A DNA stretch of 64,000 bases, from positions 40 to 64,039 of the forward strand of contig JACRMU010000007.1 in NCBI GenBank assembly GCA_016219515.1. The letters are read 5' to 3'. Both the position numbers and the translations under genes were made by a program. Shown in pieces: positions 1-64,000 of this stretch (position 1 is its first letter; every line of letters starts with the position of its first letter). Source of the DNA: Deltaproteobacteria bacterium. Its GTDB lineage: Bacteria > Desulfobacterota > Deferrimicrobia > Deferrimicrobiales > Deferrimicrobiaceae. The notes under the pieces are model-generated. The model did not search any database, was not told the origin of the DNA, and saw only the letters and a list, made by a program, of their open reading frames with translations.

Positions 1-262
1 GCTCGAGCAAACCGGAGCGAGTGACCAGTTGCAATTGCGCCGCCTCAAGAAGATGAAGCTGGACATCCGGTACACGGTCGTTCCCGACCCGGATTTCAAG
101 CTGGTGGACCTGTTCCGGATGGCGGCGGCGCCGCTCACCGTCATCATCGATGCCGGCGGGATCGTCCGGTACCGGCACGAGGGGTACGAGCCGGGAGACG
201 AAGTCAGGATCGAGGAAGCGTTGAAGAGCGCCCTGGCGGGGGGAAAGGTCTCCACGAAATAA
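1..262 (+). CDS. TlpA-family thioredoxin-like protein, C-terminal fragment (5' end lies outside the window)
   Basis: Frame open from the window edge. The C-terminal ...LTVIIDAGGIVRYRHEGYEPGDE... matches the C-termini of the other TlpA paralogs in this window. Confidence 0.55.
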   Translation, partial: LEQTGASDQLQLRRLKKMKLDIRYTVVPDPDFKLVDLFRMAAAPLTVIIDAGGIVRYRHEGYEPGDEVRIEEALKSALAGGKVSTK

Positions 263-335
263 TCTTCCCGTTGCGCGGCGCTGTTGCTTTCCGTCCGCTG
301 GGGGTGCATACGTCATCGAAGGTCGCCCGTTCGTC

Positions 336-1472
336 ATGAACGGCGGGTTTTCCCGGAAAATCGCCCTGCTCCTCGTTGCCGCGGCGCTTGTCATCCCCCC
401 GTGGAGCGATGGAGCGTCGCCTTCGGCGCCCCCCGCGCCGACCGGCCGTCCGAAATATACCGGTTCGCAGAAATGCGCCGTATGCCACCAGATCTATTAC
501 AAGGGATGGGTGAAAACCTTCCACAGCACCGTCATCCAGGATGCCAAGAAAGATCCGTCGGCCATCGTCGCGGACATGAGCGTTTCCGACCTCCCCTTTA
601 AAAAAGAAGACATTTTCCTCACGATCGGCGGGCACTGGGACCAGAGGTATCTGACCCGGATCGACAACGATTATTACGTCCTACCGAAGCTGTGGTCCGT
701 CCAGAGCAGGAAATGGCGGCCCTACAGCACCTATGGGTGGCAAAGGCGTCCTTACTCCAGGTACTGCGTCGGATGCCATTCCGTCGGGTTTAACCCGGCC
801 ACCAAGGAGATCGAAGAACATGCCGTCGGGTGCGAATCGTGCCACGGCCCCGGCGGGGAGCATGTCGAAAAGCCGTCGGAATCCAACATCGTAAACCCCC
901 GGCGCCTCTCCGTGAAAAAATCGGAAGAGGTCTGCGCATCCTGTCATGTCCGCGGGAAGGACGTAACCGGGGAGTACTGGTTCCCCATCGGGTGGACGCC
1001 GGGAGAGGACCTTGCGAGCTACCTGGTCCCCCTCGACAAGAAAGAGGGGGAGAGCGGCCACGACGCCATCCACCGGCTCTGGGACAAGTGGAAGGCCGAC
1101 CGGGAGGCCCAGGCCAGGGCCCGCTGCGAGGTCTGCGGCATCCACCAGAGCGTGAAGCCCCAGGGGGAGCAGATGAGCGTCAACGCCTTATGCACAAGAT
1201 GTCATGAATACCAGGACCGCCTCTCGCAGCATACCCGTCACAACTCCGATACGCGGATCGGCTGCTCCGACTGCCACGAGCAGAAGACGCCCGAAGCGAA
1301 CGAAAACAAGGAGGGAGACGTCCATTCCTACTGGTACTTCCTGATTCACCCGCAGAATTGCTGGGATCCGGACATCTTCCGGAAATGCGCGAAGTGCCAC
1401 GCCGACAAGACAGTGCGGTGGGCATATGATATCTTTATCAGTTGGAAGAAACCTGTGGTTCTGGACCATTAA
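336..1472 (+). CDS. Multiheme c-type cytochrome, 7 CxxCH (c554/NrfA-like fold)
   Basis: N-terminal hydrophobic signal. CxxCH sites are CAVCH, CVGCH, CESCH, CASCH, CTRCH, CSDCH and CAKCH. Paralog of the 2561..3763 protein (shared ...IDNDYYVLPK...CxGCH...GxxPATK...CExCHGPG). Confidence 0.85.
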   Translation: MNGGFSRKIALLLVAAALVIPPWSDGASPSAPPAPTGRPKYTGSQKCAVCHQIYYKGWVKTFHSTVIQDAKKDPSAIVADMSVSDLPFKKEDIFLTIGGHWDQRYLTRIDNDYYVLPKLWSVQSRKWRPYSTYGWQRRPYSRYCVGCHSVGFNPATKEIEEHAVGCESCHGPGGEHVEKPSESNIVNPRRLSVKKSEEVCASCHVRGKDVTGEYWFPIGWTPGEDLASYLVPLDKKEGESGHDAIHRLWDKWKADREAQARARCEVCGIHQSVKPQGEQMSVNALCTRCHEYQDRLSQHTRHNSDTRIGCSDCHEQKTPEANENKEGDVHSYWYFLIHPQNCWDPDIFRKCAKCHADKTVRWAYDIFISWKKPVVLDH

Positions 1473-1494
1473 TCGCTACCGGGGGGAGCAGGGG

Positions 1495-2049
1495 ATGAGG
1501 GGGAGATGCAGGACGGTTCTGGTCCTGGTATTGCTTGCCGCGATGGCGTCGGCGGCGGTCCCGGCGGTCGCCCAGGATACGGCGATGCGGATCAAGATCG
1601 GAGAGAAGGCGCCCAACTTCAAGCTGAAGGACGTGATGACCGGCAAGGTGGTGACCCTCTCCGAGTTCGCCGGGAAAAAGGTCGTGATGCTGGAGTTCTG
1701 GACCGTCTGGTGCGATATCTGCAAGCGGGAGATGCCCAACCTGGTCCGGCTCTACTCCCGATGGAAGGGGAGGGGGTTCGAGCTTCTTTCGATCGTCCTT
1801 CCTTCCGGAAACGTCGAAGACATCCGCAAGATCGTGAGGGAGCACAAGGTCAATTACGGCGTTCTCCTGGACGCCGATCTTTCCGTGTCGACGAAGTCCT
1901 ACGGCCTTGCAGGCCCCATCCCGCTCAAGGTCGTCATCGATTCCAAGGGGGTCGTCCGATATACCCACGTGGGGGACTATCCTCCCGGTGAGGACGAACT
2001 GCCGTTCGTGATCGAGGACCTGTTGAAAGAGATGGAAAAAGGGAAATGA
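1495..2049 (+). CDS. TlpA-family thiol:disulfide oxidoreductase (periplasmic thioredoxin)
   Basis: Signal peptide and the active site WCDICKREMP (CxxC). TlpA-like fold over the whole length. Confidence 0.8.
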   Translation: MRGRCRTVLVLVLLAAMASAAVPAVAQDTAMRIKIGEKAPNFKLKDVMTGKVVTLSEFAGKKVVMLEFWTVWCDICKREMPNLVRLYSRWKGRGFELLSIVLPSGNVEDIRKIVREHKVNYGVLLDADLSVSTKSYGLAGPIPLKVVIDSKGVVRYTHVGDYPPGEDELPFVIEDLLKEMEKGK

Positions 2050-2552
2050 GGGCAGCGCTTCTCCTGTCCCTCTCCCTCCTGCTTCTGTGCAACTCCGCTC
2101 CGGCGGCCTCCGGCGGCAAGACGATCGAAGTGGGCCAGCGCGTCCCGGAATTTTCCCTTCCCGGCATGGATGGGGCGCAGATTTCCTTCGAAAAGGACAT
2201 CCGCGGGAAGGCGCCGCTTACCCTCCTGTTCTTCATGACCACGGCGTGCAGCGCCTGTTACGAAGAGCTGAAGGAGATCAGCGAATACGCGGGGAAAAAT
2301 CCGGGGAAAGTGGACATCTGGTGCGTCGCTGTGGACCTGCGGGGGGCGCAGACGGTGGCGCCGTTCCAGCAGGCGAACCGGTTCCGGGCGAGGTACCTGA
2401 TCGACACGAAATTCTCGCTGCCGAGGGCGTTCGGCTTCAGCTATACTCCCTCGCTTGCGGTCGTCGACGCGAAGGGTTTGCTGGTTCACAAGAAGGGGGG
2501 CTATTCTCCGAACGAGCGCGTATCCGATCGGATCCGCACGTTTCTCAAGTAG
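2046..2552 (+). CDS. Thioredoxin-like protein (TlpA/AhpC-TSA type, CSAC motif)
   Basis: Signal peptide and FFMTTACSAC active-site-like motif. Its ATG overlaps the stop of the upstream TlpA gene (ATGA), suggesting translational coupling. Confidence 0.7.
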   Translation: MRAALLLSLSLLLLCNSAPAASGGKTIEVGQRVPEFSLPGMDGAQISFEKDIRGKAPLTLLFFMTTACSACYEELKEISEYAGKNPGKVDIWCVAVDLRGAQTVAPFQQANRFRARYLIDTKFSLPRAFGFSYTPSLAVVDAKGLLVHKKGGYSPNERVSDRIRTFLK

Positions 2553-2560
2553 GGGCCCCG

Positions 2561-3763
2561 ATGCGCCGCAGTCCCTGGACATTTCTCATGATTGCCGTCG
2601 TTCTGTGCCTTGCCGGCGGGGCGCAAGGGTTCGGTCCCGGCGCGAAGGGGTACGTGGGATCCGAGCGGTGCAAGGAGTGCCACGAGGGGATCTTCCTTCA
2701 GTGGAAGCTTACCCCCCACGCCAATATGCTGCGGGATGCCAGGAAGAACCCGCAAGCGGTGGCGGCCAGGGACTATTCGGGCGTTCCTTTCAAGCGAGCG
2801 GACATTTACTGGACGATCGGAAGCCACTGGATCCAGAAATACCTGACGTTCATCGACAATGATTATTACGTCCTGCCCAAGTACTGGAACCTCGTCGCGG
2901 GCAACTGGGAACCCTATTCCATCTTCAACTGGCGCGAGCGCCCGTACGCCATCCATTGCGACGGTTGCCATACCACCGGGTTCGACCCCGCCACGAAGTC
3001 GTTCTACGAGCCGTCCATCGGCTGCGAGGCGTGCCACGGCCCGGGGGAGAAACATCTTGCCGGCGGCGCCCCCGGGGATATCGTCAACCCGGAGAAACTC
3101 TCCAAGGAACGCCGCGACATGATCTGCGAAGCATGCCACACCGACGGCAAGGATACGAAAGCCGGCGGGCAGTTTCCGTTCCCGGCGCTTTACCGGCCCG
3201 GGGAGGACCTCAACCTGTACTTCACGGATTTTTTCGCCCCCAAGCCGAAGTCGAAAAAATGGTACTGGGGGACGATGGACTACAGGGAGCGGCACCGGAT
3301 GTTCCTGTTCTGGCAGTCCAAGTTCTATTCGACGACGCGCGCCTGCGACGTCTGCGGCTTCGACCGGGGGATGACGGTCAAGGAGGAGCGGTATATGTCG
3401 CGGGACGAATACTGCGGCACCTGCCACGGGAAGATCTACAAGTTGTCCTCCGTCCATTCGCGCCATCCCCCGCATGCGGTCCAGTGCGTCGATTGCCACG
3501 TCCCGCAGGTGACCGACGGGGGAAGCCGGTACAGCATCCACGACCACAAGTTCGACTTCTCCGGCCCGGAACTGCCCTGCACGGAATGCCACGAAGCGAA
3601 GGACGTGCAGGGGAAAAGCGCGACGGGGCACGATTTCCACTTCGAGCGGGTGCGGAGCCGGAAACCCTTGACGCTGGAGCAGGCCTGCGCGAAGTGCCAT
3701 TCGGAGAAGGACATCGAGGGAGTCCTCAAGGACTGGAAAACCGTCCGTGGGGAAAGGAAATAA
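2561..3763 (+). CDS. Multiheme c-type cytochrome, 8 CxxCH (paralog of 336..1472)
   Basis: Signal peptide MRRSPWTFLMIAVVLCLAGG. CKECH, CDGCH, two CEACH, CGTCH, CVDCH, CTECH and CAKCH. Clearly alignable to the first cytochrome. Confidence 0.85.
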   Translation: MRRSPWTFLMIAVVLCLAGGAQGFGPGAKGYVGSERCKECHEGIFLQWKLTPHANMLRDARKNPQAVAARDYSGVPFKRADIYWTIGSHWIQKYLTFIDNDYYVLPKYWNLVAGNWEPYSIFNWRERPYAIHCDGCHTTGFDPATKSFYEPSIGCEACHGPGEKHLAGGAPGDIVNPEKLSKERRDMICEACHTDGKDTKAGGQFPFPALYRPGEDLNLYFTDFFAPKPKSKKWYWGTMDYRERHRMFLFWQSKFYSTTRACDVCGFDRGMTVKEERYMSRDEYCGTCHGKIYKLSSVHSRHPPHAVQCVDCHVPQVTDGGSRYSIHDHKFDFSGPELPCTECHEAKDVQGKSATGHDFHFERVRSRKPLTLEQACAKCHSEKDIEGVLKDWKTVRGERK

Positions 3764-5674
3764 GTGCCCGAGCCCGTCCACTCCGCGCAACCCCCGAAAG
3801 CCTGGTGGGATCTCTCCCCGGAAAGGAGAGGCCGGCTCGCGGTGTTTCTGCTTTTCATGATCTCCCTCGGCCTCCTCACGAAGATCTTCACGAGCGATTT
3901 CGGGACGCACATCGCTCTCGGCAGGGAGATCGTCCAGACCCGTTCCGTAGCGGACCGTGAGTTTTTGAACTACCCCTCCCTGGGCGTGCAGAACGTCAAC
4001 ACGGTTTGGGGGTTCCAGGCGCTGCTGTACCTCGTGTTCAGCGCCGGGGGGACCTACGGGGTATCCTTCCTTTGCTGGGCCGTGGTGTTCGGGGTCTTCC
4101 TCCTCATCCATCGTTCCACCACGATTCGCGGAGCGGACCCCTTGATCGCCGTCGCCGCGATCTTCGCTTTTTCGGGATTTCTCCGCATCCGCATCCAGCC
4201 CCGGCCGGAGATCTTCACCTACCTGTTCATCGCGCTGACGATTTACCTGTTCACGGAACATTTCTACGGGGAGAGGAAAAAACGGCTCTACCTCTTCCCG
4301 GCGATCATGCTCGTCTGGGCGAACATGCATTCCGCGTACCTCATCGGGTTCATCCTGTGCGGAGCGTTCATCGCGGACGCCCTCGCGCGATCGGCCTGGA
4401 ACCGGCAGTTGCAATGGCCGCTGCTGAAGAGCCTGCTGGCCTCTCCCGTCCTGGTGGGGGTCGCCGGACTGATCGTTTGCGGGCTGAATCCCGCGCACTA
4501 TGACGCGATACTTGCCCCGTTGCACCTCCTGACGAAAAGCGGCGGGACCGACCAGGTGCACATGATGATCTCGGAATTGACGCCGGTGAAGGGGACCGGA
4601 TTCTATTCGTATTACAAGGCCGCGGCGGCGTTTGCCGCCGCCACGATGCTCCTCGGCGCGGTCGGGAAACGACTCTATTTGCTGGACATCTTTCTGTTTG
4701 CGATTTCCTTCAAGGGCGCCTGGGACTCCGCGCGGGCCGTTTCCATGATGGGTCTTTTCCTTTCTCCGGGCGTGTCCCTGCAGTTGACGGGCTTCCTGGC
4801 GAAGACGGCCGAATGGTTTGCCCCCAAGGGGAAACCGGCGGAAAAATCCCGCGAGAAGACATCGGGGAAAGAGAAAGCGGGAAAAAAGGAAAAAGGAAGG
4901 GAGAAGCGGAAGGAGGAGGAGAGGGCCGGGAAACAGGATCCCCCCCGCTTCTCCTGGGGGCGGACGGCCGTGACGGCGGCGACGGTCCTGGCGCTCGTGG
5001 CGTTCGGAGGCACCACGATCGTTTTTTCGCTCGGCCAGCTGCAGTACGGCGTGGGGCTCACGGAGCACAAGTTCTCGCTGGGGGCGGCCGAGTTCCTTCG
5101 GAGGAACCCCGTTCCGGGGAACATGTTCAACTTTTTCGACATCGGCGGGTTCCTCGACTGGCAGCTCTATCCGAAGGCGCTCACCTTCATCGACGGGCGG
5201 ACCTACAACGCCGCGGTGTTCATGGAGCACCAGACGGTGACGGCGGCGTTCCCGGGGTGGGAGAACATCCTCGAAAAATACGGGGTGACCCACATCGTCA
5301 CCAAGGCGGTCGACTCCGCGGGGATGACCCTGCCGATCATCCCTGCGCTTTTCAGCCATCCGAACTGGTCGCTGGTTTACGCGGACGGGCTGTTCGTCGT
5401 CTTCGTCCGGAACTCGCCGGAGAACCGGGAATACCTTCGCAAATTCACCCTGCCGAAAAACATGTTATGGCACGAGGTCATCTGGGAGTCGTACCATTAC
5501 ATGTTCCTCGGGGTGAGCCCCGTGATTGCGTACCAGAACATGGCCACCATGTACGAGATCATGGGAAATTACCCGATGGCGGTCCAGTCGTTGAAGTCGG
5601 CCCTGCGCGAAGCGGACGACCCCTTCCTCCGGGCGCGGCTGATGCAGATCGAGCAGGGGAGCAGGGCCAGGTAG
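3764..5674 (+). CDS. Polytopic membrane protein, GT-C-like (possible membrane glycosyltransferase) with a K/E-rich linker and a C-terminal periplasmic/TPR-like domain
   Basis: About 10 predicted TM helices and a conserved Asp in the first loop (TSDFGTH). A low-complexity KGKPAEKSREKTSGKEKAGKKEKGREKRKEEER linker, then one more TM and a soluble domain. GTG start immediately after the cytochrome stop. Confidence 0.5.
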   Translation: MPEPVHSAQPPKAWWDLSPERRGRLAVFLLFMISLGLLTKIFTSDFGTHIALGREIVQTRSVADREFLNYPSLGVQNVNTVWGFQALLYLVFSAGGTYGVSFLCWAVVFGVFLLIHRSTTIRGADPLIAVAAIFAFSGFLRIRIQPRPEIFTYLFIALTIYLFTEHFYGERKKRLYLFPAIMLVWANMHSAYLIGFILCGAFIADALARSAWNRQLQWPLLKSLLASPVLVGVAGLIVCGLNPAHYDAILAPLHLLTKSGGTDQVHMMISELTPVKGTGFYSYYKAAAAFAAATMLLGAVGKRLYLLDIFLFAISFKGAWDSARAVSMMGLFLSPGVSLQLTGFLAKTAEWFAPKGKPAEKSREKTSGKEKAGKKEKGREKRKEEERAGKQDPPRFSWGRTAVTAATVLALVAFGGTTIVFSLGQLQYGVGLTEHKFSLGAAEFLRRNPVPGNMFNFFDIGGFLDWQLYPKALTFIDGRTYNAAVFMEHQTVTAAFPGWENILEKYGVTHIVTKAVDSAGMTLPIIPALFSHPNWSLVYADGLFVVFVRNSPENREYLRKFTLPKNMLWHEVIWESYHYMFLGVSPVIAYQNMATMYEIMGNYPMAVQSLKSALREADDPFLRARLMQIEQGSRAR

Positions 5675-5705
5675 GAGGGGAAAGCCGGCCGAAGGATGCA
5701 GGGGA

Positions 5706-6554
5706 ATGATCAACGCGATCAGCATCGACCTGGAAGACTGGCATCATCCGGAACTGGTCCGAAGGCATGTCCGGGGCGACCCCCGGCCCCAGGCGCGCGA
5801 GGCCACGGAACGGATCCTCCTCTTGCTGGACCGGTACCGCGTCAAGGCGACCTTTTTCCTCCTGGGCGACGTGGCGGCGCGCGATCCGGAGCTGGTCCGC
5901 CGGCTCCACGGCGAGGGGCATGAGATCGCCTCGCACGGGATGAGCCACAGGCCGTTGTGGGAGCTGTCGCCTTCCGGTTTCGACGAGGAGCTGAAGACGT
6001 TCGGCCGCCTCCTCCGGGGCATTTTGGGGGAAGACGTTCCCCTGCGGGGGTTCCGCGCGCCGACGTTTTCGCTGGACGACCGGACGAAATACGCCCTGGC
6101 CTGTCTCGCGGAAAACCGCTATCTCTACGATTCGAGCGTTTTTCCCTTCCGGAATTACGCGTACGGCGTAATGGACGCTCCGTGCGGGATCTACAGGCCC
6201 GATTTCAACGATCTGCGCGGAACGGACGAACGTTCGCCGATCGTCGAATTCCCGCTGACGGTGTACCAACGGGGCCGCCTGCGGATGCCGGTCAGCGGCG
6301 GGTTTTACCTTCGCGTCCTGCCGTATCCGTTGATCCGCCGTCTCCTGCGGGACGTGAACCGGACCCGTCCCTTCGTCATCTATTTTCACCCCTGGGAAAC
6401 GTTCCCCGGCACTCCCCGCCTGAAATCCATCGGCGCGAAAGATTCCTTCATCACGTATCATGGGATCGACGGATGCCTTGCAAAGGTGGAAAAACTGCTG
6501 CGGGATTTCCCTTTCGAGCCGATGTGGGACGTCATCCGGCGCCAGGTGCGATAG
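5706..6554 (+). CDS. Polysaccharide deacetylase (NodB homology; resembles the PEP-CTERM-locus-type deacetylase)
   Basis: N-terminal ISIDLEDWHH motif, ...ATFFLLGDVA...GHEIASHGMSH... pattern. Confidence 0.8.
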   Translation: MINAISIDLEDWHHPELVRRHVRGDPRPQAREATERILLLLDRYRVKATFFLLGDVAARDPELVRRLHGEGHEIASHGMSHRPLWELSPSGFDEELKTFGRLLRGILGEDVPLRGFRAPTFSLDDRTKYALACLAENRYLYDSSVFPFRNYAYGVMDAPCGIYRPDFNDLRGTDERSPIVEFPLTVYQRGRLRMPVSGGFYLRVLPYPLIRRLLRDVNRTRPFVIYFHPWETFPGTPRLKSIGAKDSFITYHGIDGCLAKVEKLLRDFPFEPMWDVIRRQVR

Positions 6555-6557
6555 GCG

Positions 6558-7202
6558 ATGCGCGTCAAGGAATACTTCGAGAAATGCGCGGACCGCTTCG
6601 ACGGGTTCTACAAGGAGGAGAGGAGGGGGGCCTTCCAGCAGGCGGCCCACGCCGTATTCCGGAAACCGGGGCTCGTCCGCCGCTTTCAGGCGACCGTCGA
6701 TTTCCTGGGCGACGTAACGGGCAAGACGATCCTTGACGTCGGCTGCGGCTCCGGAATCTATTCGATCTATTTCGCCCGGCAGGGGGCGAAGGTCATGGGA
6801 CTGGATTTCTCCTCGAGCATGCTGGCTCTCGCCCGGAAGAACGCCGCGGAAGAAGGCTGCGCGGTGGAATTCGTCCCCGGCGATTTCCTTGCCTTCGAAG
6901 AGGGTCGCCGGTTCGACCATTTGCTGTTCATCGGCGTTTTCGATTATGTGAAACCCGAAGACCTTCCGGCGTATTTTGAAAAGGCGGCGGGGATCGCGGA
7001 CGGCAAGATCGTCGCGACGTTCCCCCGGAAATACGCTCCCCAGTCCCTGATCCGGTATTGCTGGCTGCGGCGGCAGGACTGCCCGGTGTATTTCTATACC
7101 CGGAAGCAGGTGGAGAGTCTGGGGAACCGGTTCGATCGCCCGGCCCGGTTTCGCGCCTGCGGCCCGATATGGACCGTGGCCTTCGAAAAGAGGACCGCGT
7201 GA
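6558..7202 (+). CDS. Class I SAM-dependent methyltransferase
   Basis: ILDVGCGSGIYSIYFARQGAKVMGLDFS motif I / post-I. Confidence 0.8.
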   Translation: MRVKEYFEKCADRFDGFYKEERRGAFQQAAHAVFRKPGLVRRFQATVDFLGDVTGKTILDVGCGSGIYSIYFARQGAKVMGLDFSSSMLALARKNAAEEGCAVEFVPGDFLAFEEGRRFDHLLFIGVFDYVKPEDLPAYFEKAAGIADGKIVATFPRKYAPQSLIRYCWLRRQDCPVYFYTRKQVESLGNRFDRPARFRACGPIWTVAFEKRTA

Positions 7203-8356
7203 CGAAGGTGCTGCATCTCGGGAAATATTATCCTCCGGAACCCGGAGGCATCGAATATGTGCTGAAGCATCTCCTGGAAGCCACCGGCTCCCGCTTCGAC
7301 AATTACGCCATCGTGGCGGACAAGGGCTCCGGGCACAGGGAAGAGAAAGGGGCCGGGGGAACGGTCTATCGACGGAAAGAGGCCGGAACGATGTTCCTGA
7401 CTCCGATCCTTCCGGGGCTGGCTTCCTTTCTTCACGGGTTGAGGAAACGGCACGGGTTCGATTGCATCGTCCTTCATGCCCCCAACCCGATGACCTCGAT
7501 CGCCCTGGCGATTTCCGACATGGTCGCTCCTCTCCGGGAGAAACTCGTCGTTTTCTATCATGGGGACATCCTCGTCGACGCCGCGCTGCACCGGCTGGCC
7601 TATTCCCTTTTCCGCCCCATCGAACGCCGGCTGCTCCGGAAAGCGGTGCGGATCATCGCCACCTCTCCCCACCAGGCCCGGTTTTCCGGGAACCTGAAGC
7701 GGTTCGAGGGCAAGGTGGAGATTCTGCCGCTGATGGTGCCCGACGACTGGGGGGCCGGAACGCCGGAGGAGACGGAGGAGGCGCGGAGCATCCGAAGCGG
7801 GTTCGGGACGCCGCTGGTCCTTTTCGTCGGGCGGCTGGTCGCATACAAGGGGCTGTCCAGCCTGATCTCCGCCGTTCCCGAGGTGCCCGGAGCCTCCTTT
7901 TTGATCGTCGGGGACGGCCCTCTCGAGGATGACCTGAAGAAGCAGGCCGTACGGCTCGGCGTGTCGGACCGCGTGCGCTTTCCCGGGCGGGTGCGGAACC
8001 TCAAGCCGTACTACATGGCATGCGATCTCCTTGTCCTTCCCTCGGTGTCCGCGGTGGAAATGTTCGGCCTGGTCCAGCTGGAAGCGATGAGTTTCGGAAA
8101 GCCGGTGGTGACAAGCGACCTGAAGACCGGCGTGACCTATGCTAACGTGGATGGGGAAACGGGGCTCACGTTCCCCGCGGGAAACAGCGCGAAGCTGTCC
8201 GAGGCGTTGAACCGCCTCCTCTCCGACGACCGTCTCCGGGAACGGATGGGGCGGTACGCCGGAGAGCGGGTGAAGCGCGAGTTCCTTTCCTCGGTGGTTG
8301 GGGGAAAGTTCATCGGCATGATAACGGAGCTTTGCGGAAAGGGCGACCCCGCATGA
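7199..8356 (+). CDS. Glycosyltransferase family 4 (GT-B)
   Basis: GTG at 7199 overlaps the upstream stop (GTGA). N-terminal LHLGKYYPPEPGGIE, C-terminal E-x7-E region (...PSVSAVEMFGLVQLEAMSFGKPVVTSD...). Confidence 0.8.
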   Translation: MTKVLHLGKYYPPEPGGIEYVLKHLLEATGSRFDNYAIVADKGSGHREEKGAGGTVYRRKEAGTMFLTPILPGLASFLHGLRKRHGFDCIVLHAPNPMTSIALAISDMVAPLREKLVVFYHGDILVDAALHRLAYSLFRPIERRLLRKAVRIIATSPHQARFSGNLKRFEGKVEILPLMVPDDWGAGTPEETEEARSIRSGFGTPLVLFVGRLVAYKGLSSLISAVPEVPGASFLIVGDGPLEDDLKKQAVRLGVSDRVRFPGRVRNLKPYYMACDLLVLPSVSAVEMFGLVQLEAMSFGKPVVTSDLKTGVTYANVDGETGLTFPAGNSAKLSEALNRLLSDDRLRERMGRYAGERVKREFLSSVVGGKFIGMITELCGKGDPA

Positions 8357-9081
8357 CCGCGATGGCCGGGAAGGGGATCATCGTCATCCCCGTCTTCAAC
8401 GAAGCGGAAAACATCGCGGGCGTGATCGGGGAGATCCGGGCGGAAGGGCTCGGGCTGGACATCGTCGTGGTCGACGACGGGTCCTCCGACCGGACGAGGC
8501 AGGTGCTTTGCGAACTACCGGTGCAGGCCCTGTCGCATCCGATCAACCTGGGATACGGCGTTGCCGTCCAGACCGGGATGCTTCATGCGGTGCGGAGGGG
8601 CTATGACTTCCTCGTCCTGATGGATGGGGACGGCCAGCACGTCCCGGGGGAGATTCCCAAGCTGCTGGCGGGGCTGGAAGAGGGGGCGGACATCGTCATC
8701 GGTTCCCGGATTCTCTCCGGAAGCGAGAGTTACACGATTCCGCCGCTGCGCCGCGCCGCGATCCGCTTCTTCTCCTTCCTTGCGAAAGCGCTGGGCGGCG
8801 TCGACATCCGGGACGTCACCTCGGGTTTCCAGGCGATGCGCCGTGACGTGTTTTCCTTCCTTGCAAGGGAATACCCGGTGGACTTTCCGGATGCGGAAGT
8901 GGTCGTCATGCTGGGGCTGAAAAAGTTCACCGTGGCCGAAGTGCCGACGCAGTTCCGGCGCCGCGAGCGCGGAATATCGATGTATTCGAGCCTGGGGACG
9001 GTCCTGTACTATCCGTTCAAGTCGTTCCTCGCGTCGGTGATCGTGCTCCTTCGGCTGTTCCGCGAAAGAAGGGAGGGGTAA
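8353..9081 (+). CDS. Glycosyltransferase family 2 (DPM1-like)
   Basis: ATG overlaps the upstream stop (ATGA). IIVIPVFNEAENI...VVVDDGSSDRT DxD-type GT-A motifs. Confidence 0.8.
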   Translation: MTAMAGKGIIVIPVFNEAENIAGVIGEIRAEGLGLDIVVVDDGSSDRTRQVLCELPVQALSHPINLGYGVAVQTGMLHAVRRGYDFLVLMDGDGQHVPGEIPKLLAGLEEGADIVIGSRILSGSESYTIPPLRRAAIRFFSFLAKALGGVDIRDVTSGFQAMRRDVFSFLAREYPVDFPDAEVVVMLGLKKFTVAEVPTQFRRRERGISMYSSLGTVLYYPFKSFLASVIVLLRLFRERREG

Positions 9082-9084
9082 CCC

Positions 9085-9438
9085 ATGTCCTTTCAGGCAA
9101 AAACGATGATCACGGTGCTGCTTCTGGCGAACGCGGTCCTGGTCGTCGATCTGTTGCGCACGCGCAGGCTCACCGAATCGTACACTCTCCTCTGGCTCTT
9201 CGTCATCGCCTGCACGACGGGAGCCACCTGGGCGGACGGCTTCCTTCGCCACCTCGCGTGGTTTTTCGGAGCGGCCGTTCCGCTGTCCGCGCTGACGCTG
9301 CTGGGTCTTGCCTTCATTCTCGTCATGCTGATCTTTTTCTCGATGAAGATCTCCAAGTTGACGAAGGAGTTGAAGGACCTGGCGCAGGAGGTGGCGCTGC
9401 GGATCCCTCCGTCGCCTTCCGGCGATTCCCGCGAATAA
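9085..9438 (+). CDS. Small integral membrane protein (DUF2304-like, GT2-associated)
   Basis: 117 aa with two TM segments and a charged C-terminus, directly downstream of the GT2 as is typical for DUF2304. Confidence 0.55.
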   Translation: MSFQAKTMITVLLLANAVLVVDLLRTRRLTESYTLLWLFVIACTTGATWADGFLRHLAWFFGAAVPLSALTLLGLAFILVMLIFFSMKISKLTKELKDLAQEVALRIPPSPSGDSRE

Positions 9439-9445
9439 GAGGAAA

Positions 9446-10555
9446 ATGCCGAGCATCTATATCGACGGGATGTTCTTCCGTTCCTCCGGGATCGGGCGGT
9501 GTTACGAAAATCTGCTGAGGGCGCTGGACGGGTCGGAAGACGTGTCCCGGGTCTGCACGATCGTCCCAAGGGCCCGGGAGGCGGAATTCCGGCGATCGTT
9601 TTCCTCCGGCAAGATCGACGCCCGGTTCGTCGGCTTCTCCTACCTCGGATTGTCCGATTTTCTGCGAAAGGGATTCCTCATCCGCGCCTTCCGTCCCGCT
9701 CCGGAACTTTTCTACTTTCCCAACATCAACGTGCCGTTTTTCTGGAACGGCAGGACCGTTTCCCAGCTGCACGATCTCATTCCGCTCACCCGTTTTACGG
9801 ATTGGCCGCGGAGGCACAGGCTTGCATTCCGCCACCTGGCGGGGCGTGCGCTTCGCAAGTCGAGAATGACGGTTTGCGTATCGGAGTTCGCAAAGGGACA
9901 GGTGATGGAGGAATACCGGGTCTCCGGAGACCGGTTGCGGGTGATCCATAACTGGATCGATGACGGATTTCTGCAGGCGGCCGCACGGGCGGGTTCGGAG
10001 AAGCCCCTCGTGGAGGGGGATTATCTCCTCTACGTGGGGAACCGGTCGTCGCACAAGAACCTCAAGACGCTGATGGATGCGTTCCGGCTCCTCTCGCCCG
10101 TTTTCCCCGGCCTGAAGGTTGTCGTCGTCGGCGCCAGGATGCGGCCGCAGGACGATGTGGATGCGGCGGCTTCCGATCCGGGATTGGCGGGACGCGTTGT
10201 GCAGGTCCCCCGGGCATTGGATGAGCGGCTCCGGAATTACTACGCCTTTGCCCGCGCGTTCGCGTTCCCGACGTTCGTCGAGGGGTTCGGAATTCCCCCT
10301 CTCGAGGCGCTTGCGTTCGGCGTTCCTGCCGTCTGCTCGGACATCCCCGCGATCCGGGAGATCTGCGGAGACGCGGTCCGTTACGCGGATCCCTTCGACC
10401 CGGGTTCCTTCGCCCGCGAGATCCATTCCGCGCTCTCGGACCCGGAATCGAACGCGGTCTTCAGGGAAAAAGGCCTGAACCGACTTCTGCTGTACCGCAG
10501 GGAAAGGGCGCTCTCCCGGTTCCTGGAACTTTTCCGGAGCTGCCTGGAGAGCTGA
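9446..10555 (+). CDS. Glycosyltransferase family 4
   Basis: ...YLLYVGNRSSHKNL...EGFGIPPLEALAFGVPAVCSD... Confidence 0.85.
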   Translation: MPSIYIDGMFFRSSGIGRCYENLLRALDGSEDVSRVCTIVPRAREAEFRRSFSSGKIDARFVGFSYLGLSDFLRKGFLIRAFRPAPELFYFPNINVPFFWNGRTVSQLHDLIPLTRFTDWPRRHRLAFRHLAGRALRKSRMTVCVSEFAKGQVMEEYRVSGDRLRVIHNWIDDGFLQAAARAGSEKPLVEGDYLLYVGNRSSHKNLKTLMDAFRLLSPVFPGLKVVVVGARMRPQDDVDAAASDPGLAGRVVQVPRALDERLRNYYAFARAFAFPTFVEGFGIPPLEALAFGVPAVCSDIPAIREICGDAVRYADPFDPGSFAREIHSALSDPESNAVFREKGLNRLLLYRRERALSRFLELFRSCLES

Positions 10556-10625
10556 GGAGAAGGGAAGGCGCGGCCATGATATCATCTGCCGGGCAGGGAA
10601 TCGTTTTCATCATGGGAATCGAACG

Positions 10626-11732
10626 TTGAATATCTACGTGGACGGAATGTCGTTTCTCGAATCCGGGATCGGGCGCGTCTATGCCAACGTGCTTCGCGCG
10701 CTGCTCGATGCGGACGGGGTGGAACGGATCAGCACCGTCGTGCCGGTTTCCAGGGAGCGGGAATTTCGCGGGATGTTTTCGTCTCCCCGGCTGGAGGCGC
10801 GGTTTGTTCCGTACGGCCAGGGGAGTTGGAAGGAATTTTTCGTCAAGGGAAGGACGATCGGGGGGATTCACCCCAAGCCCGACCTGTATTATTTCCCCAA
10901 TTTCTATGTCCCGTTCTTTTTCAGGGGGAAGTTCCTGGCGACGATCCACGACCTGATCCCCATCTATCCCCTCTACGACATCCCGGAATGGAAGAAAGCG
11001 GCGGTTCGTTTCCTCATGCGGCGGAGCCTTCGGAACGCCGCCGGCTGTGTCTGCGTTTCCCGGTTCACGCGGGATGAAGTGGTGCGCATGTTCCGCAGCG
11101 ACGGGAAGAAACTGACGGTCATCCACAACTGGATCGACGACGGTTATTTGGAGTTGGCGGGCGTTTCGGCGGAGGACGAGGCTCCGGCGGTGGAAGGGGA
11201 TTACCTTCTGTTCGTCGGGAACCGTTTCGTTCACAAGAATCTCGGAACGCTCGTCCGGGCGTTTTCGCTCCTCCGTTCCGATTTTCCCCGCCTGAAGCTG
11301 GTGGTCGCCGGAGCAAGAGTGAGGAAGGTGGACGATATCGATACTGCGGTCAAGGACCTTGGCCTGGAAGAGAAGGTGGTGGAGATGATCCGCCCCGGAG
11401 ATGCCGTCGTAAGGAACCTTTACCGTCATGCGAAAGCGTTCGTTTTCCCTTCCCTCGTCGAGGGATTCGGCTTCCCTCCGCTGGAAGCGATGGCGTTCGG
11501 AGTGCCGGTGGTGTGTTCGGATATCCCGGTGATCCGGGAGGTGTGCGGAGATGCGGTCCGCTATGCAGCCCCTTCCGACCCGGCCGCTTTTGCCGATCAG
11601 ATCCGGAACGTTTTCTCGGAGAGGGAGCCCCGGCAGGCGATCCTGAGAGGGAAAGAACGCGTCAAAACGTTTCGAAGGGAAACCGCCATGAAGCGGTATC
11701 TGGATCTTTTCCGCGCCTGCCTCGAAAACTGA
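10626..11732 (+). CDS. Glycosyltransferase family 4 (tandem paralog of 9446..10555)
   Basis: Collinear similarity to the preceding GT4 (MNIYVDGMSFLESGIGRVYANVLRAL... vs MPSIYIDGMFFRSSGIGRCYENLLRAL...) and the EGFGFPPLEAMAFGVPVVCSD motif. Confidence 0.85.
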   Translation: MNIYVDGMSFLESGIGRVYANVLRALLDADGVERISTVVPVSREREFRGMFSSPRLEARFVPYGQGSWKEFFVKGRTIGGIHPKPDLYYFPNFYVPFFFRGKFLATIHDLIPIYPLYDIPEWKKAAVRFLMRRSLRNAAGCVCVSRFTRDEVVRMFRSDGKKLTVIHNWIDDGYLELAGVSAEDEAPAVEGDYLLFVGNRFVHKNLGTLVRAFSLLRSDFPRLKLVVAGARVRKVDDIDTAVKDLGLEEKVVEMIRPGDAVVRNLYRHAKAFVFPSLVEGFGFPPLEAMAFGVPVVCSDIPVIREVCGDAVRYAAPSDPAAFADQIRNVFSEREPRQAILRGKERVKTFRRETAMKRYLDLFRACLEN

Positions 11733-11774
11733 TGCCGGGTCCCGCCGGCCGCCCGGAACGGGAAACCGAGGCCG

Positions 11775-12350
11775 TTACTTCAGCGCCTTCTCGATCTCTT
11801 TCTTAAGCTTGTCGGCCGTCACCGCGCCGACCACGCTGAAGGAGATGACCCCTTTCCTGTCGACGAGAAAGAGGGCGGGCGTCCCCGCGACCCCGTAGGG
11901 ATCGGCCACCGTGAACGAATCGCCCGCGAGCTCGTCGAACACGATGCGGAATTGAATCTTCTCGTTGGCCACGAATTTTTCGATCGCCTTCTTCATCTCC
12001 TTGCCGTCGAGGTTGACGCCGATGACGTGCAGTCCCCTGCCCTGGTAAAGCTTCGCCATCTGGTTGATCATCGGCATTTCCTCGCGGCAGGGACCGCAGA
12101 AGAAGGACCAGAAGAAGAGCAGCACCGGGTCCCTTCCGCAGCAGTCCTTGAGGCGGAATTCCTTGTCGGAAAGGTCGCGGACGACGAACCCGGGCGCCGG
12201 CGTCCCCCGGGGGAGCATCTCGATCCCCTTGACCGTGGGAATCTTGGTGTAGGAACCGGATTTGCTTTCCTGTGCGATCGCGGGGAAGGCGACAAGGACC
12301 AGCAGGAGGGAAAGGACTGCCGGAACGGCAAGGGATCTCTTCATCGCCAT
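11775..12350 (-). CDS. TlpA-family thiol:disulfide oxidoreductase
   Basis: Signal peptide and FWSFFCGPCREEMP CxxC motif. Confidence 0.8.
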   Translation of the reverse strand: MAMKRSLAVPAVLSLLLVLVAFPAIAQESKSGSYTKIPTVKGIEMLPRGTPAPGFVVRDLSDKEFRLKDCCGRDPVLLFFWSFFCGPCREEMPMINQMAKLYQGRGLHVIGVNLDGKEMKKAIEKFVANEKIQFRIVFDELAGDSFTVADPYGVAGTPALFLVDRKGVISFSVVGAVTADKLKKEIEKALK

Positions 12351-12361
12351 GGTGTCCTCGC

Positions 12362-12907
12362 TTACTTTTTGATTTCCTTCACTGCCTGGGCGACGACGTT
12401 GCGCAGGGACTTTTCGTCTCCCTTTTTGTAGCCCACGTGGTAGAAACGGACCTTTCCGCTCGCGTCGATGAGGAGCGTCGTCGGGAGGACCATCGCGTTG
12501 AACGACTGGGCGACCTGCCGGTTCTTGTCGATGATGACGGGGAAATTGATCTTCGTCTCCATGCCGTCCAGGAACTTCACGACGCGGTGGGTCCCGAACG
12601 AGTCCAGGTTGACCCCGATGACCAGCAGACCCCTTTCCCTGAACTCGTTGTAGATTTCGATCAGCTTCGGCATCTCTTCGATGCAGGAGGCGCAGTAGAT
12701 GGACCAGAAGTCCAGGATGATGACCTTTTTCCCCTTCAGCTTGGCGTAGTCGATCTGCTGGTTGTCGACCGTCTGGCCGGTAAACGAAGGGGCCATGTCC
12801 CCCTCCTTGATCCCCCCCTTCCCTCCGAAAAACGCTCCTGCCGGACCGACGGCCAGCAGGATCGCCAGCGCGGCAATCGCCAACCGGATCGGGAGTCTGG
12901 GATTCAT
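12362..12907 (-). CDS. TlpA-family thiol:disulfide oxidoreductase
   Basis: Start taken at the internal Met (MNPRLPIRLAIAALAILLAVGPAGA signal). FWSIYCASCIEEMP CxxC motif. The longer ORF starting at 13027 adds a non-signal-like extension. Confidence 0.75.
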   Translation of the reverse strand: MNPRLPIRLAIAALAILLAVGPAGAFFGGKGGIKEGDMAPSFTGQTVDNQQIDYAKLKGKKVIILDFWSIYCASCIEEMPKLIEIYNEFRERGLLVIGVNLDSFGTHRVVKFLDGMETKINFPVIIDKNRQVAQSFNAMVLPTTLLIDASGKVRFYHVGYKKGDEKSLRNVVAQAVKEIKK

Positions 12908-13073
12908 TTTGCGGGGTCCTCCGAACTGATTTTTCTGTTTATAGCATAGCGGTCGCGTAAAATGAAACAGGAAACGCCCGCCCGGGTCCGGAGCCGGGCG
13001 GCCGGCTTGAGAATATTTCTCCGGCAATGCAACCTATCGGCAAATTACGGTTATCTTATTAGGAAAAGTTTTC

Positions 13074-13110
13074 TGCGCCCAAGGCGCATTCCGGAAAATG
13101 CGCAAAGCGC
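13074..13110. promoter_or_regulatory. Operator-like inverted repeats in the divergent intergenic region (TGCGCC-CAA-GGCGCA, TTCCGGAA, TGCGCA-AA-GCGCC)
   Basis: Perfect 6-bp inverted repeat with a 3-bp spacer at 13074..13088, an 8-bp palindrome at 13089..13096, and a second TGCGC/GCGC half-site pair at 13099..13110. The sites lie between a minus-strand TlpA gene and a plus-strand NapH-like gene. Confidence 0.3.
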
Positions 13111-13190
13111 CGGCCTGCTCCGCCGCGTACAAAGCCGCTTCCTCAGAATGTCCTGCGGGCGACGTTTCCCGGTGATAATCTATACGGGTA

Positions 13191-14735
13191 ATGTCCATGC
13201 GCACTTTTCGACGCATTTCCCAGTGGGCGGTATTCCTGGTCTTCGTGTTCCTTTTCCTGAACACGGAATACAAGGACAACGACGTTCTCCCGTATGCGGT
13301 CAACGTATTCCTGCGGCTGGACCCCCTCGTTGCGGCGGCTGCGGCGATTTCCGGGAGGGCCCTCATAAGTCTCGTGTGGCCCGCGCTGGTCGTCGCGGGG
13401 CTCACGATCCTCCTGGGCCGCTTCTTCTGCGGATGGGCATGCCCGATGGGTTCCCTGCTGGACGCCGTCGATGCGACTCTCTTCGCGCGCTGGAGGCGAA
13501 AGTTCGCGGTTCCCCCTTCCTGGCGGCGATGGAAATATCTGATCCTCGTTTTTCTCGCGGGATCGGCGCTGTTCACGCTCCAGTGGGTTTTCCTCTTCGA
13601 TCCGATCAGCATCCTCATCCGCTCGTTCGCGGTTTCCCTGTTCCCGGTCCTGAACCGGATCGTGCACGACACGTTCGGGGCCCTCTATGGGACCCATGCC
13701 GGCCCGGTGACCCGTCTCTCCGAGCCGGCATACGATTTTCTCCGGGCCCACTTCCTCGCCTTCGAGCAGCCGATGTTCCGGGCATCGGCTCCGGTCGGAC
13801 TTCTCTTTCTCGCGATCCTGGCGGCCGAGTACTATCAGAAACGGTTCTGGTGCAGGAACCTCTGTCCCCTGGGGGCGTTCCTGGCGCTTCTCGGAAGGTT
13901 CGGCCTTTTCCGGAGACGGGTGATGGAGGATGGCTGCACACGGTGCGACCTGTGCGAGAAGAGCTGCCGGATGGGGGCCATCCGCGATGACGTCGAGACG
14001 TTCCACGGCGAATGCGTCGGATGCATGGATTGCCAGGCAATCTGCCCGGAAGAGGTCATCCGGTTCTCCGGCAAGGAGGGGCGGCGGGAGGCCGCCGTGG
14101 ACCTTTCCCGCAGGGGCGTCCTCGCGTCGGCGGCCCTCGGCGTGGCGACCGTGCCGTTCTTCCGCGTGGAGGCGCATCGGAAAGCCGCCGATCCGGGCGT
14201 GATCCGGCCCCCGGGCGCGCTGGCCGAGGACGAGTTCCTCTCCCGCTGCACGCGGTGCGGCGAGTGCATGAGGGTGTGCATCGCGAACGGGCTCCAGCCC
14301 ACGTGGTTCGAGGCGGGGCTGGAGGGGATGTGGAGCCCCGTCCTGGTTCCACGGATCGGGTATTGCGAATACAACTGCACGCTCTGCGGGCAGGTGTGCC
14401 CCACCGGCGCGATCCGCCGGCTCCCCCTCCCGGAAAAGAAAAAGGTGAAGATCGGCCTTGCGGAGATCGACCGGAGCCGCTGCCTGCCGTGGAAGGGGCA
14501 GTCCGACTGCATCGTCTGCGAAGAGCACTGCCCGACGGCGAACAAGGCCATCCTCATGAAGGAGGAAAAGGGGATGACGATCGCCGGCGAGGCGAGGGTC
14601 TTCAAAAGACCCTACGTCGACGAGGAGCTGTGCATCGGGTGCGGGATCTGCGAGACGAAGTGCCCGTTGACCGACCGTGGCGCCGTCTACGTGACCTCCC
14701 GGGGCGAGTCGAGGGCGGTAGCCAGGGTATCGTGA
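13191..14735 (+). CDS. NapH/MauN-family membrane-bound polyferredoxin (4Fe-4S)
   Basis: N-terminal TM helices with FFCGWACPMGSL and CRNLCPLGAF motifs, followed by about six CxxCxxCxxxCP ferredoxin motifs. Confidence 0.8.
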   Translation: MSMRTFRRISQWAVFLVFVFLFLNTEYKDNDVLPYAVNVFLRLDPLVAAAAAISGRALISLVWPALVVAGLTILLGRFFCGWACPMGSLLDAVDATLFARWRRKFAVPPSWRRWKYLILVFLAGSALFTLQWVFLFDPISILIRSFAVSLFPVLNRIVHDTFGALYGTHAGPVTRLSEPAYDFLRAHFLAFEQPMFRASAPVGLLFLAILAAEYYQKRFWCRNLCPLGAFLALLGRFGLFRRRVMEDGCTRCDLCEKSCRMGAIRDDVETFHGECVGCMDCQAICPEEVIRFSGKEGRREAAVDLSRRGVLASAALGVATVPFFRVEAHRKAADPGVIRPPGALAEDEFLSRCTRCGECMRVCIANGLQPTWFEAGLEGMWSPVLVPRIGYCEYNCTLCGQVCPTGAIRRLPLPEKKKVKIGLAEIDRSRCLPWKGQSDCIVCEEHCPTANKAILMKEEKGMTIAGEARVFKRPYVDEELCIGCGICETKCPLTDRGAVYVTSRGESRAVARVS

Positions 14736-14831
14736 ACGTGCACAAGATCCTGTTGCAACCAACGCGGATCGTTCCGGCGGATTTTCCGTGAGGATCGCCC
14801 GCACCATTATTCTTTCCGGACGGGAGGAAAA

Positions 14832-15797
14832 GTGACAAGGGCCAGGTGTCTTTGGAGCCGGAGGAAGTTCCTGCGGCTGATGGGAGGGGCGGCGGGAATG
14901 CTGGCCGCCGGGGGCGCCGGATTGACCGAGGGAGGCCACGCCGTGCCGGAAGCCGCCGCCGCGCCGGGAGCCGGCGTGAAGGTGGCGGTGGCGTCGGGAG
15001 CGGCCCCTTCGGAAAACGTCGCCAGGGCGGTGGCGGCGCTCGGCGGCATCAAGGCGTTCGTCTCCCGCGGAGACGTGGTCGTCCTCAAGCCGAACATCGG
15101 GTGGGACAGGACGCCGGAACAGGCGGCAAACACGAACCCGGAGGTGGTCGTCGCCCTGGCGGAGATGTGCCTCTCCGCGGGGGCGAAGGAAGTGCGCGTG
15201 TTCGACCGCACCTGCAACGACCCCAGGCGCTGCTATGTGAACAGCGGCATCCAGGCCGCCGTGGAGGCGTTCGCGAAAAAACGCGGCGCGTCCGGCGTGG
15301 TGCGGGTCTACCACGTCGAGGACCGGAAGTTCCGGAGGACCGCGATCCCGGGCGCGTTCGCCTTGAAGGAGTGGGACCTCTACAGGGATGCGCTGGAAGC
15401 GGACAAGATCGTCAACGTCCCCGTGGCCAAGCACCATACGCTGGCCACCGCGACCCTCGGCTTGAAGAACATGATGGGAATCATGGGCGGGAACCGGGGA
15501 CAGATCCACTACAACCTCTCGGATTGCCTCGTGGACATCCACCGCCGCCTGCCCACGAGCCTGACGGTCATCGACGCAACGCGCGTGCTGCTCCGCAACG
15601 GCCCGTCGGGGGGGAACCTCGCCGACGTCCGCGCGCTGGGCAAGGTGTTCGCCTCCCCGGACGTCGTGGCGGCCGACGTCGTCGCGGCGGAAAGGGTCTT
15701 CGGATGGAAGCCGAGCGACGTGGCGCACATCCGGAAGGCGCTCGACGCGAAACTCGGCGTCTCTTCTCCCGCGCAGATCCGCGTGGTCGAGGCGTGA
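14832..15797 (+). CDS. Tat-signal DUF362-domain protein
   Basis: Twin-arginine motif SRRKFLRLMGGAAGMLAAGGAG. Contains the ...VVLKPNIGW... core typical of DUF362. Confidence 0.55.
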   Translation: MTRARCLWSRRKFLRLMGGAAGMLAAGGAGLTEGGHAVPEAAAAPGAGVKVAVASGAAPSENVARAVAALGGIKAFVSRGDVVVLKPNIGWDRTPEQAANTNPEVVVALAEMCLSAGAKEVRVFDRTCNDPRRCYVNSGIQAAVEAFAKKRGASGVVRVYHVEDRKFRRTAIPGAFALKEWDLYRDALEADKIVNVPVAKHHTLATATLGLKNMMGIMGGNRGQIHYNLSDCLVDIHRRLPTSLTVIDATRVLLRNGPSGGNLADVRALGKVFASPDVVAADVVAAERVFGWKPSDVAHIRKALDAKLGVSSPAQIRVVEA

Positions 15798-15833
15798 GCC
15801 TGATGTTCGAATACGCGAAGCGAAGGGGGAGAG

Positions 15834-16184
15834 ATGATCCCTAAGCGAAACCCGGAAATCGTATGGCGGCTGGAAAAGGGGATTCACGAGATGGCGTGGG
15901 ATAAGGCGCGCAAGGATGAGGACTTCGAGGATATGGGCGTCCTCACGCTCATGATCAAGGGGGCGATCCACCAGTTGAACCTGGTCGGCGCGGAAATCTG
16001 GATGCGGATCAACGGCGTCAACTCGCTGAAAAAAATCTCCGGGGACATCGCCTCCCTGTTCGGCTGGGAGAAGGAGGAGACGGAGGAAGCCGTCCTGGGG
16101 TTCCTGAAGGGGATCGAGGAGCGCGGCTGGGTGACCCTCTCCGGGAAGGGCGGCCCGGCCCCGCCGAAGTGGAAGGCGCATTGA
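15834..16184 (+). CDS. PqqD-family peptide chaperone (RiPP recognition element-like)
   Basis: ...IHQLNLVGAEIWMRINGVNSLKKISGDIASLFGWEKEETEEAVLGFLKGIEERGWV... matches the PqqD consensus (hxLNxtaaxIWxxidGxxsxxeI...dvxxFlxxLxexGlv). Confidence 0.65.
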   Translation: MIPKRNPEIVWRLEKGIHEMAWDKARKDEDFEDMGVLTLMIKGAIHQLNLVGAEIWMRINGVNSLKKISGDIASLFGWEKEETEEAVLGFLKGIEERGWVTLSGKGGPAPPKWKAH

Positions 16185-16296
16185 TGCGTTCACGTCTCTC
16201 CTCTCCGGAACTCCCGCGGGAAAAATCGGGGGCACGTCCTTCCGTCCGTGTTTTCCGGTTACAATAAAAGAACTTCACGTCAAGCAAGGAGAGCGC

Positions 16297-17208
16297 GTGG
16301 AATATTCCCTGCCGATACGCGTGCGATGGGACGTCGACTTCCAGGGGCGGTCCGGCCGCGCGAAGCGGATCGCCCGCCAGATCCGGGAGGCGTCCCCGTT
16401 GCATGTCGAGCTCCGGATCGAGGGAGGAAAGGGGATTTCCGAGCTTCCTGCGATCTTTGCCGAAATCCACAAGTGCAGCCCGCGGATCGAGACCACTGTG
16501 CCCCTCTCCCCGGCAGCCGTCGCGGTTGCGCGGAGGGGATATCCCCAAATGGATTTCCTCTGGGAGGTGAGCGCCCGCGAGCCGTTCCGAAGGCTCCTCC
16601 CCTCGGGGGCGGATGCGATCTCCTTCGTTCCCGACGAGGAGAACCTGGCGTACCTTCCCGACGTTTTGGAGGAGTTCGCGGACAGCGAAACACGGACGCT
16701 GCACCTGCCGAACGTCAACGCCGTCCGCGCGCTTGCATTGAAGGGGCACGTCCCCATCCCCATGCCCGACCGGCTCCGCGAGGCGGGGCACAGGATATCG
16801 GCGCTTCGGATCCGCCTGGAGGGCAAGAAGCTGGTCGCGCACGATTATTTCCTCTGGAGGATCCTGCGGGGCGCGTTCCCGGACGAAGTGGCGGGAAGGG
16901 TCGAGTTTTCCGGATGCCAGGCGGCCTCCGCGCTTGCGCATGTCGACTGGGAAGGGAACGTCTACCCCTGCGATTCCCTCCCCATCCGCCTGGGGAACCT
17001 CCAGGAGGCGACGTTCGAAAAGATCTGGAACGCCCCGGCGAGATCGCGGATCCACGAGGCGATCCGCTCCGTGCCGACCTCCTGCAAGCCGTGCGAACAG
17101 AGGGAGGGTTGCCTTTCCGGTTGCCGGGGGCATGCGTACGCCGCCTCCGGCACGATGGACGCTCCCGACCCCTCCTGCCCGGAGAAGCCCGTCCCCGCGT
17201 CGAAGTAA
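16297..17208 (+). CDS. SPASM-domain protein lacking the canonical radical-SAM CX3CX2C motif (pseudo-rSAM-like maturase or partner)
   Basis: C-terminal ...SGCQAASALAHVDWEGNVYPCDSLPIRLGNLQEATFEKIWNAPARSRIHEAIRSVPTSCKPCEQREGCLSGCRGHAY... is a textbook SPASM/twitch region. The N-terminal 200 aa has a single Cys and no CxxxCxxC. Confidence 0.6.
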   Translation: MEYSLPIRVRWDVDFQGRSGRAKRIARQIREASPLHVELRIEGGKGISELPAIFAEIHKCSPRIETTVPLSPAAVAVARRGYPQMDFLWEVSAREPFRRLLPSGADAISFVPDEENLAYLPDVLEEFADSETRTLHLPNVNAVRALALKGHVPIPMPDRLREAGHRISALRIRLEGKKLVAHDYFLWRILRGAFPDEVAGRVEFSGCQAASALAHVDWEGNVYPCDSLPIRLGNLQEATFEKIWNAPARSRIHEAIRSVPTSCKPCEQREGCLSGCRGHAYAASGTMDAPDPSCPEKPVPASK

Positions 17209-17248
17209 ATCCTCCCCCCGGCAAAAGGGATATGTTGTAATTTGCGGG

Positions 17249-17821
17249 ATGGCCTTCGACGACGATTCCAGGCTCGCCCGCAGGGCCCAGAAGGGGGATC
17301 GCCAGGCGTTCGAGGCGCTCCTCGATAGGTACGAGCGTCCCATCTATTCCTTCATCTACCATTTTTTCCAGGACCGCGCGCTCTGCGAGGACCTGACGCA
17401 GGAGACCTTCCTCCGCGCGTACCGGTTCATCGGGTCGTTCCGTCCCGGTGAGAAGATGTCCACCTGGCTTTACTCGATTGCCAAGAACCTCTGCATCGAC
17501 GAACTGCGGCGCAGGAAGAAGGGTACGGCCGTGGACATCGACGCGGTCGATCCCGATCTCCTCGTCGCGGAGGGGAGGGACGGCGGCAATCCCCTGGTTG
17601 CCGCCATCGATCAAGAGCAGGGAGAGATCCTCCGCAAGCTCCTCCTTCGGGTCCCGGAGAAGTACCGTATGAGCATCATCCTGTTTTATTTCAATGAGCT
17701 GAGCTACGAAGAGATTTCCGCGATCATGGAAATATCCTTAAGCAACACGAAGATACTCCTGTTCCGCGGGAAAAGGATGCTGGTGGAACTGTATCGGAAG
17801 GAAACCGGCGGGAAAGTGTAA
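17249..17821 (+). CDS. RNA polymerase sigma-70 factor, ECF subfamily
   Basis: Region 2 (...ALLDRYERPIYSFIYHFFQDRALCEDLTQETFLRAYR...) and region 4 (...ELSYEEISAIMEISLSNTKILLFRGKRML...). Confidence 0.85.
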   Translation: MAFDDDSRLARRAQKGDRQAFEALLDRYERPIYSFIYHFFQDRALCEDLTQETFLRAYRFIGSFRPGEKMSTWLYSIAKNLCIDELRRRKKGTAVDIDAVDPDLLVAEGRDGGNPLVAAIDQEQGEILRKLLLRVPEKYRMSIILFYFNELSYEEISAIMEISLSNTKILLFRGKRMLVELYRKETGGKV

Positions 17822-17879
17822 CAACCCGCCGTATTTCCTTGTACTAAAAGGGAGAATCGGCAGGACGGGGGGGAAAGCC

Positions 17880-18653
17880 GTGAACGGTTGCCGTAAATAC
17901 GAGGATCTTCTTGCCAGGTACATCCACGGCCAGGTTCTCCTCCAGGAGGTAGAGGACCTGGAAGGACACCTGGCCATGTGCGCGGCCTGCGAGAAGCTTT
18001 ACCGGGAAATCGCGGACATCGATCGAGTCCTGCGTGAGATGCCGGATAAGTCCGTCGAACCTCCGGCCCATCTCCGATCGAAAATCGTTGCGAACCTGCA
18101 GGAGGAGGAAAGAACCCCGGCCTGGCGGCCCTGGGGGAAATGGGCGGCTGCGATCGGGGCGGCCGCCGCGTGCCTCCTTGCGGGCGTCGTGCTTTACCGG
18201 GGAGCCGTGACGAAGGAATCCCGCGTGGCGCCCCTTCCTTCCGCGGCGCCTCCCGCCGCGCAGTCGCCGCAGGAAACCGCTCCCGGGGCTTCGGCGAAAG
18301 CCCCCGCTGCGCGGCCCCCGTTGTCTTCCGCCACGGCGCCGGCTCCTTCTCCCCACGCCGTGGAACTCCGGATCGTTCGCGAGGTAAAGATCTATTTCTA
18401 CCATCCGGCCGCGTCGAAGGTCGCCGTGACCGGCGATTTCAACGGCTGGAATCCCGAAGGCGTTCTCCTCACGGCATCCGGGGAGCCGGGGGTATGGAAG
18501 ACGACCTTGCGGCTCCATCCGGGGGCCTATTCCTACATCTTCATCGTGGACGGAAACCTCCTCGTTCCCGACCCCAATGCCCCCGACCAGATGCCGGACG
18601 GATACGGGGGGACGAATTCCATCCTGCTGGTCAAGGGAGGAAACTCCGTGTGA
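17880..18653 (+). CDS. Anti-sigma factor (zf-HC2) with a C-terminal CBM48/AMPK-beta-like glycogen-binding-type domain
   Basis: N-terminal HLAMCAACEKLYREI zinc-finger anti-sigma motif. One TM helix. C-terminal VKIYFYHPAASKVAVTGDFNGWNPEGVLLTASGEPGVWKTTLRLHPGAYSYIFIVDG is E-set/CBM48-like. Confidence 0.7.
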   Translation: MNGCRKYEDLLARYIHGQVLLQEVEDLEGHLAMCAACEKLYREIADIDRVLREMPDKSVEPPAHLRSKIVANLQEEERTPAWRPWGKWAAAIGAAAACLLAGVVLYRGAVTKESRVAPLPSAAPPAAQSPQETAPGASAKAPAARPPLSSATAPAPSPHAVELRIVREVKIYFYHPAASKVAVTGDFNGWNPEGVLLTASGEPGVWKTTLRLHPGAYSYIFIVDGNLLVPDPNAPDQMPDGYGGTNSILLVKGGNSV

Positions 18654-19249
18654 GGTTCCGGGCGGTCTTCGCATCGGCGCTCGCGGCGGCGCTTTGTTTC
18701 CTTCCGCTCCCGGCGTTCGCGCAGCACGCGGCCATCGAGGATCTCTGCCGGCTCCACGGGATCGAGCGGCAGGAGAACATCGTTCGGATCGGCGAGGCGT
18801 ACGCGGCGGCCCGCAAGGCCGGCATCGGCGAGGAGGAGCTCCTTCCTTTCCTCGAGGAGATCCTGAAGCACAAGCTGGACTGCCCGCAGATGGTGCGGGT
18901 CCTCGCCGCCGCCACGAAGCTGCGGGAGGAGGGGCTTCCCTATTTCGTCGTGTTCAGCAAGGTGAGGGAGGGAGTCGCCAAGGAGGCGGCGCCGGCGCTG
19001 GTGGTCGAAGCGGCGGAATCGAAACTTAAGACTTTATCCGAATCGCGCGATGTCTTAAAATCCCTCGAGGCAAACGGGTACAGGATTCTCGATTTTCAGA
19101 ATGCGGCAGTCATCGTTTCTTCCTATATAGAGAAAGGATATACATCGGGCGAAATCGTTTCACAAATCCGGAAGAAGGGGATCCAGGGAGCGGGATTTGC
19201 CGCGCTGTCCGGGGTGGTGGAGAGAAAAGTGAAGCGGAAAGAACGCTGA
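18650..19249 (+). CDS. Secreted hypothetical protein
   Basis: GTG overlaps the anti-sigma stop (GTGTGA). Signal peptide VRFRAVFASALAAALCFLPLPAFAQ. No recognisable domain. Confidence 0.45.
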   Translation: MRFRAVFASALAAALCFLPLPAFAQHAAIEDLCRLHGIERQENIVRIGEAYAAARKAGIGEEELLPFLEEILKHKLDCPQMVRVLAAATKLREEGLPYFVVFSKVREGVAKEAAPALVVEAAESKLKTLSESRDVLKSLEANGYRILDFQNAAVIVSSYIEKGYTSGEIVSQIRKKGIQGAGFAALSGVVERKVKRKER

Positions 19250-19251
19250 CC

Positions 19252-22200
19252 TTGCGCAGATTCGCCATCTGGGCGGTGTTCCTGGCCGTCGCCGGGGGGT
19301 GGCTCCTGTTTTCCTCCAGCGGACAGGCCGGGATCGGGGTCGTCGGAAGTCCCCACGATTTTTCCACCACGACGCCGGGGCCCTGGACCCGGGACAATTC
19401 CGCATACACCTCGGGGGGGATCGCCCCCTCGGGCGTCTGTTCCGCCTGCCATGTGCCGCATTCCGCGAAATACGCCCCCCTGTGGCCGAGGGACCTTTCC
19501 ACCTACGACAACGCGCTCCTGCTGGATGGAAGCGGCGGGGCGACCGGGAAGCCGAATTACCGGAGGCCGATGACCAATCAGTGCTTCGACTGCCATGACT
19601 ACCACCAGACGACCACGGAACGGATCGACGACCTGCCGAACTTCTCGAAGTTCTCCAGCGTGAGCTCCGGCCACAAGCCGCAGAACATCGCGTTCGGTTA
19701 CACCACACCCACGACCGGAAAGGACCTGAACTCCACGATGAAGGAGGACATCCCGGCGGGATCGGTGTCCGGGTATTATGAAAACACCCCGCCCTACCAG
19801 ACCCAGCCCACGAGAAATTACGGCGCGACCGACAACGTCCGCCGACCCCTCGACAACACCACCTTGAGCCGGACCGGAGGCCATTACTTCAAGTCGGGGG
19901 ACCCCAACGCGAGCGGCGGGATCTATAAGGGGGACAAGCTGCCGTGCAGCGACTGCCACGAGCCGCACATGTGGGACGGCAACGGCGCCTGGCAGGCGTT
20001 CATCCGGAGGAGCTGGCCCTCCGGGAGCACGGTCGCCACCCGCCTTCAATCCTGGACGGGGCGGGCGAGCACCTACATGGCGAACGCGCCGACCCCGACC
20101 GGCGCGACCCGCAGCGACCTCGACAGCAGAACGATCTGCGAAGCGTGCCACGGGTCGGCGGACAGCGGCAATCCGCCGGTCACCTACCCCCAGATCAACG
20201 ACTCCACGTCCCCGAACCCGTATACGAACAATCAGCAGATCGTCGCCGCGCCGTCGACGGTTTCGGAACACTTCAACTCGAGGTCGCAGGCGGCCTGCGT
20301 TTCCTGCCACAACCACAACAACATCGGCGCGAGCTGCTCCCAGTGCCACGGCTTTCCGCCGAGTTCCACCGCTACCATCAAGTACCCGACGAACTTCACG
20401 CGCGTGCCCAATCCGGACAACGACGCGGACACCTCGACGCGGGACTCCCACGCCATGCATTACGGGGCGAAATCGGGGGAGACCCGGAATGCCGCCGCCG
20501 GGTATGTCTATGCCTTCGATTGCAGCACCTGCCATTACGGCTCGGCGCTCGGGACCGATTCGGCCATGGGGCACCATCAGGACAACCTGGTCTCGGTTGT
20601 CATCCAGGGGATCTATACGAAAGCGCCGAACGGCCCGGCCGGAGCGTACGACAACACGAACTATTACAACCAGGGCCCGGGGTTCCCGTTCCCGCCTACT
20701 CGGACGGGCCTGCTGGACAATACGAACGTTTCGCCCAACGGATGGGGGGCCGGGTCCCGCTACGGCGGCAACACCTGCCGCAATGTCTACTGCCACAGCG
20801 CGGGTCGGGCGCTCGCATCGATGACGCTGAACAACGACAACGACTTCCGGTCCCCCGTGTGGGACAACGGCCCCAGGCGCTGCAACGACTGCCACGGAAA
20901 AGGGACGGACAACACCGCCGTCAACTGGGGAATGCCCAGCTATGCGAACGGGGGAGCCGGACTCGACAACGCGAACTCCCATTCCGAACACGTGGTCGAC
21001 AACAGGATCGAGTGCTCCGTGTGCCATGCGGGGACGGTCACGGGCACGGGGGCGAGCCGCGCCATCGTGAGCACGGTGCCGACCCTGCACGTGAACCGGG
21101 TGCGCAACGTGCAGTTCGGCGGGGGGGCGACGGGCACCTACGACAACGCGACGAAACGGTGCAGCGTCGCCAGCTGCCACGGAGCCGGCAATCCCCAATG
21201 GGGCGGCACACTGGTCGGCTGCAGGGCGTGCCATTTGTCGAACAGCCCGGACACCGATTTCTACCTGAGCGGGACCGACAACCTCTATTCCGGCTCGGCG
21301 GTGACCAACATCGACAACACGGAATGGACATGGTCGGGGCATGGCCGGCCCACCGCGTCGGGGGCCTACGAGAAGAGCGGCTACCCCGCCGCGAACTTCG
21401 ACGGGGCCGCCGGCTCCGGCGACTCCTGCTACTATTGCCATAATTACTATGTGGCGCACGACAACTCCGTGAATCCGTTCCGGCTCAAGGACCAGACGGG
21501 GGCCGCCTCCTACCTGGCGACGCTGGGCTGGAACGCGACCTGCATGGTCTGCCATTTCCACTCGTCGACGCCGACGGCGAACCAGCCCCCGGGGTACCGG
21601 CCCGACAACACGTACACGCTGGTGAGGGCCGCATCCTCCTTCGTGGACAACGCGCATTACGGCACGAAGCATACTTCGACCAACGGCGGGAAGTTCTGCT
21701 GGGACTGCCACGATCCCCACGGCGACCGGACCCAGACCAACGGGAACAACATCTTCATGATCCACGGCGGTTCCGCGTCCCGCGGCGGGACCGCGGTCGG
21801 CTCGCTCCTGCGCCAGAGCGACAATGTTTTCGGCATCCGGGGATCCGCGGGCCAGCTCACGACCAACTACCCGGTCTTCACCGACAACGCTTCCGGCGGC
21901 AATTACGTCGACAACAACACGCCGAAACGGGGGGTCTGCCAGGTCTGCCACACGCAGCCGACGACCGGACACTACCGGTCGGACTATTACGACGGCCACA
22001 ATCTAACGGCGCGCTGCACCTCGTGCCATCCCCACAACGCGGGGTTCGCTCCCAGCGGGGGGAGAAACATCGAGCAGTTCATGGACAACGTGACGGGCAG
22101 CCCGTCGACGAACTACGAGGACCGCTCGCGGCACCCGCTGACCCTTTCGGGAAAGACGTACCCCGCGGAGGTGAACTGCCTGGGCTGCCACGGGGTCTCC

Positions 22201-23076
22201 GGCACCACGAGCGTTTCCAACGAGTGCCAGACGTGCCACTACGAATACCGCGCTGCGGACAACACGGCGCATCCGAACTCCGTGATGGCGTGGGCGACCC
22301 CGGCCGCGCCTGCGACGCTTTATGCCGCGTACCCCTCGGGCTCGATCAAGGACACGTCGCAGGGGGATGTCTGGTGCCTGCTGTGCCACGGGGTATCGAG
22401 CGGCCCGCAGCTGAACGGCCGCACGCCGCCGAACGTTCTCTCCGGCGGGCAGGTCTGGAGCGGGAGCGGCGCCTCGGGGCACGGGGCGGCTGCAAGCCTG
22501 TCGGGGGGGACTGCGGGGCCGCCGGCGTACCATTGCGGCGACTGCCACTACTCGACGGCGACCCGGACGGGCAGCTCGGAATCGCGGGACCAGCTGGCGG
22601 GAGGGTTCCACGGGAGCGTGAACCGGAAGCTGGTCCGGAACGACAACGCCTCGATCCAGGAATATCCGCACCCGGCGTCGGCAGACACGCGGTACGACAA
22701 CACGGACGAGCGTTCGACGCAGATGGATTCCTGGTGTGCGACCCAGTGCCACAGGAATTCGACCGACGGCATCCCCAGGAACGACAACGTGGTGGCCCAC
22801 ACCTGGTCGATGAAGGCCGGCGGGGTCCGTTCCGGGACCTTGAGCCACCCGACGAACATGGCGCCCGTGCCCGACGCCGCGCGGTTCCGGAACCCGCCGG
22901 CGCTTCCGCTGTCGGAGTACCTGGGGGGCGGGGCATCGCTGCCGGGTTCCGGGAACGAGGTCTGCGTCACCTGCCACGAACCGCACGCGGCAAGCAACAC
23001 GCAGTCGGACAAGCAGATGCTGCGGATGGAGTGGAACGACAACAACTCCACGCTGTGCAAGCAGTGCCACCTATGA
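19252..23076 (+). CDS. Giant multiheme c-type cytochrome (about 21 CxxCH plus 3 atypical CX3-4CH; 1274 aa)
   Basis: Signal peptide. CxxCH sites include CSACH, CFDCH, CSDCH, CEACH, CVSCH, CSQCH, CSTCH, CNDCH, CSVCH, CRACH, CYYCH, CMVCH, CWDCH, CQVCH, CTSCH, CLGCH, CQTCH, CLLCH, CGDCH, CVTCH and CKQCH. Atypical sites are CRNVYCH, CSVASCH and CATQCH. TTG start per the ORF track. Confidence 0.9.
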   Translation: MRRFAIWAVFLAVAGGWLLFSSSGQAGIGVVGSPHDFSTTTPGPWTRDNSAYTSGGIAPSGVCSACHVPHSAKYAPLWPRDLSTYDNALLLDGSGGATGKPNYRRPMTNQCFDCHDYHQTTTERIDDLPNFSKFSSVSSGHKPQNIAFGYTTPTTGKDLNSTMKEDIPAGSVSGYYENTPPYQTQPTRNYGATDNVRRPLDNTTLSRTGGHYFKSGDPNASGGIYKGDKLPCSDCHEPHMWDGNGAWQAFIRRSWPSGSTVATRLQSWTGRASTYMANAPTPTGATRSDLDSRTICEACHGSADSGNPPVTYPQINDSTSPNPYTNNQQIVAAPSTVSEHFNSRSQAACVSCHNHNNIGASCSQCHGFPPSSTATIKYPTNFTRVPNPDNDADTSTRDSHAMHYGAKSGETRNAAAGYVYAFDCSTCHYGSALGTDSAMGHHQDNLVSVVIQGIYTKAPNGPAGAYDNTNYYNQGPGFPFPPTRTGLLDNTNVSPNGWGAGSRYGGNTCRNVYCHSAGRALASMTLNNDNDFRSPVWDNGPRRCNDCHGKGTDNTAVNWGMPSYANGGAGLDNANSHSEHVVDNRIECSVCHAGTVTGTGASRAIVSTVPTLHVNRVRNVQFGGGATGTYDNATKRCSVASCHGAGNPQWGGTLVGCRACHLSNSPDTDFYLSGTDNLYSGSAVTNIDNTEWTWSGHGRPTASGAYEKSGYPAANFDGAAGSGDSCYYCHNYYVAHDNSVNPFRLKDQTGAASYLATLGWNATCMVCHFHSSTPTANQPPGYRPDNTYTLVRAASSFVDNAHYGTKHTSTNGGKFCWDCHDPHGDRTQTNGNNIFMIHGGSASRGGTAVGSLLRQSDNVFGIRGSAGQLTTNYPVFTDNASGGNYVDNNTPKRGVCQVCHTQPTTGHYRSDYYDGHNLTARCTSCHPHNAGFAPSGGRNIEQFMDNVTGSPSTNYEDRSRHPLTLSGKTYPAEVNCLGCHGVSGTTSVSNECQTCHYEYRAADNTAHPNSVMAWATPAAPATLYAAYPSGSIKDTSQGDVWCLLCHGVSSGPQLNGRTPPNVLSGGQVWSGSGASGHGAAASLSGGTAGPPAYHCGDCHYSTATRTGSSESRDQLAGGFHGSVNRKLVRNDNASIQEYPHPASADTRYDNTDERSTQMDSWCATQCHRNSTDGIPRNDNVVAHTWSMKAGGVRSGTLSHPTNMAPVPDAARFRNPPALPLSEYLGGGASLPGSGNEVCVTCHEPHAASNTQSDKQMLRMEWNDNNSTLCKQCHL

Positions 23077-24002
23077 GGCGGATTGCCGTCGTCTGCGCGG
23101 CCCTTTGCCTGTCGATCGCCGCGGAATCCCGCGGCGCAGCGGTGGAGGTTCAGGCGTTTTTCGGGAAGGAGGCCCTTCCGTTCAGTTGGGTTTCGGGGGT
23201 GTTCCGCGACGGGAACGACGTTTGGGTCGGCACGAAGAACGGTACGAGGATCTACAGCCTGGCCGGAAAGGCATGGAGAACGCCGCCGCCGGGTTTCACG
23301 GGGAACGCCGTGACGGGCCTTGCACGGTTCGGAGGGTCCCTGTACGTGGCGACCGAGGCGGGGCTGAACATCGGCGGCCCGGCCGGCTGGAAAGCCATGA
23401 ACCGCATCGCGAACGCCGTGGCGTCCGACGGAGACCTGGCCGCTTCGGAAAACACGTTGTGGATGGCCGCCCGCACGATGACCGGGGGACTCCTTCAGTT
23501 CGACGGATCCGGCTGGAAACTCCTTTCCCGGGGGGAAGGAACGGGGGTGATGAGCAACATTACCCGCCTTTCCGTCCGGAACGGGGAGCTGTGGGCCGGG
23601 ACCACGAACAACGGGATTTACCTTTTGAAATCGGGAAAATGGACGGTCATCGGCCCGGAGGACGGACTTCCCGGACTCTGGATCACCTCGCTTGCGGGAA
23701 CCGGCGACGGGATGTACGCGGGTTCTCCCGACGGCCTGGGGTTTTACGACGGGAGCCGGTGGAGGGTCTACCGCGTGGCGGACGGCCTCCCCAGCAACAA
23801 AGTGAGCGCGCTCAAAGTATATGAAAACAGGGTCGTTATCGGGACGTTCGACCGGGGGATTTCGATCTTCGACGGGAGGCGCTTCCGGAACATCGGGCGC
23901 GCGGAAGGGCTCTCCGACGACCGCGTGGAATCGATCGAGGTCGTCGGGGACGAGATCTGGGTGGGCACGATCAACGGGCTGTCGCTCGTCCGCATCCCCT
24001 GA
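23073..24002 (+). CDS. Secreted beta-propeller protein with two-component-regulator-propeller (Reg_prop)-like repeats
   Basis: ATG overlaps the cytochrome stop (ATGA). Signal peptide. Six repeats of the type ...WVGTKNGTRIYS..., ...LWAGTTNNGIYLLKSGKW..., ...IWVGTINGLSLV... Confidence 0.7.
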   Translation: MRRIAVVCAALCLSIAAESRGAAVEVQAFFGKEALPFSWVSGVFRDGNDVWVGTKNGTRIYSLAGKAWRTPPPGFTGNAVTGLARFGGSLYVATEAGLNIGGPAGWKAMNRIANAVASDGDLAASENTLWMAARTMTGGLLQFDGSGWKLLSRGEGTGVMSNITRLSVRNGELWAGTTNNGIYLLKSGKWTVIGPEDGLPGLWITSLAGTGDGMYAGSPDGLGFYDGSRWRVYRVADGLPSNKVSALKVYENRVVIGTFDRGISIFDGRRFRNIGRAEGLSDDRVESIEVVGDEIWVGTINGLSLVRIP

Positions 24003-24045
24003 AGCGGTTCCGGGGACGAGCGGCACGGGCGAGGGAGGAAAGAGC

Positions 24046-27000
24046 GTGGCGTACCGTCCGAGGCGCTTGAGCCGGTCCTGGTTCTTCGCCCTTGCCGTGG
24101 GGATCCTGCTCGCGGCGTGGAGCGCGGGGCTGGCGGACCACTCGAAGATGGACCCCAACGCCAGCTGCTATGCGTGCCACACCCTCAAGACGTCCGAGCT
24201 CCTGTCGGCGACCAAGAGCATCCGCACTTCCAAGCCGAAGATGACCAAGCTCGCGGACAACACGACGTGGACGGCGGGGATGCCTCTTTCGTGCGATTTC
24301 TGCCACCAGTCGGCGACCGACGTCCCTTCGCTGGTAAAGAGCACGAAAACCTCGCGCCACCCCGTGGACACGATCGGGAACGAGACGGACCCGACCCGGG
24401 AGATTTCCTGCAACGACTGCCACAACGCCTACTGGGATGCGACGGTCCCCGCCAACGACAACCACGAGGTGACCCCCAAGACGCTCCTGACGCAGGACAA
24501 CACGGACGGCTACCCGGACCACAAGGGGCTGGGATCGGACAACCAGTACGCGCACAACCTGCGTTCGAACCCTCCCCATCTGTCGAAGGGATACACCGGG
24601 AACATGAGTTTTTCCTCGACGACCCCCCGGATTTCCGACGGGACGTTCTGGTCGTCGTCGCTCGACGGAAGCAACCTGGTCTGCTTCGTCTGCCACGGGG
24701 GGTCGTCGTATCAGCCCCCGTTCCGCGGCGCGTCGGGGCGGTCGCAATACAACGTGATGTCGGATTACTCGGCGTCGGGTACGGCGGCGGGGCACAAGAT
24801 CAACGCGAACTTCGGCTCCAGCGGGGCCCTGGCGCAGGGCTCGAAGCTTCCGTGCTACGACTGCCACGCTTCCCATGGGAGCGCGAGCCGGCGCCTGATC
24901 CTGGACGGATATTTCGCGAGCGACAACGGGATGCGGAACATCGAGGGGACGTCGAGCCTCGCGGTGAACACGTTCACGAGCAGTTCCCCCGGCGCGACGG
25001 GAGACATCGCGGTGTGCGCGGGATGCCACAACACGGGGCTTGCGGCGACGGCGTTCAGCGCGACGGGGAAGGTGGAGAAGCTCAACCCGATGGACCCGTT
25101 CGTGAGCAGGGCGACCAGCCATACGGTGGTCGGGTCGTGGTCCTCGCCGTCGGCGACGAGGGGATGCCTGGGAACGTTTTCGGGTTGCCACGCCAGCCCG
25201 CACAATCCGATCGGGGAGAGCCTGGGAGGCCTTGGCTGCTCGACCTGCCACTCGACGATCTACACGGCGATGCAATCGTCCACGGGGTACCACCACGCGA
25301 TTCTTTCGGACAACGCGACGGCCCCGTACCCGACGAACGCGACTCCGGGCTCCGCGCCTGCGGACCGCACGTGCCGGATCTGCCACGTGGACCACGATTT
25401 CTTCAGCACCCAGACGGGCTCGAACCACCTCCGCGCGCGGAACCTGCGGCAGAGCATCTCGGTGCAGCCCAACGACAACATCTCCGCGGCGAGGCCCCTG
25501 AACACGGACTACGACAACACGCTCGGGGGGGTGTGCACCTCCTGCCACGCCAACGTGCAGACCAAGAGCGCGACGAACCTCCGGTCGGACAACGTGTGGC
25601 AGACCTCCGTGGTCAGCCAGGCGCTGTACGGGGTCGGCGCGCACAACTATGCGGTCACCTCTCCCTACATCAAGAGCCATTTCTCGTCCGACAACTCGGA
25701 CGCGACGAGCATCTTCCAGGCGAACTGCACGAAATGCCACAACGACACGATGCAGAAGAACTTCCAGGACAACAACGTTTCGTATCCGAACCAGTTCGGC
25801 CTGCACGACTCCGGGGCGGGAGGCGGCAGCGTCGTCGACAAGCTGCTGGGCCCGCTGGGGGCGACGAGCGTCGCTGAGGTCGCTGGGGAGAACTTCTGCT
25901 ACCGCTGCCACAGCCACAGCACGGACACGCTGCTGAACGGCCCCTCCAAGACGCAGGACGGGTACGACTGGTACGGCGGCAGCGTCAAGGCGATGACGCA
26001 GGCGTCGGAGAGCGTCTTCGGGGACTTCCAGAAGACCTCGCGGCACCCGGTCAAGACGGCGGACCAGAAAAGCGGGACCGCGGTGGTGTCCTGCGGGAAC
26101 TGCCACAACGCGCATGTCGTCGGCAGGACCGCGGACAACGCGGCGGTATCGAATCCCGACAATACCTATGCGATCGCCGTGTACACCACCATGGCGGGGC
26201 GGCTCAACTTCTGCCTGGCGTGCCACGACGGGAATCCCCCGGACAACACGGTGTCGGCGACCCGGTTCGTCCCCGCCCGCGTGCGGGTGGACAACGCCGT
26301 CATGAACAAGTCCACGTACGCGGCCAGGTCGCACTGGACCAGCGGCCAGGGTCAGATGTTCCTGTCCCTGGTGTGCACGAATTGCCATGACCGGCACGGC
26401 GGTTCGTTCGGAAAGCTTTTGGACAACGGCGTGAAATACCACCGCGGGCCGCAGTGGACCCCCCCCGCGTGCAATACCTGCCACGGATTCACCTCCCCTT
26501 CGGCGCCCACGGGGAACAACAACACGGAATGCTTCCGCTGCCACACGTACCAGGGGACCGGATACCCGGCGATCGAATCGGACCGGACGGCGGGGGACAA
26601 CGGCTACTTCGCCGCGCCGGGGACATCCGTGCGGTTCTCTCTCCGGTATGCCGGGAAGGCGGTGTACGAGGGGGCCTACTCGCCCCACAACAACACCGTG
26701 AAGACCTTTTCCGGGTTCGACAACGTGTCGCGCACGGTGAGCGACTGCAGGAATTGCCACGACGTCCACGGGACGGCGAACCCGTACGCGCAGCTCAAGG
26801 GGACGTACCGCTCGGGGAATTACGGGCTCTGCTTCCAGTGCCACGGGAAGACCGCGACCGCCACGGACAACATCTCCCGGTACTACCCGACGGCGGCCGG
26901 CGGCGACAACACGGACAGCGCGAGCGCGACGAACGCGGGCCACAACATCAAGACGGCGGGGGGGTACCTGGCGCAGTACACCTCGCTGCCGTGCTACGAC

Positions 27001-28680
27001 TGCCACGTGACGCACGGAAGCAAGAACTCGAACACGCAGCTCAAGAGCGACCAGACGGAGCGCGGCTGGAGCGGCCTGGGCGACACCAAGTACGGGAGCA
27101 CGCCTTCGGACAACGCGGCGGACAACAACAGCCGGAGGTTCTGTTTCGGGTGCCACGTGGCGTCGGACGGTTCCGGCACGGCGACGGTGGAGAACCTGTC
27201 GCAGGCGGGCGCGAACCGCCTGAAGCTGCCTTCGACCTACGGGATCGAGGAGCACAAGGGGGCGAGCGCGCAGGGGTGCCACCGGTGCCACTACGGGAAG
27301 AACTACAACGACAACACGTACGGCCCGCACTACCCGGCGACCGGGTTGTGCGACACGTGCCACGAGAGCCAGGGGACGAAGTCCGCGGGAGTGCCGACGT
27401 ACAACGGGGCGCACCTGAGGCACGTGGACAACACGACGTACCGGTTCGCCTGCAAGGAGTGCCACAGCTGGACGAAGGGATCGGGCCAGGCGGTGCACAA
27501 GAACGACAACACCGCCTCCGCGATCCACGCGGAGGTGGCGTTCGACAACCAGGGCTCCTCGTCGTGGGACAACATCCTGTACGCGGTGTCCACGACGTAC
27601 AAGTACCGCTCGCTGTACGCGAACCCCTATGGCGCAAGCGTGGCGTCCCCCGCGTACTCGGGAGGCACGGACAACGGAACGGACGGAAAGCAGGCGCTCC
27701 TGAAATGGCGGAACGGCAACTGCAGCAACGTCTGGTGCCACAGCACGGCGTACGCGGACAACGTGGCGAGGACCGTCGCGTGGCAGTCGGGCGTGCTCCC
27801 TTCCGGCTGCACCGGCTGCCACGGCGGCGGGAAGGCGGTCGCCGCCGCGAGCCGGATGGGGGCGTCCAACAACGGTTCTCCGGCGCACCTCGCGCACATC
27901 GACTCGAACCTCAGGTGCTACAAGTGCCATTACGGGACGATCACCGACAACACGCAGGACACGGTGATCAACGTCTACGACAACCATGTCAACGGCGTGA
28001 AAAACGTGCGCTTCCCGTCCGAGGTCGGCGGGACGTGGGACAACACGAACAAGACCTGCTCGGCGACTTACTGCCACGGCACGCCGGCGACGCTGCCCAA
28101 GTGGGACAACCTGTCGACGGTTTCCGGCTGCGGCGTGTGCCACCAGAACCAGGGGGCGGGGGCGACCGGGAGCTACGCGGGCCCGCACCATCCCCACACG
28201 ATCAGCAGCAAGCTCCGGATCGCCTGCGAGACGTGCCACGCGGTGAACGCGGCCGCGCATTCCAACACGATCCACGCGGGCGGCCCCGACAACGCGGCGT
28301 CGGGGAAGACGGCGGAAGTCCTGTACACCGATAACGCGCAAGGCCGGACGTACTCCGGCGTCGCGTTCCTGGCGAAGAACCTTTGGGTCAATCCGTTCGA
28401 CAACAACGCGGCGCTCACGCCCGTCTATGCGGGAGGTGCCTCCTCCGTGGGCAACGACGCCGTCAACGCCGCCATCCACTGGACGCAGGGGACCTGCAGC
28501 CAGGTGTGGTGCCACTCCAACGCGAAGCCCCTGGGCTGGAAGGGGGTGGCGGGGAACAACGCCTTCCGCTCCCCGCCGTGGACCTTTACCGCCTGCAATT
28601 ACTGCCACAATCCCCGTCCCACGGACGTGAACTGCACTCCGTGCCACCGCGGCGTCGGGACCGCCGCCGCCATGGCGGGC
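24046..28680 (+). CDS. Giant multiheme c-type cytochrome, N-terminal segment (about 29 CxxCH plus atypical sites); continues in another frame
   Basis: GTG at 24046 preceded by GGGAGGAAAGAGC (SD). Signal-like N-terminus with a dense run of CxxCH. The reading frame stays open to 28986, but the sequence after about 28680 is R/S/T-rich nonsense while the +2 frame carries on the cytochrome motifs, implying a frameshift near 28660-28690. Confidence 0.75.
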
Positions 28681-28681
28681 G

Positions 28682-31600
28682 TTCCGGGACGGGACACGAC
28701 AACCACGTGGACGGGATCAAGACGGTCAAGTTCGGCACGACGCTGCGGACGACGGGAATCAACCAGCAGGCGACCGGCACATACGACAATGCCGCGTACC
28801 GCTGCTACAACACGTATTGCCACAGCAACGACACCGACAACGCCGCCTTCAACACGGCGGCGCAGCAGCCGGAGGACAACACGATCTCGTGGAACTCGGC
28901 TGCGGGCGGCACCTGCCGCACGTGCCACAAGTACACCGCGGCGTCCGGCAACCCGATGGTCAGCAACGCGCACGACAACCACGTGAACAACTACGCCCGG
29001 CTCGGGAAGTACATCGCATGTTATCAGTGTCACTCCGGAACGGTGGACGCCACGGACAACGTTCCGTCGACCCGGAGCTACCTCGACAACCATGTCAACG
29101 GCATCAAGAACGTCTATTTCGGCGCGGGCGTCGGCGCGTATGACAACACCCGGACGTGCCGGAACACCTATTGCCACCAGCAGGGGAACGCGCTGCTGTC
29201 TTCATTAACGCCGGGAGACAACCTGACTCCGGCGTGGACCGACAACTGGGCGTCGCTCTCCACGATCTGCAAGGGATGTCACGGCAGCCAGACGGGGACC
29301 GGTTACAGCAACCCTTCGTACTACGGGGAGCCGAATTACGACAATAATATCGGCAGTTCCGGGGCGCGGAACAGCCACTATGTGCATGTCAACTTGATGG
29401 CCGAGGGGGTGAACTGCCTGAAATGCCACCCGGATGTCGTCACGGCAGGGAACGCCATCGACAACGCGAGTGCGGCGATGCACATGAACGACAACGTGGA
29501 AGTGGCCCCGGGGCTGGGAGAGACGTTCGTCTGGGACCAGGCAACCAAGAGCTGCACGAATATCGTTTGCCACCAGGGAAACTCGACCCCGGTCTATTGG
29601 GGAGGGCCCGTCATCCCTTGTACCGCGTGCCACTCGTTTTCCCCCGTGGGGGAGGCGGCCCCGGCCCGTGTCTCCGGCCCGGCGCCCTCGCAGGGTCCCA
29701 GTCTGGCGTCGTCGCGCGGCGCCAGGTCGGCGACGACGCCGGCGATCGGCCCTGCGGCGTCCACGCTTTCCGTTCCTGCGCCGTCACAGGTTTCCGCTCC
29801 GATCCCGCCCCGGCTTCCGAAGTCCGGACGGCATATCAAGCCCATCGCCAGGATCCGGATCGCCGGCGGCTGGGACAACACGGGCCACGGGCGGACGATG
29901 GGGCACTACGTTTCCGGAAATCCTCCGGCCAACGCGTCGAGCCGTTTCTCCGCCTGCACCAACTACTGCCACTCCAACAACCCCATGTTGACTCCCCACA
30001 CGGACAACGCCGCCGGGCGCAACTTCTTCCGGCTCGCGACGGGCGGGGGGGGCGTCGCCCGGGCGGCGATCGACTGCACCACCGCCAACAACATCTGCAA
30101 CCAGTGCCACGCACTCGGTGGAGCGCTTGCGGCGCAGGCGACGCGGCAGGTCGGGGCGGCGCACTACGGGGCGAAGCACTCCTCGCCGGGAAACAACGGG
30201 GGTTACTTCTGCTGGGATTGTCACGATCCGCACGGGGGGGGGAGCGACTTCATGATCCGGGAGCGCGTGGCGGCGAGGACCGACAGGGGGGCGAACGGCG
30301 CAGGCCTCGGAATTCCGATCGTGACCCGGGCGACGTCGTTCACCGGCTCGGGGACCTACACGTGGAGTTCCTACGTAAAGGCGACCTTCGACGGCCTCTG
30401 CCAGGTCTGCCACTCCGCCGGGACGGGGATCCGGCATTTCCACAACTCGGCGGGCGGGTACGACAACGTTCATAATCCCGGAATCCGGTGCACGACGTGC
30501 CACACCCACAAACTGTCGGTGCCGGTCATCGGTTCCGTTGCCGACGATACGTTCAAGGTGCCCGGGATTTCAGGGAAGCTGGTGGCGGGAGACAAGGTCA
30601 CCGCGGTCCTGGTCGCGGTGCCGGGGGGGAAGGCCTCCTTCGACATGGGGAAGGTCAAGGGGATCCCGATGGCGGAAGTCCCCGCGAGCCCCGGCGGGCC
30701 GGGCATTCCGGCCGTCGACAACGGGACTTACCGGGGGACCTACACGATCCGGCCCGGGGATGACTACATCGAAGGGCGCATCGTCGGGCAGTTCGTGTCC
30801 TCCGACAACGTCGCAGCCGTGCCGCTGGCCTCGGCCTCCAAGTGGACGATCGACACGCAGCCGCGCGTGGCCTACGCCATCGACAAGACGGACCTTCCGG
30901 CCGACTCGGCGAGCAAGGCGAGAGTACGCCTTGTCGTCAAGGACGCCAACGGGAACGTCCTCAAGGGGAGGCGCTTCAAGCTGACGCTGGCGACGACCGA
31001 CGAATACACGGGCCTGGTGGGCGCCGGAAACTTCGGCAAGGACGTGGGGGCGACCGTCGAGGCCCTCTGGCAGGGGCAGACGGACGCCTGGGGGACGGTG
31101 GAATTCGACTACAAGGCGGGGTTCGCGGCGAAGACGGTGATCCTTGCCGCCAAGGACCTCGAATCGGGCGGAGTCGCGGTGGATTACATCACCTCCTACA
31201 AGGAGGCCTCCATCGACATTGCGCTGACCCCGCCCCGCAGCCTTGCCGCCGCGCGCCGCGGGCTGCAGTACATCATCAAGATCGAGGCGACCCGGACGGT
31301 GCTCACGGCCGACGGCCAGAGCCGGTCGGTGATCCGGGCGACGGTGACGGACCCCGGCGGGAAAGCGGTCGCGGGCGACAACGTCGTGTTCACGCTGTCG
31401 AGCCCGAACGGGTCGATACGGACGATCGAAGGGGTCACGAACGCTTCCGGGGTGGCGACGGCGGAGTACATCGCGGGGAAGAAGATCGGGATCGTCGTCG
31501 TCACCGCGACCGATATCCTGAGGAACGTCTCCGCAAGCGTCAGCATCGTCCTCCTGTCGGATGCCCCGGCGAAGATCTATCTCAAGGCGAGGCCCGAGAG

Positions 31601-32159
31601 CCTTCCGGCGGACGGGTTCAGCCGGTCGGACATCCAGGTGAAGGTGACCGACATCAACGACAACCCGAACGACAACACGAAGGTGGAGTTCCGGCTCGCG
31701 AAGGGGACGGGCAAGCTGGATTCCCAGGAGCGGGTGACGGACCGCTTCGGCGAAGCGCTGAACCGGTTTACCGCCGGGACCGTGCCGGGGATCGCGACCG
31801 TCCTTGCGACCGTGCGCTCGAAAGTCCCCACGTTGGCGGAGCTGGCCAAGGCGCAGAACGTCCTCTTCGTCCCGTATTCGGACCAGGGAGAGGAGATCCG
31901 GGTATCCCGATGGCTGAAGAAAAAGGGGGATACCGCCTTGAAGGGGGAGGCCGTCGTGGAGTACACGATCGGCCGGGGCGACACGGTCTACACGCTCAAT
32001 GCGCCGTACGATTGCCGGATCGACTTCCAGTACGTGGAATACTGGGACCGCGCCCAGACCGGCGACACGCTGGCCCAGATCACGCCGGTCGTCATCCCGG
32101 GATCCGCCGGCACGCTGCCGGCGTCGATCCCGGCGAGCCTTTCCCCAAGGAGAAGGTAA
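28682..32159 (+). CDS. Giant multiheme c-type cytochrome, C-terminal segment (about 9 CxxCH plus about 5 CX3-4CH, a P/S/A-rich linker, and tandem bacterial Ig-like domains)
   Basis: Begins ...GHDNHVDGIKTVKFG..., which repeats a motif found upstream (DNHVNGVKNVRF). CRTCH, CYQCH, CKGCH, CLKCH, CTACH, CNQCH, CWDCH, CQVCH and CTTCH. The C-terminal ~550 aa show Big_1/invasin-like repeats (...ADGFSRSDIQVKVTDINDNPNDNTKVEFRL...). Confidence 0.7.
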
Positions 32160-32192
32160 GGGACAGGGCGGCGGTTGTGCGTTTGTCGAAGT

Positions 32193-32213
32193 GGAGGGGG
32201 GGATGCCCCCTCC
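32193..32213 (+). terminator. GC-rich hairpin downstream of the giant cytochrome (possible terminator; the T-rich tract lies about 30 nt further on)
   Basis: GGAGGGGG-GGATG-CCCCCTCC: an 8-bp stem and 5-nt loop. TCTCTTTTTTCC at 32245..32256. Confidence 0.3.
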
Positions 32214-32279
32214 GGACGCCTTGAATATCGCGCTGTTTTACATCTCTCTTTTTTCCGTTCAAGCCGCTTGATTCCGCTG

Positions 32280-32307
32280 TTGTTTCGGCGCTTGTCCTGT
32301 CTATAAT
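32280..32307 (+). promoter_or_regulatory. Candidate sigma70-type promoter for the M6 protease operon (TTGTTT-N16-TATAAT)
   Basis: TTGTTT at 32280..32285, TATAAT at 32302..32307, about 55 nt upstream of the ATG at 32363. Confidence 0.35.
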
Positions 32308-32362
32308 ACTCCCGACGTGCTCGCGGTACGTCGATCGGCGCGCCAAACGCCAGAGGGGTGGC

Positions 32363-35300
32363 ATGACCGGACGGAAAGCTTGGCGTCTATGGATTTGTCT
32401 GCTCACGATCCTGGTCGCGTCCCGGGCGGAAGCCCTCCCCCCCCCACGGCCCGGCCTCGTGGACCCGCATACGCTGCGGTACCGGACCACGGGCCATAAG
32501 GTCCCCGTGCTCCCGAAAGCGGTCCGGGAGCATCGAATTTCTCCCCAAAAGGGGAAGTACCCGCTCGCCGCCGGTTTCTTCGCTGCGACAAGGTCCCTCG
32601 TGGCGGGGACAACGTCCGGCGTGAGGCCCCGCGCGATCCCGACGCCCGCCTCCGGCGCCCTCCGCCCGCTGATCGTGCTGGTCGACTTCGCGGACAAGCC
32701 GCACGATGACGCCGCGCACCCGGCCTCGGCGTACACTCCGCTCTTCTTCGGGAGCGGAGCGAGTGACCTGAGCGTCGCCAACTACTGGAATGAAGTGTCG
32801 TACGGGACGTTCACGCTCACCACGCTGTACAACCCCGACAGCACCTCGGTCGACATCGTCGGGTGGATCCGGCCGGCGGCATCCCCGGCCCTCTCCGGGG
32901 AATTCCGCTCGACGATCGTCTCCTACGCGCAGATCACGGACTCCGTCACGGGCGTCAACCTGACGAACCTGCGCACGCTGGTCACCGACATCGTCGCATA
33001 CCTCGACGGCGCGCCGAACAACCTGGATTTCGCACCGTACGCGGACCCCGCCACGGGGATCGTCCAGTCGCTGATCCTGGTGCACGCGGGGGCAGGGCAG
33101 GAGGACACGGGGAATACCGCGGACCTCTTTTCCCATAGCGCGTCCCTTGCATCTCCGGCCGGGACGAACGATACGGACGCCGGCGGCCATCAGGTCACGG
33201 TGGCCGACTACAGCGCCGTTCCGGAGCAGTTGAGCTTCGACCCCGCGACCGGCGCATCGACCCCCGTCCTCATCGGCGCGGGGGTGATCGCCCACGAAAT
33301 GGGCCACCTGTTCGGCCTTCCGGATCTCTACCCCACGTCCGGAACGTCCGGCCAGACCGGCGGCTACTCGGGAGTCGGCGTTTTCGACCTCATGGGCTAC
33401 GGGCTGTGGGGGAGCAACCTTCTCGCCCGGCCGGACAATCCCGCGCACCTTTCCGCGTGGTCCAAGTCGGACCTGGGGTGGGTCACCCCGACGGTCCTTT
33501 CCGCGACGTCTTCCAATACGCTCCTTCCGGCGGGGTCGACGGCGTCGGCCTACAAGGTGTACCCCAACGGGCCGGGGGACGAGTCGCAATATTTCCTTCT
33601 CGAGCTGAGGGGAAAAGACGGCCCCGGACTCTTCGACCGGTACCTGCCCGGGAACGGGGTGCTCGTCTGGCGCGTGGACTCCGAGCAGATGTCCGGTCAA
33701 CGGTCGGGCAACGCGGCGAACAACGATTCGAGCTTCCCCGCCCTTTCCGTGCAGGAAGCGGATCTCTCCGGCGCAAGCCCGTCGCCGCACCTGTTCCAGC
33801 CGTTCTCCATCGGCGCCGACGCGTTCGGCGCCGCGGGGGATTTCTTCTCCTCCTCGGGTCAGGTCTTCTCCCGGGTCCTGCCGGTGGACGGCCAGAACCT
33901 CACCAATTCCTCTCCGACGATCAACACCTCCTCCGTCAACCACCTCTTCGACGCCGGGTTCCTCGTCACCGTCCGGAATTTCGTCGTGACCATCGTCACC
34001 CGGATCGTGAACGCGGTCTTCGACCTGGCCGTCGAGCTTCCCTATTGGAAGGTCTACCGCTCCACGGATGCCCAGCCGACCCTGAACACCAACAAGACGC
34101 TTTCCTACGGCTTCGACGGTTCGAACCGGACCTGGGTGGGGACGACGGACCAGGGAATCTGGATTTTCGCCTTGACCACGTGGACCCAGATCAACTCGGC
34201 CCTTCTCCGGTCCTCCCGGATCCAGGCGATGGCCTATGAGCCCTCCACCGGCTCCATGTGGGTCGGAACCGATCAGACGGTGGCGAAGATCCGGCTCGAC
34301 CAGGTCCGGAGCGACGAAATCTTTCCCGCTTCCCCCTCCACCATCAACGTGAAGGGGATCCGGATCGCCCGCGACCTGACGAAATGGATCGGAGGGGGGC
34401 GACAGCTTGCGATCGTCACCGATGCCGGGAACAACCAGCCCAGCGGCCTTGCGTACACCGACCTGACTTTCAAGGTCCCCCTCCTGTCGGGCGAGCAGAT
34501 CACCTGCGTGGAGTTGGACAACGTCTTTTCGACGGACCAGACCAAGGACCTTCTGTACATCGGGACGTCCGTGGGGAACATCTACAGGAATTTCCGGGAG
34601 TCGGACAACGCCGTCTTGAGCCTCTACACCCTGTCCCTTCTTTCCTTCGAGAAGATGACCGCGCTGTCGCTGGCGGCCAATGCGCCGGGGGCCGTCAACG
34701 CGATGGCCATCGACAAGACGGGGCTGCTCTGGGTCGCGACCGACCGGGGAGTCTTCGCGTTCGACCGCGGGGACCCTTCGTCTTCCGACCCGGGCATCCG
34801 CTCCGACCGGTACAACCCCTTCGACCTTGCCGGGGACAACTCGGTGACCTCGCTCGTCTACTTCCCTCCCTCGTTCAGCGGGACGGGGGCCCACGGGTCG
34901 GCCGGGTTCATCGAGCCGACCGGCATCGCCTTCCAGGACACGGGACAGGCGCGAAACATCGTCTGGGTGTCCTACGGAGATACCGTCGGCTCCACGGAGT
35001 CGGCTTCCGGGGGCGCGGGGCGGATCGACCCCAACGTCCTCCTGAACACCCGGATCCCCAAGGACAACGCCGCCGGCATCAATGCCGTCGATTCGGCGCG
35101 GATCGGCCATGCGACGATGACGTTCACGAGGAACGCTTCCAGCCCGGAAAAGGGGCCGGCCGTCAACGATCTCATCGCCGCCGCGGGGGACGGCTCCTCC
35201 AACCTGTGGTTCGGGACGAAGAATTCCGGCGCCGTCCGTTTCGGTTCGGGGGCCTCGCTGACCCTCGACAAGACGGTCTACATCAACGATTCCGCCGCCG

Positions 35301-35938
35301 CCGGCGTGACGCTGGTCGACGAAAACGCCGTTACGACCTCCCTGGAGGTGACGGTCACCGGTTCGTCGGACGGGACCGGGTTTTCCATGACGCTTCCCAG
35401 GGGGACGGACAACGTCTACCGCGGCACGTTCGGCTTTTCGACGTCGGCCACCGACAACACGAGGTCGCCCAAGGTAATCCTGGTGAAGAACGGGGATACC
35501 GTGACCGTCAGCTACCGGGACATCAATCCGCCCTCCACCAAGTCCGCTTCCGCCACGTGGAGGAGCGTCTTCCCCTTCCACGACAGCCTGTTCATCGGAG
35601 GATGTTTCCTCTCGACGGCGGCATACGGCTCGGCGATGGCGCCCGAGGTGCAGACGCTCCGGCGTTTCCGGGATGCCTGGCTCCTCCGGGCCCCGGGAGG
35701 GGAAGCGCTCGTGTCCGCGTATTACCGGGTGAGCCCCCCTCTCGCGGCGTTCATCGCCGGGCGGCCGCTTCTGCGGCTTGCGGCAAGGGTGTTCCTCGCC
35801 CCCGCGGTCCTTCTGGCGAATGTCGCCGTGGGCGCGTGCCTTGCGGAGAAAATCGCCTCGTTGCTGATCGTCCTGCTCCTCCCGGGGTTCCTTTTTCTCT
35901 TTCCTCGGCGAACCATCGGACGGGCCGGCCGCCGTTGA
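32363..35938 (+). CDS. M6-family (immune inhibitor A-like) metalloprotease-domain protein with beta-propeller repeats and a conserved C-terminal sorting-like tail
   Basis: Signal peptide. VIAHEMGHLFGLPDLY (HExxHxxGxxDxY, diagnostic of M6/InhA). Later Reg_prop-like repeats (WVGTTDQGIWIF, LLYIGTSVGNIY, LWVATDRGVFAF). C-terminal CFLSTAAYGS...LRRFRD...YYRVSPP... followed by a hydrophobic stretch ending ...PRRTIGRAGRR. Confidence 0.8.
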   Translation: MTGRKAWRLWICLLTILVASRAEALPPPRPGLVDPHTLRYRTTGHKVPVLPKAVREHRISPQKGKYPLAAGFFAATRSLVAGTTSGVRPRAIPTPASGALRPLIVLVDFADKPHDDAAHPASAYTPLFFGSGASDLSVANYWNEVSYGTFTLTTLYNPDSTSVDIVGWIRPAASPALSGEFRSTIVSYAQITDSVTGVNLTNLRTLVTDIVAYLDGAPNNLDFAPYADPATGIVQSLILVHAGAGQEDTGNTADLFSHSASLASPAGTNDTDAGGHQVTVADYSAVPEQLSFDPATGASTPVLIGAGVIAHEMGHLFGLPDLYPTSGTSGQTGGYSGVGVFDLMGYGLWGSNLLARPDNPAHLSAWSKSDLGWVTPTVLSATSSNTLLPAGSTASAYKVYPNGPGDESQYFLLELRGKDGPGLFDRYLPGNGVLVWRVDSEQMSGQRSGNAANNDSSFPALSVQEADLSGASPSPHLFQPFSIGADAFGAAGDFFSSSGQVFSRVLPVDGQNLTNSSPTINTSSVNHLFDAGFLVTVRNFVVTIVTRIVNAVFDLAVELPYWKVYRSTDAQPTLNTNKTLSYGFDGSNRTWVGTTDQGIWIFALTTWTQINSALLRSSRIQAMAYEPSTGSMWVGTDQTVAKIRLDQVRSDEIFPASPSTINVKGIRIARDLTKWIGGGRQLAIVTDAGNNQPSGLAYTDLTFKVPLLSGEQITCVELDNVFSTDQTKDLLYIGTSVGNIYRNFRESDNAVLSLYTLSLLSFEKMTALSLAANAPGAVNAMAIDKTGLLWVATDRGVFAFDRGDPSSSDPGIRSDRYNPFDLAGDNSVTSLVYFPPSFSGTGAHGSAGFIEPTGIAFQDTGQARNIVWVSYGDTVGSTESASGGAGRIDPNVLLNTRIPKDNAAGINAVDSARIGHATMTFTRNASSPEKGPAVNDLIAAAGDGSSNLWFGTKNSGAVRFGSGASLTLDKTVYINDSAAAGVTLVDENAVTTSLEVTVTGSSDGTGFSMTLPRGTDNVYRGTFGFSTSATDNTRSPKVILVKNGDTVTVSYRDINPPSTKSASATWRSVFPFHDSLFIGGCFLSTAAYGSAMAPEVQTLRRFRDAWLLRAPGGEALVSAYYRVSPPLAAFIAGRPLLRLAARVFLAPAVLLANVAVGACLAEKIASLLIVLLLPGFLFLFPRRTIGRAGRR

Positions 35939-37719
35939 TGCGCGGATCCGGATATATCTTATGGATGGTTGCGGCCGCGGTCCTTATGCTGCTGGAAGGC
36001 TCCGCGCGGGGGGCGGGATTGATCAGCGGGAGCTACGAGTTGACCGTCGATGAAACCGTCGACAAGACGGCGAGCGGAACGACCCGGGCCGTCCGGTCGA
36101 AAAACACGCTGGACCTGCGGTACAAGGGATTTCTCGCCCCCGTCATACAGAACGAGCTGACCTTCAAGGTGGAGCAGTTCCGCGATTCGACGGGACCCGA
36201 CACGGTGAAGATCTTCCCGGGGATCTCCCTGGGCTACAAGGGATCGTACTGGAACGCCGGCGCGAAAAGGACGATCGAGGATTCGAACGAGGTCGGGAAG
36301 ACCGCTTCCATCACCGACAGCTACTTCATGGAGGTGTTCCTCGTGCCGCCGAGGAGACTTCCGGACTTCAAGGGGAAGTACACGCTGGAGACGAACTTCC
36401 AGGAGGGATCCACCGATACGCGGAAGACCTCCTGGAACCTGTCGTCCAACTACCGTCCATACGATTGGCTCGACGTGAAGGGGGATTACTCCCGGAACCT
36501 GAACGACGACCGGCTGAAGGCCGACTCGGACACGGAAGAGGAAAGAATCAGCGGAACGGGAGGCATTCGACACTTCATCTCCAACAAGATCAAACTTGAT
36601 ATACAGTACAAGGTGGAAAAGAATACCGGGGCGACTCTCCTGGATGCGGGAGGAGCGAAAAACCAGAAAGAGGAAGAGACGCAGACGGTAAAGAACCTGA
36701 TTGCCTTCCGCCCCTTCAGGGACACGAACGTCGACGCATCCTTCGACGGCGAGCTGAAGGAGAACCACGTGAGCGGGGAGCATAACCTGACCGGCAACTT
36801 CAAGGTTTCCGCCGGGCAGAAGATCGGACAACCGTACGACCTCAAGGCGGATTTCGGGCGGAACATCACGGAAGCGCGTCATACCGCGGACGACAACAAG
36901 AAAACGGAAGACACGGTAACGGTGGATTGGAAGGCGAAATATTCGAGCTTGCTCGATTTTTCCGTGAAATACCTCAAGAAGGACATCGAAGAGGACCATC
37001 CGTTCGACCTGACGAAGAACACGTCGTCCGGGAACGAGGAGTGGACCGCTTCCTGGGTGTCCCAGATCCTGCCCACGTTGAACGCGTCGTTTTCCTACGA
37101 CAAGAACGATACCTTTTCCCGGGGGGCCAAGTCCGCCGTCGACACCCGGTACAACCTGAAAGCCAACGTCGCCCTGAGGGACATCAACCTGACGCTCGAT
37201 CCTTCCTACGAAATCGCATTCAAAAACGACCTGGTGACGATGGTGAAGAGCGAAACGCGGGACTTCCGCGTCGCGCTGACCTACAAGCCGATCGAAACGA
37301 ACAACATCAACTCCCTCCTGTCCCATACGTACGCCCGCAAGGAGGATTCCCTGGCGAACAACATCAACCGGACGGACAGCACGTCGGGAAACGTCACGTG
37401 GAAGGACCCCCTTCCCGGATGGATGATGGGATTCGACATCACCCGGCAGGCGACCGACACGAGCAACGACGATCTCCCGCCGGACATCACCACCAATTTC
37501 GGCGTGAAGGCCTCCTACAAGTACCGGCGGCTGGCGTTCGACACGTCCTACAAGTACGACAAGAAGAAGATCTCCGACGACAGCGAAAGCTTCGACGTGA
37601 AGGTGGGCTGGACGGCGCCCTCCTGGGACGCCAGTCTCACCTACGCCTTCAAGAGGACGTTCTCCGTGGCTCCGAACGAGGGACAAAGCATCGGTTTCGC
37701 TTTCCGATACGTTTTTTAA
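35938..37719 (+). CDS. Putative outer-membrane beta-barrel protein
   Basis: Signal peptide and alternating amphipathic beta-strand pattern throughout. Terminal ...FAFRYVF with C-terminal Phe. ATG overlaps the upstream stop. Confidence 0.55.
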   Translation: MRGSGYILWMVAAAVLMLLEGSARGAGLISGSYELTVDETVDKTASGTTRAVRSKNTLDLRYKGFLAPVIQNELTFKVEQFRDSTGPDTVKIFPGISLGYKGSYWNAGAKRTIEDSNEVGKTASITDSYFMEVFLVPPRRLPDFKGKYTLETNFQEGSTDTRKTSWNLSSNYRPYDWLDVKGDYSRNLNDDRLKADSDTEEERISGTGGIRHFISNKIKLDIQYKVEKNTGATLLDAGGAKNQKEEETQTVKNLIAFRPFRDTNVDASFDGELKENHVSGEHNLTGNFKVSAGQKIGQPYDLKADFGRNITEARHTADDNKKTEDTVTVDWKAKYSSLLDFSVKYLKKDIEEDHPFDLTKNTSSGNEEWTASWVSQILPTLNASFSYDKNDTFSRGAKSAVDTRYNLKANVALRDINLTLDPSYEIAFKNDLVTMVKSETRDFRVALTYKPIETNNINSLLSHTYARKEDSLANNINRTDSTSGNVTWKDPLPGWMMGFDITRQATDTSNDDLPPDITTNFGVKASYKYRRLAFDTSYKYDKKKISDDSESFDVKVGWTAPSWDASLTYAFKRTFSVAPNEGQSIGFAFRYVF

Positions 37720-37745
37720 TACCGGGCACGATCAAGGAGAGAAGA

Positions 37746-38813
37746 ATGAAAAACTGGAAGAGGATGGCGTGGCTGATCGTGGTGACGGCTCTCGTGGCGG
37801 GCTGCTCGCGGCCGGTGATCCGTGAGCACGCTCAACCCTCCAAGGCCAAGGATACCTACCTTCGCATCAAGCGGGTCGCGATCTTCCCACTGGAAAACTA
37901 TTCGGAGACCCGGGACGCGGAGAAGATGGTGGACGCCCTCCTGGTGCCTGCGCTCCGGCTGGAGAAGGTCTTCAACGAAGTGGAGGATACGCGGTTCACC
38001 CGCGACGTGATGAAGAAGCTGAAGATCACCGGGACGGACATCCTGGAAAAGGAGGTCGTCCGGAAGCTGGGCGACGAAATGAACGTCCAGGCGATCGTTT
38101 ACGGGAAGATCCTCGGCTACGGAAAGGGGAAGGAGAAGGATGCGTCCTCCCAGGTGACGATGGATATGGCCATGGTCGAGCCCTCCACGGGGAGCGTTCT
38201 CTGGGTGGGGAACGTGTCGGCGATCGGCGGGCTGACCGCCGGGAAGATCTTCGGCGTCACGGAAGGGAAGACCGACGTGGAAGTGGCCAGGGATGCGGTT
38301 CGCGCCCTGGCCTCCCGGCTTGCCGACGAAATCCGCCGGGCGCGGGAACAGGAACGGAAGGGGATCGTCGCGGAGCTGAAGAAGGAAGAGGAGATCGAAA
38401 AGGCGAGGCTGGACAAGCTGAAGGGGGAGACCGGGAAGATCCAGGAGCAGCTGGACAAGGCGAAGGCGGAGGCCGGCGCGATCAGGGACGCCGCCTCGAA
38501 AGAGGCCCAGGCGGTCAAATCGGACCTGGAAATGCAGAAGGCGGCGCTGGACGCGGAGAAGGCGAGGACGACGTCCGCGCAGCAGGATATCGAAAAAGAG
38601 AAGATGAAGGTGGAGATGGAAAAGAGAAAGATCGAGGAGGATGCGAAGAGGATCGGGGAGGAAAAGAAACGGCTGGAAGAGCTGAAGAAGAAATCCGAGG
38701 GTGCGATCAAGGAGGAGCCGGTCAAGGAGGGCGCTTCCCCGGCCGCGCCGGCCCCTGCGCCGGCCGCGCCCGCTCCGCCTCCCGCCGCGCCCGCGGGAAC
38801 ACCGGCGCAATAG
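37746..38813 (+). CDS. Lipoprotein with an N-terminal CsgG/LpoB-like globular domain, a K/E-rich coiled coil and an A/P-rich C-terminus
   Basis: Lipobox LVAGCS. ...RVAIFPLENYSETRDAEKMVDALLVPAL... Long EEIEKARLDKLKGETGKIQEQLDKAKAEAG... coiled coil. C-terminal PAAPAPAPAAPAPPPAAPAG. Confidence 0.55.
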   Translation: MKNWKRMAWLIVVTALVAGCSRPVIREHAQPSKAKDTYLRIKRVAIFPLENYSETRDAEKMVDALLVPALRLEKVFNEVEDTRFTRDVMKKLKITGTDILEKEVVRKLGDEMNVQAIVYGKILGYGKGKEKDASSQVTMDMAMVEPSTGSVLWVGNVSAIGGLTAGKIFGVTEGKTDVEVARDAVRALASRLADEIRRAREQERKGIVAELKKEEEIEKARLDKLKGETGKIQEQLDKAKAEAGAIRDAASKEAQAVKSDLEMQKAALDAEKARTTSAQQDIEKEKMKVEMEKRKIEEDAKRIGEEKKRLEELKKKSEGAIKEEPVKEGASPAAPAPAPAAPAPPPAAPAGTPAQ

Positions 38814-38921
38814 GGTAGCCCTCGTTCGGGAAATGCGGGCCAAGGGACGAAAAAGGGAGAATCCGGCGCTCCGCCGGCCTGTCCGGCGGGAGCGTCGATC
38901 GAACATCGAGAGGAGAAGAAT

Positions 38922-40004
38922 TTGAGGAACGCATGGTTCAGGAGGATCGGATCGGTATTGGCGGCCGCTGCGGCATGCGGCCTGTGGATGGGATGTTCCA
39001 CCGCGGACGGGAAAAACGAGATCGTGGGGACCGCCAACGGCGAGGAGATCCGGGTGGCCGAGCTCCGCGAGTTTCTGGGAGTCCGCAGCGGTTCGACGGC
39101 AGCGTCGGATATCCCGGCGGAAAAGAAAAAGGAGGCGCTGGACCGGTTGATCGGCGGCCGTCTCCTTGCGCAGGAAGCGCGGGCGAAGGGCCTGGACAAC
39201 ACCGAGGAATTCCGCGCGCAGATCCGGCAGAACGAGCAGGACCTGTGGATCACCGCGCTCTTCCGGAAGGAGATCGACGCCAAGTCCTCGGACATCGACA
39301 AGGAGGTCAAGGCGGAAGCGAAAAAAATGATGGAAGCGGACAAGAAGCTCACCGAGAAGGACGCGGAATCGCGCGCCGGGAAGCTGACGTACGATATGAA
39401 GGTACGGAAGATCCAGGAGGAATTGATCGCCTCCGCGAAAAAGGAGGTCCCGCCTTCCATCGACAAGGCGCTGCTGGAACGGATCGGGAAGAAGGAGAAC
39501 GTCGCCGACGACGCGGTCATCGCGACGGCCGGCGCGGAGAAGGTCAGCTACGGCGAAGCGAAGCGGATGCTCCAGGCCATCGGCGGGGGCTCGCACGGCT
39601 CCGAGGACCTGTCGCGGAACCCGACGGCGATCGAAAGGATCCTGGACCGGGAGCTCACGAAACGGGCCCTTCTCGGCCTGGCGAGGAAACAGGGGATCGA
39701 AGGGTCGAAATGGCTGGCGGAAATACGGAAGGAGATGGAGAGGATCCTCCTCATCAACATCCTGGCGGAGAAGGAGATTCTCAAGGGCATCGTCGTGACC
39801 GACAAGGACCTCGATGCGACCTACAAGGAACATGCGGACATGTTCGTCCAGAACGGGAAAAAGATTCCGTTCGCGCAGGTCAAGGAGCAGATCCGGGGAT
39901 TCGTCGCGACCAACATGAAGAGAAAAGCCATCGAGTCGTATGTCGAGGCGCTGAAAAAGAAGGCCAAGATTACGGTGAACGAAAGCGTTCTCGCCAAGGT
40001 GTAA
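38922..40004 (+). CDS. SurA N-terminal-domain-like periplasmic chaperone lipoprotein
   Basis: Lipobox LWMGCS. IVGTANGEEIRVAELREFL resembles the SurA_N/PpiD N-terminus. No clear PPIase domain seen. Confidence 0.5.
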   Translation: MRNAWFRRIGSVLAAAAACGLWMGCSTADGKNEIVGTANGEEIRVAELREFLGVRSGSTAASDIPAEKKKEALDRLIGGRLLAQEARAKGLDNTEEFRAQIRQNEQDLWITALFRKEIDAKSSDIDKEVKAEAKKMMEADKKLTEKDAESRAGKLTYDMKVRKIQEELIASAKKEVPPSIDKALLERIGKKENVADDAVIATAGAEKVSYGEAKRMLQAIGGGSHGSEDLSRNPTAIERILDRELTKRALLGLARKQGIEGSKWLAEIRKEMERILLINILAEKEILKGIVVTDKDLDATYKEHADMFVQNGKKIPFAQVKEQIRGFVATNMKRKAIESYVEALKKKAKITVNESVLAKV

Positions 40005-40016
40005 CCACGGGAGGAG

Positions 40017-40967
40017 ATGTCCATGAGGAAGCGGGCGCTGCAGGCGGCGGTGTTGGTGCTGGCCCTTTGGGCCGCGGGGCGGGCGGCCGCGGAGACAACC
40101 TTCGAGCTTCTCTATTCCGTCGGGGGTTTCGGCATCGGGAGGCAGAGCTTCGACCGGCCCGTCGACGTCGTCGAGGACCGGGAAGAAAACGTATACGTCG
40201 TGGACCAGGGGAACAACCGGATCCAGGTGCTCGACCGGAGGGGGACGTTCCTCAGGGAATGGGGAGGACGCGGGTTCACCCCGGGCCTTTTCGACAAGCC
40301 GTCGGCGATCGCGATCGAACCGGTCGCGGGAAGCCTTTTCGTGGTGGACCGGCTCAACCATCGCGTCCAGAAGTTCGATCCGAACGGAAGGTTCCTGATG
40401 TCGTTCGGACGGCTCGGCTCCGGGGACGGGGATTTCAACCGGCCGATGGACATCGCGCTGGACAGGAAAGGGAACATCTTCGTCGCGGACACGGGCAACA
40501 ACCGGATCGAGAAATTCGACCCGAGCGGAAAATTCATCCTGGAATGGGGAAAGTACGCGCGCCGTCGCCGGGGGGCCGAACTGACGAACCCGGTCTCCAT
40601 CGCCTATTCCGATGAAGGGTTCGGCTATATTTACGTGCTGACGTCGCCCGAATGCGTCGTGCAGAAATACGACATCGACGGGGTGCTCGTGAAAACCTGG
40701 CCGATGCGCCCGAAGGGGGAAAGCGCGCTCTGCGGTCCTTCCCGCATACGGATTGAACCGCGGAAGTATACGGTGTATATTGCGGATACGGAAAACAACC
40801 GCTTGATTCTGTTCGACAAAGAGGGCGAACCCCTGGGGGAATTGCGGGGGGGGAAGGTCCCGCTGAAGAAGCCCGGCGGCCTGTTCGTGAACATTTCGTT
40901 CGGGGAGAATGTCGTCGTGGCGGACACCGGCAACCATCTCATTCAAAAGTTCAGGAGGGAAAGGTAG
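40017..40967 (+). CDS. NHL-repeat beta-propeller protein
   Basis: Signal peptide. Repeated ...VYVVDQGNNRIQVLD..., ...LFVVDRLNHRVQKFD..., ...IFVADTGNNRIEKFD..., ...VVVADTGNHLIQKF... Confidence 0.8.
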   Translation: MSMRKRALQAAVLVLALWAAGRAAAETTFELLYSVGGFGIGRQSFDRPVDVVEDREENVYVVDQGNNRIQVLDRRGTFLREWGGRGFTPGLFDKPSAIAIEPVAGSLFVVDRLNHRVQKFDPNGRFLMSFGRLGSGDGDFNRPMDIALDRKGNIFVADTGNNRIEKFDPSGKFILEWGKYARRRRGAELTNPVSIAYSDEGFGYIYVLTSPECVVQKYDIDGVLVKTWPMRPKGESALCGPSRIRIEPRKYTVYIADTENNRLILFDKEGEPLGELRGGKVPLKKPGGLFVNISFGENVVVADTGNHLIQKFRRER

Positions 40968-40969
40968 TC

Positions 40970-41557
40970 ATGCGCGTTCCTGCGACGACTCCGCTTCTTT
41001 CCGTGATGTTTTTCTGCTGCATGGCGTTCGTGGCGGGAACGGCGCTGGCCGAGGAAAAGGCGATGACTCCCCTTGCGGGGGGGATCCCCATGATCGAGGG
41101 GATCAAGATGCTGGAGGTGGGGACCGCCGCGCCCGATTTCAGCGTCAAGGACTCCGATGGGAAGCCGTTCCGCCTCTCGGAGGAGAAGGGGAAGAAGGCG
41201 TTCCTCCTCGTGTTCTGGTCGATCTTCTGCGAACCGTGCCGGGCCGAAATGCCGGTCATCCAGAAGATGCACGAGAAGTACCGGGAAAGCGGTCTGAACG
41301 TCGTCACGATCGCCCTCGACGGCGAGCCGCTGGTCGGCAGCATCGCCGGGTTCATCCGCCAGGAGGGGTACACCTTCCGGGTGTTGATCGACGAGCTGGA
41401 TTCCCAGGAGATGTTCAAAGTGGCCGATCCCTACGGCGTGGCGGGGACCCCGACCCTCTTTCTCCTGGACCGCGCGGGGAAGGTGGCCCTCGCCAGGGCG
41501 GGCCGGCTGACGGATGAGGAGCTGGAAAAGGCCATCCAGGCGGTTCTGAAAAAGTGA
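40970..41557 (+). CDS. TlpA-family thiol:disulfide oxidoreductase
   Basis: Signal peptide. FWSIFCEPCRAEMP. Confidence 0.8.
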   Translation: MRVPATTPLLSVMFFCCMAFVAGTALAEEKAMTPLAGGIPMIEGIKMLEVGTAAPDFSVKDSDGKPFRLSEEKGKKAFLLVFWSIFCEPCRAEMPVIQKMHEKYRESGLNVVTIALDGEPLVGSIAGFIRQEGYTFRVLIDELDSQEMFKVADPYGVAGTPTLFLLDRAGKVALARAGRLTDEELEKAIQAVLKK

Positions 41558-41561
41558 GCGG

Positions 41562-43109
41562 GTGATGTGGGCGGCCCTCCGCGGTGCGACCCTCGCCGCG
41601 CTGTTCTGCCTTTGGGCCGGGAGCGCTTTAGCCGTCGCCGTGGGGGAGCCGGCGGCGCCCATCGAGGGGGAGGACCTGAACGGGGAGCGGGTCGTCCTGG
41701 AGTCCTTCCTCGGAAAGAAGGCCGTCCTCCTGAAGTTCGGGTCGATCTACTGTTCGACCTGCGTGTCTTCCCTGGAGGATATCGCCCGCATCCAGCGGAA
41801 GTTCAACCCCTCGGAACTGCAGGTCATCGGCGTGAACCTGGACGTCTACGGCATGGCGCGCGTGCGGAAGTTCTACCGGGGCTACGCGACCCTCATCGAC
41901 TATCCGATGATCATCGACGAGAAGCTGGCGGCCTCCCGTCCATACGATATCCGGTCGATCCCCGCGCACGTCGTCATCGACAAGGGCGGGTTCGTCCGGT
42001 ACCTGTCGACGGGCGCTTCGGAGCAGGACCTGAAGAACCTGGAAGAGGTCGTCACCAAGGTGGTCCGCGGCGAGAGCGGCGTCGAGAAGCTGGCCAAGGA
42101 ACTCCCGCTGCAGGTTTTCCTGCCGCTGAATTTCACCAAGACCTACCAGGAGTCGATCTATGTCGTGGGAAAGACGAAGCCCGGGAGCAAGGTGTCTCTC
42201 GTCCTCAACGGCGGATCGCGGCAGAACTTGAAGACCATGCGGGATTATTTCTACATCCGCACTCCGCTTTCCCTGGGCTCGAACTACATCGAGCTTCAGG
42301 TCGTCGACGAGCAGGGCAGGAGGGTCAACCAGGGAGTGGTCCTGTTCCGGGCTCCGAAGGTCGGGGTGGGGATCGAGTCCCCCTTCCCGGAGTATCATTT
42401 CCACATGGAAAAAAACGAGGGGCCGTGCAGGAAGTGCCACGACCTCAATCCCCCCGCGGAGAAGGCGCAGGGATTCTCCGCGGCAACCCGGTTCTGCCTC
42501 GGATGCCACAAGGAGCTGACCGGCCAGCGGATGGCGCACGGCCCGATTCCCATCGGGGGGTGCGCGCCCTGTCACCGGTTCACGAGCAAGCCGAACCGGT
42601 ACCAGGTCGTCGCCCGGGGGCAGGAGCTCTGCTTCAAGTGCCACGAGGAGAAGCGGAAGGACCTCGTAAAGACCTATCTCCACGGCCCGATGTCGGCCGG
42701 GCTCTGCACGATCTGCCACAATCCGCACGGCTCCTCCGAGACGTACCAGCTTCGGAGATACGTGGGGGACCTCTGCGTCATGTGCCACGAGGGGATGAAG
42801 GCCGTGCAGCGGAAGCGGGTGGTCCACAAGCCGGTGGCCGACGGCGCATGCGCGAAGTGCCACGAGTCGCACTCCTCGGACCGGAACGACAACTTTCTCA
42901 AGATCCCGGGGGACGGCCTGTGCCTGTCCTGCCACACCGATTTCGGAAAGAGGGGGCATACCCACCCGAACGGCGTTCCCCCGAAGATGGACCGGAAGAT
43001 GAAATTGAGCAAGGAAGGCAATCTGGTCTGCCAGTCGTGCCATGAGGCCCATGCGTCCGACGAACCGAAGCTACTGGTGAAAGGAGGGTGCGGCGGATGT
43101 CATTCCTGA
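41562..43109 (+). CDS. Fusion protein: N-terminal TlpA-like thioredoxin domain plus C-terminal decaheme cytochrome c (paired-CxxCH / c3-c7 type)
   Basis: Signal peptide. Trx-like FGSIYCSTCVSSLEDI. The C-terminal half has CRKCH, CLGCH, CAPCH, CFKCH, CTICH, CVMCH, CAKCH, CLSCH, CQSCH and CGGCH, with conserved distal His spacing (...HGP...). Confidence 0.8.
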   Translation: MMWAALRGATLAALFCLWAGSALAVAVGEPAAPIEGEDLNGERVVLESFLGKKAVLLKFGSIYCSTCVSSLEDIARIQRKFNPSELQVIGVNLDVYGMARVRKFYRGYATLIDYPMIIDEKLAASRPYDIRSIPAHVVIDKGGFVRYLSTGASEQDLKNLEEVVTKVVRGESGVEKLAKELPLQVFLPLNFTKTYQESIYVVGKTKPGSKVSLVLNGGSRQNLKTMRDYFYIRTPLSLGSNYIELQVVDEQGRRVNQGVVLFRAPKVGVGIESPFPEYHFHMEKNEGPCRKCHDLNPPAEKAQGFSAATRFCLGCHKELTGQRMAHGPIPIGGCAPCHRFTSKPNRYQVVARGQELCFKCHEEKRKDLVKTYLHGPMSAGLCTICHNPHGSSETYQLRRYVGDLCVMCHEGMKAVQRKRVVHKPVADGACAKCHESHSSDRNDNFLKIPGDGLCLSCHTDFGKRGHTHPNGVPPKMDRKMKLSKEGNLVCQSCHEAHASDEPKLLVKGGCGGCHS

Positions 43110-43141
43110 GTCGTCCGGCCCCTACGGGAGGCCAAGTTCCC

Positions 43142-44872
43142 ATGGCGAAATTCCGCTTGTCCCTGGAGTTCAAGCTGATCATGGCCTCGATGGTGCTCGC
43201 GCTGATCACGATCGGCCTGGGCGGGGTGGCCGTCTACAAGGTCAGCGAAGACGCCATCAAGGTCGATGCGCAGAGGAACGCCCGCCTCCTCGCGTCCCAG
43301 CTGGGGGCGCTCCGCGGAATCGGCGCCGATGCGTCCCGGGGACTCAACGACCTGCTGGTATCGGCGAAAGTCGAAACGTTCGGCGCCTCCTGGGTGATGG
43401 ACCGCAACGGCTTTCTCATCGCCCACATGGCCCCCAAGTTCCGGGGCATGGTGGAGGCGCAGACCTACATCGGCGACACCGTCGTCGAGCTCCACGCGGC
43501 GGAACAGCCGATCCAGCAGCTGGGCGAGAAGAACATCATGCACCGGGTGAAGCTGCAGGAGCTGATCGAGAAGTTCGACGGCGGGTTCGGCACGTACCAT
43601 TTCCTGGGAGAGAACAAGATCCTCGCGTTCCGCGTGATGAAGGACCGCGGGTGGCTCGTCGCGGTCGACCAGCCGATCAGCACGGCGTTCTCGGAGCTCA
43701 CGCGCCTCAAGAAGGTCATTCTCACGACCTGCATCGTCATCGCGGTGCTGGTGATGGGGTTCACCTCGTTCGCCGTCCGGATGATCATCCGGCCGTACTA
43801 CCGCGAGCAGGAGAAGACCAACCTGAAGCTCGAGATGATGAACCAGGAGCTCGAGATGTCCCGCCGGAAGCTGGAGAAGGCGGGGGACAGCCTGACGCGG
43901 CTGTACGACCTGAGCATCGCCATGCAGTATTCCGGCTTCCTCGAATCGCATCTTCCGCTGGTGCTGGGGGTCGCCCAGGAACGGTTCGAGGTCGACCGGA
44001 TCCTGCTCATGATGCCGGACGCGGAGGGGAAGTTCCTCCGCTGCGCGGCCTCCGTGGGGAACGTATTCGAATCCGAGGACAAGATCTTCGTGCCGATCTC
44101 GCTGGAAGGGGGGGGGTTCGCGCGCGCCTACCGGACGAAGCGCGCGGTGTTCTGGGACGGCACCGAGACGGTCCCGGAACACCTGAAATTCCGCGCGCCG
44201 TACGACAAGGTCCGGTCGCTGCGGTCGAAGGCGTTCGCTATCTTCCCCCTGATCGCCAAGGAGAAGGTGATCGGCGTGGTCGGCGTCGACAACAAGATGA
44301 GCCACCGCCCCCTGACGAAGGAGACTGCCGACGCGATCGAGAGCTTCGCGTACAAGATGGCGTCCCTCATCGACAACACCCTCCACCTGCAGTCGATCCA
44401 GAAAGCTGCGCAGGAGATGGAGAACCGGGACCGGCTGACCGGGCTGTACAACTTGCACTACGTGAAGACGCTGGCGGAGGAGCACATCAACGCCGCGGTG
44501 AGCAAGGGCGTCCCATTCACCCTGTCGATGGTGTACCTGCCCAATTTCAAGGAATACAACGAGACGAACGGGTACAAGCGGGGCGATTTCGTCCTTCAGA
44601 AGACCGCCGAGTTCCTGAAGGCGCAGGAGGTGATGGGGGTCGTCCCCGCCCGGTGCTTCGGCGCCGCGTTCCTCGTCCTCTTCCCGGGGAAGAACGAGGA
44701 ACAGGGGAAGTACCTGATCGACATGTTCCTTAAGGAATTCAACCAGTTCTCCTTCTACGGAGAGAAGCGGCTGTCGGAAGGGAAGATGACCGCGAAAATC
44801 ACCACCGCGGAGTACACGCGCGAATCGGGGAAGACCTTCGACGAGTTTTTCGCGGACCTCGAAACCGCGTGA
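43142..44872 (+). CDS. Membrane sensor protein with a periplasmic/Cache-like region, a GAF domain and a degenerate GGDEF domain (GAAF in place of GGEEF)
   Basis: Two TM segments flank an extracytoplasmic region. GAF-like ...ILLMMPDAEGKFLRCAASVGN...VIGVVGVDNK... GGDEF-like ...RDRLTGLYNLHYV...GDFVLQKTAEFLK...RCFGAAFLVLFPG... Confidence 0.65.
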   Translation: MAKFRLSLEFKLIMASMVLALITIGLGGVAVYKVSEDAIKVDAQRNARLLASQLGALRGIGADASRGLNDLLVSAKVETFGASWVMDRNGFLIAHMAPKFRGMVEAQTYIGDTVVELHAAEQPIQQLGEKNIMHRVKLQELIEKFDGGFGTYHFLGENKILAFRVMKDRGWLVAVDQPISTAFSELTRLKKVILTTCIVIAVLVMGFTSFAVRMIIRPYYREQEKTNLKLEMMNQELEMSRRKLEKAGDSLTRLYDLSIAMQYSGFLESHLPLVLGVAQERFEVDRILLMMPDAEGKFLRCAASVGNVFESEDKIFVPISLEGGGFARAYRTKRAVFWDGTETVPEHLKFRAPYDKVRSLRSKAFAIFPLIAKEKVIGVVGVDNKMSHRPLTKETADAIESFAYKMASLIDNTLHLQSIQKAAQEMENRDRLTGLYNLHYVKTLAEEHINAAVSKGVPFTLSMVYLPNFKEYNETNGYKRGDFVLQKTAEFLKAQEVMGVVPARCFGAAFLVLFPGKNEEQGKYLIDMFLKEFNQFSFYGEKRLSEGKMTAKITTAEYTRESGKTFDEFFADLETA

Positions 44873-44885
44873 CCGGAGGGGCCGT

Positions 44886-45470
44886 TTGACATCCTCCCCG
44901 CGCTTCCTCATGTTCGATCCGACGGGCGAGGGATGGCCCGGGATCTCTCTTCCCCAGGTGGCGTTCGCGGGGAAGTCGAACGTGGGAAAATCCTCCCTGC
45001 TCAACGCGCTTGCGGGCCACCGTCGGCTTGCGCACGTCAGCAAAACCCCCGGCAGGACAAGGGGGATCGCCTTCTTCGAGGTCGAGGGGAGGTTCGCGTT
45101 CGTCGATCTCCCCGGCTACGGCTATGCGAAGGTCTCCCGGGAGGAACGGACCGCATGGAAGGCCCTCGTGGAGGGGTACTTCTCTTCCTGCCGCCTCCTC
45201 AGGAAAGTCTACCTGCTGGTCGATGCCCGGCGCGGGCCCGGGGAGGAGGAGCGGATGCTTTCCGGCTACCTGGCGGAGCGCGGCATCCCCTACCGGTGGG
45301 TCGGGACGAAGATCGATGAGATAAAGGCGGGCGGGCGGGCCGCGGCCCGGGCCCGGTTCGCCGGGCCGGAATGGCTGGAGCGGGGCGGGCCGCCGGTGCT
45401 GGTGTCGGTCAAAACGCGCGAGGGGATCGATTCCCTCTGGAGGGATATCCGGGCCTCTTTTTCCGCTTGA
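44886..45470 (+). CDS. engB: Ribosome biogenesis GTP-binding protein YihA/EngB
   Basis: VAFAGKSNVGKSSLLNAL (G1), DLPGYGYAK (G3). TTG start per the ORF track; an ATG lies 8 codons downstream. Confidence 0.8.
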   Translation: MTSSPRFLMFDPTGEGWPGISLPQVAFAGKSNVGKSSLLNALAGHRRLAHVSKTPGRTRGIAFFEVEGRFAFVDLPGYGYAKVSREERTAWKALVEGYFSSCRLLRKVYLLVDARRGPGEEERMLSGYLAERGIPYRWVGTKIDEIKAGGRAAARARFAGPEWLERGGPPVLVSVKTREGIDSLWRDIRASFSA

Positions 45471-45587
45471 TTGTTTTCATGGAAAAGAGTATTCTCTCCC
45501 CGTTTTATTACCGGCTGGGCCCTGCCGATACGTTCGTGAAACCATGAAAGTCCGCCGCAGGTTACCGGCGGGCGCGGAGGGTACACC

Positions 45588-46499
45588 TTGTTTCCCATCG
45601 TGGAATGCAGAGAAATCGCCAAGAACGTCATTCTCCAGAGAATCGAAGCCCCCCGGATCGCCCGCAAGAGGAAAGCGGGGCAGTTCCTCATCGTCCGGAG
45701 GGGGGAGCTCAGCGAGCGGATCCCCCTGACCATCGTGGGTTCCGACCCGGCCGACGGCACCGTGACGATCATTTTCCAGGCGGTAGGGAAATCGACGGCG
45801 GAGCTTGAGTCCCTGAAGGCGGGGGATAGCCTGCTGGACGTGGTCGGGCCGCTGGGCCTTGCGACCCACGTCGAAAACCTCGGGACGATCGTGGGGATCG
45901 GCGGCGGAATCGGGACCGCCCCCCTGCTGCCCATCGCGACGGCCTTCCAGCAGGCGGGGAACCGCCTGGTTTCGATCGTCGGGGCGCGGACGAAGGACCT
46001 CATCATCCTCGAGGAGGAGATGAGGGCGATCTCCGATCAGATCACCGTGACCACCGACGACGGATCGTACGCCAAGAAGGGGTTCGTCACCACCGCGCTT
46101 CAGGAACTGATCGACGCGGGCACGAAGATCGACCTGTGCGTCGCCATCGGCCCCGTCCCGATGATGCGGGCGGTGGCCGAGGTGACCCGTCCCCACAAGA
46201 TCAAGACCGTCGTGAGCCTGAACCCGATCATGGTGGACGCCACGGGGATGTGCGGCGCCTGCCGGGTGACGGTCGGGGGGAAGACGAAGTTCGTCTGCGT
46301 CGACGGGCCGGAGTTCGACGGCCACGAAGTGGACTTCAAGGAGCTCGTGATGCGCAACCGCGCCTACCTGAGGGAAGAGAAGGAGGCGATGGACAGATAT
46401 CTGCACAAGGACGGCAAGTGCATGGGATCGGCCGCGCCCGGGGCGGGAACGCCCGGCGGGGCCGGGAAGGCAGTCGTGACAACGGGAGGTGTAAGCTGA
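45588..46499 (+). CDS. NfnA/SudB-like ferredoxin-NADP+ reductase subunit (PyrK-like FAD/NAD and [2Fe-2S] protein)
   Basis: ...GQFLIVRRG...IPLTIV... FAD-binding; GIGTAPLL NAD-binding; C-terminal CGACRVTVGGKTKFVCVDGPEF cluster motif. Confidence 0.75.
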   Translation: MFPIVECREIAKNVILQRIEAPRIARKRKAGQFLIVRRGELSERIPLTIVGSDPADGTVTIIFQAVGKSTAELESLKAGDSLLDVVGPLGLATHVENLGTIVGIGGGIGTAPLLPIATAFQQAGNRLVSIVGARTKDLIILEEEMRAISDQITVTTDDGSYAKKGFVTTALQELIDAGTKIDLCVAIGPVPMMRAVAEVTRPHKIKTVVSLNPIMVDATGMCGACRVTVGGKTKFVCVDGPEFDGHEVDFKELVMRNRAYLREEKEAMDRYLHKDGKCMGSAAPGAGTPGGAGKAVVTTGGVS

Positions 46500-47938
46500 T
46501 GGCCGACGTCACCCCGACCCCGAAAGCTCCTCGTCCGAAGGTGGGAAGCATCCCCCGGCAGCCGATGCCGGAGCAGCCGCCGAAGGTCCGCGTCAAAAAC
46601 TTCAAGGAAGTCCCGTACGGCCTCACTCCCGACCTCGCCATCCTCGAGGCGTCCCGCTGCATCCAGTGCAAGAACCCCGCTTGCGTGAAAGGGTGTCCGG
46701 TCGAGGTCCAGATCCCGGAATTCATCGACCTCGTGCGCCAGGGGAAGTTCGTGGAGGCGGCGAAGAAAATCAAGGAGACGAACGCACTCCCCGCGATCTG
46801 CGGCCGCGTCTGCCCCCAGGAAGAGCAGTGCGAGACGCCCTGCGTTCTGGGCAAGAAATTCGAGCCGGTGGCCATCGGCCGCCTCGAGCGGTTCGTCGCC
46901 GACTTCGAGCGGGTGACGGGGGTCGTGGAAATCCCCGAGGTCGCGCCTCCTACGGGGAAGCGCGTGGCGATCGTCGGCGCCGGCCCCGCGGGGCTGACGG
47001 TGGCGGGCGACCTGGTCAAGCTGGGGCACGACGTCACGATGTTCGAGGCGCTCCACAAGCCGGGGGGAGTCCTCATGTACGGCATCCCGGAGTTCCGCCT
47101 TCCCAAGGACATCGTGCAGGCCGAGTTGGACTACATCTGCAAGCTGGGCGTGAAGCTGGAATGCAACGTCGTGATCGGCAAGTCGGTCACGATCGACGAG
47201 CTCCTGGCCGAAGAGGGCTTCCACTCGGTGTTCATCGGCACCGGCGCGGGGCTGCCGTACTTCATGAACATCCCGGGCGAGAACCTGATCGGGATCTATT
47301 CGGCCAACGAGTACCTGACCCGCTCCAACCTGATGAAGGCGTACCTGTTTCCGGAGGCCGACACCCCGATCTACCGCGGCAAACACGTTGCCGTCGTTGG
47401 CGGGGGGAACGTGGCGATGGACGCCGCGCGCACGGCGATGCGGATGGGCGCGGAAAAAGTGTACCTCGTCTACCGCCGTTCGAAGAAGGAGATGCCCGCC
47501 CGGATCGAGGAGATCCACCACGCCGAGGAGGAGGGGATCGAGTTCCACCTGCTGACGAACCCTCTCCGGTTCCTGGGGAACGAGGAAAGCTTCGTGAACG
47601 AGATCGAGTGCCAGAGGATGGAGCTCGGCGAGCCCGACGCCTCGGGCCGGCGGCGCCCGGTGCCCGTCAAGGGCTCCGAGTTCCGGCTTCCCGTGGATAC
47701 CGTCGTCATGTCCATCGGCAACGGCGCCAACCCGCTCGTTCCGGCAACGACGCCGGGGCTGGGCACGAACAAGTGGGGGAACATCCTCGCGGACCAGGAG
47801 ACGGGGAAAACGAACAAGAAGGGGGTCTTCGCCGGCGGCGACATCGTCATCGGCGCGGCCACCGTCATTCTGGCGATGGGGGCCGGCCGGAAAGCGGCGG
47901 CGGCGATGCACTCGTACATGATGACGGGGGCCTGGTAA
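46499..47938 (+). CDS. NADPH-dependent glutamate synthase beta-chain-like oxidoreductase (NfnB/GltD/SudA family)
   Basis: ATG overlaps the upstream stop. CIQCKNPACVKGCPVEV and CGRVCPQEEQCE Fe-S motifs. VAIVGAGPAGLTVAGDL and VAVVGGGNVAMD dinucleotide folds. Confidence 0.85.
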   Translation: MADVTPTPKAPRPKVGSIPRQPMPEQPPKVRVKNFKEVPYGLTPDLAILEASRCIQCKNPACVKGCPVEVQIPEFIDLVRQGKFVEAAKKIKETNALPAICGRVCPQEEQCETPCVLGKKFEPVAIGRLERFVADFERVTGVVEIPEVAPPTGKRVAIVGAGPAGLTVAGDLVKLGHDVTMFEALHKPGGVLMYGIPEFRLPKDIVQAELDYICKLGVKLECNVVIGKSVTIDELLAEEGFHSVFIGTGAGLPYFMNIPGENLIGIYSANEYLTRSNLMKAYLFPEADTPIYRGKHVAVVGGGNVAMDAARTAMRMGAEKVYLVYRRSKKEMPARIEEIHHAEEEGIEFHLLTNPLRFLGNEESFVNEIECQRMELGEPDASGRRRPVPVKGSEFRLPVDTVVMSIGNGANPLVPATTPGLGTNKWGNILADQETGKTNKKGVFAGGDIVIGAATVILAMGAGRKAAAAMHSYMMTGAW

Positions 47939-47980
47939 GCGGGCCCGCTCCGCAGCCGGCCATACGCAAGAACATCCAGG

Positions 47981-48010
47981 GGGCACGGTGCTTGCCGTGC
48001 CCTCTTTTTA
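47981..48010 (+). terminator. Rho-independent terminator (GGGCACGG-TGCTTG-CCGTGCCC followed by TCTTTTTA)
   Basis: Perfect 8-bp GC-rich stem and 6-nt loop immediately followed by a T-tract, 40 nt after the nfnB-like stop. Convergent with a minus-strand gene. Confidence 0.6.
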
Positions 48011-48795
48011 TTGCAGCATTTCGAGGAACGCCTGTATCCGGATCTTCGTGCGTCCGTCGAGGGGGCCGGGGACGTCGCCCTCCAGCGTGAGGACCGGCAG
48101 CCCGATCTCCTCGCGCAGGAGGATGTCCTCGATCTGCCGGAAGCAGAACGACTGGACGTAGTGCACGATCCCCCGCACGGCACGCCGACGAAGGCCACGG
48201 GAAGCAGGTCCCTGCGCGCGGGGCGCGTCCTCGCCTTCGCGAGAAACGCCTTGGCGCGCCGCTCGTACCGCGCGGGGTCCCCTTCGAAGTCGGAGCAATT
48301 GACGAGCCACAGGTGGTTTTCCTCTCCTGTGACCTTTCCTTCTTCCCAGGTGAGCCGGTCGATTTCGAGGACGATTCCGCGGGTGCCGTCCAGCCGCTTC
48401 TTCCACGCCTCCGCCCGTGCGACGGCGGTCCCGAGCCGCCGGGACATCTTGCGCAGTTCCATGGAGAGGAATTCGGGATCGCGGTCGAAGGGAAACGCGA
48501 AGGGGAGGACGCGGACCCCCCGGTAGGAGAGGACCTCCATCAGCGCCTGCGTGAAACTGCAGTCTCCCTGCGTGACGGCGATGACATCCCGGAAGCGGTG
48601 CCGCCGCGCGACCCCGTAGATCCCCTTGATCCAGCCGCAGCTGTTCCGGGGGAAGCCGTCCGATTCCGCCGCGCGAAGGTACTCCGCCGGCTGCCGGGAG
48701 GTGATGAAGCGGTTGTTGAGGTCGACGGGGACGTGGCCGCCCGCGAAGAGGACCTCCACCGGGATCGTGGTGGTGAAACCGATCCGCAGGATCAA
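48008..48795 (-). pseudogene. 2-hydroxyacyl-CoA dehydratase D-component (HgdB/HadC)-family protein, disrupted by a frameshift at a C5/G5 homopolymer
   Basis: N-terminal LILRIGFTTTIPVEVLFAGGHVPVDL motif (frame of 47470..49119 ORF). The C-terminal ...IVHYVQSFCFRQIEDILLREEIGLPVLTLEGD...RIQAFLEMLQ lies in the frame of 48008..48406. The frames meet at the C-run 48174..48178, and inserting one base gives a continuous ...AFVGVPCGGIVHYVQSFC... TTG start overlaps the upstream stop (TTGA). Confidence 0.5.
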
Positions 48796-49076
48796 TCTCC
48801 CTTGATGAAGAGAAAGTAGATCAGCACCACGGCGACCGCCAGGATGCCGCCGACGAAGGTCAGCATCTGCTGATCCAGGGGGGCCGATCCCGGGCCCAGG
48901 TTCACGTAACGGATAACGGCCAGGACCCCTCCCACCCCGAAGAGCAGAAGCAGGACGAACTTCGAGCGCATGAGAATCGCGCCGATGAAGATCACGGCGG
49001 CCAGGAAGAGCACCCGGGGGTCGGCGGCCAGTTCCGTGGCCTTTGCGCTGGTAAGGAAGTCGATGATTTCCGTCAT
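48792..49076 (-). CDS. Small integral membrane protein (two TM segments)
   Basis: 94 aa with hydrophobic segments AAVIFIGAILM and LLLLFGVGGVLAVI / GGILAVAVVLIYFLF. Coupled to the downstream HgdB-like gene. Confidence 0.45.
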   Translation of the reverse strand: MTEIIDFLTSAKATELAADPRVLFLAAVIFIGAILMRSKFVLLLLFGVGGVLAVIRYVNLGPGSAPLDQQMLTFVGGILAVAVVLIYFLFIKGD

Positions 49077-49159
49077 CGCGGCTCCTTCTTGCGGGCGCTG
49101 ATGTTGACAATCTTAACATAGCGTTTTAAGTTAGTAAAATCAAAGTCTTAGGAGAAAGC

Positions 49160-49954
49160 GTGGACCGGCCCATCGGAGTGTTCGATTCGGGAGTAGGCGG
49201 ACTGTCCGTTTTGAGGGAACTTATCAGGATGCTTCCCGGCGAAAGGTTCGTCTATCTGGGCGATACCGCGCGCGTGCCGTACGGCACCAAGTCGGGAGAA
49301 ACCATCACCCGCTATTCCATGGAGATCGCCAATTACCTCGTCACGCGGCACGACATCAAGATGCTGGTGGTGGCCTGCAACACGGCTTCCTCGCTGGCGC
49401 TGCCGTCTCTCCGGAAGATCTACAAGATCCCGGTCGTCGGGATGATCGACCCCTGCGTCCGGCGCGTCGCCGCTCTTGCGAAGCGGGAAGCCATCGGGGT
49501 GATCGGCACTTCGGGGACGATCCGGTCGGGAGCGTACGAGCAGGCGCTCCGACTCGCCGTGCCGAAGGCGCGCATCCGCTGCCGGCCGTGCCCGCTCCTC
49601 GTCTCGCTGGCGGAGGAGGGATGGGTGGAGAAGCCGGTCACCCGCGACGTGATCGCGGAATACCTGGCTCCGTTCCGCGAGGATCCCCCGGATGCCCTCA
49701 TCCTGGGATGCACGCATTACCCCATCCTGAAGAAGCCGATCGGGAGTTTCCTCGGAAACGACACCGTCCTTATCGACTCCGGCGAGGAGGCGGCCCGGGT
49801 CGTCGACACCCTCGTTTCCGAAAGCGGCGTCCGGCGGAACCGGGGGTCTTCCGAAGTGCGCTTCCTGGTCACCGACGATCCCGAGCATTTCGCCCGCGTG
49901 GGGGAAGCGTTCCTGGGCGGGGGGATCGCGGACGTGGCGAGCGTCTCGCTTTGA
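49160..49954 (+). CDS. murI: Glutamate racemase
   Basis: IGVFDSGVGGLSVLREL...VVACNTASS...LGCTHYP motifs. Confidence 0.85.
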   Translation: MDRPIGVFDSGVGGLSVLRELIRMLPGERFVYLGDTARVPYGTKSGETITRYSMEIANYLVTRHDIKMLVVACNTASSLALPSLRKIYKIPVVGMIDPCVRRVAALAKREAIGVIGTSGTIRSGAYEQALRLAVPKARIRCRPCPLLVSLAEEGWVEKPVTRDVIAEYLAPFREDPPDALILGCTHYPILKKPIGSFLGNDTVLIDSGEEAARVVDTLVSESGVRRNRGSSEVRFLVTDDPEHFARVGEAFLGGGIADVASVSL

Positions 49955-50064
49955 AATGCGCCGCCGGATGGGGGAGACCCGGAAAGATCCCTCTTGCCGT
50001 CCCGGAGGGGGACGTCCACGATAGAAGGAAGAGCGCCGCGCAAGGAGATTCGAGGAAGCCGCCC

Positions 50065-50361
50065 ATGAAACCGCGCGTACGGATGCTTTCGGGGTTCAAC
50101 CACAACCTGAAATACAAGGGGAAGGTTTACCATATCCAGACCGAGGACGGGGGGAAGGACAATCCCCGGATCATCACCCATGCCTTCCTGGGAGGGGTCA
50201 TCCTGGACACCGTCCGCCGGCCCTATGACGATCTTCTCGGGGACCCGGACTGGCAGGATGCCCTGCGCACCCGCATGAAGGCGCAGCACCTGGAGGAGAT
50301 CCGCAGGCTGTTTTCGGGGGCGTTCGACGCCGGGGGGGAGACTCCCTCGAACCATGATTGA
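50065..50361 (+). CDS. Small hypothetical protein (98 aa)
   Basis: ATG with a GAGG upstream and coding-like codon usage. No recognisable domain (MKPRVRMLSGFNHNLKYKGKVYHIQTEDGG...). Confidence 0.4.
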   Translation: MKPRVRMLSGFNHNLKYKGKVYHIQTEDGGKDNPRIITHAFLGGVILDTVRRPYDDLLGDPDWQDALRTRMKAQHLEEIRRLFSGAFDAGGETPSNHD

Positions 50362-51040
50362 AGCGTTTCACGTCGGAGCGGTCTCCCGGGACCGGACGCT
50401 CTGGGACGGCCTGGACATGGCCTTCGACGACGGCGAGGTGTGCGTCGTCACCGGGCCGGCGGGGTGCGGGAAGTCCCTCCTGCTGCGGGTCCTCCGCGGA
50501 GAGCGCCGCCCGGACGCGGGAGACGTCGTGGCGGGCGGGGTTTCCCTTTACCGCGGGGCGCCGGAGGAAGCCGGGGCGTTCCGCGCCGCTTCGGGCGTGG
50601 TGCCCGAATCGTTCCCCTCCGTGGCGGGCCGGTCGGTCCGGGATCTCTTCCTTCTTTCCGAAACCGCGGGAGAAAGGGTCCCGGAGAAGGAACGGAAGGA
50701 ACGGCGGGAGGAACTGCTGTCGCTGATGGGGATGCCGGGAGCGCTGGACTGGAAGCTTTCCTCCCTCTCCGTGACGGAGAGGGCGAGGGTTGCGCTGGCG
50801 GCGGAGCTGCTTCGCGGCCCGAAGTACCTTTTCGCGGACATGCTGGTCGCAAACGCCGGAGGCGAGTGGACGGACATGCTGGGAGGACTGTTCCGGGCGC
50901 TTGCGCGGGAAGGGAAGACCGTCGTGCTCGCGGAGAGGACCTTCCCGGAACGGTGGAAGGCCAGGGGGGGCGGGGAAGGGACCGCAAAGGGGCCGTTCCG
51001 CCTGTTCCGGATCGCCGTTCCCGGGGAAAGCACGGCATGA
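50354..51040 (+). CDS. ftsE: FtsE-like ABC transporter ATP-binding protein (partly degenerate)
   Basis: Walker A VTGPAGCGKSLLLRVL. Lies upstream of an FtsX-like permease and an EnvC-like protein. Signature and Walker B are weakly conserved. Confidence 0.6.
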   Translation: MIEAFHVGAVSRDRTLWDGLDMAFDDGEVCVVTGPAGCGKSLLLRVLRGERRPDAGDVVAGGVSLYRGAPEEAGAFRAASGVVPESFPSVAGRSVRDLFLLSETAGERVPEKERKERREELLSLMGMPGALDWKLSSLSVTERARVALAAELLRGPKYLFADMLVANAGGEWTDMLGGLFRALAREGKTVVLAERTFPERWKARGGGEGTAKGPFRLFRIAVPGESTA

Positions 51041-51924
51041 GCGGCTTCTCCCTCTGGTGGATCGACGGGAAGCTGCTGCCGGGAGCGTTCCTCCGGGAGG
51101 CGGCGGGAAGGTTCCTCCTGCTTCTCCTTCTCGGGGCGTATTTCGTTGCGATGCTCCTGTCGGGCGGGATGAACCGCTACCTCTCCGAGCGGTGGGCCGT
51201 CACCGCCGTGCTCCGGCCTTCGGTGACGGACGCGGAGGGAGAGGGGATCGCGAAGAAGGCCGCCGGCCTGCCGGGGGTGCAGTCCGCCGTATACAAGGAC
51301 CCGGAGGCCTCCTGGAAGGAATTCCTCGAGGCATACCCGGGGCTGGAGACGCTGCGGACGGCGGGGGGGACCCCGCTTCCCGGGTACGTCGAGATCCGCA
51401 TGCGGCCCGACCGGTTCGCGGAAGCGGACATCCGGTCGACGGAGGCGGTCCTTGCCGCTCTTCCCGAAGTGGAGAAGATCCTTTCGGGAGCGGAGATCCT
51501 GAAGGGGATTCTCCGCGTGAACCTGTGGGTGAACGTCCTCTTCCGGGCCGGTTTCGGCGTTCTCGCCGCCGTGGCGTTCCTGCTCTTTTATCTTCAGGAA
51601 AAGGGGCGCGCGACGGCCCTTTCCGGCGATTTCGATTTCCTGAGGGACCGGGGGATTCCCTCCCGGCGCATCGCGCTCTCCCGCGCCGCGGGGGCGGCGT
51701 TGGCCGCCGGCGTCCTCTCCCTGGCCGCCACGGCGGCATCCGTCTCCGTCCTCTTCCTGCTGGAGGCCCGGCTGCCGTTGCTCCGCAGGGTGATCGGGCC
51801 CGCGGGGGAGATCCTGAACCTGCCGTTCATCGTTCCGCTGGCCATTTTCCTTCTGGCCGTTGCGGCCCTTTCCGGCGGAGCGTCCCTCCTGGGGTGGCGC
51901 GCAGCGCAGTCCCGCCGAAAATGA
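51037..51924 (+). CDS. ftsX: FtsX-like cell-division permease
   Basis: ATG overlaps the ftsE stop. N-terminal TM, a large periplasmic domain and three C-terminal TM helices. Followed by an EnvC-like gene. Confidence 0.65.
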   Translation: MSGFSLWWIDGKLLPGAFLREAAGRFLLLLLLGAYFVAMLLSGGMNRYLSERWAVTAVLRPSVTDAEGEGIAKKAAGLPGVQSAVYKDPEASWKEFLEAYPGLETLRTAGGTPLPGYVEIRMRPDRFAEADIRSTEAVLAALPEVEKILSGAEILKGILRVNLWVNVLFRAGFGVLAAVAFLLFYLQEKGRATALSGDFDFLRDRGIPSRRIALSRAAGAALAAGVLSLAATAASVSVLFLLEARLPLLRRVIGPAGEILNLPFIVPLAIFLLAVAALSGGASLLGWRAAQSRRK

Positions 51925-52436
51925 TCGTACCGGTTCTTCTCGCCAGAGTCGCGGCCTGCCTTGCCGCGTGCCTTCTCCTCGCCGCGCCGTCCCACGCAGC
52001 GGATCTGTCCTCCCGGCTTGGAAAGGAGAAGGCCCGTCTCGAGGAGATGAAGAAAAAGGCCGAGAAGACGGCGGCGGAGCTTGCGGAAACGCTGCGGCGG
52101 GAAAAGATGAGCCGGAGCAGGGTGGGCGAATTCGAGGCGCGGCTGGCGAAGCAGCGGAAGCTGATCGCGCGGATCGACCGCAAGCTCTCCCTCCTCGGCG
52201 GCCAGATGGACCGGACGGAGCGGGAGGTCCGGGCGCTCGACGAGGAGCGGGGCAGGGTGCGATGGACCCTTTCCTCGGTGACGGGGGAACTGTTCGCGGG
52301 AGAGCGGACAAGGGCCCGGATCCCGGCGGAAAGCGCTCCCGGCCTGCGAAGGCGGTACTTCGCACGGAGGATCCTCGGGGAAGAGCTGGCCCGGTACGGG
52401 CGCCTGACGGCCGACGAACGGCTGGCCACGCAGTAG
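51921..52436 (+). CDS. EnvC-like coiled-coil murein hydrolase activator, N-terminal part ending at an in-frame TAG
   Basis: ATG overlaps the ftsX stop (ATGA). Signal peptide, then a coiled coil (KARLEEMKKKAEKTAAELAETLRREK...). The TAG at 52434..52436 is followed in the same frame by more coiled coil and an M23 domain. Confidence 0.6.
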   Translation: MIVPVLLARVAACLAACLLLAAPSHAADLSSRLGKEKARLEEMKKKAEKTAAELAETLRREKMSRSRVGEFEARLAKQRKLIARIDRKLSLLGGQMDRTEREVRALDEERGRVRWTLSSVTGELFAGERTRARIPAESAPGLRRRYFARRILGEELARYGRLTADERLATQ

Positions 52437-52526
52437 GAGGAGGAGCGCCGGCGGCTTTCGGAGATCGAGAAAAAGAAAAAGGAGAAGGCCAAGGAGCTTC
52501 GCGCCCTGAAGGCCCGGATCGCGCGG

Positions 52527-53024
52527 ATGGAGACGCTCGTTTCGCGGATCGAGCGCCGGGCGGGAGAGAGGGAAAAGGAGAGGCGGGTGAAGGAACCCCG
52601 CAAAGCGGGCCCCGAGCGGTTTTCCGGCGTCTCCGGGGGGCTGTTCCCCCCGCTCGCAGGAAAGGTGGTGGGAAAGTTCGGGAAGCAGCGGGACCCGGTC
52701 TTCGACGTGGTGGTGGAGAACCGGGGGGTGGAGATCGAAGCTCCCTCCGGCGCCGTCATCCATGCGGTCGGCAAGGGAGAAGTCGTCTTCACCGGCGGCG
52801 TGTCGGGATTCGGGCGGGTCCTCATTCTCCAGCACGGCAGCGGGCTTTTCTCGGTCTACGGGAAAGCGGCCGGCTTTTCCGTGAAGCAGGGGCAGGCGGT
52901 CGCCGCGCGAGAGGCCGTGGGGCAACTGCCGGAGAGCCCCGACGGGAAATCGGTGCTATACTTGGAACTCAGGGCCGCGGGGACCGCCATCGATCCTTCC
53001 ACGGTGCTACCCCTTTCCCGGTAA
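52527..53024 (+). CDS. M23/LytM-domain protein (C-terminal part of EnvC-like protein, same frame as 51921..52436)
   Basis: ...GVEIEAPSGAVIHAVGKGEVVFTGGVSGFGRVLILQHGSGLFSVYG... LytM fold. The first ATG after the in-frame TAG is at 52527. Confidence 0.55.
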   Translation: METLVSRIERRAGEREKERRVKEPRKAGPERFSGVSGGLFPPLAGKVVGKFGKQRDPVFDVVVENRGVEIEAPSGAVIHAVGKGEVVFTGGVSGFGRVLILQHGSGLFSVYGKAAGFSVKQGQAVAAREAVGQLPESPDGKSVLYLELRAAGTAIDPSTVLPLSR

Positions 53025-53066
53025 GGCGCGCGCAGGAACCATAGAACGAATCGCAGGAGGCGTACG

Positions 53067-54482
53067 ATGAAAGGCAGGAAATGGCTGGGCCCCGCGGCGG
53101 TTCTCTTCGTCTTTTTCGTGGGGTTCGTCTCTGGAGATCTCATCGCTTCCCGCCACGCGGCGCAGGCCAATGTCGCGTTCGGAAAGCTCAAGACGTTCGG
53201 CGACGTCCTCTCCCAGGTCCAGATGAGCTACGTCGAGGAACCCAACGTCGACGAGCTGGTCAACGGCGCCATCAAGGGAATGCTCCAGACGCTGGACCCG
53301 CACAGTTCCTACCTTACGCCGGACATGCTGAAGCAGGTGGAAGTCGAGACCAAGGGCAGTTTCGGGGGCCTCGGCATCGAGATCGGAATCAAGGACGGGA
53401 TCCTGACGGTCATCTCCCCGATCGAGGACACCCCCGCGTTCCGCGCGGGACTCCAGGCGGGGGACAAGATCGTCCGGATCGAGAACGAGCCGACCCGTGA
53501 AATGAACGTAATGGACGCGGTGAAGAAGCTGCGCGGCGAGCCGGGGACGAAGGTGACGATTTCGATCGTGCGGGAAGGGTTGACCGAACCCAAGCCGTAC
53601 ACCATTACCCGGGACATCATCAAGATCCGGAGCGTCAAGGCGAAAACGATGGGCGACGGGATCGGCTACATCCGTCTGACCCAGTTCCAGCAGGATACCG
53701 ACGGCGAGCTGGAGAAGGCGCTCCAGCAGCAATCGAAGGAGAAGGGAGGGCTGAAAGGGCTGGTGCTGGACCTGCGGAACAACCCCGGAGGCCTTCTCGA
53801 CCAGGCGGTGAAGGTGGCCGACAGGTTCCTGGAATCGGGCCTCATCGTCTACACGGACGGGCGCCTCGAAAACCAGAAGTACAAGTACTTCGCCCACAAG
53901 GAAGGGACCTTCGCCGGGTTCCCGATCGTGGTGCTGGTGAACGCGGGATCCGCCTCCGCGTCGGAGATCGTCGCCGGAGCGCTCCAGGACCACGGGCGCG
54001 CGATCGTCCTGGGGACGCAGACCTTCGGAAAAGGGTCCGTCCAGACCATCATTCCGATGGAGGACGGCTCGGCGATCCGGCTGACCACGGCCCGGTACTT
54101 CACGCCGAACGGACGGTCCATCCAGGCGAAGGGGATCGAGCCGGACATCGCGGTCGCCGACGGCCGGGAGGTCGTCGAGGGGCACGGAGGTCCGCTCCGG
54201 GAGAAGGATATCGAGCGGCACCTGAAGGGAGACGGCGAGGGGAAGGAAAGTCCCGGATCTTCCGCGGCGCCGCCCGCTCCGAAGGGGAAGAAAGAGGAGC
54301 CTTCGAGCAGGAAAAACGGGAAAAGCGATAAGAGCGTGAAGAACGGAAGGAAAGAGACGGCGGAAGGCGGAGAGGCGCGGAAGGAAGACCCAAAGGATCC
54401 CCAGCTCGAAAGGGCGGTGGAACTCCTGAAGGGGTGGGAGATCTTCAAGTCGCGCTTCATCGACAAGTCCAAGCCGTCCTGA
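53067..54482 (+). CDS. ctpA: Carboxyl-terminal processing protease (S41, PDZ-containing)
   Basis: ...GGLGIEIGIKDGILTVISPIEDTPAFRAGLQAGDKIV (PDZ)...GLVLDLRNNPGG...VLVNAGSASASEIVAGALQD... Confidence 0.85.
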   Translation: MKGRKWLGPAAVLFVFFVGFVSGDLIASRHAAQANVAFGKLKTFGDVLSQVQMSYVEEPNVDELVNGAIKGMLQTLDPHSSYLTPDMLKQVEVETKGSFGGLGIEIGIKDGILTVISPIEDTPAFRAGLQAGDKIVRIENEPTREMNVMDAVKKLRGEPGTKVTISIVREGLTEPKPYTITRDIIKIRSVKAKTMGDGIGYIRLTQFQQDTDGELEKALQQQSKEKGGLKGLVLDLRNNPGGLLDQAVKVADRFLESGLIVYTDGRLENQKYKYFAHKEGTFAGFPIVVLVNAGSASASEIVAGALQDHGRAIVLGTQTFGKGSVQTIIPMEDGSAIRLTTARYFTPNGRSIQAKGIEPDIAVADGREVVEGHGGPLREKDIERHLKGDGEGKESPGSSAAPPAPKGKKEEPSSRKNGKSDKSVKNGRKETAEGGEARKEDPKDPQLERAVELLKGWEIFKSRFIDKSKPS

Positions 54483-54500
54483 AGCGGCGCCCGGTGAGAA

Positions 54501-55382
54501 TTGCGGGTTAAGGAGCGGGAGAGCAGGAGAGGGTTTCGGTGGGGAATGCTGATGGGCGGAGCGTTCCTTGCCGGCCTTCTGGCGGCGGGCGTGGCGATCT
54601 TCCTGCCGGGCCGGGGGGACAGGGAGCAGGGGCCCGTTTCGTCGTCCTTCGCTCCGCCGTCTCCGTTGCCACAACCGGTTTCCCCGCCTGCCGGGCCGTC
54701 CCTCGCATCCCGGCTCGCCATCGTGGTGGACGACCTGGGCTACGAGCCCTCCCTGGACGCCGAGTGGCTGAAACTCCCCGGGAAAGCCACCGTGGCCGTC
54801 CTTCCGTTCGGCCCTTCCTCCAGGAAAGTCGCGGAATCCGCGCGCGCCCGCGGGTGGGGGGTGATCCTCCACGTCCCGATGGAGCCGGAAAGTCCGGCCT
54901 CCGACCGGACGGAACGGTTCCGCATCCGCAGGGGGATGTCGGGGGAGGAGATCGAATCCCTTCTGAACCGGATGGCCGAGAGCCTCCCCCAGGCGACGGG
55001 CGCCAGCAACCACATGGGCTCCGCCGCCACCTCCGACCCTGCGACGATGGCTGCGTTCGCCTCCGCGCTGAAGAAGAGGGGGCTTTACCTGCTGGACAGC
55101 ATGACGACCCCGCGGTCCGTGGCGCTCGACGCCGCGCGCAACGCCGGAATCCCCGCCGCAAGAAGGGACGTCTTTCTCGACCCCGGCTTTTCGCCCGAGG
55201 AGATGCGGCGCCAGTGGGACCAGGCGGTCGCCATCGCCCGGGAGAAAGGGGCGGCGGTCCTCATCTGCCACGGAAAGGCGGAAACCCTGCGGATGATCGT
55301 CGACCTGCTCCCCCGCCTGAAGGAGGAAAACGTCGAGGCCGTGACCCTCGATGAGCTGCTCCGCGCGGGGAAGGAGGCGTAA
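54501..55382 (+). CDS. Divergent polysaccharide deacetylase family protein (YibQ-like)
   Basis: TM anchor. ...LAIVVDDLGYEP...ATVAVLPF...VILHVPMEP...SNHMGS... Confidence 0.6.
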   Translation: MRVKERESRRGFRWGMLMGGAFLAGLLAAGVAIFLPGRGDREQGPVSSSFAPPSPLPQPVSPPAGPSLASRLAIVVDDLGYEPSLDAEWLKLPGKATVAVLPFGPSSRKVAESARARGWGVILHVPMEPESPASDRTERFRIRRGMSGEEIESLLNRMAESLPQATGASNHMGSAATSDPATMAAFASALKKRGLYLLDSMTTPRSVALDAARNAGIPAARRDVFLDPGFSPEEMRRQWDQAVAIAREKGAAVLICHGKAETLRMIVDLLPRLKEENVEAVTLDELLRAGKEA

Positions 55383-55384
55383 AC

Positions 55385-56725
55385 GTGGAGCAGGAGCCCC
55401 GGCGCGGCGTCCTCACCGTTTCCGAGCTGACGGAGCGCATCAAGACCTGCCTGGAAGGGGAGTTCCGCTCCGTCCGCGTGGAGGGCGAAGTCTCCAATTA
55501 CAAGCTCTACCCCTCCGGCCACCGGTATTTCTCCCTCAAGGACGAGGGCGCCCAGGTCCGCGTGGTGCTGTTCCGCGGGAGGGAACGCTTCATCTTCGGA
55601 GAGGTGCGCGACGGCCAGACGGTGGTGGTTTCCGGCTCCCTGGGGGTTTACGAGAAAAAGGGGGAGTACCAGATCTACGCGCAGTCCGTGGAAGTTCGCG
55701 GTCTCGGCAGCCTGCTCCTCGAGCTGGAGAAACGGAAGGCCCGGCTGGCCGCGGAAGGGCTGTTCGATCCGGAGCGGAAAAGGCCGCTTCCCCCGTTCCC
55801 GGAGCGGATCGGGATCGTGACTTCACGGCAAGGGGCGGTGCTTCGGGACATGGTCCGCGTGGCGCGGAGCCGGTGGCCCGCCGTCGGCATCGTCCTCGCG
55901 CCGGCCCAGGTGCAGGGGGAAGGCGCGGCACAGGACATCGCGGCGGCGCTTGCCGCGCTCTACGCGCGGGGAGGCGCCGACCTGGTCATCGTCGGCCGCG
56001 GAGGCGGGTCGGTGGAGGACCTCTGGGCGTTCAACGAAGAGGCGGTGGTCCGGGCGATCGTCGCCTCTCCCGTTCCGACGATCAGCGCCGTCGGGCACGA
56101 AACCGACTTCACCCTTGCCGATCTCGCGGCGGACCTCCGCGCCCCGACGCCGACCGCCGCCGCGCAGATGGCCGTCCCCGACCGGATGGAGACGGCGGAG
56201 CGCGTCTCCGGCCTCGCGTTGCGGGCAAGGAGGGCGGAACGGAACCTGCGGGAGACGTTGCGCAGGGAGCTGCGCATCGCCGCGGGCGCCATGGCCGACC
56301 CCAGGCCCCACGTGCAGGCGCGCCGGTACGAGCTGGCGAAGGAAACGGACGCGCTGGTCCTTGGGGCGCAGGAGGTCCTTCGAAGGGGACGGGAGCGGCT
56401 GCTGACCCTGGCCCACGAGCTTCGTCTCCTCCCTCCGTCCGCCTGGGTATCGCGGAAGCGGGGAGAAGTGGCCGCTCTCCAGGAGCGGGCGGGCAGGCGG
56501 ATCTCCGCGGCGCGGGAGGAGCCGCGCCGAAGACTCGGCATGTTCCAGGGGAAGTTATCCGCGCTCGACCCCACGGCCGTGCTTTCGAGGGGGTACGCGA
56601 TCGCCGTGCGAAGGTCTTCCGGCGCCGCGGTGCGTTCCGTCAGGGAGGCCGTGCCGGGCGAGAAGCTCGACGTCCGGGTGTCCGATGGAATTTTCGGGGC
56701 CGTCGTGGAAAGGGAAAAGTCGTGA
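55385..56725 (+). CDS. xseA: Exodeoxyribonuclease VII large subunit
   Basis: LTVSELTERIKTCLEGEFRSVRVEGEVSNYKLYPSGHRYFSLKDEGAQVRVVLFRG OB-fold N-terminus, ...IGIVTSRQGAVLRDMV... catalytic region. Confidence 0.85.
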   Translation: MEQEPRRGVLTVSELTERIKTCLEGEFRSVRVEGEVSNYKLYPSGHRYFSLKDEGAQVRVVLFRGRERFIFGEVRDGQTVVVSGSLGVYEKKGEYQIYAQSVEVRGLGSLLLELEKRKARLAAEGLFDPERKRPLPPFPERIGIVTSRQGAVLRDMVRVARSRWPAVGIVLAPAQVQGEGAAQDIAAALAALYARGGADLVIVGRGGGSVEDLWAFNEEAVVRAIVASPVPTISAVGHETDFTLADLAADLRAPTPTAAAQMAVPDRMETAERVSGLALRARRAERNLRETLRRELRIAAGAMADPRPHVQARRYELAKETDALVLGAQEVLRRGRERLLTLAHELRLLPPSAWVSRKRGEVAALQERAGRRISAAREEPRRRLGMFQGKLSALDPTAVLSRGYAIAVRRSSGAAVRSVREAVPGEKLDVRVSDGIFGAVVEREKS

Positions 56726-57636
56726 AGAAGGCCGTTCTTTCGGTGGCGCTTCTTCTTTTTCCCCTGATCGGTTTTGCAAGCGAAAGTCCGCCGGCGCAGT
56801 CTCCCCTTCCTTCCGCCGGAGCGGACGCCGCCCCGCGGGCGGAGCCCCTTGCCGTTTCCGTTTCCGCTTCTTCCCCGAGACAGGGGGATCCGGTGCTCAT
56901 CGAGGCCAGGGCCGTCTCTCCGGCGGACAACGCGTCGGTGGCCTGGAAGGGCCGCACGCTCCCGATGAAGGAAGCGGGAGGGGGGCGTTTCCTTGCGCTG
57001 ATCGGCGTCGACCTGGCGGAGCCCCCCGGAAAGGTTTCCCTCTCGGTCCTTGCAACCGCCGGAGGCGGCGTCCTTCGGTCCGACCTGGAGCTGACGGTGG
57101 TCGAAAGGGCGTTCCCGGTGCAGGAGCTTACCCTGCCGAAGAGGATGGCGGAGTTCGATGCGGCCACGCTGGAGAGGATCCGCGGGGAGGCCGGGATCCT
57201 TGAAAAACGGTTCTCCGCCGTGTCGCCGCCGGCGTGGGACGTTCCGTGCCTCCCGCCGGTCAAGGAGTTCCGCCCCACCGGTTTCGGCGCGCGAAGGGTG
57301 ATCAACGGGGAGCCGCGCAGTCCCCACGCGGCGGTGGACGTTCATCTCCCCGAGGGGACGCCCGTGTCGGCCATCGCATCGGGGACCGTCGCCTTCGCCG
57401 GGGAGCAATTCTTCGGGGGGCGGTCCGTGGTGGTGGACCACGGCGGCGGCCTGTTCAGTCTCTATTATCATCTCCGGGAATACCTCGTGTCGGAGGGGCA
57501 GCGCGTGGCGAAGGGGGAACGGATCGGCGCGGTGGGATCGAGCGGACGCGCCACGGGGCCGCACCTGCACTTCGGCGTTCGGGCGGCCGGAGGCCGGATC
57601 GATCCGTCGCTCCTCTTCGAGCAACCTTTTCGTTGA
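56722..57636 (+). CDS. M23-family metallopeptidase
   Basis: GTG overlaps the xseA stop. Signal peptide. ...HAAVDVHLPEGTPVSAIASGTVAFAG...GPHLHFGVR... Confidence 0.8.
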   Translation: MKKAVLSVALLLFPLIGFASESPPAQSPLPSAGADAAPRAEPLAVSVSASSPRQGDPVLIEARAVSPADNASVAWKGRTLPMKEAGGGRFLALIGVDLAEPPGKVSLSVLATAGGGVLRSDLELTVVERAFPVQELTLPKRMAEFDAATLERIRGEAGILEKRFSAVSPPAWDVPCLPPVKEFRPTGFGARRVINGEPRSPHAAVDVHLPEGTPVSAIASGTVAFAGEQFFGGRSVVVDHGGGLFSLYYHLREYLVSEGQRVAKGERIGAVGSSGRATGPHLHFGVRAAGGRIDPSLLFEQPFR

Positions 57637-57670
57637 CCCCCTGCAAGACGGGGCGCTATATCTATATAAT
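57633..57670 (+). promoter_or_regulatory. Candidate promoter upstream of xseB-ispA-dxs (TTGACC-N18-TATATC, with TATAAT 8 bp further on) embedded in an imperfect inverted repeat
   Basis: TTGACC at 57633..57638, TATATC at 57657..57662, TATAAT at 57665..57670. CCCCTGCAAG at ~57638..57647 and CTTGCAGAGGG at ~57681..57691 flank the AT-rich core. Confidence 0.35.
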
Positions 57671-57694
57671 TAAGGATCGGCTTGCAGAGGGAAT

Positions 57695-57946
57695 ATGGCC
57701 AAGGGGAAAGAGGCTTCCTTCGAGGAAGCGTTACAGCAGCTCGAGGCGATCGTCGCGAAGCTGGAATCCGGCGATGCGAAATTGGAGGAGTCCATCCGCC
57801 TGTTCGAAGAGGGGATGAGGCTGTCGGGGATCTGCCAGAAGCGGCTGGACGAGGCCGACCGGAAGATCGAGGTGCTCCTCCGGAAGCCGGGCGGGGTCGA
57901 GCGGGAAATCGAGGACGAAAGCGGTATTCTCGACAAAGAGGGGTGA
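57695..57946 (+). CDS. xseB: Exodeoxyribonuclease VII small subunit
   Basis: SFEEALQQLEAIVAKLESGDAKLEESIRLFEEGMRL consensus. Confidence 0.85.
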   Translation: MAKGKEASFEEALQQLEAIVAKLESGDAKLEESIRLFEEGMRLSGICQKRLDEADRKIEVLLRKPGGVEREIEDESGILDKEG

Positions 57947-57947
57947 G

Positions 57948-58844
57948 ATGGCTCCTCCGTCGGTTACTGCATTCGAACGCCGCCGCGGTATGGTGGAGGA
58001 GTGCCTTCTCCGGTTCCTGGACCCGGGCGTGTGCCGGATGCCGGAGAAGCTTCGCGAGGCCGTGGAATATTCCCTGGCGGCCGGGGGCAAGAGGGTCCGG
58101 CCGGTGGTTCTGCTGTCGGCGGGGAGCGCGGTGGGCGGCGACGAACGGGAGCTTCTCCCGTTTGCCTGCGCGATCGAGTACGTCCATACCTATTCGCTCA
58201 TCCACGACGATCTGCCCGCCATGGACGACGACGATTTCCGGAGGGGGAAGCCCTCCAGCCACAAGGCGTTCGGGGAAGCGGCCGCCATCCTCGCGGGGGA
58301 CGCTTTGCTCACGGAGGCGTTCCGCGTGATGGGAGAGTCCCCCCTGGCGGCGAAGGAGCCCGGGCGTGCGATTGCCGCGATGGCCGCGCTGGCGCGCGCC
58401 GCGGGGGCGGAAGGGATGGTGGGGGGGCAGCAGCTGGATCTCCTGGCGGAAGGGAAGGAGGCGGTCCTCTCCGAGAAGGAGGAGATCGACCTCCGCAAGA
58501 CGTCGGCGCTGCTGTCTGCCGCCGCCCGCATGGGCGGGATTCTCGGCGGCGGGGAGGAAGCCCGTGTGGAGAATCTCGCGCGGTACGGAAGGGCGCTGGG
58601 GCTCCTGTTCCAGGTGACGGACGACATCCTGGACGAAACCGGAAGCTTCGAGGAAATGGGGAAAGGCGTGGCAAAGGACCGTGCGCGCGGCAAGCTGACC
58701 TACCCGGCGGCGTTCGGGATGAAGACGGCGCTTGCCCGCGCGGAAGCGTTGAGCGCGGAGGCGATGTCGGCTCTTTCCTCCTTCGGAGAGGAAGGGGACG
58801 CGTTGCGGGACATCGTCCGCATCGTCGCCGCGAGGAGGTCGTAA
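57948..58844 (+). CDS. ispA: Polyprenyl (farnesyl/geranyl) diphosphate synthase
   Basis: First Asp-rich motif LIHDDLPAMDDDDFRRGKP, second motif FQVTDDILD. Confidence 0.85.
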   Translation: MAPPSVTAFERRRGMVEECLLRFLDPGVCRMPEKLREAVEYSLAAGGKRVRPVVLLSAGSAVGGDERELLPFACAIEYVHTYSLIHDDLPAMDDDDFRRGKPSSHKAFGEAAAILAGDALLTEAFRVMGESPLAAKEPGRAIAAMAALARAAGAEGMVGGQQLDLLAEGKEAVLSEKEEIDLRKTSALLSAAARMGGILGGGEEARVENLARYGRALGLLFQVTDDILDETGSFEEMGKGVAKDRARGKLTYPAAFGMKTALARAEALSAEAMSALSSFGEEGDALRDIVRIVAARRS

Positions 58845-60781
58845 TGCGTTCGGACACGTTGCTCTCCGGCATCCGCTCTCCCGGGGACCTGAAGAGGATC
58901 CCGCGGGAGAAGCTCCCCCTGGTGGCGGCGGAGCTGCGCGACCGGATCGTTCAGTGCGTTTCGCAGACGGGCGGCCACCTGGCCTCCAGCCTCGGGGTCG
59001 TGGAGCTGACCCTGGCGCTCCACTACGTGTTTTCCTCTCCCCGCGACCGGATCGTCTGGGACGTGGGGCACCAGGCGTACGCGCACAAGATCCTCACCGG
59101 CCGGGGCGAGGCCTTCCCCACCTTGCGCACCCTGGGCGGGATCTCCGGCTTCCCCCGCACGGGGGAGAATCCCTGCGACGCCTTCGGCACCGGGCACTCC
59201 GGCACCTCGATTTCCGCCGCCCTGGGAATGGCGGTGGCCCGCGACATGCGGAAGGAGGGCCACAAGGTCGTCGCGGTCATCGGCGACGGCTCGCTCTCCT
59301 CGGGGCTGGCGCTCGAGGGCTTGAACCAGGCGGGACACCAGAAACGCGACCTGATCGTGGTCCTGAACGACAACGAAATGTCCATCTCGCAGAACGTGGG
59401 CGCCCTGTCCGGCTACCTGAACCGGATCATGACGGGGAAGTTCTACACCTCGTTCCGGAAGCGCGTGGAGAACTTCCTCAAATCGATGCCGAGAGGCGAC
59501 GTGATGGCCCGGATCGGAAAACGGGCGGAGGAGCTCGCGAAGGGGTTCATCGTACCCGGACTGCTCTTCGAGGAGCTCGGCTACACCTACATCGGCCCCA
59601 TCTCCGGCCACAACATCGAGGATCTCATCGGCACCTTCCAGAACCTGGAAAACCTTGAGGGGCCCCTGCTGATCCACGTGGTGACCACGAAGGGGAAGGG
59701 GTACGCGCCCGCGGAGGCCAACCCGGAATATTTCCACGGAGTGGGCCGCTTCGACCCGGTGACGGGAAAGGGAACGGAGAACGGGACGCTTTCCTCCTAC
59801 ACCGATGTGTTCGCGGACGCTATCGTGCGGATCGGCGCGGAGAACCCGAAGGTGGTGGCCATCACGGCGGCGATGTGCTCCGGGACCGGGCTTGCGAAAT
59901 TCCGCGACGCCTTTCCGGACCGGTTCTTCGACGTGGGGATCGCCGAGAGCCACGCGGTGACGTTCGCCGCGGGGCTGGCCCGGGAGGGAAAGATCCCGGT
60001 GGTCACGATCTACTCCACATTCCTGCAGCGCGCGTACGATCAGATCGTCCACGACGTCTGCCTCCAGAAGCTGCCCGTCGTCTTCGCGGTGGATCGGGGG
60101 GGGATCGTGGGGGCGGACGGAGCGACGCACCAGGGGTTGTTCGACCTTTCGTTTCTGCGGCACATCCCGAACCTGTCGGTGATGGCCCCCGGAGACGAGC
60201 TCGAGTTCCCGGAGATGCTCCGTGCCGCCGTCGCGGCCGGCCGGCCGGCGGCGATCCGGTATCCGCGGGGAACCGTCGCGGGCGTCGATCCGCAAGCCGG
60301 CCGATTGCCGGTGGAGTGGGGGAAGGGGGCGCTGCTCCTCGAGGGGAAGGACCTGTTGCTCCTTGCGGTGGGCGCCACCGTGCTCCCGGCTCTTTTCGCC
60401 GCCGAGGAGCTCCGCCGGAGGGGGATCTCCGCCGCCGTGGTCAATGCCCGGTTCGTGAAACCCCTCGATGCGGACCTGATCCTCCCCTTGGCGCGGCGGA
60501 TCGGGCGCGTGCTGACGATCGAGGAAAACGTCCTTGCGGGCGGATTCGGAAGCGCCGTGCTGGAGATGTTCGAGGAGCACGGGGAGCATCCTCCGCACGT
60601 CCGCCGCCTGGGCATCCGCGACGTGTTCGTGGAGCACGGCTCCCAGGCCGAGCTTCGGGAGATCCACGGGATCAACGCCGACGCCGTGGTCGCCGAAGGG
60701 CTGAGGATGTGCGGCCACGGGAAGACGTTCCTTCCCGCCTTGTTCAACGGCATCCGCTCCCGGCTTGAAAGGATTGTCTGA
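58844..60781 (+). CDS. dxs: 1-deoxy-D-xylulose-5-phosphate synthase
   Basis: ...GGHLASSLGVVELTLALHYVF...GHSGTSISAALGMAVA...IGDGSLSSGLALEGLN... ATG overlaps the ispA stop. Confidence 0.9.
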   Translation: MRSDTLLSGIRSPGDLKRIPREKLPLVAAELRDRIVQCVSQTGGHLASSLGVVELTLALHYVFSSPRDRIVWDVGHQAYAHKILTGRGEAFPTLRTLGGISGFPRTGENPCDAFGTGHSGTSISAALGMAVARDMRKEGHKVVAVIGDGSLSSGLALEGLNQAGHQKRDLIVVLNDNEMSISQNVGALSGYLNRIMTGKFYTSFRKRVENFLKSMPRGDVMARIGKRAEELAKGFIVPGLLFEELGYTYIGPISGHNIEDLIGTFQNLENLEGPLLIHVVTTKGKGYAPAEANPEYFHGVGRFDPVTGKGTENGTLSSYTDVFADAIVRIGAENPKVVAITAAMCSGTGLAKFRDAFPDRFFDVGIAESHAVTFAAGLAREGKIPVVTIYSTFLQRAYDQIVHDVCLQKLPVVFAVDRGGIVGADGATHQGLFDLSFLRHIPNLSVMAPGDELEFPEMLRAAVAAGRPAAIRYPRGTVAGVDPQAGRLPVEWGKGALLLEGKDLLLLAVGATVLPALFAAEELRRRGISAAVVNARFVKPLDADLILPLARRIGRVLTIEENVLAGGFGSAVLEMFEEHGEHPPHVRRLGIRDVFVEHGSQAELREIHGINADAVVAEGLRMCGHGKTFLPALFNGIRSRLERIV

Positions 60782-61553
60782 TACGGCGCCGAAAGCGTCC
60801 CGGCGCGCCCGCCTGGACGCCGAGCTCGTGGCGCGCGGGCTGGCGGAAACGCGCGCGAAAGCCCAGGGGCTGATCCTTTCCGGGCGCGTTCTTCTCGACG
60901 GGGCCGTCTCCGCGAAGTGCGGCGCGCCGGTCCGTCCGGAGCAGCGCGTGGAGGTTTCCTCCGCTCCCCGTCCGTTCGTCTCGCGCGGCGGCGGCAAGCT
61001 GGAAGGGGCGCTTGAGGACTTCGGCGTCTCCTGCGAGGGGAAAACGGCGCTGGACGTCGGTGCTTCCACGGGAGGGTTCACCGACTGCCTGCTGCGTCGC
61101 GGCGCCCGGCGGGTGTACGCGGTCGACGTGGGAGAGAAGCTGATCGACGACCGGCTCCGGCGCGATCCGAGGGTGGTCGTCATCGAGAGGATGAACTTCC
61201 GGTACGCCCCGCCGGACCTTCTGCCGGAAAAGGCGGCCCTTGCCGCCGTCGATGTTTCCTTCATCTCGCTCCGGCACATCCTGCCGCCTCTCCGTCAGTT
61301 CCTTCTTCCCGGCGCGGATGTGCTGGCGCTGGTCAAGCCGCAATTCGAGGCGGGAAGGGTATCAGTCGGGAAGGGGGGGGTCGTCCGGGACGAGGGGAAA
61401 CGGATGGAGGCGGTCCACGGCGTCAAGAGTTTCGCCGAGAGCATCGGTTTTTCCGTGAAGGGCCAGGCCGAAAGCCGCGTGAAGGGGCCGAGCGGAAACC
61501 GGGAGGTCTTTCTTTTCCTGTGCTGGGAAGGCGGCCCCTCTCCCGCAGAATGA
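60765..61553 (+). CDS. tlyA: TlyA-family rRNA (cytidine-2'-O)-methyltransferase
   Basis: S4-like RRARLDAELVARGL..., MTase LDVGASTGGFTDCLLRRGARRVYAVDVG. TTG start overlaps the dxs end. Confidence 0.75.
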   Translation: MKGLSDTAPKASRRARLDAELVARGLAETRAKAQGLILSGRVLLDGAVSAKCGAPVRPEQRVEVSSAPRPFVSRGGGKLEGALEDFGVSCEGKTALDVGASTGGFTDCLLRRGARRVYAVDVGEKLIDDRLRRDPRVVVIERMNFRYAPPDLLPEKAALAAVDVSFISLRHILPPLRQFLLPGADVLALVKPQFEAGRVSVGKGGVVRDEGKRMEAVHGVKSFAESIGFSVKGQAESRVKGPSGNREVFLFLCWEGGPSPAE

Positions 61554-61555
61554 CC

Positions 61556-61624
61556 TTGACTTTCCTAATAATGAATTGTAGTTTTTATCATAATGAGCGA
61601 TATTTAATATAAATTAGGTATAAT
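61556..61624 (+). promoter_or_regulatory. AT-rich intergenic promoter region (TTGACT at 61556..61561; perfect TATAAT at 61619..61624)
   Basis: The only strongly AT-rich stretch in the window. SD GAGGTGG lies 4 nt before the ATG at 61660. Confidence 0.4.
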
Positions 61625-61659
61625 TAAACCCACTGGATCCGGCAGATGCGAGGTGGAAA

Positions 61660-62745
61660 ATGAAAGAACGGTCGGCGGCGTTCCTGGCGGTTGCCATCCT
61701 TGCGGCATCCCTTTCGGTCCCTCTCACGGGGCGAACCCAAGATAGCGCGGCCCTTTCCGCGGGAGCGGCGGCATATCCGGATGGGCTGGTATATGTCGTC
61801 GCGGAGGGGGACACCCTGTGGGACCTTTCCGCAAAATACCTGGGTTCTCCGTGGAGATGGCAGGAACTGTGGGAGAAAAACCGGTTCCTGACGAATCCTC
61901 ATTACATCTATCCGGGGATCCGGCTCGTCATCTTTCCGCCGCCGGGGAGGGAGTTCGCGCTTCCGTCCTCCGGGGCTTCGGCGGCCGCGGCAGCGGAGGA
62001 GGCTCCGAAACCGGAAACGAAGTCCGCAGCGATCGCAGCGGCCAAAAAACCCCCGATGCTCGACATTTCGCCGTCGGAATACGTGCGGGCCGGCGAGTTC
62101 CTGAAGGAGAGGCCTTCGGGGATCGGCCGGATCCGAAGCGGCGATGAACCCAAGGTGGCGTTCTCCGAGGGGGACAAGGTGTTCCTGAAGCTCGACAAGG
62201 AGATTCCCTCGGGACAACTCCTGGGCGTGTACCGCGTTCGCGGTCCGATTGCCGCACGGGGGGACCGTCCCGTTGCCGGATATGCGAAATACCTCGTGGG
62301 CATCCTTCAGGCGAAAGGGAAGTCGAACGGCGAGGCCGTGGGGATCGTGCGGAACTCCTTCGAAGACCTGGGGCGCGACGACCAGCTCGGCGAGGAAATT
62401 CCCTCCTATACTCCCGTCTTCCTGTCTCCGGGAGGGGCGGGGAAGCTCAAGGCGACGGTCGTCTCGGGACAGTGGGAAAATGAGGAGCTGGCCGCCGGGA
62501 CATTCATCTTCCTGGACCGGGGGGCATCCTCCGGAGTGGCCGTGGGCGACGTTTTCCGGCTGTACGACGAAGGAGACAAGGCGCCGGGAGGGGCGGTTTC
62601 GGAAAAGGCGGTAATTCCCGTCGAAGTTGCGCAGGCGGTCGTGGTCCGGGTGGCGCGGGATTATGCGACGGCATTCGTGGCGAAGAGCCAGCAGTCCTTC
62701 TCCGCGGGCGTCAATGCGGTTCGTGGAGGGGAGGCGCCAAGGTAA
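61660..62745 (+). CDS. Secreted LysM-domain protein
   Basis: Signal peptide. LysM YVVAEGDTLWDLSAKYLGSPWRWQELWEKNRFLTNPHYIYPGIRLVI. Confidence 0.7.
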   Translation: MKERSAAFLAVAILAASLSVPLTGRTQDSAALSAGAAAYPDGLVYVVAEGDTLWDLSAKYLGSPWRWQELWEKNRFLTNPHYIYPGIRLVIFPPPGREFALPSSGASAAAAAEEAPKPETKSAAIAAAKKPPMLDISPSEYVRAGEFLKERPSGIGRIRSGDEPKVAFSEGDKVFLKLDKEIPSGQLLGVYRVRGPIAARGDRPVAGYAKYLVGILQAKGKSNGEAVGIVRNSFEDLGRDDQLGEEIPSYTPVFLSPGGAGKLKATVVSGQWENEELAAGTFIFLDRGASSGVAVGDVFRLYDEGDKAPGGAVSEKAVIPVEVAQAVVVRVARDYATAFVAKSQQSFSAGVNAVRGGEAPR

Positions 62746-62787
62746 GGCAAGGCGCCGGAGAGGGCGGCCTGTTTTCCGGCATGCCTT

Positions 62788-63906
62788 TTGATCGGACAGG
62801 GATGGGGGGAAGAACCCGGTCCGATGACGCGCGAATCCGCTCCTGTCGATATTCTCCTTCGGCTCAGCCAGGTGGAAGGGCTGACGGCCCGGCATCTCCG
62901 CCGGCTGAGGGAGGCGGACCGGACTCCTTTCATTCCGGGGTTGGAGGAGGAAGCCGGCGGATCGATTCTCCAAAGAGCGGCCGATGCCCTGTCCTCTCCG
63001 GATGCGGAGGAGAATGCGCGCAGGATCCGCGGGTCCTGCGAACGGTCGGGCATTCGCATCATCCCCCTGGGTTCGGAAGAATATCCTCCCTTGCTGCGAA
63101 GCGTCCCCGATGCTCCGTTGGTGCTTTACCGGGCGGGGGAAGACGTGGCGTGGGAAAATGCCGTGGCGATCGTGGGGAGCCGCGCTCCCACGGAGGCGGC
63201 CGTCGAATTCGCCGGGCTGCTGGCAGCGGACCTGGCATCCGCCGGCTGGACGGTGGTCAGCGGCATGGCGCGGGGAATCGACACCGCGGCCCATGAGGGG
63301 GCCCTGCGGGGAGGGGGCTCGACCCTGGCGGTGCTGGGATGCGGCGTGGATACCGTCTATCCTCCGGAGGCGTTCGGCCTTCGCGCGCGGATTCTCAAGC
63401 GCGGCGCCCTCCTCTCGGAGTATCCTCCCGGCGCCCTTCCGCTTCCGTGGCGTTTCCCCGCGAGGAACCGGATCATGAGCGGGGTCTCCCGTGGCGTCGT
63501 TGTCGTCGAGGCGGCTTCCCGCAGCGGCGCCCTGATCACGGCGCGCTTCGCCCTCGACCAGGGGAGAGAGGTGATGGCGGTCCCGGGGAATCCCCTTTTT
63601 CCCCACACGGCCGGCAGCAACCGTCTGATCCGGGAGGGCGCGGTCCCCGTGACGGGGGCCGGGGACGTGGCCGCCGCCCTCGGTTGGGTTCCCTCCTCCC
63701 CGCCCGAGGGGAGCAGGGAGCGGCGGATCCTGGATTTCCTCTCGGAAGCGCGCCGCGTCGACGAGATCGCGGATGCCCTGAACCTTCCGGCGGCGGAGCT
63801 GCTTCCCTGCCTTCTGGAAATGGAGTTGGGGAAATTGCTTGAAAGGGGAACGGGAGATTATTATAAGAGGTTGTCCGATATGCCGGGAGGAATCTCCCGT
63901 ATCTGA
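62788..63906 (+). CDS. dprA: DNA-processing protein A (DprA/Smf)
   Basis: ...AIVGSRAPTEAAVEFAGLLAADLASAGWTVVSGMARGIDTAAHEGAL...LAVLGCGVDTVYPPE... Confidence 0.85.
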   Translation: MIGQGWGEEPGPMTRESAPVDILLRLSQVEGLTARHLRRLREADRTPFIPGLEEEAGGSILQRAADALSSPDAEENARRIRGSCERSGIRIIPLGSEEYPPLLRSVPDAPLVLYRAGEDVAWENAVAIVGSRAPTEAAVEFAGLLAADLASAGWTVVSGMARGIDTAAHEGALRGGGSTLAVLGCGVDTVYPPEAFGLRARILKRGALLSEYPPGALPLPWRFPARNRIMSGVSRGVVVVEAASRSGALITARFALDQGREVMAVPGNPLFPHTAGSNRLIREGAVPVTGAGDVAAALGWVPSSPPEGSRERRILDFLSEARRVDEIADALNLPAAELLPCLLEMELGKLLERGTGDYYKRLSDMPGGISRI

Positions 63907-63919
63907 AGATGGAGGATGA

Positions 63920-64000
63920 ATGGCCAAGTCGCTCGTCGTCGTCGAATCGCCTGCAAAGGCCAAAACGATACAGAAGATATTGGGCAAGGGGTTCAAGGTT
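63920..64000 (+). CDS. topA: DNA topoisomerase I, N-terminal fragment (continues beyond the window)
   Basis: MAKSLVVVESPAKAKTIQKILGKGFKV matches the canonical TopA N-terminus (TOPRIM). Confidence 0.8.
   Translation, partial: MAKSLVVVESPAKAKTIQKILGKGFKV

Follow-up and report, generated by a model that had tools for sequence, protein, structure and literature searches.

Uncultured bacteria and archaea are believed to use giant multiheme cytochromes in order to respire minerals, humics or partner cells. The Mtr system is made of separate 10-heme units, as opposed to the 46 heme-attachment sites predicted for a single chain of the intact protein described here, whose gene lies in a 64,000-nucleotide stretch of a metagenome-assembled genome (MAG) contig (the window). 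As in MtrCAB of Shewanella and Pcc of Geobacter, the locus groups multiheme cytochromes with periplasmic helpers and what is probably an outer-membrane barrel, and Pfam detects MtrC/MtrF domain II/IV-like stretches in the giant cytochrome. The surface cytochrome of MtrCAB is, however, a lipoprotein, whereas the giant cytochrome has no lipoprotein signal. ANME archaea encode the giant cytochromes MHC-A and MHC-B, which carry 20-86 heme motifs and are fused to S-layer domains (PMC9012536). Like them, the giant cytochrome is a very large chain of hemes with a covalent link to an envelope-type module that has none, and both are proposed to carry electrons across the outer layer; we claim no relationship between them in sequence. 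Unlike its ANME counterparts, the giant cytochrome belongs to a bacterium with two membranes, has a tail of the Big_1/invasin type rather than S-layer (DUF1608) domains, and lacks a C-terminal transmembrane helix. A further point in common is the M6 peptidase: ANME MHC-B has an M6-peptidase-like domain, and an M6 protease gene adjoins the giant cytochrome gene.

The giant cytochrome matches the TIGR01904/PF09698 family, first defined in Geobacter sulfurreducens: the intact orthologue P0001 scores 116.1 bits (cut-off 27) over five stretches, and both halves of the window gene exceed the Pfam cut-off of 21.7 for PF09698. Six CxxxxCH sites are (nearly) invariant across homologues, including a Geobacteraceae protein, and NCBI has already given the CxxxxCH/CxxCH family name to the 3′ half. 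Compared with the Geobacter proteins of TIGR01904, the giant gene is much longer, comes from another phylum, carries an Ig tail and is enriched in Asp-Asn; a predicted nanowire-like Geobacter CxxxxCH/CxxCH example has 27 sites (PMC11492766) versus 46 in the intact giant cytochrome. The MAG probably belongs to the Deferrimicrobiota (MBNT15), a phylum of predicted iron reducers with cytochromes of up to 43 hemes (PMC9386147). A reading of the DNA made from the sequence alone (the sequence-only reading) had ranked the protein among the largest multiheme cytochromes known. This does not hold: our homologue search returned cytochromes of 4,445-4,526 aa with 60 CxxCH, and cytochromes of 4,000-4,500 aa, as well as ones with 86 (PMC9012536) and 116 heme motifs (bioRxiv 10.64898/2026.05.27.727921), are on record.

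Our main reading, to which we assign a probability of about 0.75 taken jointly, is that the window holds one gene interrupted by a deletion, that this gene is a clade-specific fusion, and that its product would act as an electron wire (Table 1). The gene starts at GTG 24046, with a GGAGG-type ribosome-binding site 5′ of it, and comparison with orthologues shows that 24046-32159 encodes, as one gene, a predicted Sec-exported multiheme c-type cytochrome. P0001 (2744 aa, 95% identity) and P0002 (2751 aa, 82%) are each one ORF across the junction and cover 100% of the joined product, and another 2744-aa copy (P0175) is found on a JGI contig. Because the P0001 and P0002 ORFs are uninterrupted, both window frames belong to one gene, as the sequence-only reading had proposed. 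The fused copies come from separate ENA, JGI and NCBI assemblies; these origins, and the 82% and 95% identity to the window, make it unlikely that P0001, P0002 and P0175 are chimeric assemblies.

Table 1. Features of the giant cytochrome locus, in window coordinates.
Feature	Position	Strand	Details
Multiheme cytochrome, 1274 aa	19252..23076	+	21 CxxCH; CxxxxCH/CxxCH domains; upstream of giant gene
Secreted beta-propeller-like protein, 309 aa	23073..24002	+	Reg_prop match
Giant multiheme cytochrome gene, disrupted	24046-32159	+	Two frames, switch at ~28677
5′ part	24046..28679	+	29 CxxCH, 3 CxxxxCH; Pfam matches
Deletion joint	28672..28690	+	124 nt absent relative to L001, L002 and L005
3′ heme-bearing part	28677..30509	+	9 CxxCH, 3 CxxxxCH, 1 CxxxCH
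P/S/A-rich stretch	29637..29810	+	58 aa: 12 P, 11 S, 12 A; in frame
Fusion joint (KLSV)	30510..30521	+	Alignments to L005 cytochrome and P0176
Heme-free tail	30522..32159	+	~550 aa; 0 His, 1 Cys
Four beta-sandwich domains of tail	30528-30851, 30858-31229, 31263-31556, 31566-31820	+	AlphaFold model
Small lipoyl/HlyD-like barrel	31860-32090	+	Weak HlyD_3 and Biotin_lipoyl matches
M6-family metalloprotease (HEMGH), MBI5341861.1	32363..35938	+	Propeller-like middle, CFI-box C-terminal domain
Probable outer-membrane beta-barrel protein, 577 aa	35938..37719	+	Signal peptide, no Cys, C-terminal ...FRYVF

The two halves share the same repeated architecture, as had been supposed: Cytochrome_C7, MtrC/MtrF II-IV, Paired_CXXCH_1 and GSu_C4xC__C2xCH (Pfam) are present in each, together with TIGR01904/PF09698 units, and the Pfam cytochrome families exceed their cut-offs. 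Joining the frames at 28677 gives a protein of 2704 aa with 38 CxxCH, six CxxxxCH and one CxxxCH, in agreement with the earlier estimate of about 2700 aa and about 38 CxxCH; the non-canonical sites that it described are also present, but there are seven rather than about eight. CxxCH motifs occur on the plus strand only (29 in frame pos%3=1 at 24166-28633, and nine in frame pos%3=0 between 28914 and 30489), with none in any of the minus-strand frames, all of which were scanned. Composition alone would give about 0.14 CxxCH, whereas the window has 38 and the intact orthologue 39. Counts in the intact orthologues show 46 predicted heme-attachment sites (39 CxxCH, six CxxxxCH, one CxxxCH) within about 2195 aa. 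Heme sites in this part number 2.1 per 100 aa, a further 66 His are spare and could act as distal ligands, and the Asp-Asn content of the cytochrome is 5-6 times that expected. The 5′ part begins with the signal peptide MAYRPRRLSRSWFFALAVGILLAAWSAG, the sole hydrophobic segment in a hydrophobicity scan of P0001; this basic-hydrophobic segment is kept in P0001 and P0002, and was called as an export signal by inspection and hydropathy scan rather than by a dedicated predictor.

The last ~550 aa contain three stretches of Big_1 (E=7e-25) and two of Invasin_D3 (E=5e-21) in Pfam, which bears out the tandem invasin/Big_1-like Ig domains of the sequence-only reading. Structure prediction, which that reading had suggested, succeeded for the tail (AlphaFold, pLDDT 84.9) but gave an unusable model of the heme region (pLDDT 32.9). 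Foldseek matches the tail model to MG/Ig arrays, including periplasmic E. coli alpha-2-macroglobulin, and to the adhesin FdeC (4e9l). The tandem Big_1 and Invasin_D3 domains thus recall intimin, invasin and FdeC; in contrast to intimin and invasin, the C-terminal domain is a lipoyl/HlyD-like barrel and not a lectin. Neither an N-terminal beta-barrel translocator nor a LysM domain was detected in the giant protein with Pfam, and P0001 likewise gave no translocator match; the N-terminal 2195 aa are cytochrome.

Within the fused clade, Pfam matches and orthologues place the Ig-like tail in the same ORF as the cytochrome. In most relatives, by contrast, it is a separate secreted protein of ~800 aa beside the giant cytochrome, so that the sequence-only reading, which had set such a separation against itself, describes the fused clade but not the wider group. 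Over 100 stand-alone tail proteins align to 95-99% of the tail at 65-75% identity, and CxxCH is absent from all 120 among the matches listed. Stand-alone proteins annotated as “invasin domain 3-containing protein” in Deferrimicrobiota-type MAGs match the tail at full length with 65-96% identity. These LamG-Ig-barrel proteins occupy the equivalent genomic position beside giant cytochromes. They lack heme sites and carry a signal peptide of their own and a LamG-like N-domain, in place of which the window gene has the cytochrome. The stand-alone gene lies directly 3′ of the giant cytochrome in three loci (L005, L006, L007) and two genes further down in L008.

The fusion joint can be placed exactly, at CT(T/N)CHTH / (K/G)LS..PVI; the last heme site of the cytochrome is CTTCH at 30489-30503, and the 5.5 kb on the right-hand side of the joint share 96.4% identity with L005. 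In a search of 1.84 billion representative proteins, the P0001 cluster was the only one in which a full-length tail belongs to a protein of more than 1,300 aa. Gene order and alignments show that the ancestral arrangement, which most relatives keep, was two genes, one for a giant cytochrome and after it one for a secreted protein with signal peptide, LamG-like domain and Ig tail. They likewise show the single-protein form to be derived, an in-frame loss of ~2.7 kb having joined cytochrome and tail protein in a small clade. With this loss went ~600 aa from the end of the cytochrome, the spacer, and ~271 aa from the start of the tail protein.

A second lesion accounts for the two frames. Resequencing had been suggested to resolve the frame; a one-base error is excluded as the cause, as 124 nt including a heme site are absent. 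The alignments show that this apparent deletion in the MAG contig takes out 41 conserved codons and one heme site and shifts the frame. The missing 124 nt (41 codons plus 1 nt) encode ADNLSNAHITHAATDRYYFSCDECHAWTVPNDSHGNSGLGIIA, including a conserved CDECH heme site, and are present in every relative in both DNA and protein alignments; blastn against L005 shows the gap again, and the segment was not found elsewhere in the window. The frame change at the joint is -1, and third-position GC changes frame at about 28675-28690. As assembled, the gene encodes ~1544 true residues followed by 102 out-of-frame residues and a stop at 28986. No additional stops or frame shifts occur in the 3.5 kb 3′ of the break, and dN/dS relative to L001 is 0.147 before it and 0.119 after it. 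The value of 0.12 in the 3′ half suggests that the break is either recent or an assembly artefact.

Provided that the assembly is correct, the organism may not produce the full protein. A real deletion, leaving a recently inactivated or truncated allele whose product is only an N-terminal fragment with 29 CxxCH, has in our view a little less than an even chance. It fits the sequence as given, and a loss that is not a multiple of three with altered joint bases resembles a mutation more than a base-calling error. Multiheme cytochromes of Geobacter reportedly show raised mutation rates and diversity, going by the title of one paper (PMC12977616), which we also count in its favor. On the other hand, downstream decay is absent, and the allele is known from a single assembly and was not found in JGI metagenome contigs. 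The absence of the allele from those contigs, the lack of other lesions, purifying selection that is equal in both halves, and the origin of the contig in a MAG would instead suit an artefact of assembly or binning, in which the true genome holds an intact ~2744-aa gene and the 124 nt dropped out during short-read assembly or polishing. We lean somewhat against this explanation: the joint lies outside any long repeat, its flanks share only ~5 nt (GCGGG), and six joint bases (CGTTCC) are unlike both flanks of relatives. Given the short flank identity and the changed CGTTCC, simple repeat collapse is no explanation.

It is scarcely credible that each half is an independent gene, or that ribosomes read through a single gene by programmed -1 frameshifting. 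NCBI does annotate the 3′ half alone (MBI5341860.1, covering only 28707-32159), and the frame change is of the -1 type. However, all relatives have a single ORF with 41 extra conserved codons at the joint, the annotated GTG start at 28707 sits within a conserved DNHVDG motif, and the joint has no slippery heptamer of the kind that programmed -1 frameshifting would call for. Moreover, the product from GTG 28707 has no signal peptide, so on its own it could be neither exported nor supplied with heme. The public record thus names only the signal-less 3′ half, which is a warning for annotation. What looks like a frameshift is a 124-nt lesion in which a heme site is lost, so that counts of hemes and inventories of cytochromes drawn from the MAG will be wrong for the giant gene.

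Among the neighboring genes, that of the 1274-aa cytochrome keeps its position in L002 and L006, the 309-aa propeller-like gene sits between both cytochromes in all related loci, and the M6 protease gene is syntenic in L001, L002 and L005. Two genes 3′ of the giant cytochrome, the start of the porin-like gene overlaps the M6 stop codon (TGATG). Its 577-aa product has a weak Porin_4 match (E=1.2e-5, 25.7 bits versus a Pfam cut-off of 27) and no NCBIfam, PDB or MtrB/PioB model match. The locus does not qualify as an MtrCAB-type porin-cytochrome conduit, there being no MtrB/PioB match and only 39.8 bits for the DmsE/MtrA model (cut-off 192.2). Other neighbors include five thiol-disulfide redoxin-domain genes, a NapH/NosR-like polyferredoxin, a SurA-like protein and a redoxin-decaheme fusion.

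We propose that the heme part would form a long wire for extracellular or envelope-spanning electron transfer in this probable Deferrimicrobiota bacterium, and that the redox-inert tail would anchor or dock it, whether to the envelope, to a partner protein or to a surface. Heme density, the spare His, the lack of His in the tail and the redox-gene neighbors all favor a wire, and a surface conduit is plausible from the gene neighborhood. There is no lipobox, with no Cys after the signal segment (...LLAAWSAGLADHS), and no type II or other secretion-system genes were seen among the window ORFs scanned, which leaves surface exposure without an explanation. These two absences would suit an intact protein that stays in the periplasm, as an electron store or periplasm-spanning wire, with the Ig tail attached to peptidoglycan, to the outer membrane on its inner face or to a partner protein, and the tail fold resembles MG/Ig arrays that include a periplasmic example. 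Nevertheless, Big_1 and invasin D3 are characteristic domains of surface adhesins and a translationally coupled porin-like gene lies nearby, and we regard a periplasmic location as unlikely, if worth considering. A subunit of a polymerizing filament of the OmcS/OmcE/OmcZ type is very improbable. The high heme density would agree with it, and the adjacent protease resembles, by analogy, the OmcZ-processing protease OzpA. Filament subunits, however, carry 4-8 hemes, whereas a 46-heme chain is already of wire length; neither these subunits nor any other solved structure showed sequence similarity (PDB, E<=0.01), and the heme-region model does not help this reading.

For the electron wire, the fusion suggests that cytochrome and tail protein also work as a physical pair in unfused relatives. 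This is a testable hypothesis, in which the giant cytochrome and the conserved Ig-domain secreted protein act together; the evidence is that purifying selection maintains the fusion in one lineage and that the two genes are neighbors in several related loci. A more far-reaching and doubtful reading treats the gene as a “Rosetta stone” fusion, with the widespread LamG-Ig-barrel proteins as dedicated partners that dock or anchor giant heme wires in the Deferrimicrobiota. The lost ~600 aa of the cytochrome and the LamG domain of the partner would then be a non-covalent interface, and the Asp-Asn motif, which is conserved and enriched 5-6-fold, might point to a new modification or structural code of giant cytochromes. 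If true, these proteins, with the M6 protease, porin-like barrel and propellers, would make up a new envelope-spanning electron-transfer machine unrelated to Mtr/Pcc.

The P/S/A-rich linker noted in the sequence-only reading is real, in frame and kept in the orthologues. About 54 aa of it are an insertion present only in the fused clade, and a 24-nt tandem duplication (29751-29800) lies inside it.

As the window has a GC content of about 65% and long spurious ORFs are therefore common, reading frames were judged by motifs and codon composition. CxxCH codon patterns fell exclusively on the + strand in a scan of the window, with none in minus-strand frames. In the giant gene, 29 CxxCH lie in one frame (24166-28633) and nine in another (28914-30489), and GC3 is 0.83-1.0 in the first frame until about 28660 and 0.87-1.0 in the second from about 28690. 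Joined at 28677, the product has 2704 aa with 38 CxxCH, six CxxxxCH and one CxxxCH, compared with about 0.14 CxxCH expected from composition alone. Both halves have Pfam matches to Cytochrome_C7, MtrC/MtrF II-IV, Paired_CXXCH_1 and the Geobacter CxxxxCH...CXXCH motif, and the final ~550 aa match Big_1 and Invasin_D3. Motif counts and Pfam thus bear out the sequence-only reading of 38 CxxCH, a P/S/A-rich linker and C-terminal Ig-like domains, with seven non-canonical heme sites instead of the proposed eight or so. Heme sites in the heme part number 2.1 per 100 aa, and its 66 spare His would suffice to give every heme bis-His ligation.

The two frames are one gene, as had been proposed. The intact orthologues P0001 (2744 aa, 95% identical to the joined product at 100% coverage in a protein search) and P0002 (2751 aa, 82% identical) each cross the junction as one ORF on independent ENA contigs, and another 2744-aa copy (P0175) comes from JGI. 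Samples ERZ27256953 and ERZ27248239 contain the intact allele. The break itself, whose frame was to be resolved by re-sequencing, is more than a one-base error: the orthologues have 41 extra residues at the junction (ADNLSNAHITHAATDRYYFSCDECHAWTVPNDSHGNSGLGIIA), and in DNA alignment the window lacks 124 nt there, with a few joint bases altered. With this lesion the gene loses a heme site and changes frame. The missing segment is kept in P0003 and P0004, cytochromes only ~48% identical, and at the related locus L005; the window has no copy of it elsewhere. The gap, seen in DNA and protein alignments alike, rules out a one-base sequencing error, and correcting a single base would not restore the gene. 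Programmed frameshifting is excluded as well, because the joint has no slippery site and the orthologues do not frameshift. Relative to the related locus L001, dN/dS is 0.147 upstream and 0.119 downstream of the break, and comparison with L001 found no further lesions in the gene; thus, the break is either very recent or an assembly artefact. A 30-mer spanning the deletion joint had no matches among JGI metagenome contigs. A 22-mer matched ten such contigs, but their agreement with the window ends at 23 bases and the gene there is unrelated, so they were rejected as a deletion allele. As assembled, the broken gene encodes 1646 aa. The NCBI annotation covers the 3' half only (MBI5341860.1, “CxxxxCH/CxxCH domain-containing protein”, 1150 aa, window 28707-32159); its GTG start at 28707 falls within a conserved DNHVDG motif and its product has no signal peptide. 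MBI5341860.1 thus reflects how a gene caller handled the broken gene.

The heme-free tail has a separate existence in other genomes. Searched by itself, the tail (window 30501-32156) matches over 100 proteins, ~760-840 aa long, that are 65-75% identical across 95-99% of the tail, P0176 being 96% identical. Every one carries a signal peptide and a LamG-like N-domain of its own, and among the matches listed none of 120 contains CxxCH. At L005, P0176 lies 40 nt beyond a cytochrome fragment at least 1486 aa long, and an M6 protease comes next; at L006, cytochrome P0011 (2617 aa) is followed by P0225; at L007, P0191 follows a cytochrome at least 2334 aa long; and at L008, cytochrome P0003 (2974 aa) is followed by two genes and then a tail protein. 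L003 is another stand-alone tail protein, which, together with a distant Coriobacteriaceae cytochrome, was all that a scan of genome contigs other than those of the window's own genome returned. The sequence-only placement of the Ig region within one protein therefore stands for the fused clade and not for these relatives (L003, L005-L008), in which it is a protein of its own.

The fusion joint can be located by comparison with L005, whose cytochrome aligns with P0001 as far as a CT(T/N)CHTH heme site and then continues for ~606 aa with six further CxxCH. After the same site, P0001 passes into tail-protein sequence, ...LS..PVI(A/G)S..DD(S/T)FKVPGISGK; the sequence across the joint reads ...CHTHKLSVPVIGS.... 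Right of the joint, window and L005 DNA share 96.4% identity across 5.5 kb, against 82-94% on the left side, and ~2.69 kb in L005 has no window counterpart. Separate genes are the widespread arrangement, and fused ones occur only in the window, P0001, P0175 and P0002; this distribution makes the fusion the derived state. The tail in the fused lineage is under purifying selection (dN/dS). When 1.84 billion representatives were searched exhaustively with HMMER for the tail, full-length matches were proteins of up to ~1,300 aa, except for the P0001 cluster; that cluster aside, none of the 11 tail-matching proteins checked has a heme motif. What is new here is the fused architecture and the cytochrome/tail-protein partnership that it implies. 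The window's Dxs is 100% identical to MBI5341885.1, a protein from a MAG. Named relatives of the tail protein and of Dxs include Candidatus Deferrimicrobiaceae MAGs; the phylum Deferrimicrobiota, formerly MBNT15, is a predicted iron reducer with cytochromes of up to 43 hemes (PMC9386147).

The fused clade also carries a P/S/A-rich stretch (29637-29810), a ~54-aa insertion present in this clade only. It was ruled out as out-of-frame sequence, since GC3 peaks in its frame (0.67-0.90) over most of the sub-windows along the stretch and its protein sequence is conserved in P0002. Within it, a 24-nt unit occurs 2.1 times (29751-29800; APSQ... twice), a pattern that suggests growth via local duplication.

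AlphaFold predicts that the tail consists of four beta-sandwich domains with a small barrel at the C-terminus (pLDDT 84.9). Foldseek returned only generic Ig/MG arrays at TM-scores of ~0.2 (complement C3, C5, alpha-2-macroglobulin, adhesin FdeC), low values that are expected because the tail would be a flexible string of domains. The last domain has weak similarity to HlyD_3 and Biotin_lipoyl. With no His and one Cys, the tail can be placed outside the heme chain on its composition. A model of the heme region (P0001 aa 1200-1900, 11-sequence alignment) reached a pLDDT of 32.9, too low for use, and no solved structures related by sequence were found for P0001 or for the porin-like neighbour.

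The order of the redoxins and of the genes from the NapH/NosR-like polyferredoxin to the redoxin-decaheme fusion (see table) is kept at L001 and at a second related locus, L002. A promoter/terminator scan over 17500-37400 gave nothing above background.

Features around the giant cytochrome gene and their positions in the window
Feature	Position	Sequence characteristics
Multiheme cytochrome	336-1472	7 CxxCH
Redoxins (several)	e.g., 1426-2552, 12362-13027	two genes at 1426-2552
Multiheme cytochrome	~2087-3763	8 CxxCH
NapH/NosR-like polyferredoxin	13191-14735
DUF362 protein	14832-15797
PqqD-like and SPASM proteins	15804-17208
ECF sigma and anti-sigma factors	16934-18653	sigma 16934-17821; anti-sigma 17880-18653, with zf-HC2 and CBM48
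Cytochrome	19252-23076	1274 aa, 21 CxxCH
Secreted propeller-like protein	23073-24002
Giant gene	24046-32159 (+)
M6 metalloprotease	32363-35938	1191 aa; HEMGH site intact; propeller/PorZ-like middle; CFI-box C-terminal domain
Probable outer-membrane beta-barrel	35938-37719	signal peptide; 0 Cys; C-terminal FRYVF; ATG overlaps protease stop (TGATG)
Lipoprotein	~37746-38813	lipobox LVAGC; weak LpoB-like domain
SurA-like protein	38814-40004
NHL propeller	40005-40967
Redoxin	within 40757-41557
Redoxin-decaheme fusion	41550-43109	one ORF; AhpC/TSA-type redoxin domain; ten CxxCH; four Paired_CXXCH_1 units

The two small cytochrome genes near the start of the window border a pair of redoxin genes, and a redoxin-decaheme fusion like that of the window also lies at the end of L002. 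In L002, too, the block from the polyferredoxin to the anti-sigma factor precedes the cytochrome genes; its polyferredoxin, DUF362, PqqD-like and SPASM members suggest, from their domain content, a peptide-maturation set, for which no precursor was identified. The M6 protease gene comes next after the tail gene in L001, L002 and L005. For the barrel, the sole match is to Porin_4, below threshold; NCBIfam and PDB gave none. The lipoprotein gene, between the porin-like and SurA-like genes, encodes a long, coiled-coil-looking Lys/Glu-rich segment and a Pro/Ala-rich C-terminus.

We propose that the giant cytochrome would first be exported by Sec, after which the many adjacent thiol-disulfide redoxins would help to keep its ~46 CxxCH-type sites reduced for heme attachment. 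OmcS filaments have ~0.8 nm per heme and, on this scale, a heme chain of such length could span tens of nanometres. The membrane polyferredoxin and smaller cytochromes are candidates for electron input, and the porin-like barrel, with its weak porin match, for outer-membrane passage. The redox-inert tail might act as a docking or anchoring module, which would fit its far better conservation among relatives (65-75% identity, versus 38-48% for the cytochrome). In unfused systems, the cytochrome's C-terminal extension and its partner's LamG domain could form a non-covalent interface, consistent with the fusion having deleted exactly these two parts. No lipobox was found in the giant cytochrome, and no secretion-system genes among the window ORFs scanned.

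By family, the giant protein belongs to TIGR01904 (CxxxxCH/CxxCH) and to none of the Mtr/Pcc, inverse-autotransporter or filament families. The nearest concept to its fusion comes from ANME archaea, with their giant cytochromes joined to S-layer domains; the MHC-B class of these has an M6-peptidase-like domain in the same polypeptide (PMC9012536), and in the window an M6 protease gene adjoins the giant gene. The suggestion that the protein is among the largest multiheme cytochromes has to be given up: the search with the joined protein also gave cytochromes of 4,445-4,526 aa with 60 CxxCH, and 86 heme motifs are known from ANME archaea (PMC9012536) and 116 from peat metagenomes (bioRxiv 10.64898/2026.05.27.727921). 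Its size is unremarkable for metagenomes.

The dipeptide Asp-Asn is 5-6x over-represented in the heme parts of the giant gene (24046-30509), the upstream cytochrome, P0001-P0005, P0008 and P0011, with 53 occurrences versus 9.2 expected in P0001 (shuffle sd 2.9) and 28 versus 5.7 in the upstream cytochrome; Asn-Asp, its reverse, is no more frequent or rare than expected. Asp-Asn is also better conserved than the average dipeptide (92% versus 71% with P0002; ~50% versus 30% with P0003 and P0004). No such enrichment was found in giant cytochromes of Coriobacteriia and Geobacteraceae. A plain N-x-S/T sequon was rejected as an explanation, as DNx[ST] accounts for only 12 of the 53. Among the relatives, protein-glycosylation-type genes (STT3/AglB-like, PMT_2 with TPR, TMEM260_N with TPR) lie near the giant cytochrome and tail genes (L008 11358-13814, L006 17357-19495, L007 9655-12027), and in the window there are a GT4/GT2 cluster and a protein of 636 aa whose only match is a weak C-terminal one to TPR (7058-11732 and 3764-5674). 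The glycosylation-type genes may be related to the Asp-Asn motif.

Follow-up and report, generated by a model that had tools for sequence, protein, structure and literature searches.

Family M6 of MEROPS includes the zinc metalloproteases immune inhibitor A (InhA) of Bacillus and PrtV of Vibrio, which share a catalytic domain with a HEXXHXXGXXD-type motif, in which two His and one Asp are the zinc ligands and Glu is the general base. Reg_prop beta-propellers followed by a beta-sandwich are found in the periplasmic, glycan-sensing domains of the Bacteroides hybrid two-component systems (HTCS) BT4663 and BT4673 and in PorZ of the T9SS; in all of these the propeller is a ligand-recognition unit. 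The LPXTG, PEP-CTERM, GlyGly-CTERM and PGF-CTERM signals of sortases, exosortases, rhombosortases and archaeosortases are spread over many unrelated surface proteins and place a signature motif, a hydrophobic helix and a basic cluster at the C-terminus. CFI-box-CTERM (NF041770) is another C-terminal module that is named, very widespread and functionally unstudied: a literature search returned no paper on its function, and neither a solved structure nor a PDB fold match was found for it.

A gene from a Deltaproteobacteria MAG, located in a window of 64,000 nucleotides (the whole stretch of DNA analysed), encodes a protein with the order signal peptide, pro-segment, M6 domain, Reg_prop propeller, Ig-like domain, linker, CFI box, hydrophobic helix and Arg-rich tail (Table 1). 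The 1191-aa ORF proposed by an earlier sequence-only reading was recovered exactly, along with all of the motifs quoted for it (HEMGHLFGLPDLY, CFLSTAAYGS, LRRFRD, YYRVSPP and the hydrophobic tail). Its codon-position GC of 0.59/0.52/0.86 is typical for genuine genes in a window of 64% GC, which marks the ORF as real; an antisense ORF of 1064 aa (32387..35581) failed the identical GC3 filter (GC3 > 0.7 and above GC2) and was discarded as a shadow ORF. Database searches gave 84 homologues, near-full-length or partial, with 33–76% identity. Considering this number, the zinc motif invariant in 62 aligned orthologues and the Cys-Phe box motif matched by 79 of the 84, these features are not due to chance; the domain identities and motif conservation are direct observations. 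The full-length AF2 model (pLDDT 82.7, pTM 0.77) agrees with the domain order and displays five C-terminal helices. NCBI already lists the ORF as an M6 family metalloprotease, and the gene product is a rather unremarkable secreted zinc protease built from familiar domain types. It adds little on its own; the point of interest is its tail, which comes from a very large domain family without a described function.

Table 1. Features of the protease gene and its surroundings (aa, residues of the 1191-aa protein; nucleotide positions refer to the window).
Feature	Residues (aa)	Position (nt)	Strand	Basis or remark
Multihaem cytochrome part fused in frame to Big_1/invasin Ig-domain part; start uncertain		28383..32159	+	Pfam
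Big_1 part of the above		30360..32147		tblastn
Promoter-like block CGGCGCTTGTCCTGTCTATAAT; TATAAT at 32302..32307		32286..32307	+	inside 203-nt gap 32160..32362
RBS GAGGGG		32353..32358		before the protease
Protease ORF	1–1191	32363..35938	+	ORF listing; ATG start
Putative signal peptide MTGRKAWRLWICLLTILVASRAEA, A-x-A cleavage motif	1–24	32363..32434	+	read from sequence; AF2 helix 3–19
Conserved N-terminal segment (PPPRPG..VDP..R.RTTG...)	25–97	32435..32653	+	consensus of 62 orthologues
M6 (InhA-like) zinc metalloprotease catalytic domain	~98–470	32654..33772	+	PF05547, TIGR03296, InhA profile match
Zinc-binding/catalytic motif HEMGHLFGLPDLY (H311, E312, H315, G318, D321, Y323)	311–323	33293..33331	+	sequence, orthologue alignment
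Beta-sandwich and roughly seven-bladed Reg_prop beta-propeller	534–960	33962..35242	+	Pfam, AF2, Foldseek, profile
Ig-like beta-sandwich	965–1067	35255..35563	+	AF2 strands, pLDDT >90
Linker SVFPFHDSLFIGG	1068–1080	35564..35602	+	pLDDT <50 at aa 1071–1079
CFI-box-CTERM domain (NF041770), four helices from Cys1081	1081–1149	35603..35809	+	NCBIfam, AF2
Terminal hydrophobic helix, predicted membrane-spanning	1160–1179	35840..35899	+	Kyte-Doolittle; AF2 helix 1160–1179
Arg-rich tail FPRRTIGRAGRR (5 Arg in 12 residues) and stop codon 35936..35938		35900..35938	+	sequence
Predicted outer-membrane beta-barrel, 593 aa, signal peptide, ends ...FAFRYVF		35938..37719	+	sequence; Porin_4 below cutoff
Lipoprotein (lipobox LVAGC), weak LpoB/GNA1162-like domain, coiled coil, Pro/Ala-rich tail		37746..38813	+	sequence, weak matches
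Rest of conserved cassette		38922..43109	+	Pfam/NCBIfam matches
SurA_N-like chaperone		38922..40004	+	Pfam/NCBIfam
NHL propeller		40017..40967	+	Pfam/NCBIfam
TlpA-like redoxin		40970..41557	+	Pfam/NCBIfam
Redoxin fused to 10-haem cytochrome		41562..43109	+	Pfam/NCBIfam; 10 CXXCH motifs

The first 24 residues are inferred from the sequence to be a signal peptide, and the conserved segment behind them is, by analogy with InhA, likely a pro- or latency segment running into a disordered linker (aa 61–89, low pLDDT in the AF2 model). The catalytic domain, modelled with a pLDDT of about 90, scored 41.7 bits on Peptidase_M6 (PF05547; cutoff 22) and 142 bits on TIGR03296 (cutoff 110.8), the latter over aa 105–437. 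The InhA structure 4yu5 was retrieved by the orthologue profile with E 7.9e-14; the single sequence has low identity to InhA (E 2.9e-4), and the host belongs to a diderm MAG lineage. Among the 62 aligned orthologues, H311, E312, G314, H315, L319, P320, D321, Y323 and P324 are invariant and G318 is nearly so, the pattern HEMGHxxGxPDxY recurs in 84/84 homologues, and HEMGHLFGLPD at aa 311–321 matches the HEXXHXXGXXD pattern of the family. With both family models above cutoff and the motif residues retained on careful alignment, the M6 assignment of the sequence-only reading holds. We take the corresponding residues of the motif to have the zinc-ligand roles described for M6/InhA enzymes. Judged by its sequence, the gene product is an M6 family zinc metalloprotease that probably leaves the cytoplasm by the Sec route, and proteolytic activity is predicted.

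The C-terminal half, with its Reg_prop propeller, Ig-like domain and CFI-box/TM tail, differs from InhA and PrtV, which carry other accessory domains. Reg_prop (PF07494) reached 25 bits against a cutoff of 20.4, and the AF2 strands of this region mostly have a pLDDT above 85. Foldseek searches of the model gave BT4663 (E 1.3e-16), BT4673 and PorZ (5m11, E 5e-10) as the best matches, and the orthologue profile matched 4a2l with E 4.6e-28. The propeller followed by a beta-sandwich is common to the protease, the HTCS sensors and PorZ. The protease has neither kinase nor regulator parts, does not end in a T9SS C-terminal domain and apparently has one propeller instead of two; this number and the blade count were read off the strand list of the model. 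For the Ig-like domain, the orthologue profile listed the "cell surface protein" 8c8k with E 1.3e-10. The Reg_prop-like repeats had been reported as common to a stand-alone propeller at 23073..24002, and this one does match Reg_prop (E 4.5e-8), aligning weakly to aa 562–645 of the protease (E 3e-6). An identity as PorZ, T9SS cargo or a T9SS-dependent M6-like protein was rejected: the PorZ model NF052228 scored 31 bits against 260 and the inactivated-M6 model NF052323 only 41.8 bits against 600, with the catalytic Glu retained. A T9SS-type C-terminus was ruled out as well, since the protein ends in the helical CFI box and not in a beta-sandwich CTD.

The C-terminal module had not been assigned to a named family in the sequence-only reading, and it is now placed as CFI-box-CTERM by a match to NF041770 (85.1 bits, cutoff 40) that covers model positions 1–69 of 69; NCBI has already given this name to one protease orthologue. 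CFLSTAAYGS begins at aa 1081 (nt 35603) and is followed by LRRFRD, YYRVSPP, the hydrophobic stretch and PRRTIGRAGRR. C, F, T, A, A, G, S, R, R, D, G, Y, Y, P, A, R and P of the box are invariant among the orthologues, and the Cys-Phe box motif is matched in 79/84 homologues; the module is conserved across the family, and the tail is not an ordinary TM helix without such conservation. Nothing sets it apart from the family: the match is full-length and C-terminal with a Cys-Phe-(Ile/Val/Leu) start, and the 111 aa from Cys1081 to the protein end compare with a family median of 106 aa. Within NF041770 it represents a CFL variant, in the subclass that combines a "GxGxAEK" loop with a TM helix and a basic tail, and its linker lies where other carriers have a Gly/Ser-rich one. 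Modelled alone, the module is helical throughout (pLDDT 84.5). The Kyte-Doolittle 19-mer average reaches 2.2 at aa 1163, and another hydrophobic stretch, beginning at aa 1143, shares residues with helix 4 of the box, so that the two stretches may adopt a hairpin or re-entrant arrangement. The sequence-only description of a sorting or anchoring domain fits the terminal hydrophobic helix with its Arg tail and does not extend to the separate helical 69-aa box.

Profile searches placed the CFI box in at least 30,481 protein clusters at 50% identity from bacteria and archaea, nearly always as the C-terminal part of proteins that otherwise differ widely; it will be met in the annotation of surface proteins from bacteria of sediment and groundwater, from methanogen-like archaea and from proteobacterial plasmids. 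In 66 of 88 sampled CFI ORFs and in 131 of the top 144 representatives, the chain runs on well beyond the box, as a hydrophobic helix followed by a tail rich in K/R, with a median of 5 K/R in the last 20 residues of the TM-bearing class, and a subset of 72 representatives carries typical surface domains as passengers (S8 proteases, PKD, fn3 and propellers). This architecture, the "-CTERM" name by which NCBI groups the box with sorting signals, the invariant Cys preceded by a Gly/Ser-rich linker and the genes directly downstream of the protease, which encode a predicted outer-membrane barrel, a lipoprotein and a chaperone of SurA type, speak for a true sorting signal: an enzyme would cut the chain at the Cys or close to it, perhaps with attachment of a lipid or envelope polymer, and the protease would be freed from the inner membrane to the outer membrane or surface, perhaps via the co-encoded barrel. 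Such processing is nevertheless unlikely. The short motif directly before the TM helix that typifies LPXTG, PEP, GlyGly and PGF signals is replaced by one about 80 aa away from it (Cys1081 against a helix from aa 1160), with the folded 69-aa domain between. Classical signals are confined to exported proteins, whereas NF041770 scored above cutoff on cold-shock-domain, Mrr_cat+WYL (nuclease) and TPR proteins with no TM tail and no signal peptide visible by eye. Since the box occurs on such cytoplasmic-type proteins and about a quarter of the sampled carriers (22/88) lack the membrane helix, the data argue that the family is not a conventional sortase-type signal. As to a cognate enzyme, domain searches found no sortase-like or exosortase-like gene in the 64-kb window, and no sorting enzyme or recurrent neighbour family appeared across 80 other CFI loci (746 kb).

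The same distribution, over bacteria and archaea, exported and cytoplasmic-type proteins, with or without a TM tail, would suit a domain with a function of its own, active on both sides of the membrane and only optionally joined to a helix; in the protease it would position or assemble the enzyme rather than merely tether it. The compact helical unit is confidently predicted by AF2, and its polar residues (C, T, R, R, D, Y, Y and S) are strictly invariant even among very distant members, which makes the box look like more than a passive spacer. An in-frame TAG lies exactly between box and TM helix in three CFI loci and a frameshift in a fourth, suggesting separable parts. Searches for a PDB fold match and for literature on the module found neither, and we regard this reading, together with its candidate roles in membrane-surface binding, oligomerisation or self-processing through the invariant Cys, as a tentative one. 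In its fullest form, equally speculative, a Cys-dependent self-processing or attachment module, or a membrane-docking fold, would act on both membrane sides and, with the co-encoded barrel and lipoprotein, deliver or position this large enzyme in the envelope; the in-frame TAG that recurs in other carriers would then yield one isoform that is released and one that stays anchored. The autonomous-domain and anchoring readings are mutually compatible.

The closest genetic partner of the protease is the barrel gene directly downstream. The protease stop and the barrel ATG overlap as TGATG, which indicates translational coupling. The 593-aa product is predicted to be an outer-membrane barrel from sequence features and a Porin_4 match (E 5e-5) below the Pfam cutoff; it has 75 homologues of about 600 aa, some called "predicted porin", and several of their contigs match protease-orthologue contigs by length. 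The lipoprotein that follows matched LpoB (E 1.2e-3) and a GNA1162-like domain (E 3.9e-3), both below cutoff. In 8/8 orthologous loci at 37–51% protease identity, the barrel directly follows the protease, a gene of matching size occupies the lipoprotein position and the downstream order is kept (L019 without the SurA-like gene), while the upstream genes vary. The shared order may partly reflect related genomes and not function, and conserved synteny extends into housekeeping genes (a GTPase and the dihydroorotate dehydrogenase B subunit). The overlap and the gene order are read directly from the DNA; any physical complex of the products would be conjectural.

Considering the whole, an exported, membrane-tethered M6 protease heading a conserved envelope cassette is the best explanation, and we hold it with moderate confidence. 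The protease would be exported by Sec and probably kept latent by its conserved N-terminal segment. The catalytic domain, propeller and Ig-like domain would form an ectodomain of about 1050 aa, tied by the short flexible linker to the four-helix CFI box, the single hydrophobic helix and the Arg-rich tail. In the simplest topology, the last helix would cross the cytoplasmic membrane and leave the Arg tail on its inner side, so that the CFI box would lie at the outer face of this membrane and the protease would face the periplasm. The gene would open its own conserved transcription unit, translationally coupled to the porin-like barrel and followed by the lipoprotein, SurA-like chaperone, NHL propeller, two TlpA-like redoxins and multihaem cytochrome, and the protease would most likely act on envelope or surface proteins within this lineage-specific cassette. 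The order from protease to cytochrome provides a defined unit for envelope and extracellular-electron-transfer biology in the lineage.

The giant cytochrome-Big_1 gene lies directly upstream of the protease in the window. The sequence-only reading had seen the giant cytochrome there and had proposed from its position that the protease may process or anchor it. The cytochrome and Big_1 pair recurs upstream in the orthologous loci L006 and L020 only, and the conserved cassette itself ends in a multihaem cytochrome and two redoxins. Yet only 3/8 loci, the window included, have the giant cytochrome, and the other five have unrelated upstream genes (sugar genes, PMT_2/TPR genes or a radical-SAM cluster with an ECF sigma factor); a 203-nt gap with a conserved promoter-like block separates the two genes; and the tight coupling of the protease is to the downstream barrel. 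Comparison of the downstream cassette in 8/8 loci with the cytochrome in 3/8 therefore assigns the protease to the downstream outer-membrane genes. The cytochrome-Big_1 gene is not part of the protease unit, its link to the protease is weak, and processing or anchoring of the cytochrome by the protease is quite improbable. A simple sigma-70 scan did not flag the promoter-like block; the upstream alignment of nine orthologous loci gave the consensus TCGGCACG-N4-TTG-N-TTATAAT regardless of the upstream gene. The Big_1 part showed 63–70% identity in tblastn searches with the L020 and L006 proteins.

The protease gene begins with an ATG and runs for 1191 codons, and its codon-position GC contents of 0.59/0.52/0.86 follow the pattern of a real gene in the 64% GC window. 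An antisense ORF was treated as a shadow ORF because it did not pass the GC3 filter that the protease passed. The M6 assignment made in the sequence-only reading was borne out, since Peptidase_M6 (Pfam, 41.7 bits vs cutoff 22) and TIGR03296 (NCBIfam, 142 bits vs cutoff 110.8) both matched above their cutoffs, and the motifs quoted there were confirmed, HEMGHLFGLPDLY at aa 311-323 and CFLSTAAYGS from aa 1081 (nt 35603). Alignment of 62 orthologues showed that H311, E312, G314, H315, L319, P320, D321, Y323 and P324 were invariant; this is the HEXXHXXGXXD arrangement of M6 enzymes, in which two His and one Asp serve as zinc ligands and Glu as the general base. An identical protein is deposited in NCBI as 'MAG: M6 family metalloprotease domain-containing protein [Deltaproteobacteria bacterium]' on a 71.7-kb contig, and 84 homologues of 33-76% identity, nearly all about 1100-1250 aa long, came mostly from MAGs labelled Deltaproteobacteria or Candidatus Deferrimicrobiaceae. 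A scan of genome contigs with the orthologue alignment was swamped by the generic HEMGH pattern and gave L007 as the only true orthologue. Every part of the protease can be assigned to a named family, and an annotation of the protein exists; its architecture is undescribed but lineage-restricted.

An AF2 model built on the 62-orthologue alignment (pLDDT 82.7, pTM 0.77) provided the domain boundaries in the table, the blade count of the propeller being read from the strand list. The Foldseek search against the PDB was dominated by the propeller (best match BT4663, E 1.3e-16, with BT4673 and PorZ), and a profile search returned InhA 4yu5 at E 7.9e-14 together with an Ig-like match to a cell-surface protein. 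Against the NCBIfam equivalog models of PorZ and of the inactive, T9SS-dependent M6 protein, the protease scored far below cutoff. Reg_prop repeats occur, as first read, both in the protease (Pfam, 25 bits vs cutoff 20.4) and in the stand-alone propeller of the window, the similarity between the two being weak (E 3e-6). CFLSTAAYGS is followed by LRRFRD, YYRVSPP, a hydrophobic stretch and the tail PRRTIGRAGRR, and in the hydropathy profile the 19-mers at aa 1143 and at aa 1163 both stand out as hydrophobic and may form a hairpin.

The C-terminal module, which the sequence-only reading could not place in a named family, is CFI-box-CTERM. In the Pfam/TIGRFAM search proposed there, Pfam held no model for it and NCBIfam NF041770 (CFI_box_CTERM) matched over the full model length with 85.1 bits vs cutoff 40. 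A word-indexed search with the last 124 aa of the protease gave 2 matches, and a profile from 35 orthologue boxes was instead searched exhaustively against 1.84 billion representative proteins, yielding 30,481 clusters at E <= 1e-3 and 22,037 at E <= 1e-10. The CFI box is a named, very large family. Among the top 144 representatives it was almost always C-terminal, with a Gly/Ser-rich linker on its N-terminal side and the Cys a median of 106 aa short of the C-terminus, and 131 of them extended >= 90 aa beyond the Cys with a hydrophobic helix and then a K/R-rich tail. The passengers were very diverse, a subset of 72 proteins containing 83 Pfam families, for example S8 subtilases, propellers, PKD, fn3, DUF11 and Calx-beta. 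Four large proteins (P0099, P0100, P0101 and P0102) carried two boxes each, one internal and one C-terminal, which could reflect either the fusion of gene calls or genuine duplication. No paper in the literature library searched contained 'CFI-box-CTERM' or 'CFIATAA', PADLOC had no model covering the box, and it was essentially absent from phages (1 match in 50,697 records). Modelled alone by AF2, the module was a confident all-helical unit (pLDDT 84.5) for which no PDB fold match was obtained (best E 6). A 'G-C-F' resemblance to Hedgehog/intein proteins was rejected as homology, given the all-helical prediction for the box and its length of only 69 aa.

To the sequence-only reading the module looked like a sorting or anchoring domain. 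A tblastn search of plasmids with the box consensus matched 173 records, with carriers including Ralstonia, Xanthomonas, Burkholderia, Paracoccus, Acinetobacter and the archaeon Haloquadratum. Some carriers combined cytoplasmic-type domains with no signal peptide (by eye) and no TM tail, all above the NF041770 cutoff: a cold-shock-domain protein resembling the retron Se72 effector (Burkholderia), an Mrr_cat+WYL protein beside a restriction enzyme (Haloquadratum), a TPR-like protein on a 5.2-kb Acinetobacter plasmid, and proteins of 136-139 aa adjoining Dna2/Cas4-domain genes on conjugative plasmids (109 Ralstonia and 23 Xanthomonas records matched). These cytoplasmic-type carriers come from cultured organisms. 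Moreover, 88 box-bearing ORFs in 80 metagenomic loci comprised 66 with a TM tail and 22 ending 70-91 aa past the Cys. The cognate sortase or exosortase-like gene that the sequence-only reading advised looking for did not appear: in Pfam and NCBIfam scans of window genes, nothing resembled a sortase, exosortase, rhombosortase or CPBP protein (scanned were nearly all larger likely-coding ORFs, save a few, mostly minus-strand, at ~47.5-61.3 kb), and clustering the neighbour ORFs of the 80 loci (746 kb) revealed no family common to more than 6-7 loci, the shared families being housekeeping genes of related contigs. Considering the cytoplasmic-type carriers, the 22 of 88 ORFs lacking a TM tail and the lack of a candidate enzyme among the genes scanned, a cleaved sorting signal in the protease tail is disfavoured; the hydrophobic helix and Arg tail look like an anchor, and the CFI box is a separate, portable domain and not a conventional sorting signal. 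An autonomous biochemical role of the box is compatible with this anchor-plus-domain reading, and what the box does is the main question raised, one that lies outside this gene.

Three CFI-box genes from other metagenomes (L022, L032 and L054) carried an in-frame TAG where the 'TTPAEK' loop normally has its conserved Glu, right at the boundary of box and TM helix, behind which the frame was open and the TM helix and Arg-rich tail were still encoded. The passengers of L022 and L032 were 75% identical and that of L054 was unrelated, so that two or more of the cases arose independently; TAG often serves as an ordinary stop codon in these loci. A +1 frameshift lay at the same junction in L026. The cause could be a leaky stop yielding released and anchored forms, or decay.

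Eight loci (the window and, at 37-51% protease identity, the orthologous loci L001, L003, L005, L006, L019, L020 and L021) were compared, and the gene order 3' of the protease was identical in all of them: protease, ~600-aa barrel, ~360-440-aa lipoprotein, SurA_N-like protein (absent only in L019), NHL propeller, redoxin, redoxin fused to a multihaem cytochrome, GAF-GGDEF protein and GTPase. In the window the barrel start overlaps the protease stop (TGATG). The predicted barrel has a signal peptide, the C-terminal end ...FAFRYVF and a sub-threshold Porin_4 match; its 75 homologues were all about 600 aa, several on contigs equal in size to those of protease orthologues. Searching the PDB by sequence gave nothing meaningful for either the barrel or the lipoprotein, and paralogy of a 636-aa window ORF with the barrel was rejected for want of similarity. 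A protease orthologue (P0052) and a barrel homologue (P0257) were both labelled 'Candidatus Methanoperedens sp.', each on a 17,343-nt contig, most likely one and the same; such a pair, with its outer-membrane porin, under an archaeal label suggests mis-binning.

Contrarily, the genes 5' of the protease varied: nucleotide-sugar genes in L001, PMT_2/TPR genes in L003, L005 and L019, PqqD, radical SAM/SPASM, SPASM and ECF sigma factor genes in L021, and a giant cytochrome with a Big_1 protein in the window, L006 and L020. A gap of 203 nt precedes the protease gene, and alignment of nine upstream regions (the eight loci and L007) disclosed that they share the block TCGGCACG-N4-TTG-N-TTATAAT, which ends up some 55-75 nt 5' of the gene start. 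Its GGCACG-N4-TTG part has sigma-54-like -24/-12 spacing, but T or A for the usual C, with TATAAT or TATACT directly 3' of it; by its letters, the GG-N10-G spacing resembles a sigma-54-like site and TG-N-TATAAT an extended -10-like element. A simple sigma-70 promoter and terminator scan of 31900..32500 gave no matches and left the block unflagged, a GC-rich hairpin 3' of the upstream gene was not significant (z -1.0), and no enhancer-binding protein gene was recognised among the window genes scanned. The shared 3' order, the stop/start overlap, the varied 5' genes and the conserved block, taken together, make the protease gene the first of the downstream unit. The earlier suggestion that it processes or anchors the giant cytochrome is weakened, and cytochrome processing is disfavoured, given that the cytochrome lies 5' in three of the eight loci and that a gap with a separate putative promoter precedes the protease gene in the window, whereas the downstream order is common to all eight.

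Most likely, an exported protease held at the inner membrane acts with the cassette products, and it is in these terms that we infer its topology, latency and substrate. The protease would be exported via Sec and stay on the periplasmic side of the inner membrane, held there by its last helix, the Arg tail being cytoplasmic and the CFI box juxtamembrane; the propeller and Ig unit would recognise a ligand or substrate, which the M6 domain would cleave. It would act alongside the barrel, the lipoprotein and the chaperone set encoded with it.

Coordinates of the features discussed (window nt, unless aa of the protease or another locus is given)
Feature	Location	Remark
Protease gene	32363..35938	plus strand
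Signal-peptide helix	aa 3-19	AF2 model
Conserved N-terminal segment	aa 25-60	AF2 model
Disordered stretch	aa 61-89	AF2 model
Catalytic domain	aa ~98-470	AF2 model
TIGR03296 match	aa 105-437	NCBIfam
Small beta-sandwich	aa 534-558	AF2 model
Propeller	aa 562-960	AF2 model, about seven blades
Ig-like sandwich	aa 965-1067	AF2 model
Low-confidence linker	aa 1071-1079	AF2 model
CFI box	aa 1081-1149	NF041770
Five helices	aa 1083-1179	AF2 model
Antisense ORF	32387..35581	
Putative promoter block	32286..32307	window copy
Barrel	35938..37719	
Lipoprotein	37746..38813	
Multihaem cytochrome	225..1472	
Redoxin	1345..2049	
Multihaem cytochrome	2027..3763	
636-aa ORF	3764..5674	
Polysaccharide-type cluster	5643..11732	
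Redoxin	12362..13033	minus strand
GeoRSP-like SPASM protein	16135..17208	5' of cytochrome block
ECF sigma factor	within 16742..17821	5' of cytochrome block
Anti-sigma factor with CBM48 domain	17742..18653	5' of cytochrome block
Stand-alone propeller	23073..24002	Reg_prop
Large cytochrome ORFs	23821..28986; 28383..32159	
Big_1/invasin part	30360..32147	
PqqD/SPASM/ECF genes	L021 6639-9775	5' of protease
In-frame TAG	L022 10250-10252; L032 10250-10252; L054 6750-6752	
+1 frameshift	L026 near 4163	
Plasmid CFI carriers	L102 3659-4240; L103 1333-2184; L104 3233-4267; L105 2815-3225; L107 2809-3228	

The two large cytochrome ORFs of the window share about 600 nt but are read in different frames. 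The L020 cytochrome, a single protein of 2028 aa, matches frame 1 as far as about 28329 and frame 3 again from about 28707; this switch suggests a frameshift or assembly error. In the window the Big_1/invasin part and the cytochrome part form one continuous reading frame; in L020 and L006 the former is a separate gene. Because the PqqD/SPASM/ECF set directly fronts the protease in L021, the cytochrome block looks like an insertion between the SPASM/ECF sigma set and the protease. The polysaccharide-type cluster encodes an XrtA-system-like polysaccharide deacetylase (TIGR03006, 227.6 bits, below cutoff 276), a methyltransferase and four glycosyltransferases, three of GT4 (Glycos_transf_1 family) and one of GT2, and no exosortase gene was found among the window ORFs scanned. 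In addition, the redoxin and cytochrome genes at the start of the window and the minus-strand redoxin echo the redoxin plus redoxin-cytochrome pair of the cassette.

Follow-up and report, generated by a model that had tools for sequence, protein, structure and literature searches.

The closest described systems to the locus considered here are the porin-cytochrome electron conduits MtrAB, PioAB and MtoAB, in which a large plug-less outer-membrane β-barrel is encoded alongside a decaheme cytochrome whose polypeptide, with its ten CxxCH motifs, has little secondary structure. PioAB functions without an extracellular cytochrome, and the N-terminal part of PioA is removed after secretion (PMC6831781), while the N-terminus of MtrA protrudes into the periplasm (PMC7198977). 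With respect to the TlpA-like thioredoxins, the sole experimentally established link to c-type cytochromes is the reduction of apocytochromes, as in the case of ResA, where Glu-80 is needed for apocytochrome maturation (PMC2665060). Proteins with NHL repeats recur in electron-transfer clusters, where they are thought to be scaffolds (10.1101/2022.05.06.490989).

In a 64,000-nucleotide stretch of a deltaproteobacterial contig (JACRMU010000007.1; hereafter the window) these themes meet in a single conserved gene cassette, centered on a protein that is exported by Sec to the periplasm and combines three conserved domains: a TlpA-like thioredoxin, a β-sandwich and a decaheme cytochrome (Table 1). 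Our literature search found no report of such a thioredoxin-decaheme fusion.

Table 1. Coordinates in the window of the cassette genes, the parts of the fusion protein and the remaining TlpA-like genes
Feature	Position	Strand	Basis or remark
Outer-membrane β-barrel, 593 aa, no cysteines; presumed sheath of the decaheme tail	35938..37719	+	AF2, Foldseek, profile
Lipoprotein: invariant lipobox Cys20, weakly LpoB-like N-domain, coiled coil, Ala/Pro-rich tail	37746..38813	+	conserved position
SurA-N-like lipoprotein (chaperone/PPIase-like)	38922..40004	+	Pfam SurA_N_2/3, just below cut-off
Secreted NHL-repeat β-propeller	40017..40967	+	Pfam NHL, 91.5 bits
Stand-alone ResA-type TlpA, active site FCEPCxxE	40970..41557	+	Pfam Redoxin, 79 bits
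Fusion gene: signal peptide, TlpA-like thioredoxin domain, β-sandwich, decaheme	41562..43109	+	single uninterrupted ORF
Thioredoxin-fold domain, aa 27-170	41640..42071	+	AF2, Foldseek, alignment
CSTC active site, aa 64-67	41751-41762	+	sequence
cis-Pro codon (P134)	41961-41963	+	cis conformation presumed from position
Cysteine-free β-sandwich spacer domain, aa ~184-262	42111..42347	+	AF2: six strands
Decaheme domain, aa 281-515, ten CxxCH	42402..43106	+	Paired_CXXCH_1 x5
Membrane protein: periplasmic domain, GAF, degenerate GGDEF (FGAAF for GGDEF)	43142..44872	+	Pfam GAF, GGDEF
Stand-alone TlpA-like gene	1426-2049		complete
Stand-alone TlpA-like gene	2046-2552		complete
Stand-alone TlpA-like gene	11775-12350	-	complete
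Stand-alone TlpA-like gene	12362-13027	-	complete
Stand-alone TlpA-like gene	..262		cut by window start

A conserved three-domain fusion protein

The fusion ORF spans 515 aa counted from its GTG; the deposited protein MBI5341867.1 ("redoxin domain-containing protein") starts one codon downstream, at the ATG at 41565, and matches exactly over its 514 aa. Pfam detects Redoxin/AhpC-TSA at aa 27-163 with 50-54 bits (PF08534: 50.1 bits, cut-off 26.6; PF00578: 54.4 bits, cut-off 26), above the gathering thresholds, and five copies of Paired_CXXCH_1 with 134.5 bits. Apart from the signal peptide, neither the sequence nor Pfam points to a membrane domain. The preliminary description of this DNA had claimed a TlpA-like thioredoxin fused to a ten-heme cytochrome in one polypeptide; the ORF, the Pfam matches and the homologues bear this out, with the amendment that a conserved β-sandwich of about 80 residues, which it had missed, lies between the two domains.

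The same architecture is common to more than 110 independent protein clusters at 36-96% identity, and species-representative genomes yielded 41 related loci, with the full fusion in about 39 of them (all MAGs). Their hosts are uncultured Deltaproteobacteria-like, Deferrisomatales, Thermodesulfobacteriota and Rokubacteria-labelled lineages. A set of 112 homologues, each 450 aa or longer and from independent assemblies, contains a single member without a CxxC in the N-terminal 160 residues; in 109 the motif reads CSTC or CSSC. An alignment of 45 sequences (37-85% identity) showed C64, C67, the cis-Pro position P134, the FGSIYCSxC block and all ten CxxCH motifs (30 Cys/His) to be invariant, with the region between thioredoxin and hemes measuring 96-103 aa in every one of them. 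The earlier caveat that the CxxC might be non-functional is thus countered, at the level of sequence, by the invariance of both cysteines and of the cis-proline. One orphan homologue, P0208, has lost both cysteines while keeping the fold and the hemes; it lies outside the cassette and may be a decaying gene.

The same material bears on the possibility that two neighboring genes were mis-joined in assembly or annotation, or by a frameshift, to which we attach a negligible probability. The continuous ORF recurs in the more than 110 clusters, drawn from JGI, NCBI, ENA and Logan assemblies, and in the ~39 genomes; domain lengths are constant among homologues, over 100 of which show no internal stop, and GC3 is 0.88 along the whole ORF.

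The thioredoxin domain is predicted with an AF2 pLDDT of mostly 85-96, and Foldseek superimposes it on ResA with TM-scores of 0.87-0.89 and an rmsd of ~2 Å. It shares with ResA, CcmG and TlpA the fold, the CxxC, the cis-Pro, an export signal and a genomic association with c-type cytochromes; however, its active site is YCS[ST]C, without the proline, and it is covalently joined to its presumed substrate or partner. The residue at +3 after the CxxC, equivalent to Glu-80, is Ser in 107, Thr in three and Pro in one of 111 sequences, but never Glu. Since this equivalent is absent, as is the CEPC-type site expected of ResA proper, the fused head does not, by sequence, qualify as a canonical ResA; its score against the NCBIfam ResA model (NF002854) is 52.2 bits, short of the curated cut-off of 170. 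The CEPCxxE signature sits instead on the adjacent stand-alone gene: CEPC followed by Glu at +3 is found in all 38 sequences carrying the motif, the window copy included, although the latter, at 106.7 bits, also falls below that cut-off. Top PDB sequence matches of the head include Etrx1/Etrx2 (E 1e-9) and, weakly, SOQ1 (E 0.006), a likeness that reflects the generic thioredoxin fold and is no better than that to ResA. A peroxiredoxin reading of the AhpC-TSA match was rejected: the PxxxT/SxxC motif is absent, there is no Pro at -7 (LLKFGSIYC), and the best peroxiredoxin model reaches E 0.0045 as against 6e-14 for ResA. An Fe-S cluster on the Pro-less CxxC was dismissed by reasoning, because c-type cytochromes cross Sec unfolded and such export is incompatible with cluster insertion in the cytoplasm.

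The β-sandwich is retained in relatives that lack the thioredoxin. Foldseek aligns the thioredoxin-sandwich pair to the C-terminal domains of Mycobacterium tuberculosis DipZ (5cyy/2hyx, E 1e-10), the top match spanning both domains (about 310 aligned columns), in which a TlpA-like thioredoxin domain is likewise directly followed by a β-sandwich. The likeness is confined to this pair: the relative orientation of the domains differs (rmsd about 12 Å), and DipZ has its own N-terminal CcdA-like membrane domain and no hemes, whereas no CcdA/DsbD membrane domain adjoins the thioredoxin of the fusion.

The tail contains exactly ten CxxCH motifs between aa 289 and 514, the final one lying two residues from the C-terminus. 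Its best PDB sequence match is MtrA (6r2q_A, E 2.8e-11), and against the DmsE/MtrA family model (TIGR03508) it scores 111.6 bits over profile positions 70-223, below the cut-off of 192.2. An MtrA/DmsE-like paired-CXXCH cytochrome therefore describes it better than the c3/c7 type originally assigned, whose Pfam matches are weaker (46-50 bits). Compared with MtrA, the heme portion is short (about 235 aa), and the N-terminal extension consists of the folded thioredoxin and β-sandwich. A further difference is that the tail has only nine conserved non-motif histidines for its ten hemes; the heme without a conserved distal His lies toward the N-terminal end of the domain. We considered a ligand supplied by the thioredoxin for this heme to be unlikely, because the same His is absent from the thioredoxin-less relatives. 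The AF2 model of the heme domain, built without hemes, is of low confidence.

The outer-membrane barrel and its gene neighborhood

The barrel is predicted with a pLDDT of 88, 30 DSSP strands and no plug domain. Its lowest Foldseek E-value against the PDB is to MtrB (6r2q_B, E 6e-10, TMq 0.39) and its highest TMq, 0.46, to 8agd_A; Pfam Porin_4 gives a weak match. Of the 29 retrieved loci that extend far enough upstream, 28 match a profile of this barrel at 3-5 kb ahead of the fusion, one of them (L038) weakly; the sole locus without a match (L013) has an N-gap beside an apparent insertion. A large plug-less barrel encoded alongside a decaheme is shared with MtrAB, PioAB and MtoAB, and the decaheme itself has in common with MtrA, PioA and MtoA its ten CxxCH motifs and sparse secondary structure. 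The locus further resembles PioAB in a conserved core without an extracellular cytochrome and a decaheme with a long N-terminal extension (PMC6831781). It differs in that the barrel has ~30 predicted strands to the 26 of MtrB, with a low TM-score (0.39), and in that barrel and cytochrome genes stand three to four genes apart. On these sequence-based grounds, the fusion and the barrel look like a new version of the known porin-cytochrome conduits, a context that escaped the preliminary description, in which neither the MtrA-like tail nor the conserved giant barrel figured.

The conserved cassette comprises the barrel, a lipoprotein, the NHL propeller, the ResA-type TlpA, the fusion and, usually, the GAF/degenerate-GGDEF protein. 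The lipoprotein gene keeps its place between the barrel and NHL genes in most loci; its position is taken in L044 and L046 by a gene of 245-249 aa without a Pfam match and in L042 by a 529-aa TPR protein. The SurA-N-like lipoprotein is restricted to closer relatives (10 related loci) and is likewise replaced by the TPR protein in L042. In 34 related loci the NHL gene is immediately upstream of the TlpA gene, which in turn is always directly upstream of the fusion; the two cysteines of the NHL protein are present in only about half of its orthologues. The GAF/degenerate-GGDEF gene follows the fusion in most loci and is absent in L046. None of the 28 orthologues that have sequence there keeps an intact GGDEF motif, which mostly reads [FY]G[AS][AT]F instead, and the periplasmic domain of the window copy has no cysteines. 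In two loci, L048 and L050, the β-sandwich-decaheme is encoded without the thioredoxin; TlpA genes, one of the SIYCSTC type, lie close upstream, and what follows is the GAF/degenerate-GGDEF gene in L048 and an N-terminal fragment of a similar membrane protein in L050.

Housekeeping genes border the cassette in distant genomes, where no further cytochrome is encoded within it. Hence the giant 21- and 29-heme cytochromes of the window and the M6-like protease upstream, which are absent from the cassette there, were rejected as part of its core. As candidate thioredoxin substrates, no conserved cysteines outside the lipobox were found in the exported parts of any other cassette protein, the NHL, barrel and lipoprotein components included, and no CcdA/DsbD-type supplier of reductant was seen in the cassette. 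We found no curated system name for it: barrel and lipoprotein are without an NCBIfam family (the only match of the latter, to LpoB, is far below cut-off), and the GGDEF protein reaches 23 bits as a "GPMC system regulator", for which the cut-off is 1200. By gene content only, the cassette can be likened to the Uet cluster of 'Ca. Tenderia electrophaga' and Gallionella, which also has a β-barrel, a PPIase-like chaperone, one or more NHL propellers and a multiheme cytochrome (PMC10734462), a set co-encoded in other NHL-containing electron-transfer clusters too (10.1101/2022.05.06.490989). The Uet cluster differs in having undeca-, tri- and tetraheme cytochromes and a cupredoxin, and no thioredoxin fusion.

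Possible roles of the thioredoxin head

The explanation that we favor, with a probability of roughly 0.4, is that the tail is an MtrA/PioA-like wire and that the periplasmic head and its ResA-type neighbor act in a thiol pathway that matures and assembles the cytochrome. As far as gene neighborhood and remote similarity can tell, the tail would be threaded into the ~30-strand barrel with the extreme C-terminal heme at the outer mouth, and the thioredoxin and β-sandwich would be kept in the periplasm like the MtrA N-terminus; barrel and fusion would then form a two-component conduit like PioAB or MtoAB. In the least certain step, the head may act next to the substrate in a thiol relay of two steps that runs from a general reductant to the CEPCxxE TlpA, on to the CS[ST]C head and finally to the 20 heme-binding cysteines, in parallel to the DsbD, CcmG, CcmH, apocytochrome order of System I. 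Because it leaves the translocon first, the head could keep its own tail's CxxCH cysteines reduced, or return them to that state, and perhaps do so for those of co-encoded multiheme cytochromes, until heme is attached and the wire loaded into the barrel. Afterwards the head might remain in the periplasm, where it would serve as a stopper or for docking, or it might be removed by cleavage like the N-terminal part of PioA.

Arguing for this reading as a whole are the three-domain architecture with its invariant CxxC and heme motifs, the standing of MtrA as the best solved match of the tail and of MtrB as the lowest Foldseek E-value of the barrel, and the co-occurrence of barrel and fusion in 28/29 loci, with no other cytochrome in the distant cassettes. 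The ResA-type CEPCxxE of the neighbor in 38/38 sequences, the lack of an alternative cysteine substrate in the cassette, and the TlpA genes beside multiheme cytochromes, both in the window and in L048 and L050, where thioredoxin and decaheme are encoded separately, point the same way. Against it, Ser or Thr replaces the Glu-80 equivalent of the head in 110/111 sequences, no CcdA/DsbD-type supplier was seen in the cassette, and a transient assembly factor need not remain covalently attached by a fixed-length spacer across 36-96% identity; the thioredoxin-less relatives manage without an attached head, though with TlpA genes nearby. The placement of the tail in the barrel is itself weakened by the TM-score of 0.39, the 30 versus 26 strands and the unreached DmsE/MtrA family cut-off.

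It is also conceivable, if doubtful, that electrons pass between the CS[ST]C disulfide and the first heme or hemes of the wire, so that either the heme chain or extracellular donors power periplasmic disulfide reduction or, conversely, thiol oxidation (e.g. of the CEPC TlpA) is discharged via the conduit to extracellular acceptors. Such coupling would account for the strictly conserved covalent fusion with its invariant cysteine pair (45 sequences) and fixed-length spacer, and for an active site whose lack of the dipeptide Pro and the +3 Glu suggests redox properties unlike those of the reductive neighbor. It would also fit the presence of two different thioredoxins without CcdA/DsbD in the cassette and, judging from MtrA topology, a head placed at the periplasmic, heme-1 end of the wire. 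The absent distal His near that end of the heme domain counts for less, as it is not specific to the thioredoxin-bearing forms. Moreover, one-electron hemes are mismatched to a two-electron disulfide, a region of roughly 100 residues with its own folded domain parts the CxxC domain from heme 1, and P0208 has the fold and the hemes without either cysteine. To our knowledge, there is no precedent for a c-type heme exchanging electrons directly with the disulfide of a thioredoxin fold where no flavin, Fe-S cluster or metal takes part. In Sco-cytochrome c fusions, a thioredoxin-fold domain is joined to a c-type cytochrome and electron exchange between the two has been reported; these differ, however, in being monoheme, with a copper-binding CxxxC Sco fold and another biology. 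We hold it to be unlikely that the head contacts the periplasmic end of a decaheme wire spanning the outer membrane such that thiol chemistry is wired to extracellular donors or acceptors with no flavin, Fe-S cluster or CcdA/DsbD transporter; if true, this would amount to a novel type of heme-to-disulfide redox coupling, housed within a porin-cytochrome complex.

Alternatively, the head could be structural or regulatory. As a stopper or docking platform in the periplasm it would hold the wire in place within its oversized barrel and bind partners such as the NHL propeller, the lipoprotein or periplasmic cytochromes, and the CxxC would be a redox switch, either gating the conduit or signaling the redox state of the envelope to the GAF/degenerate-GGDEF protein. 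This is improbable to our minds, given that the invariant cysteines, cis-Pro and FGSIYCSxC of the cassette-borne copies are typical of a catalytic site and that the periplasmic domain of the window's GGDEF protein is cysteine-free. The survival of the fold without cysteines in P0208 speaks for it, tempered by that gene's position outside the cassette and possible decay, as do the established structural pairing of thioredoxin and β-sandwich in DipZ, the degenerate-GGDEF protein encoded after the gene in most loci and also after the thioredoxin-less relative of L048, and the recurrence of NHL proteins as presumed scaffolds (10.1101/2022.05.06.490989). More remote still is a function in envelope repair or on another thiol substrate, whereby the head, the NHL propeller and the CEPC TlpA would reduce oxidized Cys or Met of envelope proteins, or handle a sulfur or selenium compound at the conduit, as a split analogue of the thioredoxin-like and NHL proteins SOQ1/NHLRC2 or of Etrx feeding MsrAB. 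SOQ1 reportedly functions as a lumenal methionine sulfoxide reductase, and SOQ1/NHLRC2 resemble the cassette in combining a thioredoxin-like module and an NHL propeller, outside the cytoplasm or in a lumen. The invariable adjacency of the NHL and TlpA genes and the Etrx1/Etrx2 (E 1e-9) and weak SOQ1 matches of the head are in keeping with this, but the latter are generic to the fold and no better than ResA, and no Msr, rhodanese or other partner enzyme is found in the cassette. SOQ1/NHLRC2 further differ in lacking hemes and in their active-site motif, and the NHL and TlpA modules of the cassette are separate genes.

If the proposed architecture is right, the cassette encodes a compact, self-contained porin-cytochrome module that combines one cytochrome with accessory proteins and a barrel of unusual width. 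Few trans-outer-membrane electron conduits are known, and this would be a further one, from within uncultured lineages. The head bears on how the 20 heme-binding cysteines of a decaheme stay reduced during maturation and barrel threading, and on whether c-type heme chains directly drive or drain disulfide chemistry.

The link between thiol and heme redox proposed in the preliminary description holds to the extent that the covalent fusion is real and the association of TlpA with multiheme cytochromes is systematic in the window and in the relatives; the known role of TlpA/ResA in apocytochrome reduction explains this association without new chemistry. Elsewhere in the window, too, multiheme cytochrome genes have TlpA genes beside them; in all, the window has seven TlpA-like domains: five complete stand-alone genes, one cut by the window start and, as the seventh, the fusion itself, making six stand-alone paralogs rather than the "at least seven" first counted.

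The fusion gene, its conservation and its relatives

The fusion is encoded by a single ORF of 515 codons with a GTG start and ATG as the second codon. Its GC3 (0.88) is like that of the adjacent genes, and the 514-aa product starting from the ATG at 41565 is identical to GenBank MBI5341867.1 from a 71.7-kb contig. Pfam searches recovered a Redoxin/AhpC-TSA domain (aa 27-163) and five Paired_CXXCH_1 units, bearing out the preliminary description of a thioredoxin domain and ten hemes in one polypeptide; its c3/c7-type label fits less well, the c3/c7 matches being weaker than those to Paired_CXXCH_1. The protein has a signal peptide of cleavable appearance and a CSTC motif at aa 64-67. CxxCH occurs exactly ten times within aa 289-514, the final copy lying two residues from the C-terminus. 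An AlphaFold2 model built from 45 homologues shows a confident thioredoxin fold. It also contains a beta-sandwich of six strands at aa ~184-260, a feature overlooked in the preliminary description; the heme part is modelled poorly, as expected with the hemes absent.

More than 110 full-length homologues (36-96% identity) were retrieved from about 5.8 billion protein clusters, all with Redoxin and Paired_CXXCH domains and found solely in metagenomes and MAGs. Among 185,579 species-representative genomes there are 41 related loci, about 39 of which carry the complete fusion; every one belongs to a MAG, with labels such as Deltaproteobacteria, Deferrisomatales, Thermodesulfobacteriota and Rokubacteria. 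When 1.84 billion representatives at 50% identity were searched exhaustively with a profile, the full-length clusters numbered only about four to six. In the 45-sequence alignment the FGSIYCSxC block, the cis-proline P134 and all thirty heme-motif Cys/His are invariant, and across homologues the spacer measures 96-103 aa and the heme region mostly 237-243 aa; these invariant motifs and near-constant lengths exclude a mis-joined pair of genes. The fusion is real, conserved and rare. The sequences are already public under generic names only ("redoxin domain-containing" or "cytochrome c3 family"), and a full-text literature search found neither the thioredoxin-decaheme fusion nor the cassette bearing it described.

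In NCBIfam, the protein resembles ResA and the DmsE-family decaheme cytochromes, with both scores under the curated cut-offs. The head superposes on ResA at TM 0.87-0.89, and its nearest PDB sequences are Etrx1/2 and ResA; taken together, head and beta-sandwich are most similar to the C-terminal domains of M. tuberculosis DipZ. The sequence nearest to the tail is MtrA of the MtrCAB structure 6R2Q (E 2.8e-11). On present evidence the tail would work like MtrA, yet it is not classifiable in the DmsE/MtrA family, since it scores 111.6 bits against a threshold of 192.2 and conserves only nine non-motif His (H281, 326, 374, 389, 422, 437, 466, 468 and 497) for ten hemes. The heme 3 unit (CxPCH-DF-S), near which lies an invariant Tyr347, lacks the His found after hemes 5, 7 and 9. 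One heme may have unusual axial ligation.

The nine-His pattern is repeated in thioredoxin-less relatives, many proteins of 350-400 aa detected by profile search that consist of beta-sandwich and decaheme. In one such locus (L048) the gene order is multiheme cytochrome (MHC), TlpA (WCNIC), c554-like MHC, sandwich-decaheme and a degenerate GAF-GGDEF gene; in another (L050) it is MHC, TlpA (SCVAC), TlpA (SIYCSTC, 163 aa), TlpA (FCESC), sandwich-decaheme and an N-terminal fragment of a membrane protein that is similar to the window's GGDEF protein. These contexts indicate that the SIYCSTC-type thioredoxin and the decaheme, fused here, are separate neighbours in relatives, and by the Rosetta-stone argument the two would be functionally linked. 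An orphan homologue, P0208 (520 aa; locus L049, 2807-4369), keeps the fold of the head, the beta-sandwich and all ten hemes and has lost both cysteines, with FDSAHSARG in place of FGSIYCSTC; its gene lies between P-type ATPase and RND efflux genes, outside any cassette.

Coordinates of the features discussed
Position	Strand	Feature	Details
..262	+	TlpA	C-terminal fragment, cut at window start
336-1472	+	Heptaheme cytochrome	c554-like
1426-2049	+	TlpA	WCDIC
2046-2552	+	TlpA	ACSAC
~2570-3763	+	Octaheme cytochrome	c554-like; nearest to Thermincola surface reductase OcwA (6i5b), E 1.5e-16
3764-11732	+	Envelope polysaccharide or glycosylation cluster	636-aa polytopic membrane protein without family match; polysaccharide deacetylase/DUF3473 protein; three confirmed GT1/GT2/GT4 glycosyltransferases and similar ORF 10626-11732
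11775-12350	-	TlpA	FCGPC
12362-13027	-	TlpA	SIYCASC
13191-14735	+	Membrane polyferredoxin	514 aa, NapH-NapG-fusion-like
14832-15797		Npun_F2552-like protein	Twin-arginine-like N-terminus
15834-16184	+	PqqD-like protein	
16297-17208	+	SPASM-domain protein	Similar to GeoRSP system SPASM protein, under cut-off
17880-18653	+	Anti-sigma-factor-like protein	
19252-32159	+	Three giant multiheme cytochromes	1274 aa/21 CxxCH; 1721 aa/29 CxxCH; roughly 1050 aa/about nine CxxCH, also CxxxxCH motifs and C-terminal Big_1/invasin Ig domains
32363-35938	+	M6-family protein	1191 aa; immune inhibitor A-like metalloprotease domain (HEMGH), propeller-like repeats, CFI-box-CTERM sorting domain
35.9-44.9 kb		Cassette region, all genes in one direction	Outer-membrane protein, lipoprotein, SurA-N-like lipoprotein, NHL propeller, TlpA, fusion, membrane GAF-GGDEF
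37716-40946	-	Rejected ORF	1076 codons opposite four real genes; high-GC shadow ORF (GC1 0.83, GC3 0.61)
40970-41557		TlpA of cassette	FCEPCxxE
41562-43109	+	Fusion	
42402-43106	+	Heme domain of fusion	aa 281-515
43142-44872	+	GAF-GGDEF protein	FGAAF in place of GGDEF

The cassette and its barrel

In the 41 genome loci, and likewise in additional contigs from metagenomes, the NHL, TlpA and fusion genes are always neighbours, with the GGDEF gene nearly always downstream and the lipoprotein and barrel genes upstream. Of the 29 loci with sufficient upstream DNA, 28 match the barrel profile at a distance of 3-5 kb upstream of the fusion, one of them weakly; the sole exception (L013) has an assembly gap beside an apparent phage-like insertion. 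At the expected barrel/lipoprotein position there (~4600-8900), ORFs on the minus strand, phage-structural in appearance on visual inspection, adjoin N runs, and this stretch may reflect either an insertion or mis-assembly. In three distant genomes (L042, L044, L046) a five- or six-gene cassette sits amid housekeeping genes without any other cytochrome; hence, the 21-, 29- and ~9-heme giants and the M6-like protease, the latter upstream of the barrel only in closer relatives (L004-L012), are lineage-specific rather than core. The GGDEF signature is degenerate in all orthologues with sequence there, mostly as [FY]G[AS][AT]F, and the protein is probably not a diguanylate cyclase. No curated system covering the cassette was found in NCBIfam.

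The outer-membrane protein (593 aa, cysteine-free) is modelled with pLDDT 88 as a plug-less barrel of 30 strands joined by short loops. In the PDB it matches MtrB with the lowest E-value, at a low TM-score, and its highest TM-score is to 8agd_A, which contains a 30-strand barrel. MtrB has 26 strands, and in MtrCAB the MtrA N-terminus reaches about 20 A into the periplasm with the C-terminal heme outward (PMC7198977); PioAB works without an extracellular cytochrome, and the N-terminal part of PioA is removed post-secretion (PMC6831781). We infer by analogy that the ten-heme tail would be threaded through the 30-strand barrel, leaving thioredoxin and beta-sandwich periplasmic. The closest known systems overall are the MtrAB/PioAB/MtoAB conduits, ResA/CcmG/TlpA, the DipZ C-terminal domains and NHL/PPIase-containing electron-transfer clusters such as Uet (PMC10734462; see also 10.1101/2022.05.06.490989). 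The cassette would be a porin-cytochrome module with a thioredoxin-headed wire and an unusually wide barrel.

Thioredoxin types and the role of the head

The preliminary description counted at least seven stand-alone TlpA paralogs; the window instead holds seven TlpA-like domains in all, namely five complete stand-alone proteins, one cut at the window start and the fusion, and they sort into recurring types. The TlpA directly upstream of the fusion has the ResA signature FCEPCxxE, including its glutamate, in 38 of 38 motif-carrying sequences. In ResA this glutamate is needed for high cysteine pKa values and cytochrome maturation, and has been proposed to bind apocytochrome (PMC2665060). The fused head has YCS[ST]C, and 110 of 111 homologues have Ser or Thr at the glutamate position, none Glu. 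Within the window, the head's closest paralogue is the SIYCASC protein, whose FCGPC partner is closest to the CEPC neighbour; therefore, the TlpA pair has been duplicated. Three TlpA pairs are present, including WCDIC/ACSAC, and in each of them a more classical site is matched with one of the form C[AS][AST]C.

We tentatively favour, with a probability of about 0.4, the view that the head takes part in the thiol reactions by which cytochromes mature and are assembled. The ResA-type neighbour would reduce the tethered head; the latter, as the first part out of the Sec translocon, would hold all twenty cysteines that bind heme in its tail in the reduced state, like CcmG and CcmH in System I. After maturation it would either be cleaved off or remain as a stopper or docking module. 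To our knowledge, thiol reduction in cytochrome maturation is the sole established TlpA-cytochrome relationship; moreover, TlpA genes flank other multiheme cytochromes as well, and no other conserved Cys-bearing exported candidate substrate was found in the cassette. Against this role stand the lack of the ResA glutamate, the fact that the fusion is strictly retained, and the thioredoxin-less relatives. That same strict conservation, the departure of the active site from ResA and the lack of CcdA/DsbD in the cassette would fit the original proposal that heme chain and disulfide exchange electrons; however, a whole domain separates the CxxC from heme 1 and we know of no biochemical precedent for such exchange. 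We consider this coupling rather unlikely. That the head is a structural or redox-switch element we consider unlikely, and envelope repair together with the NHL partner quite improbable.

Other genes of the window and a distant cluster

A string homologous to that at 1-3763 lies directly upstream of the sandwich-decaheme in L048, and the two regions of the window may therefore be functionally linked. The glycosylation cluster separates the two TlpA/cytochrome regions, and the polyferredoxin gene is divergent from the TlpA pair at 11775-13027. The genes at 15834-18653 may form a peptide-modification or regulatory module beside the cytochrome genes. Finally, a large cluster in a 3.8-Mb genome (L051, CP070813.1) encodes six multiheme cytochromes and three proteins of the NHL/propeller kind, of which one bears a T9SS Por_Secre_tail. 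It also encodes a Redoxin-TPR fusion without CxxC and a 706-aa protein without Pfam match; thus, redoxin, NHL and multiheme cytochromes recur together in a very different lineage.
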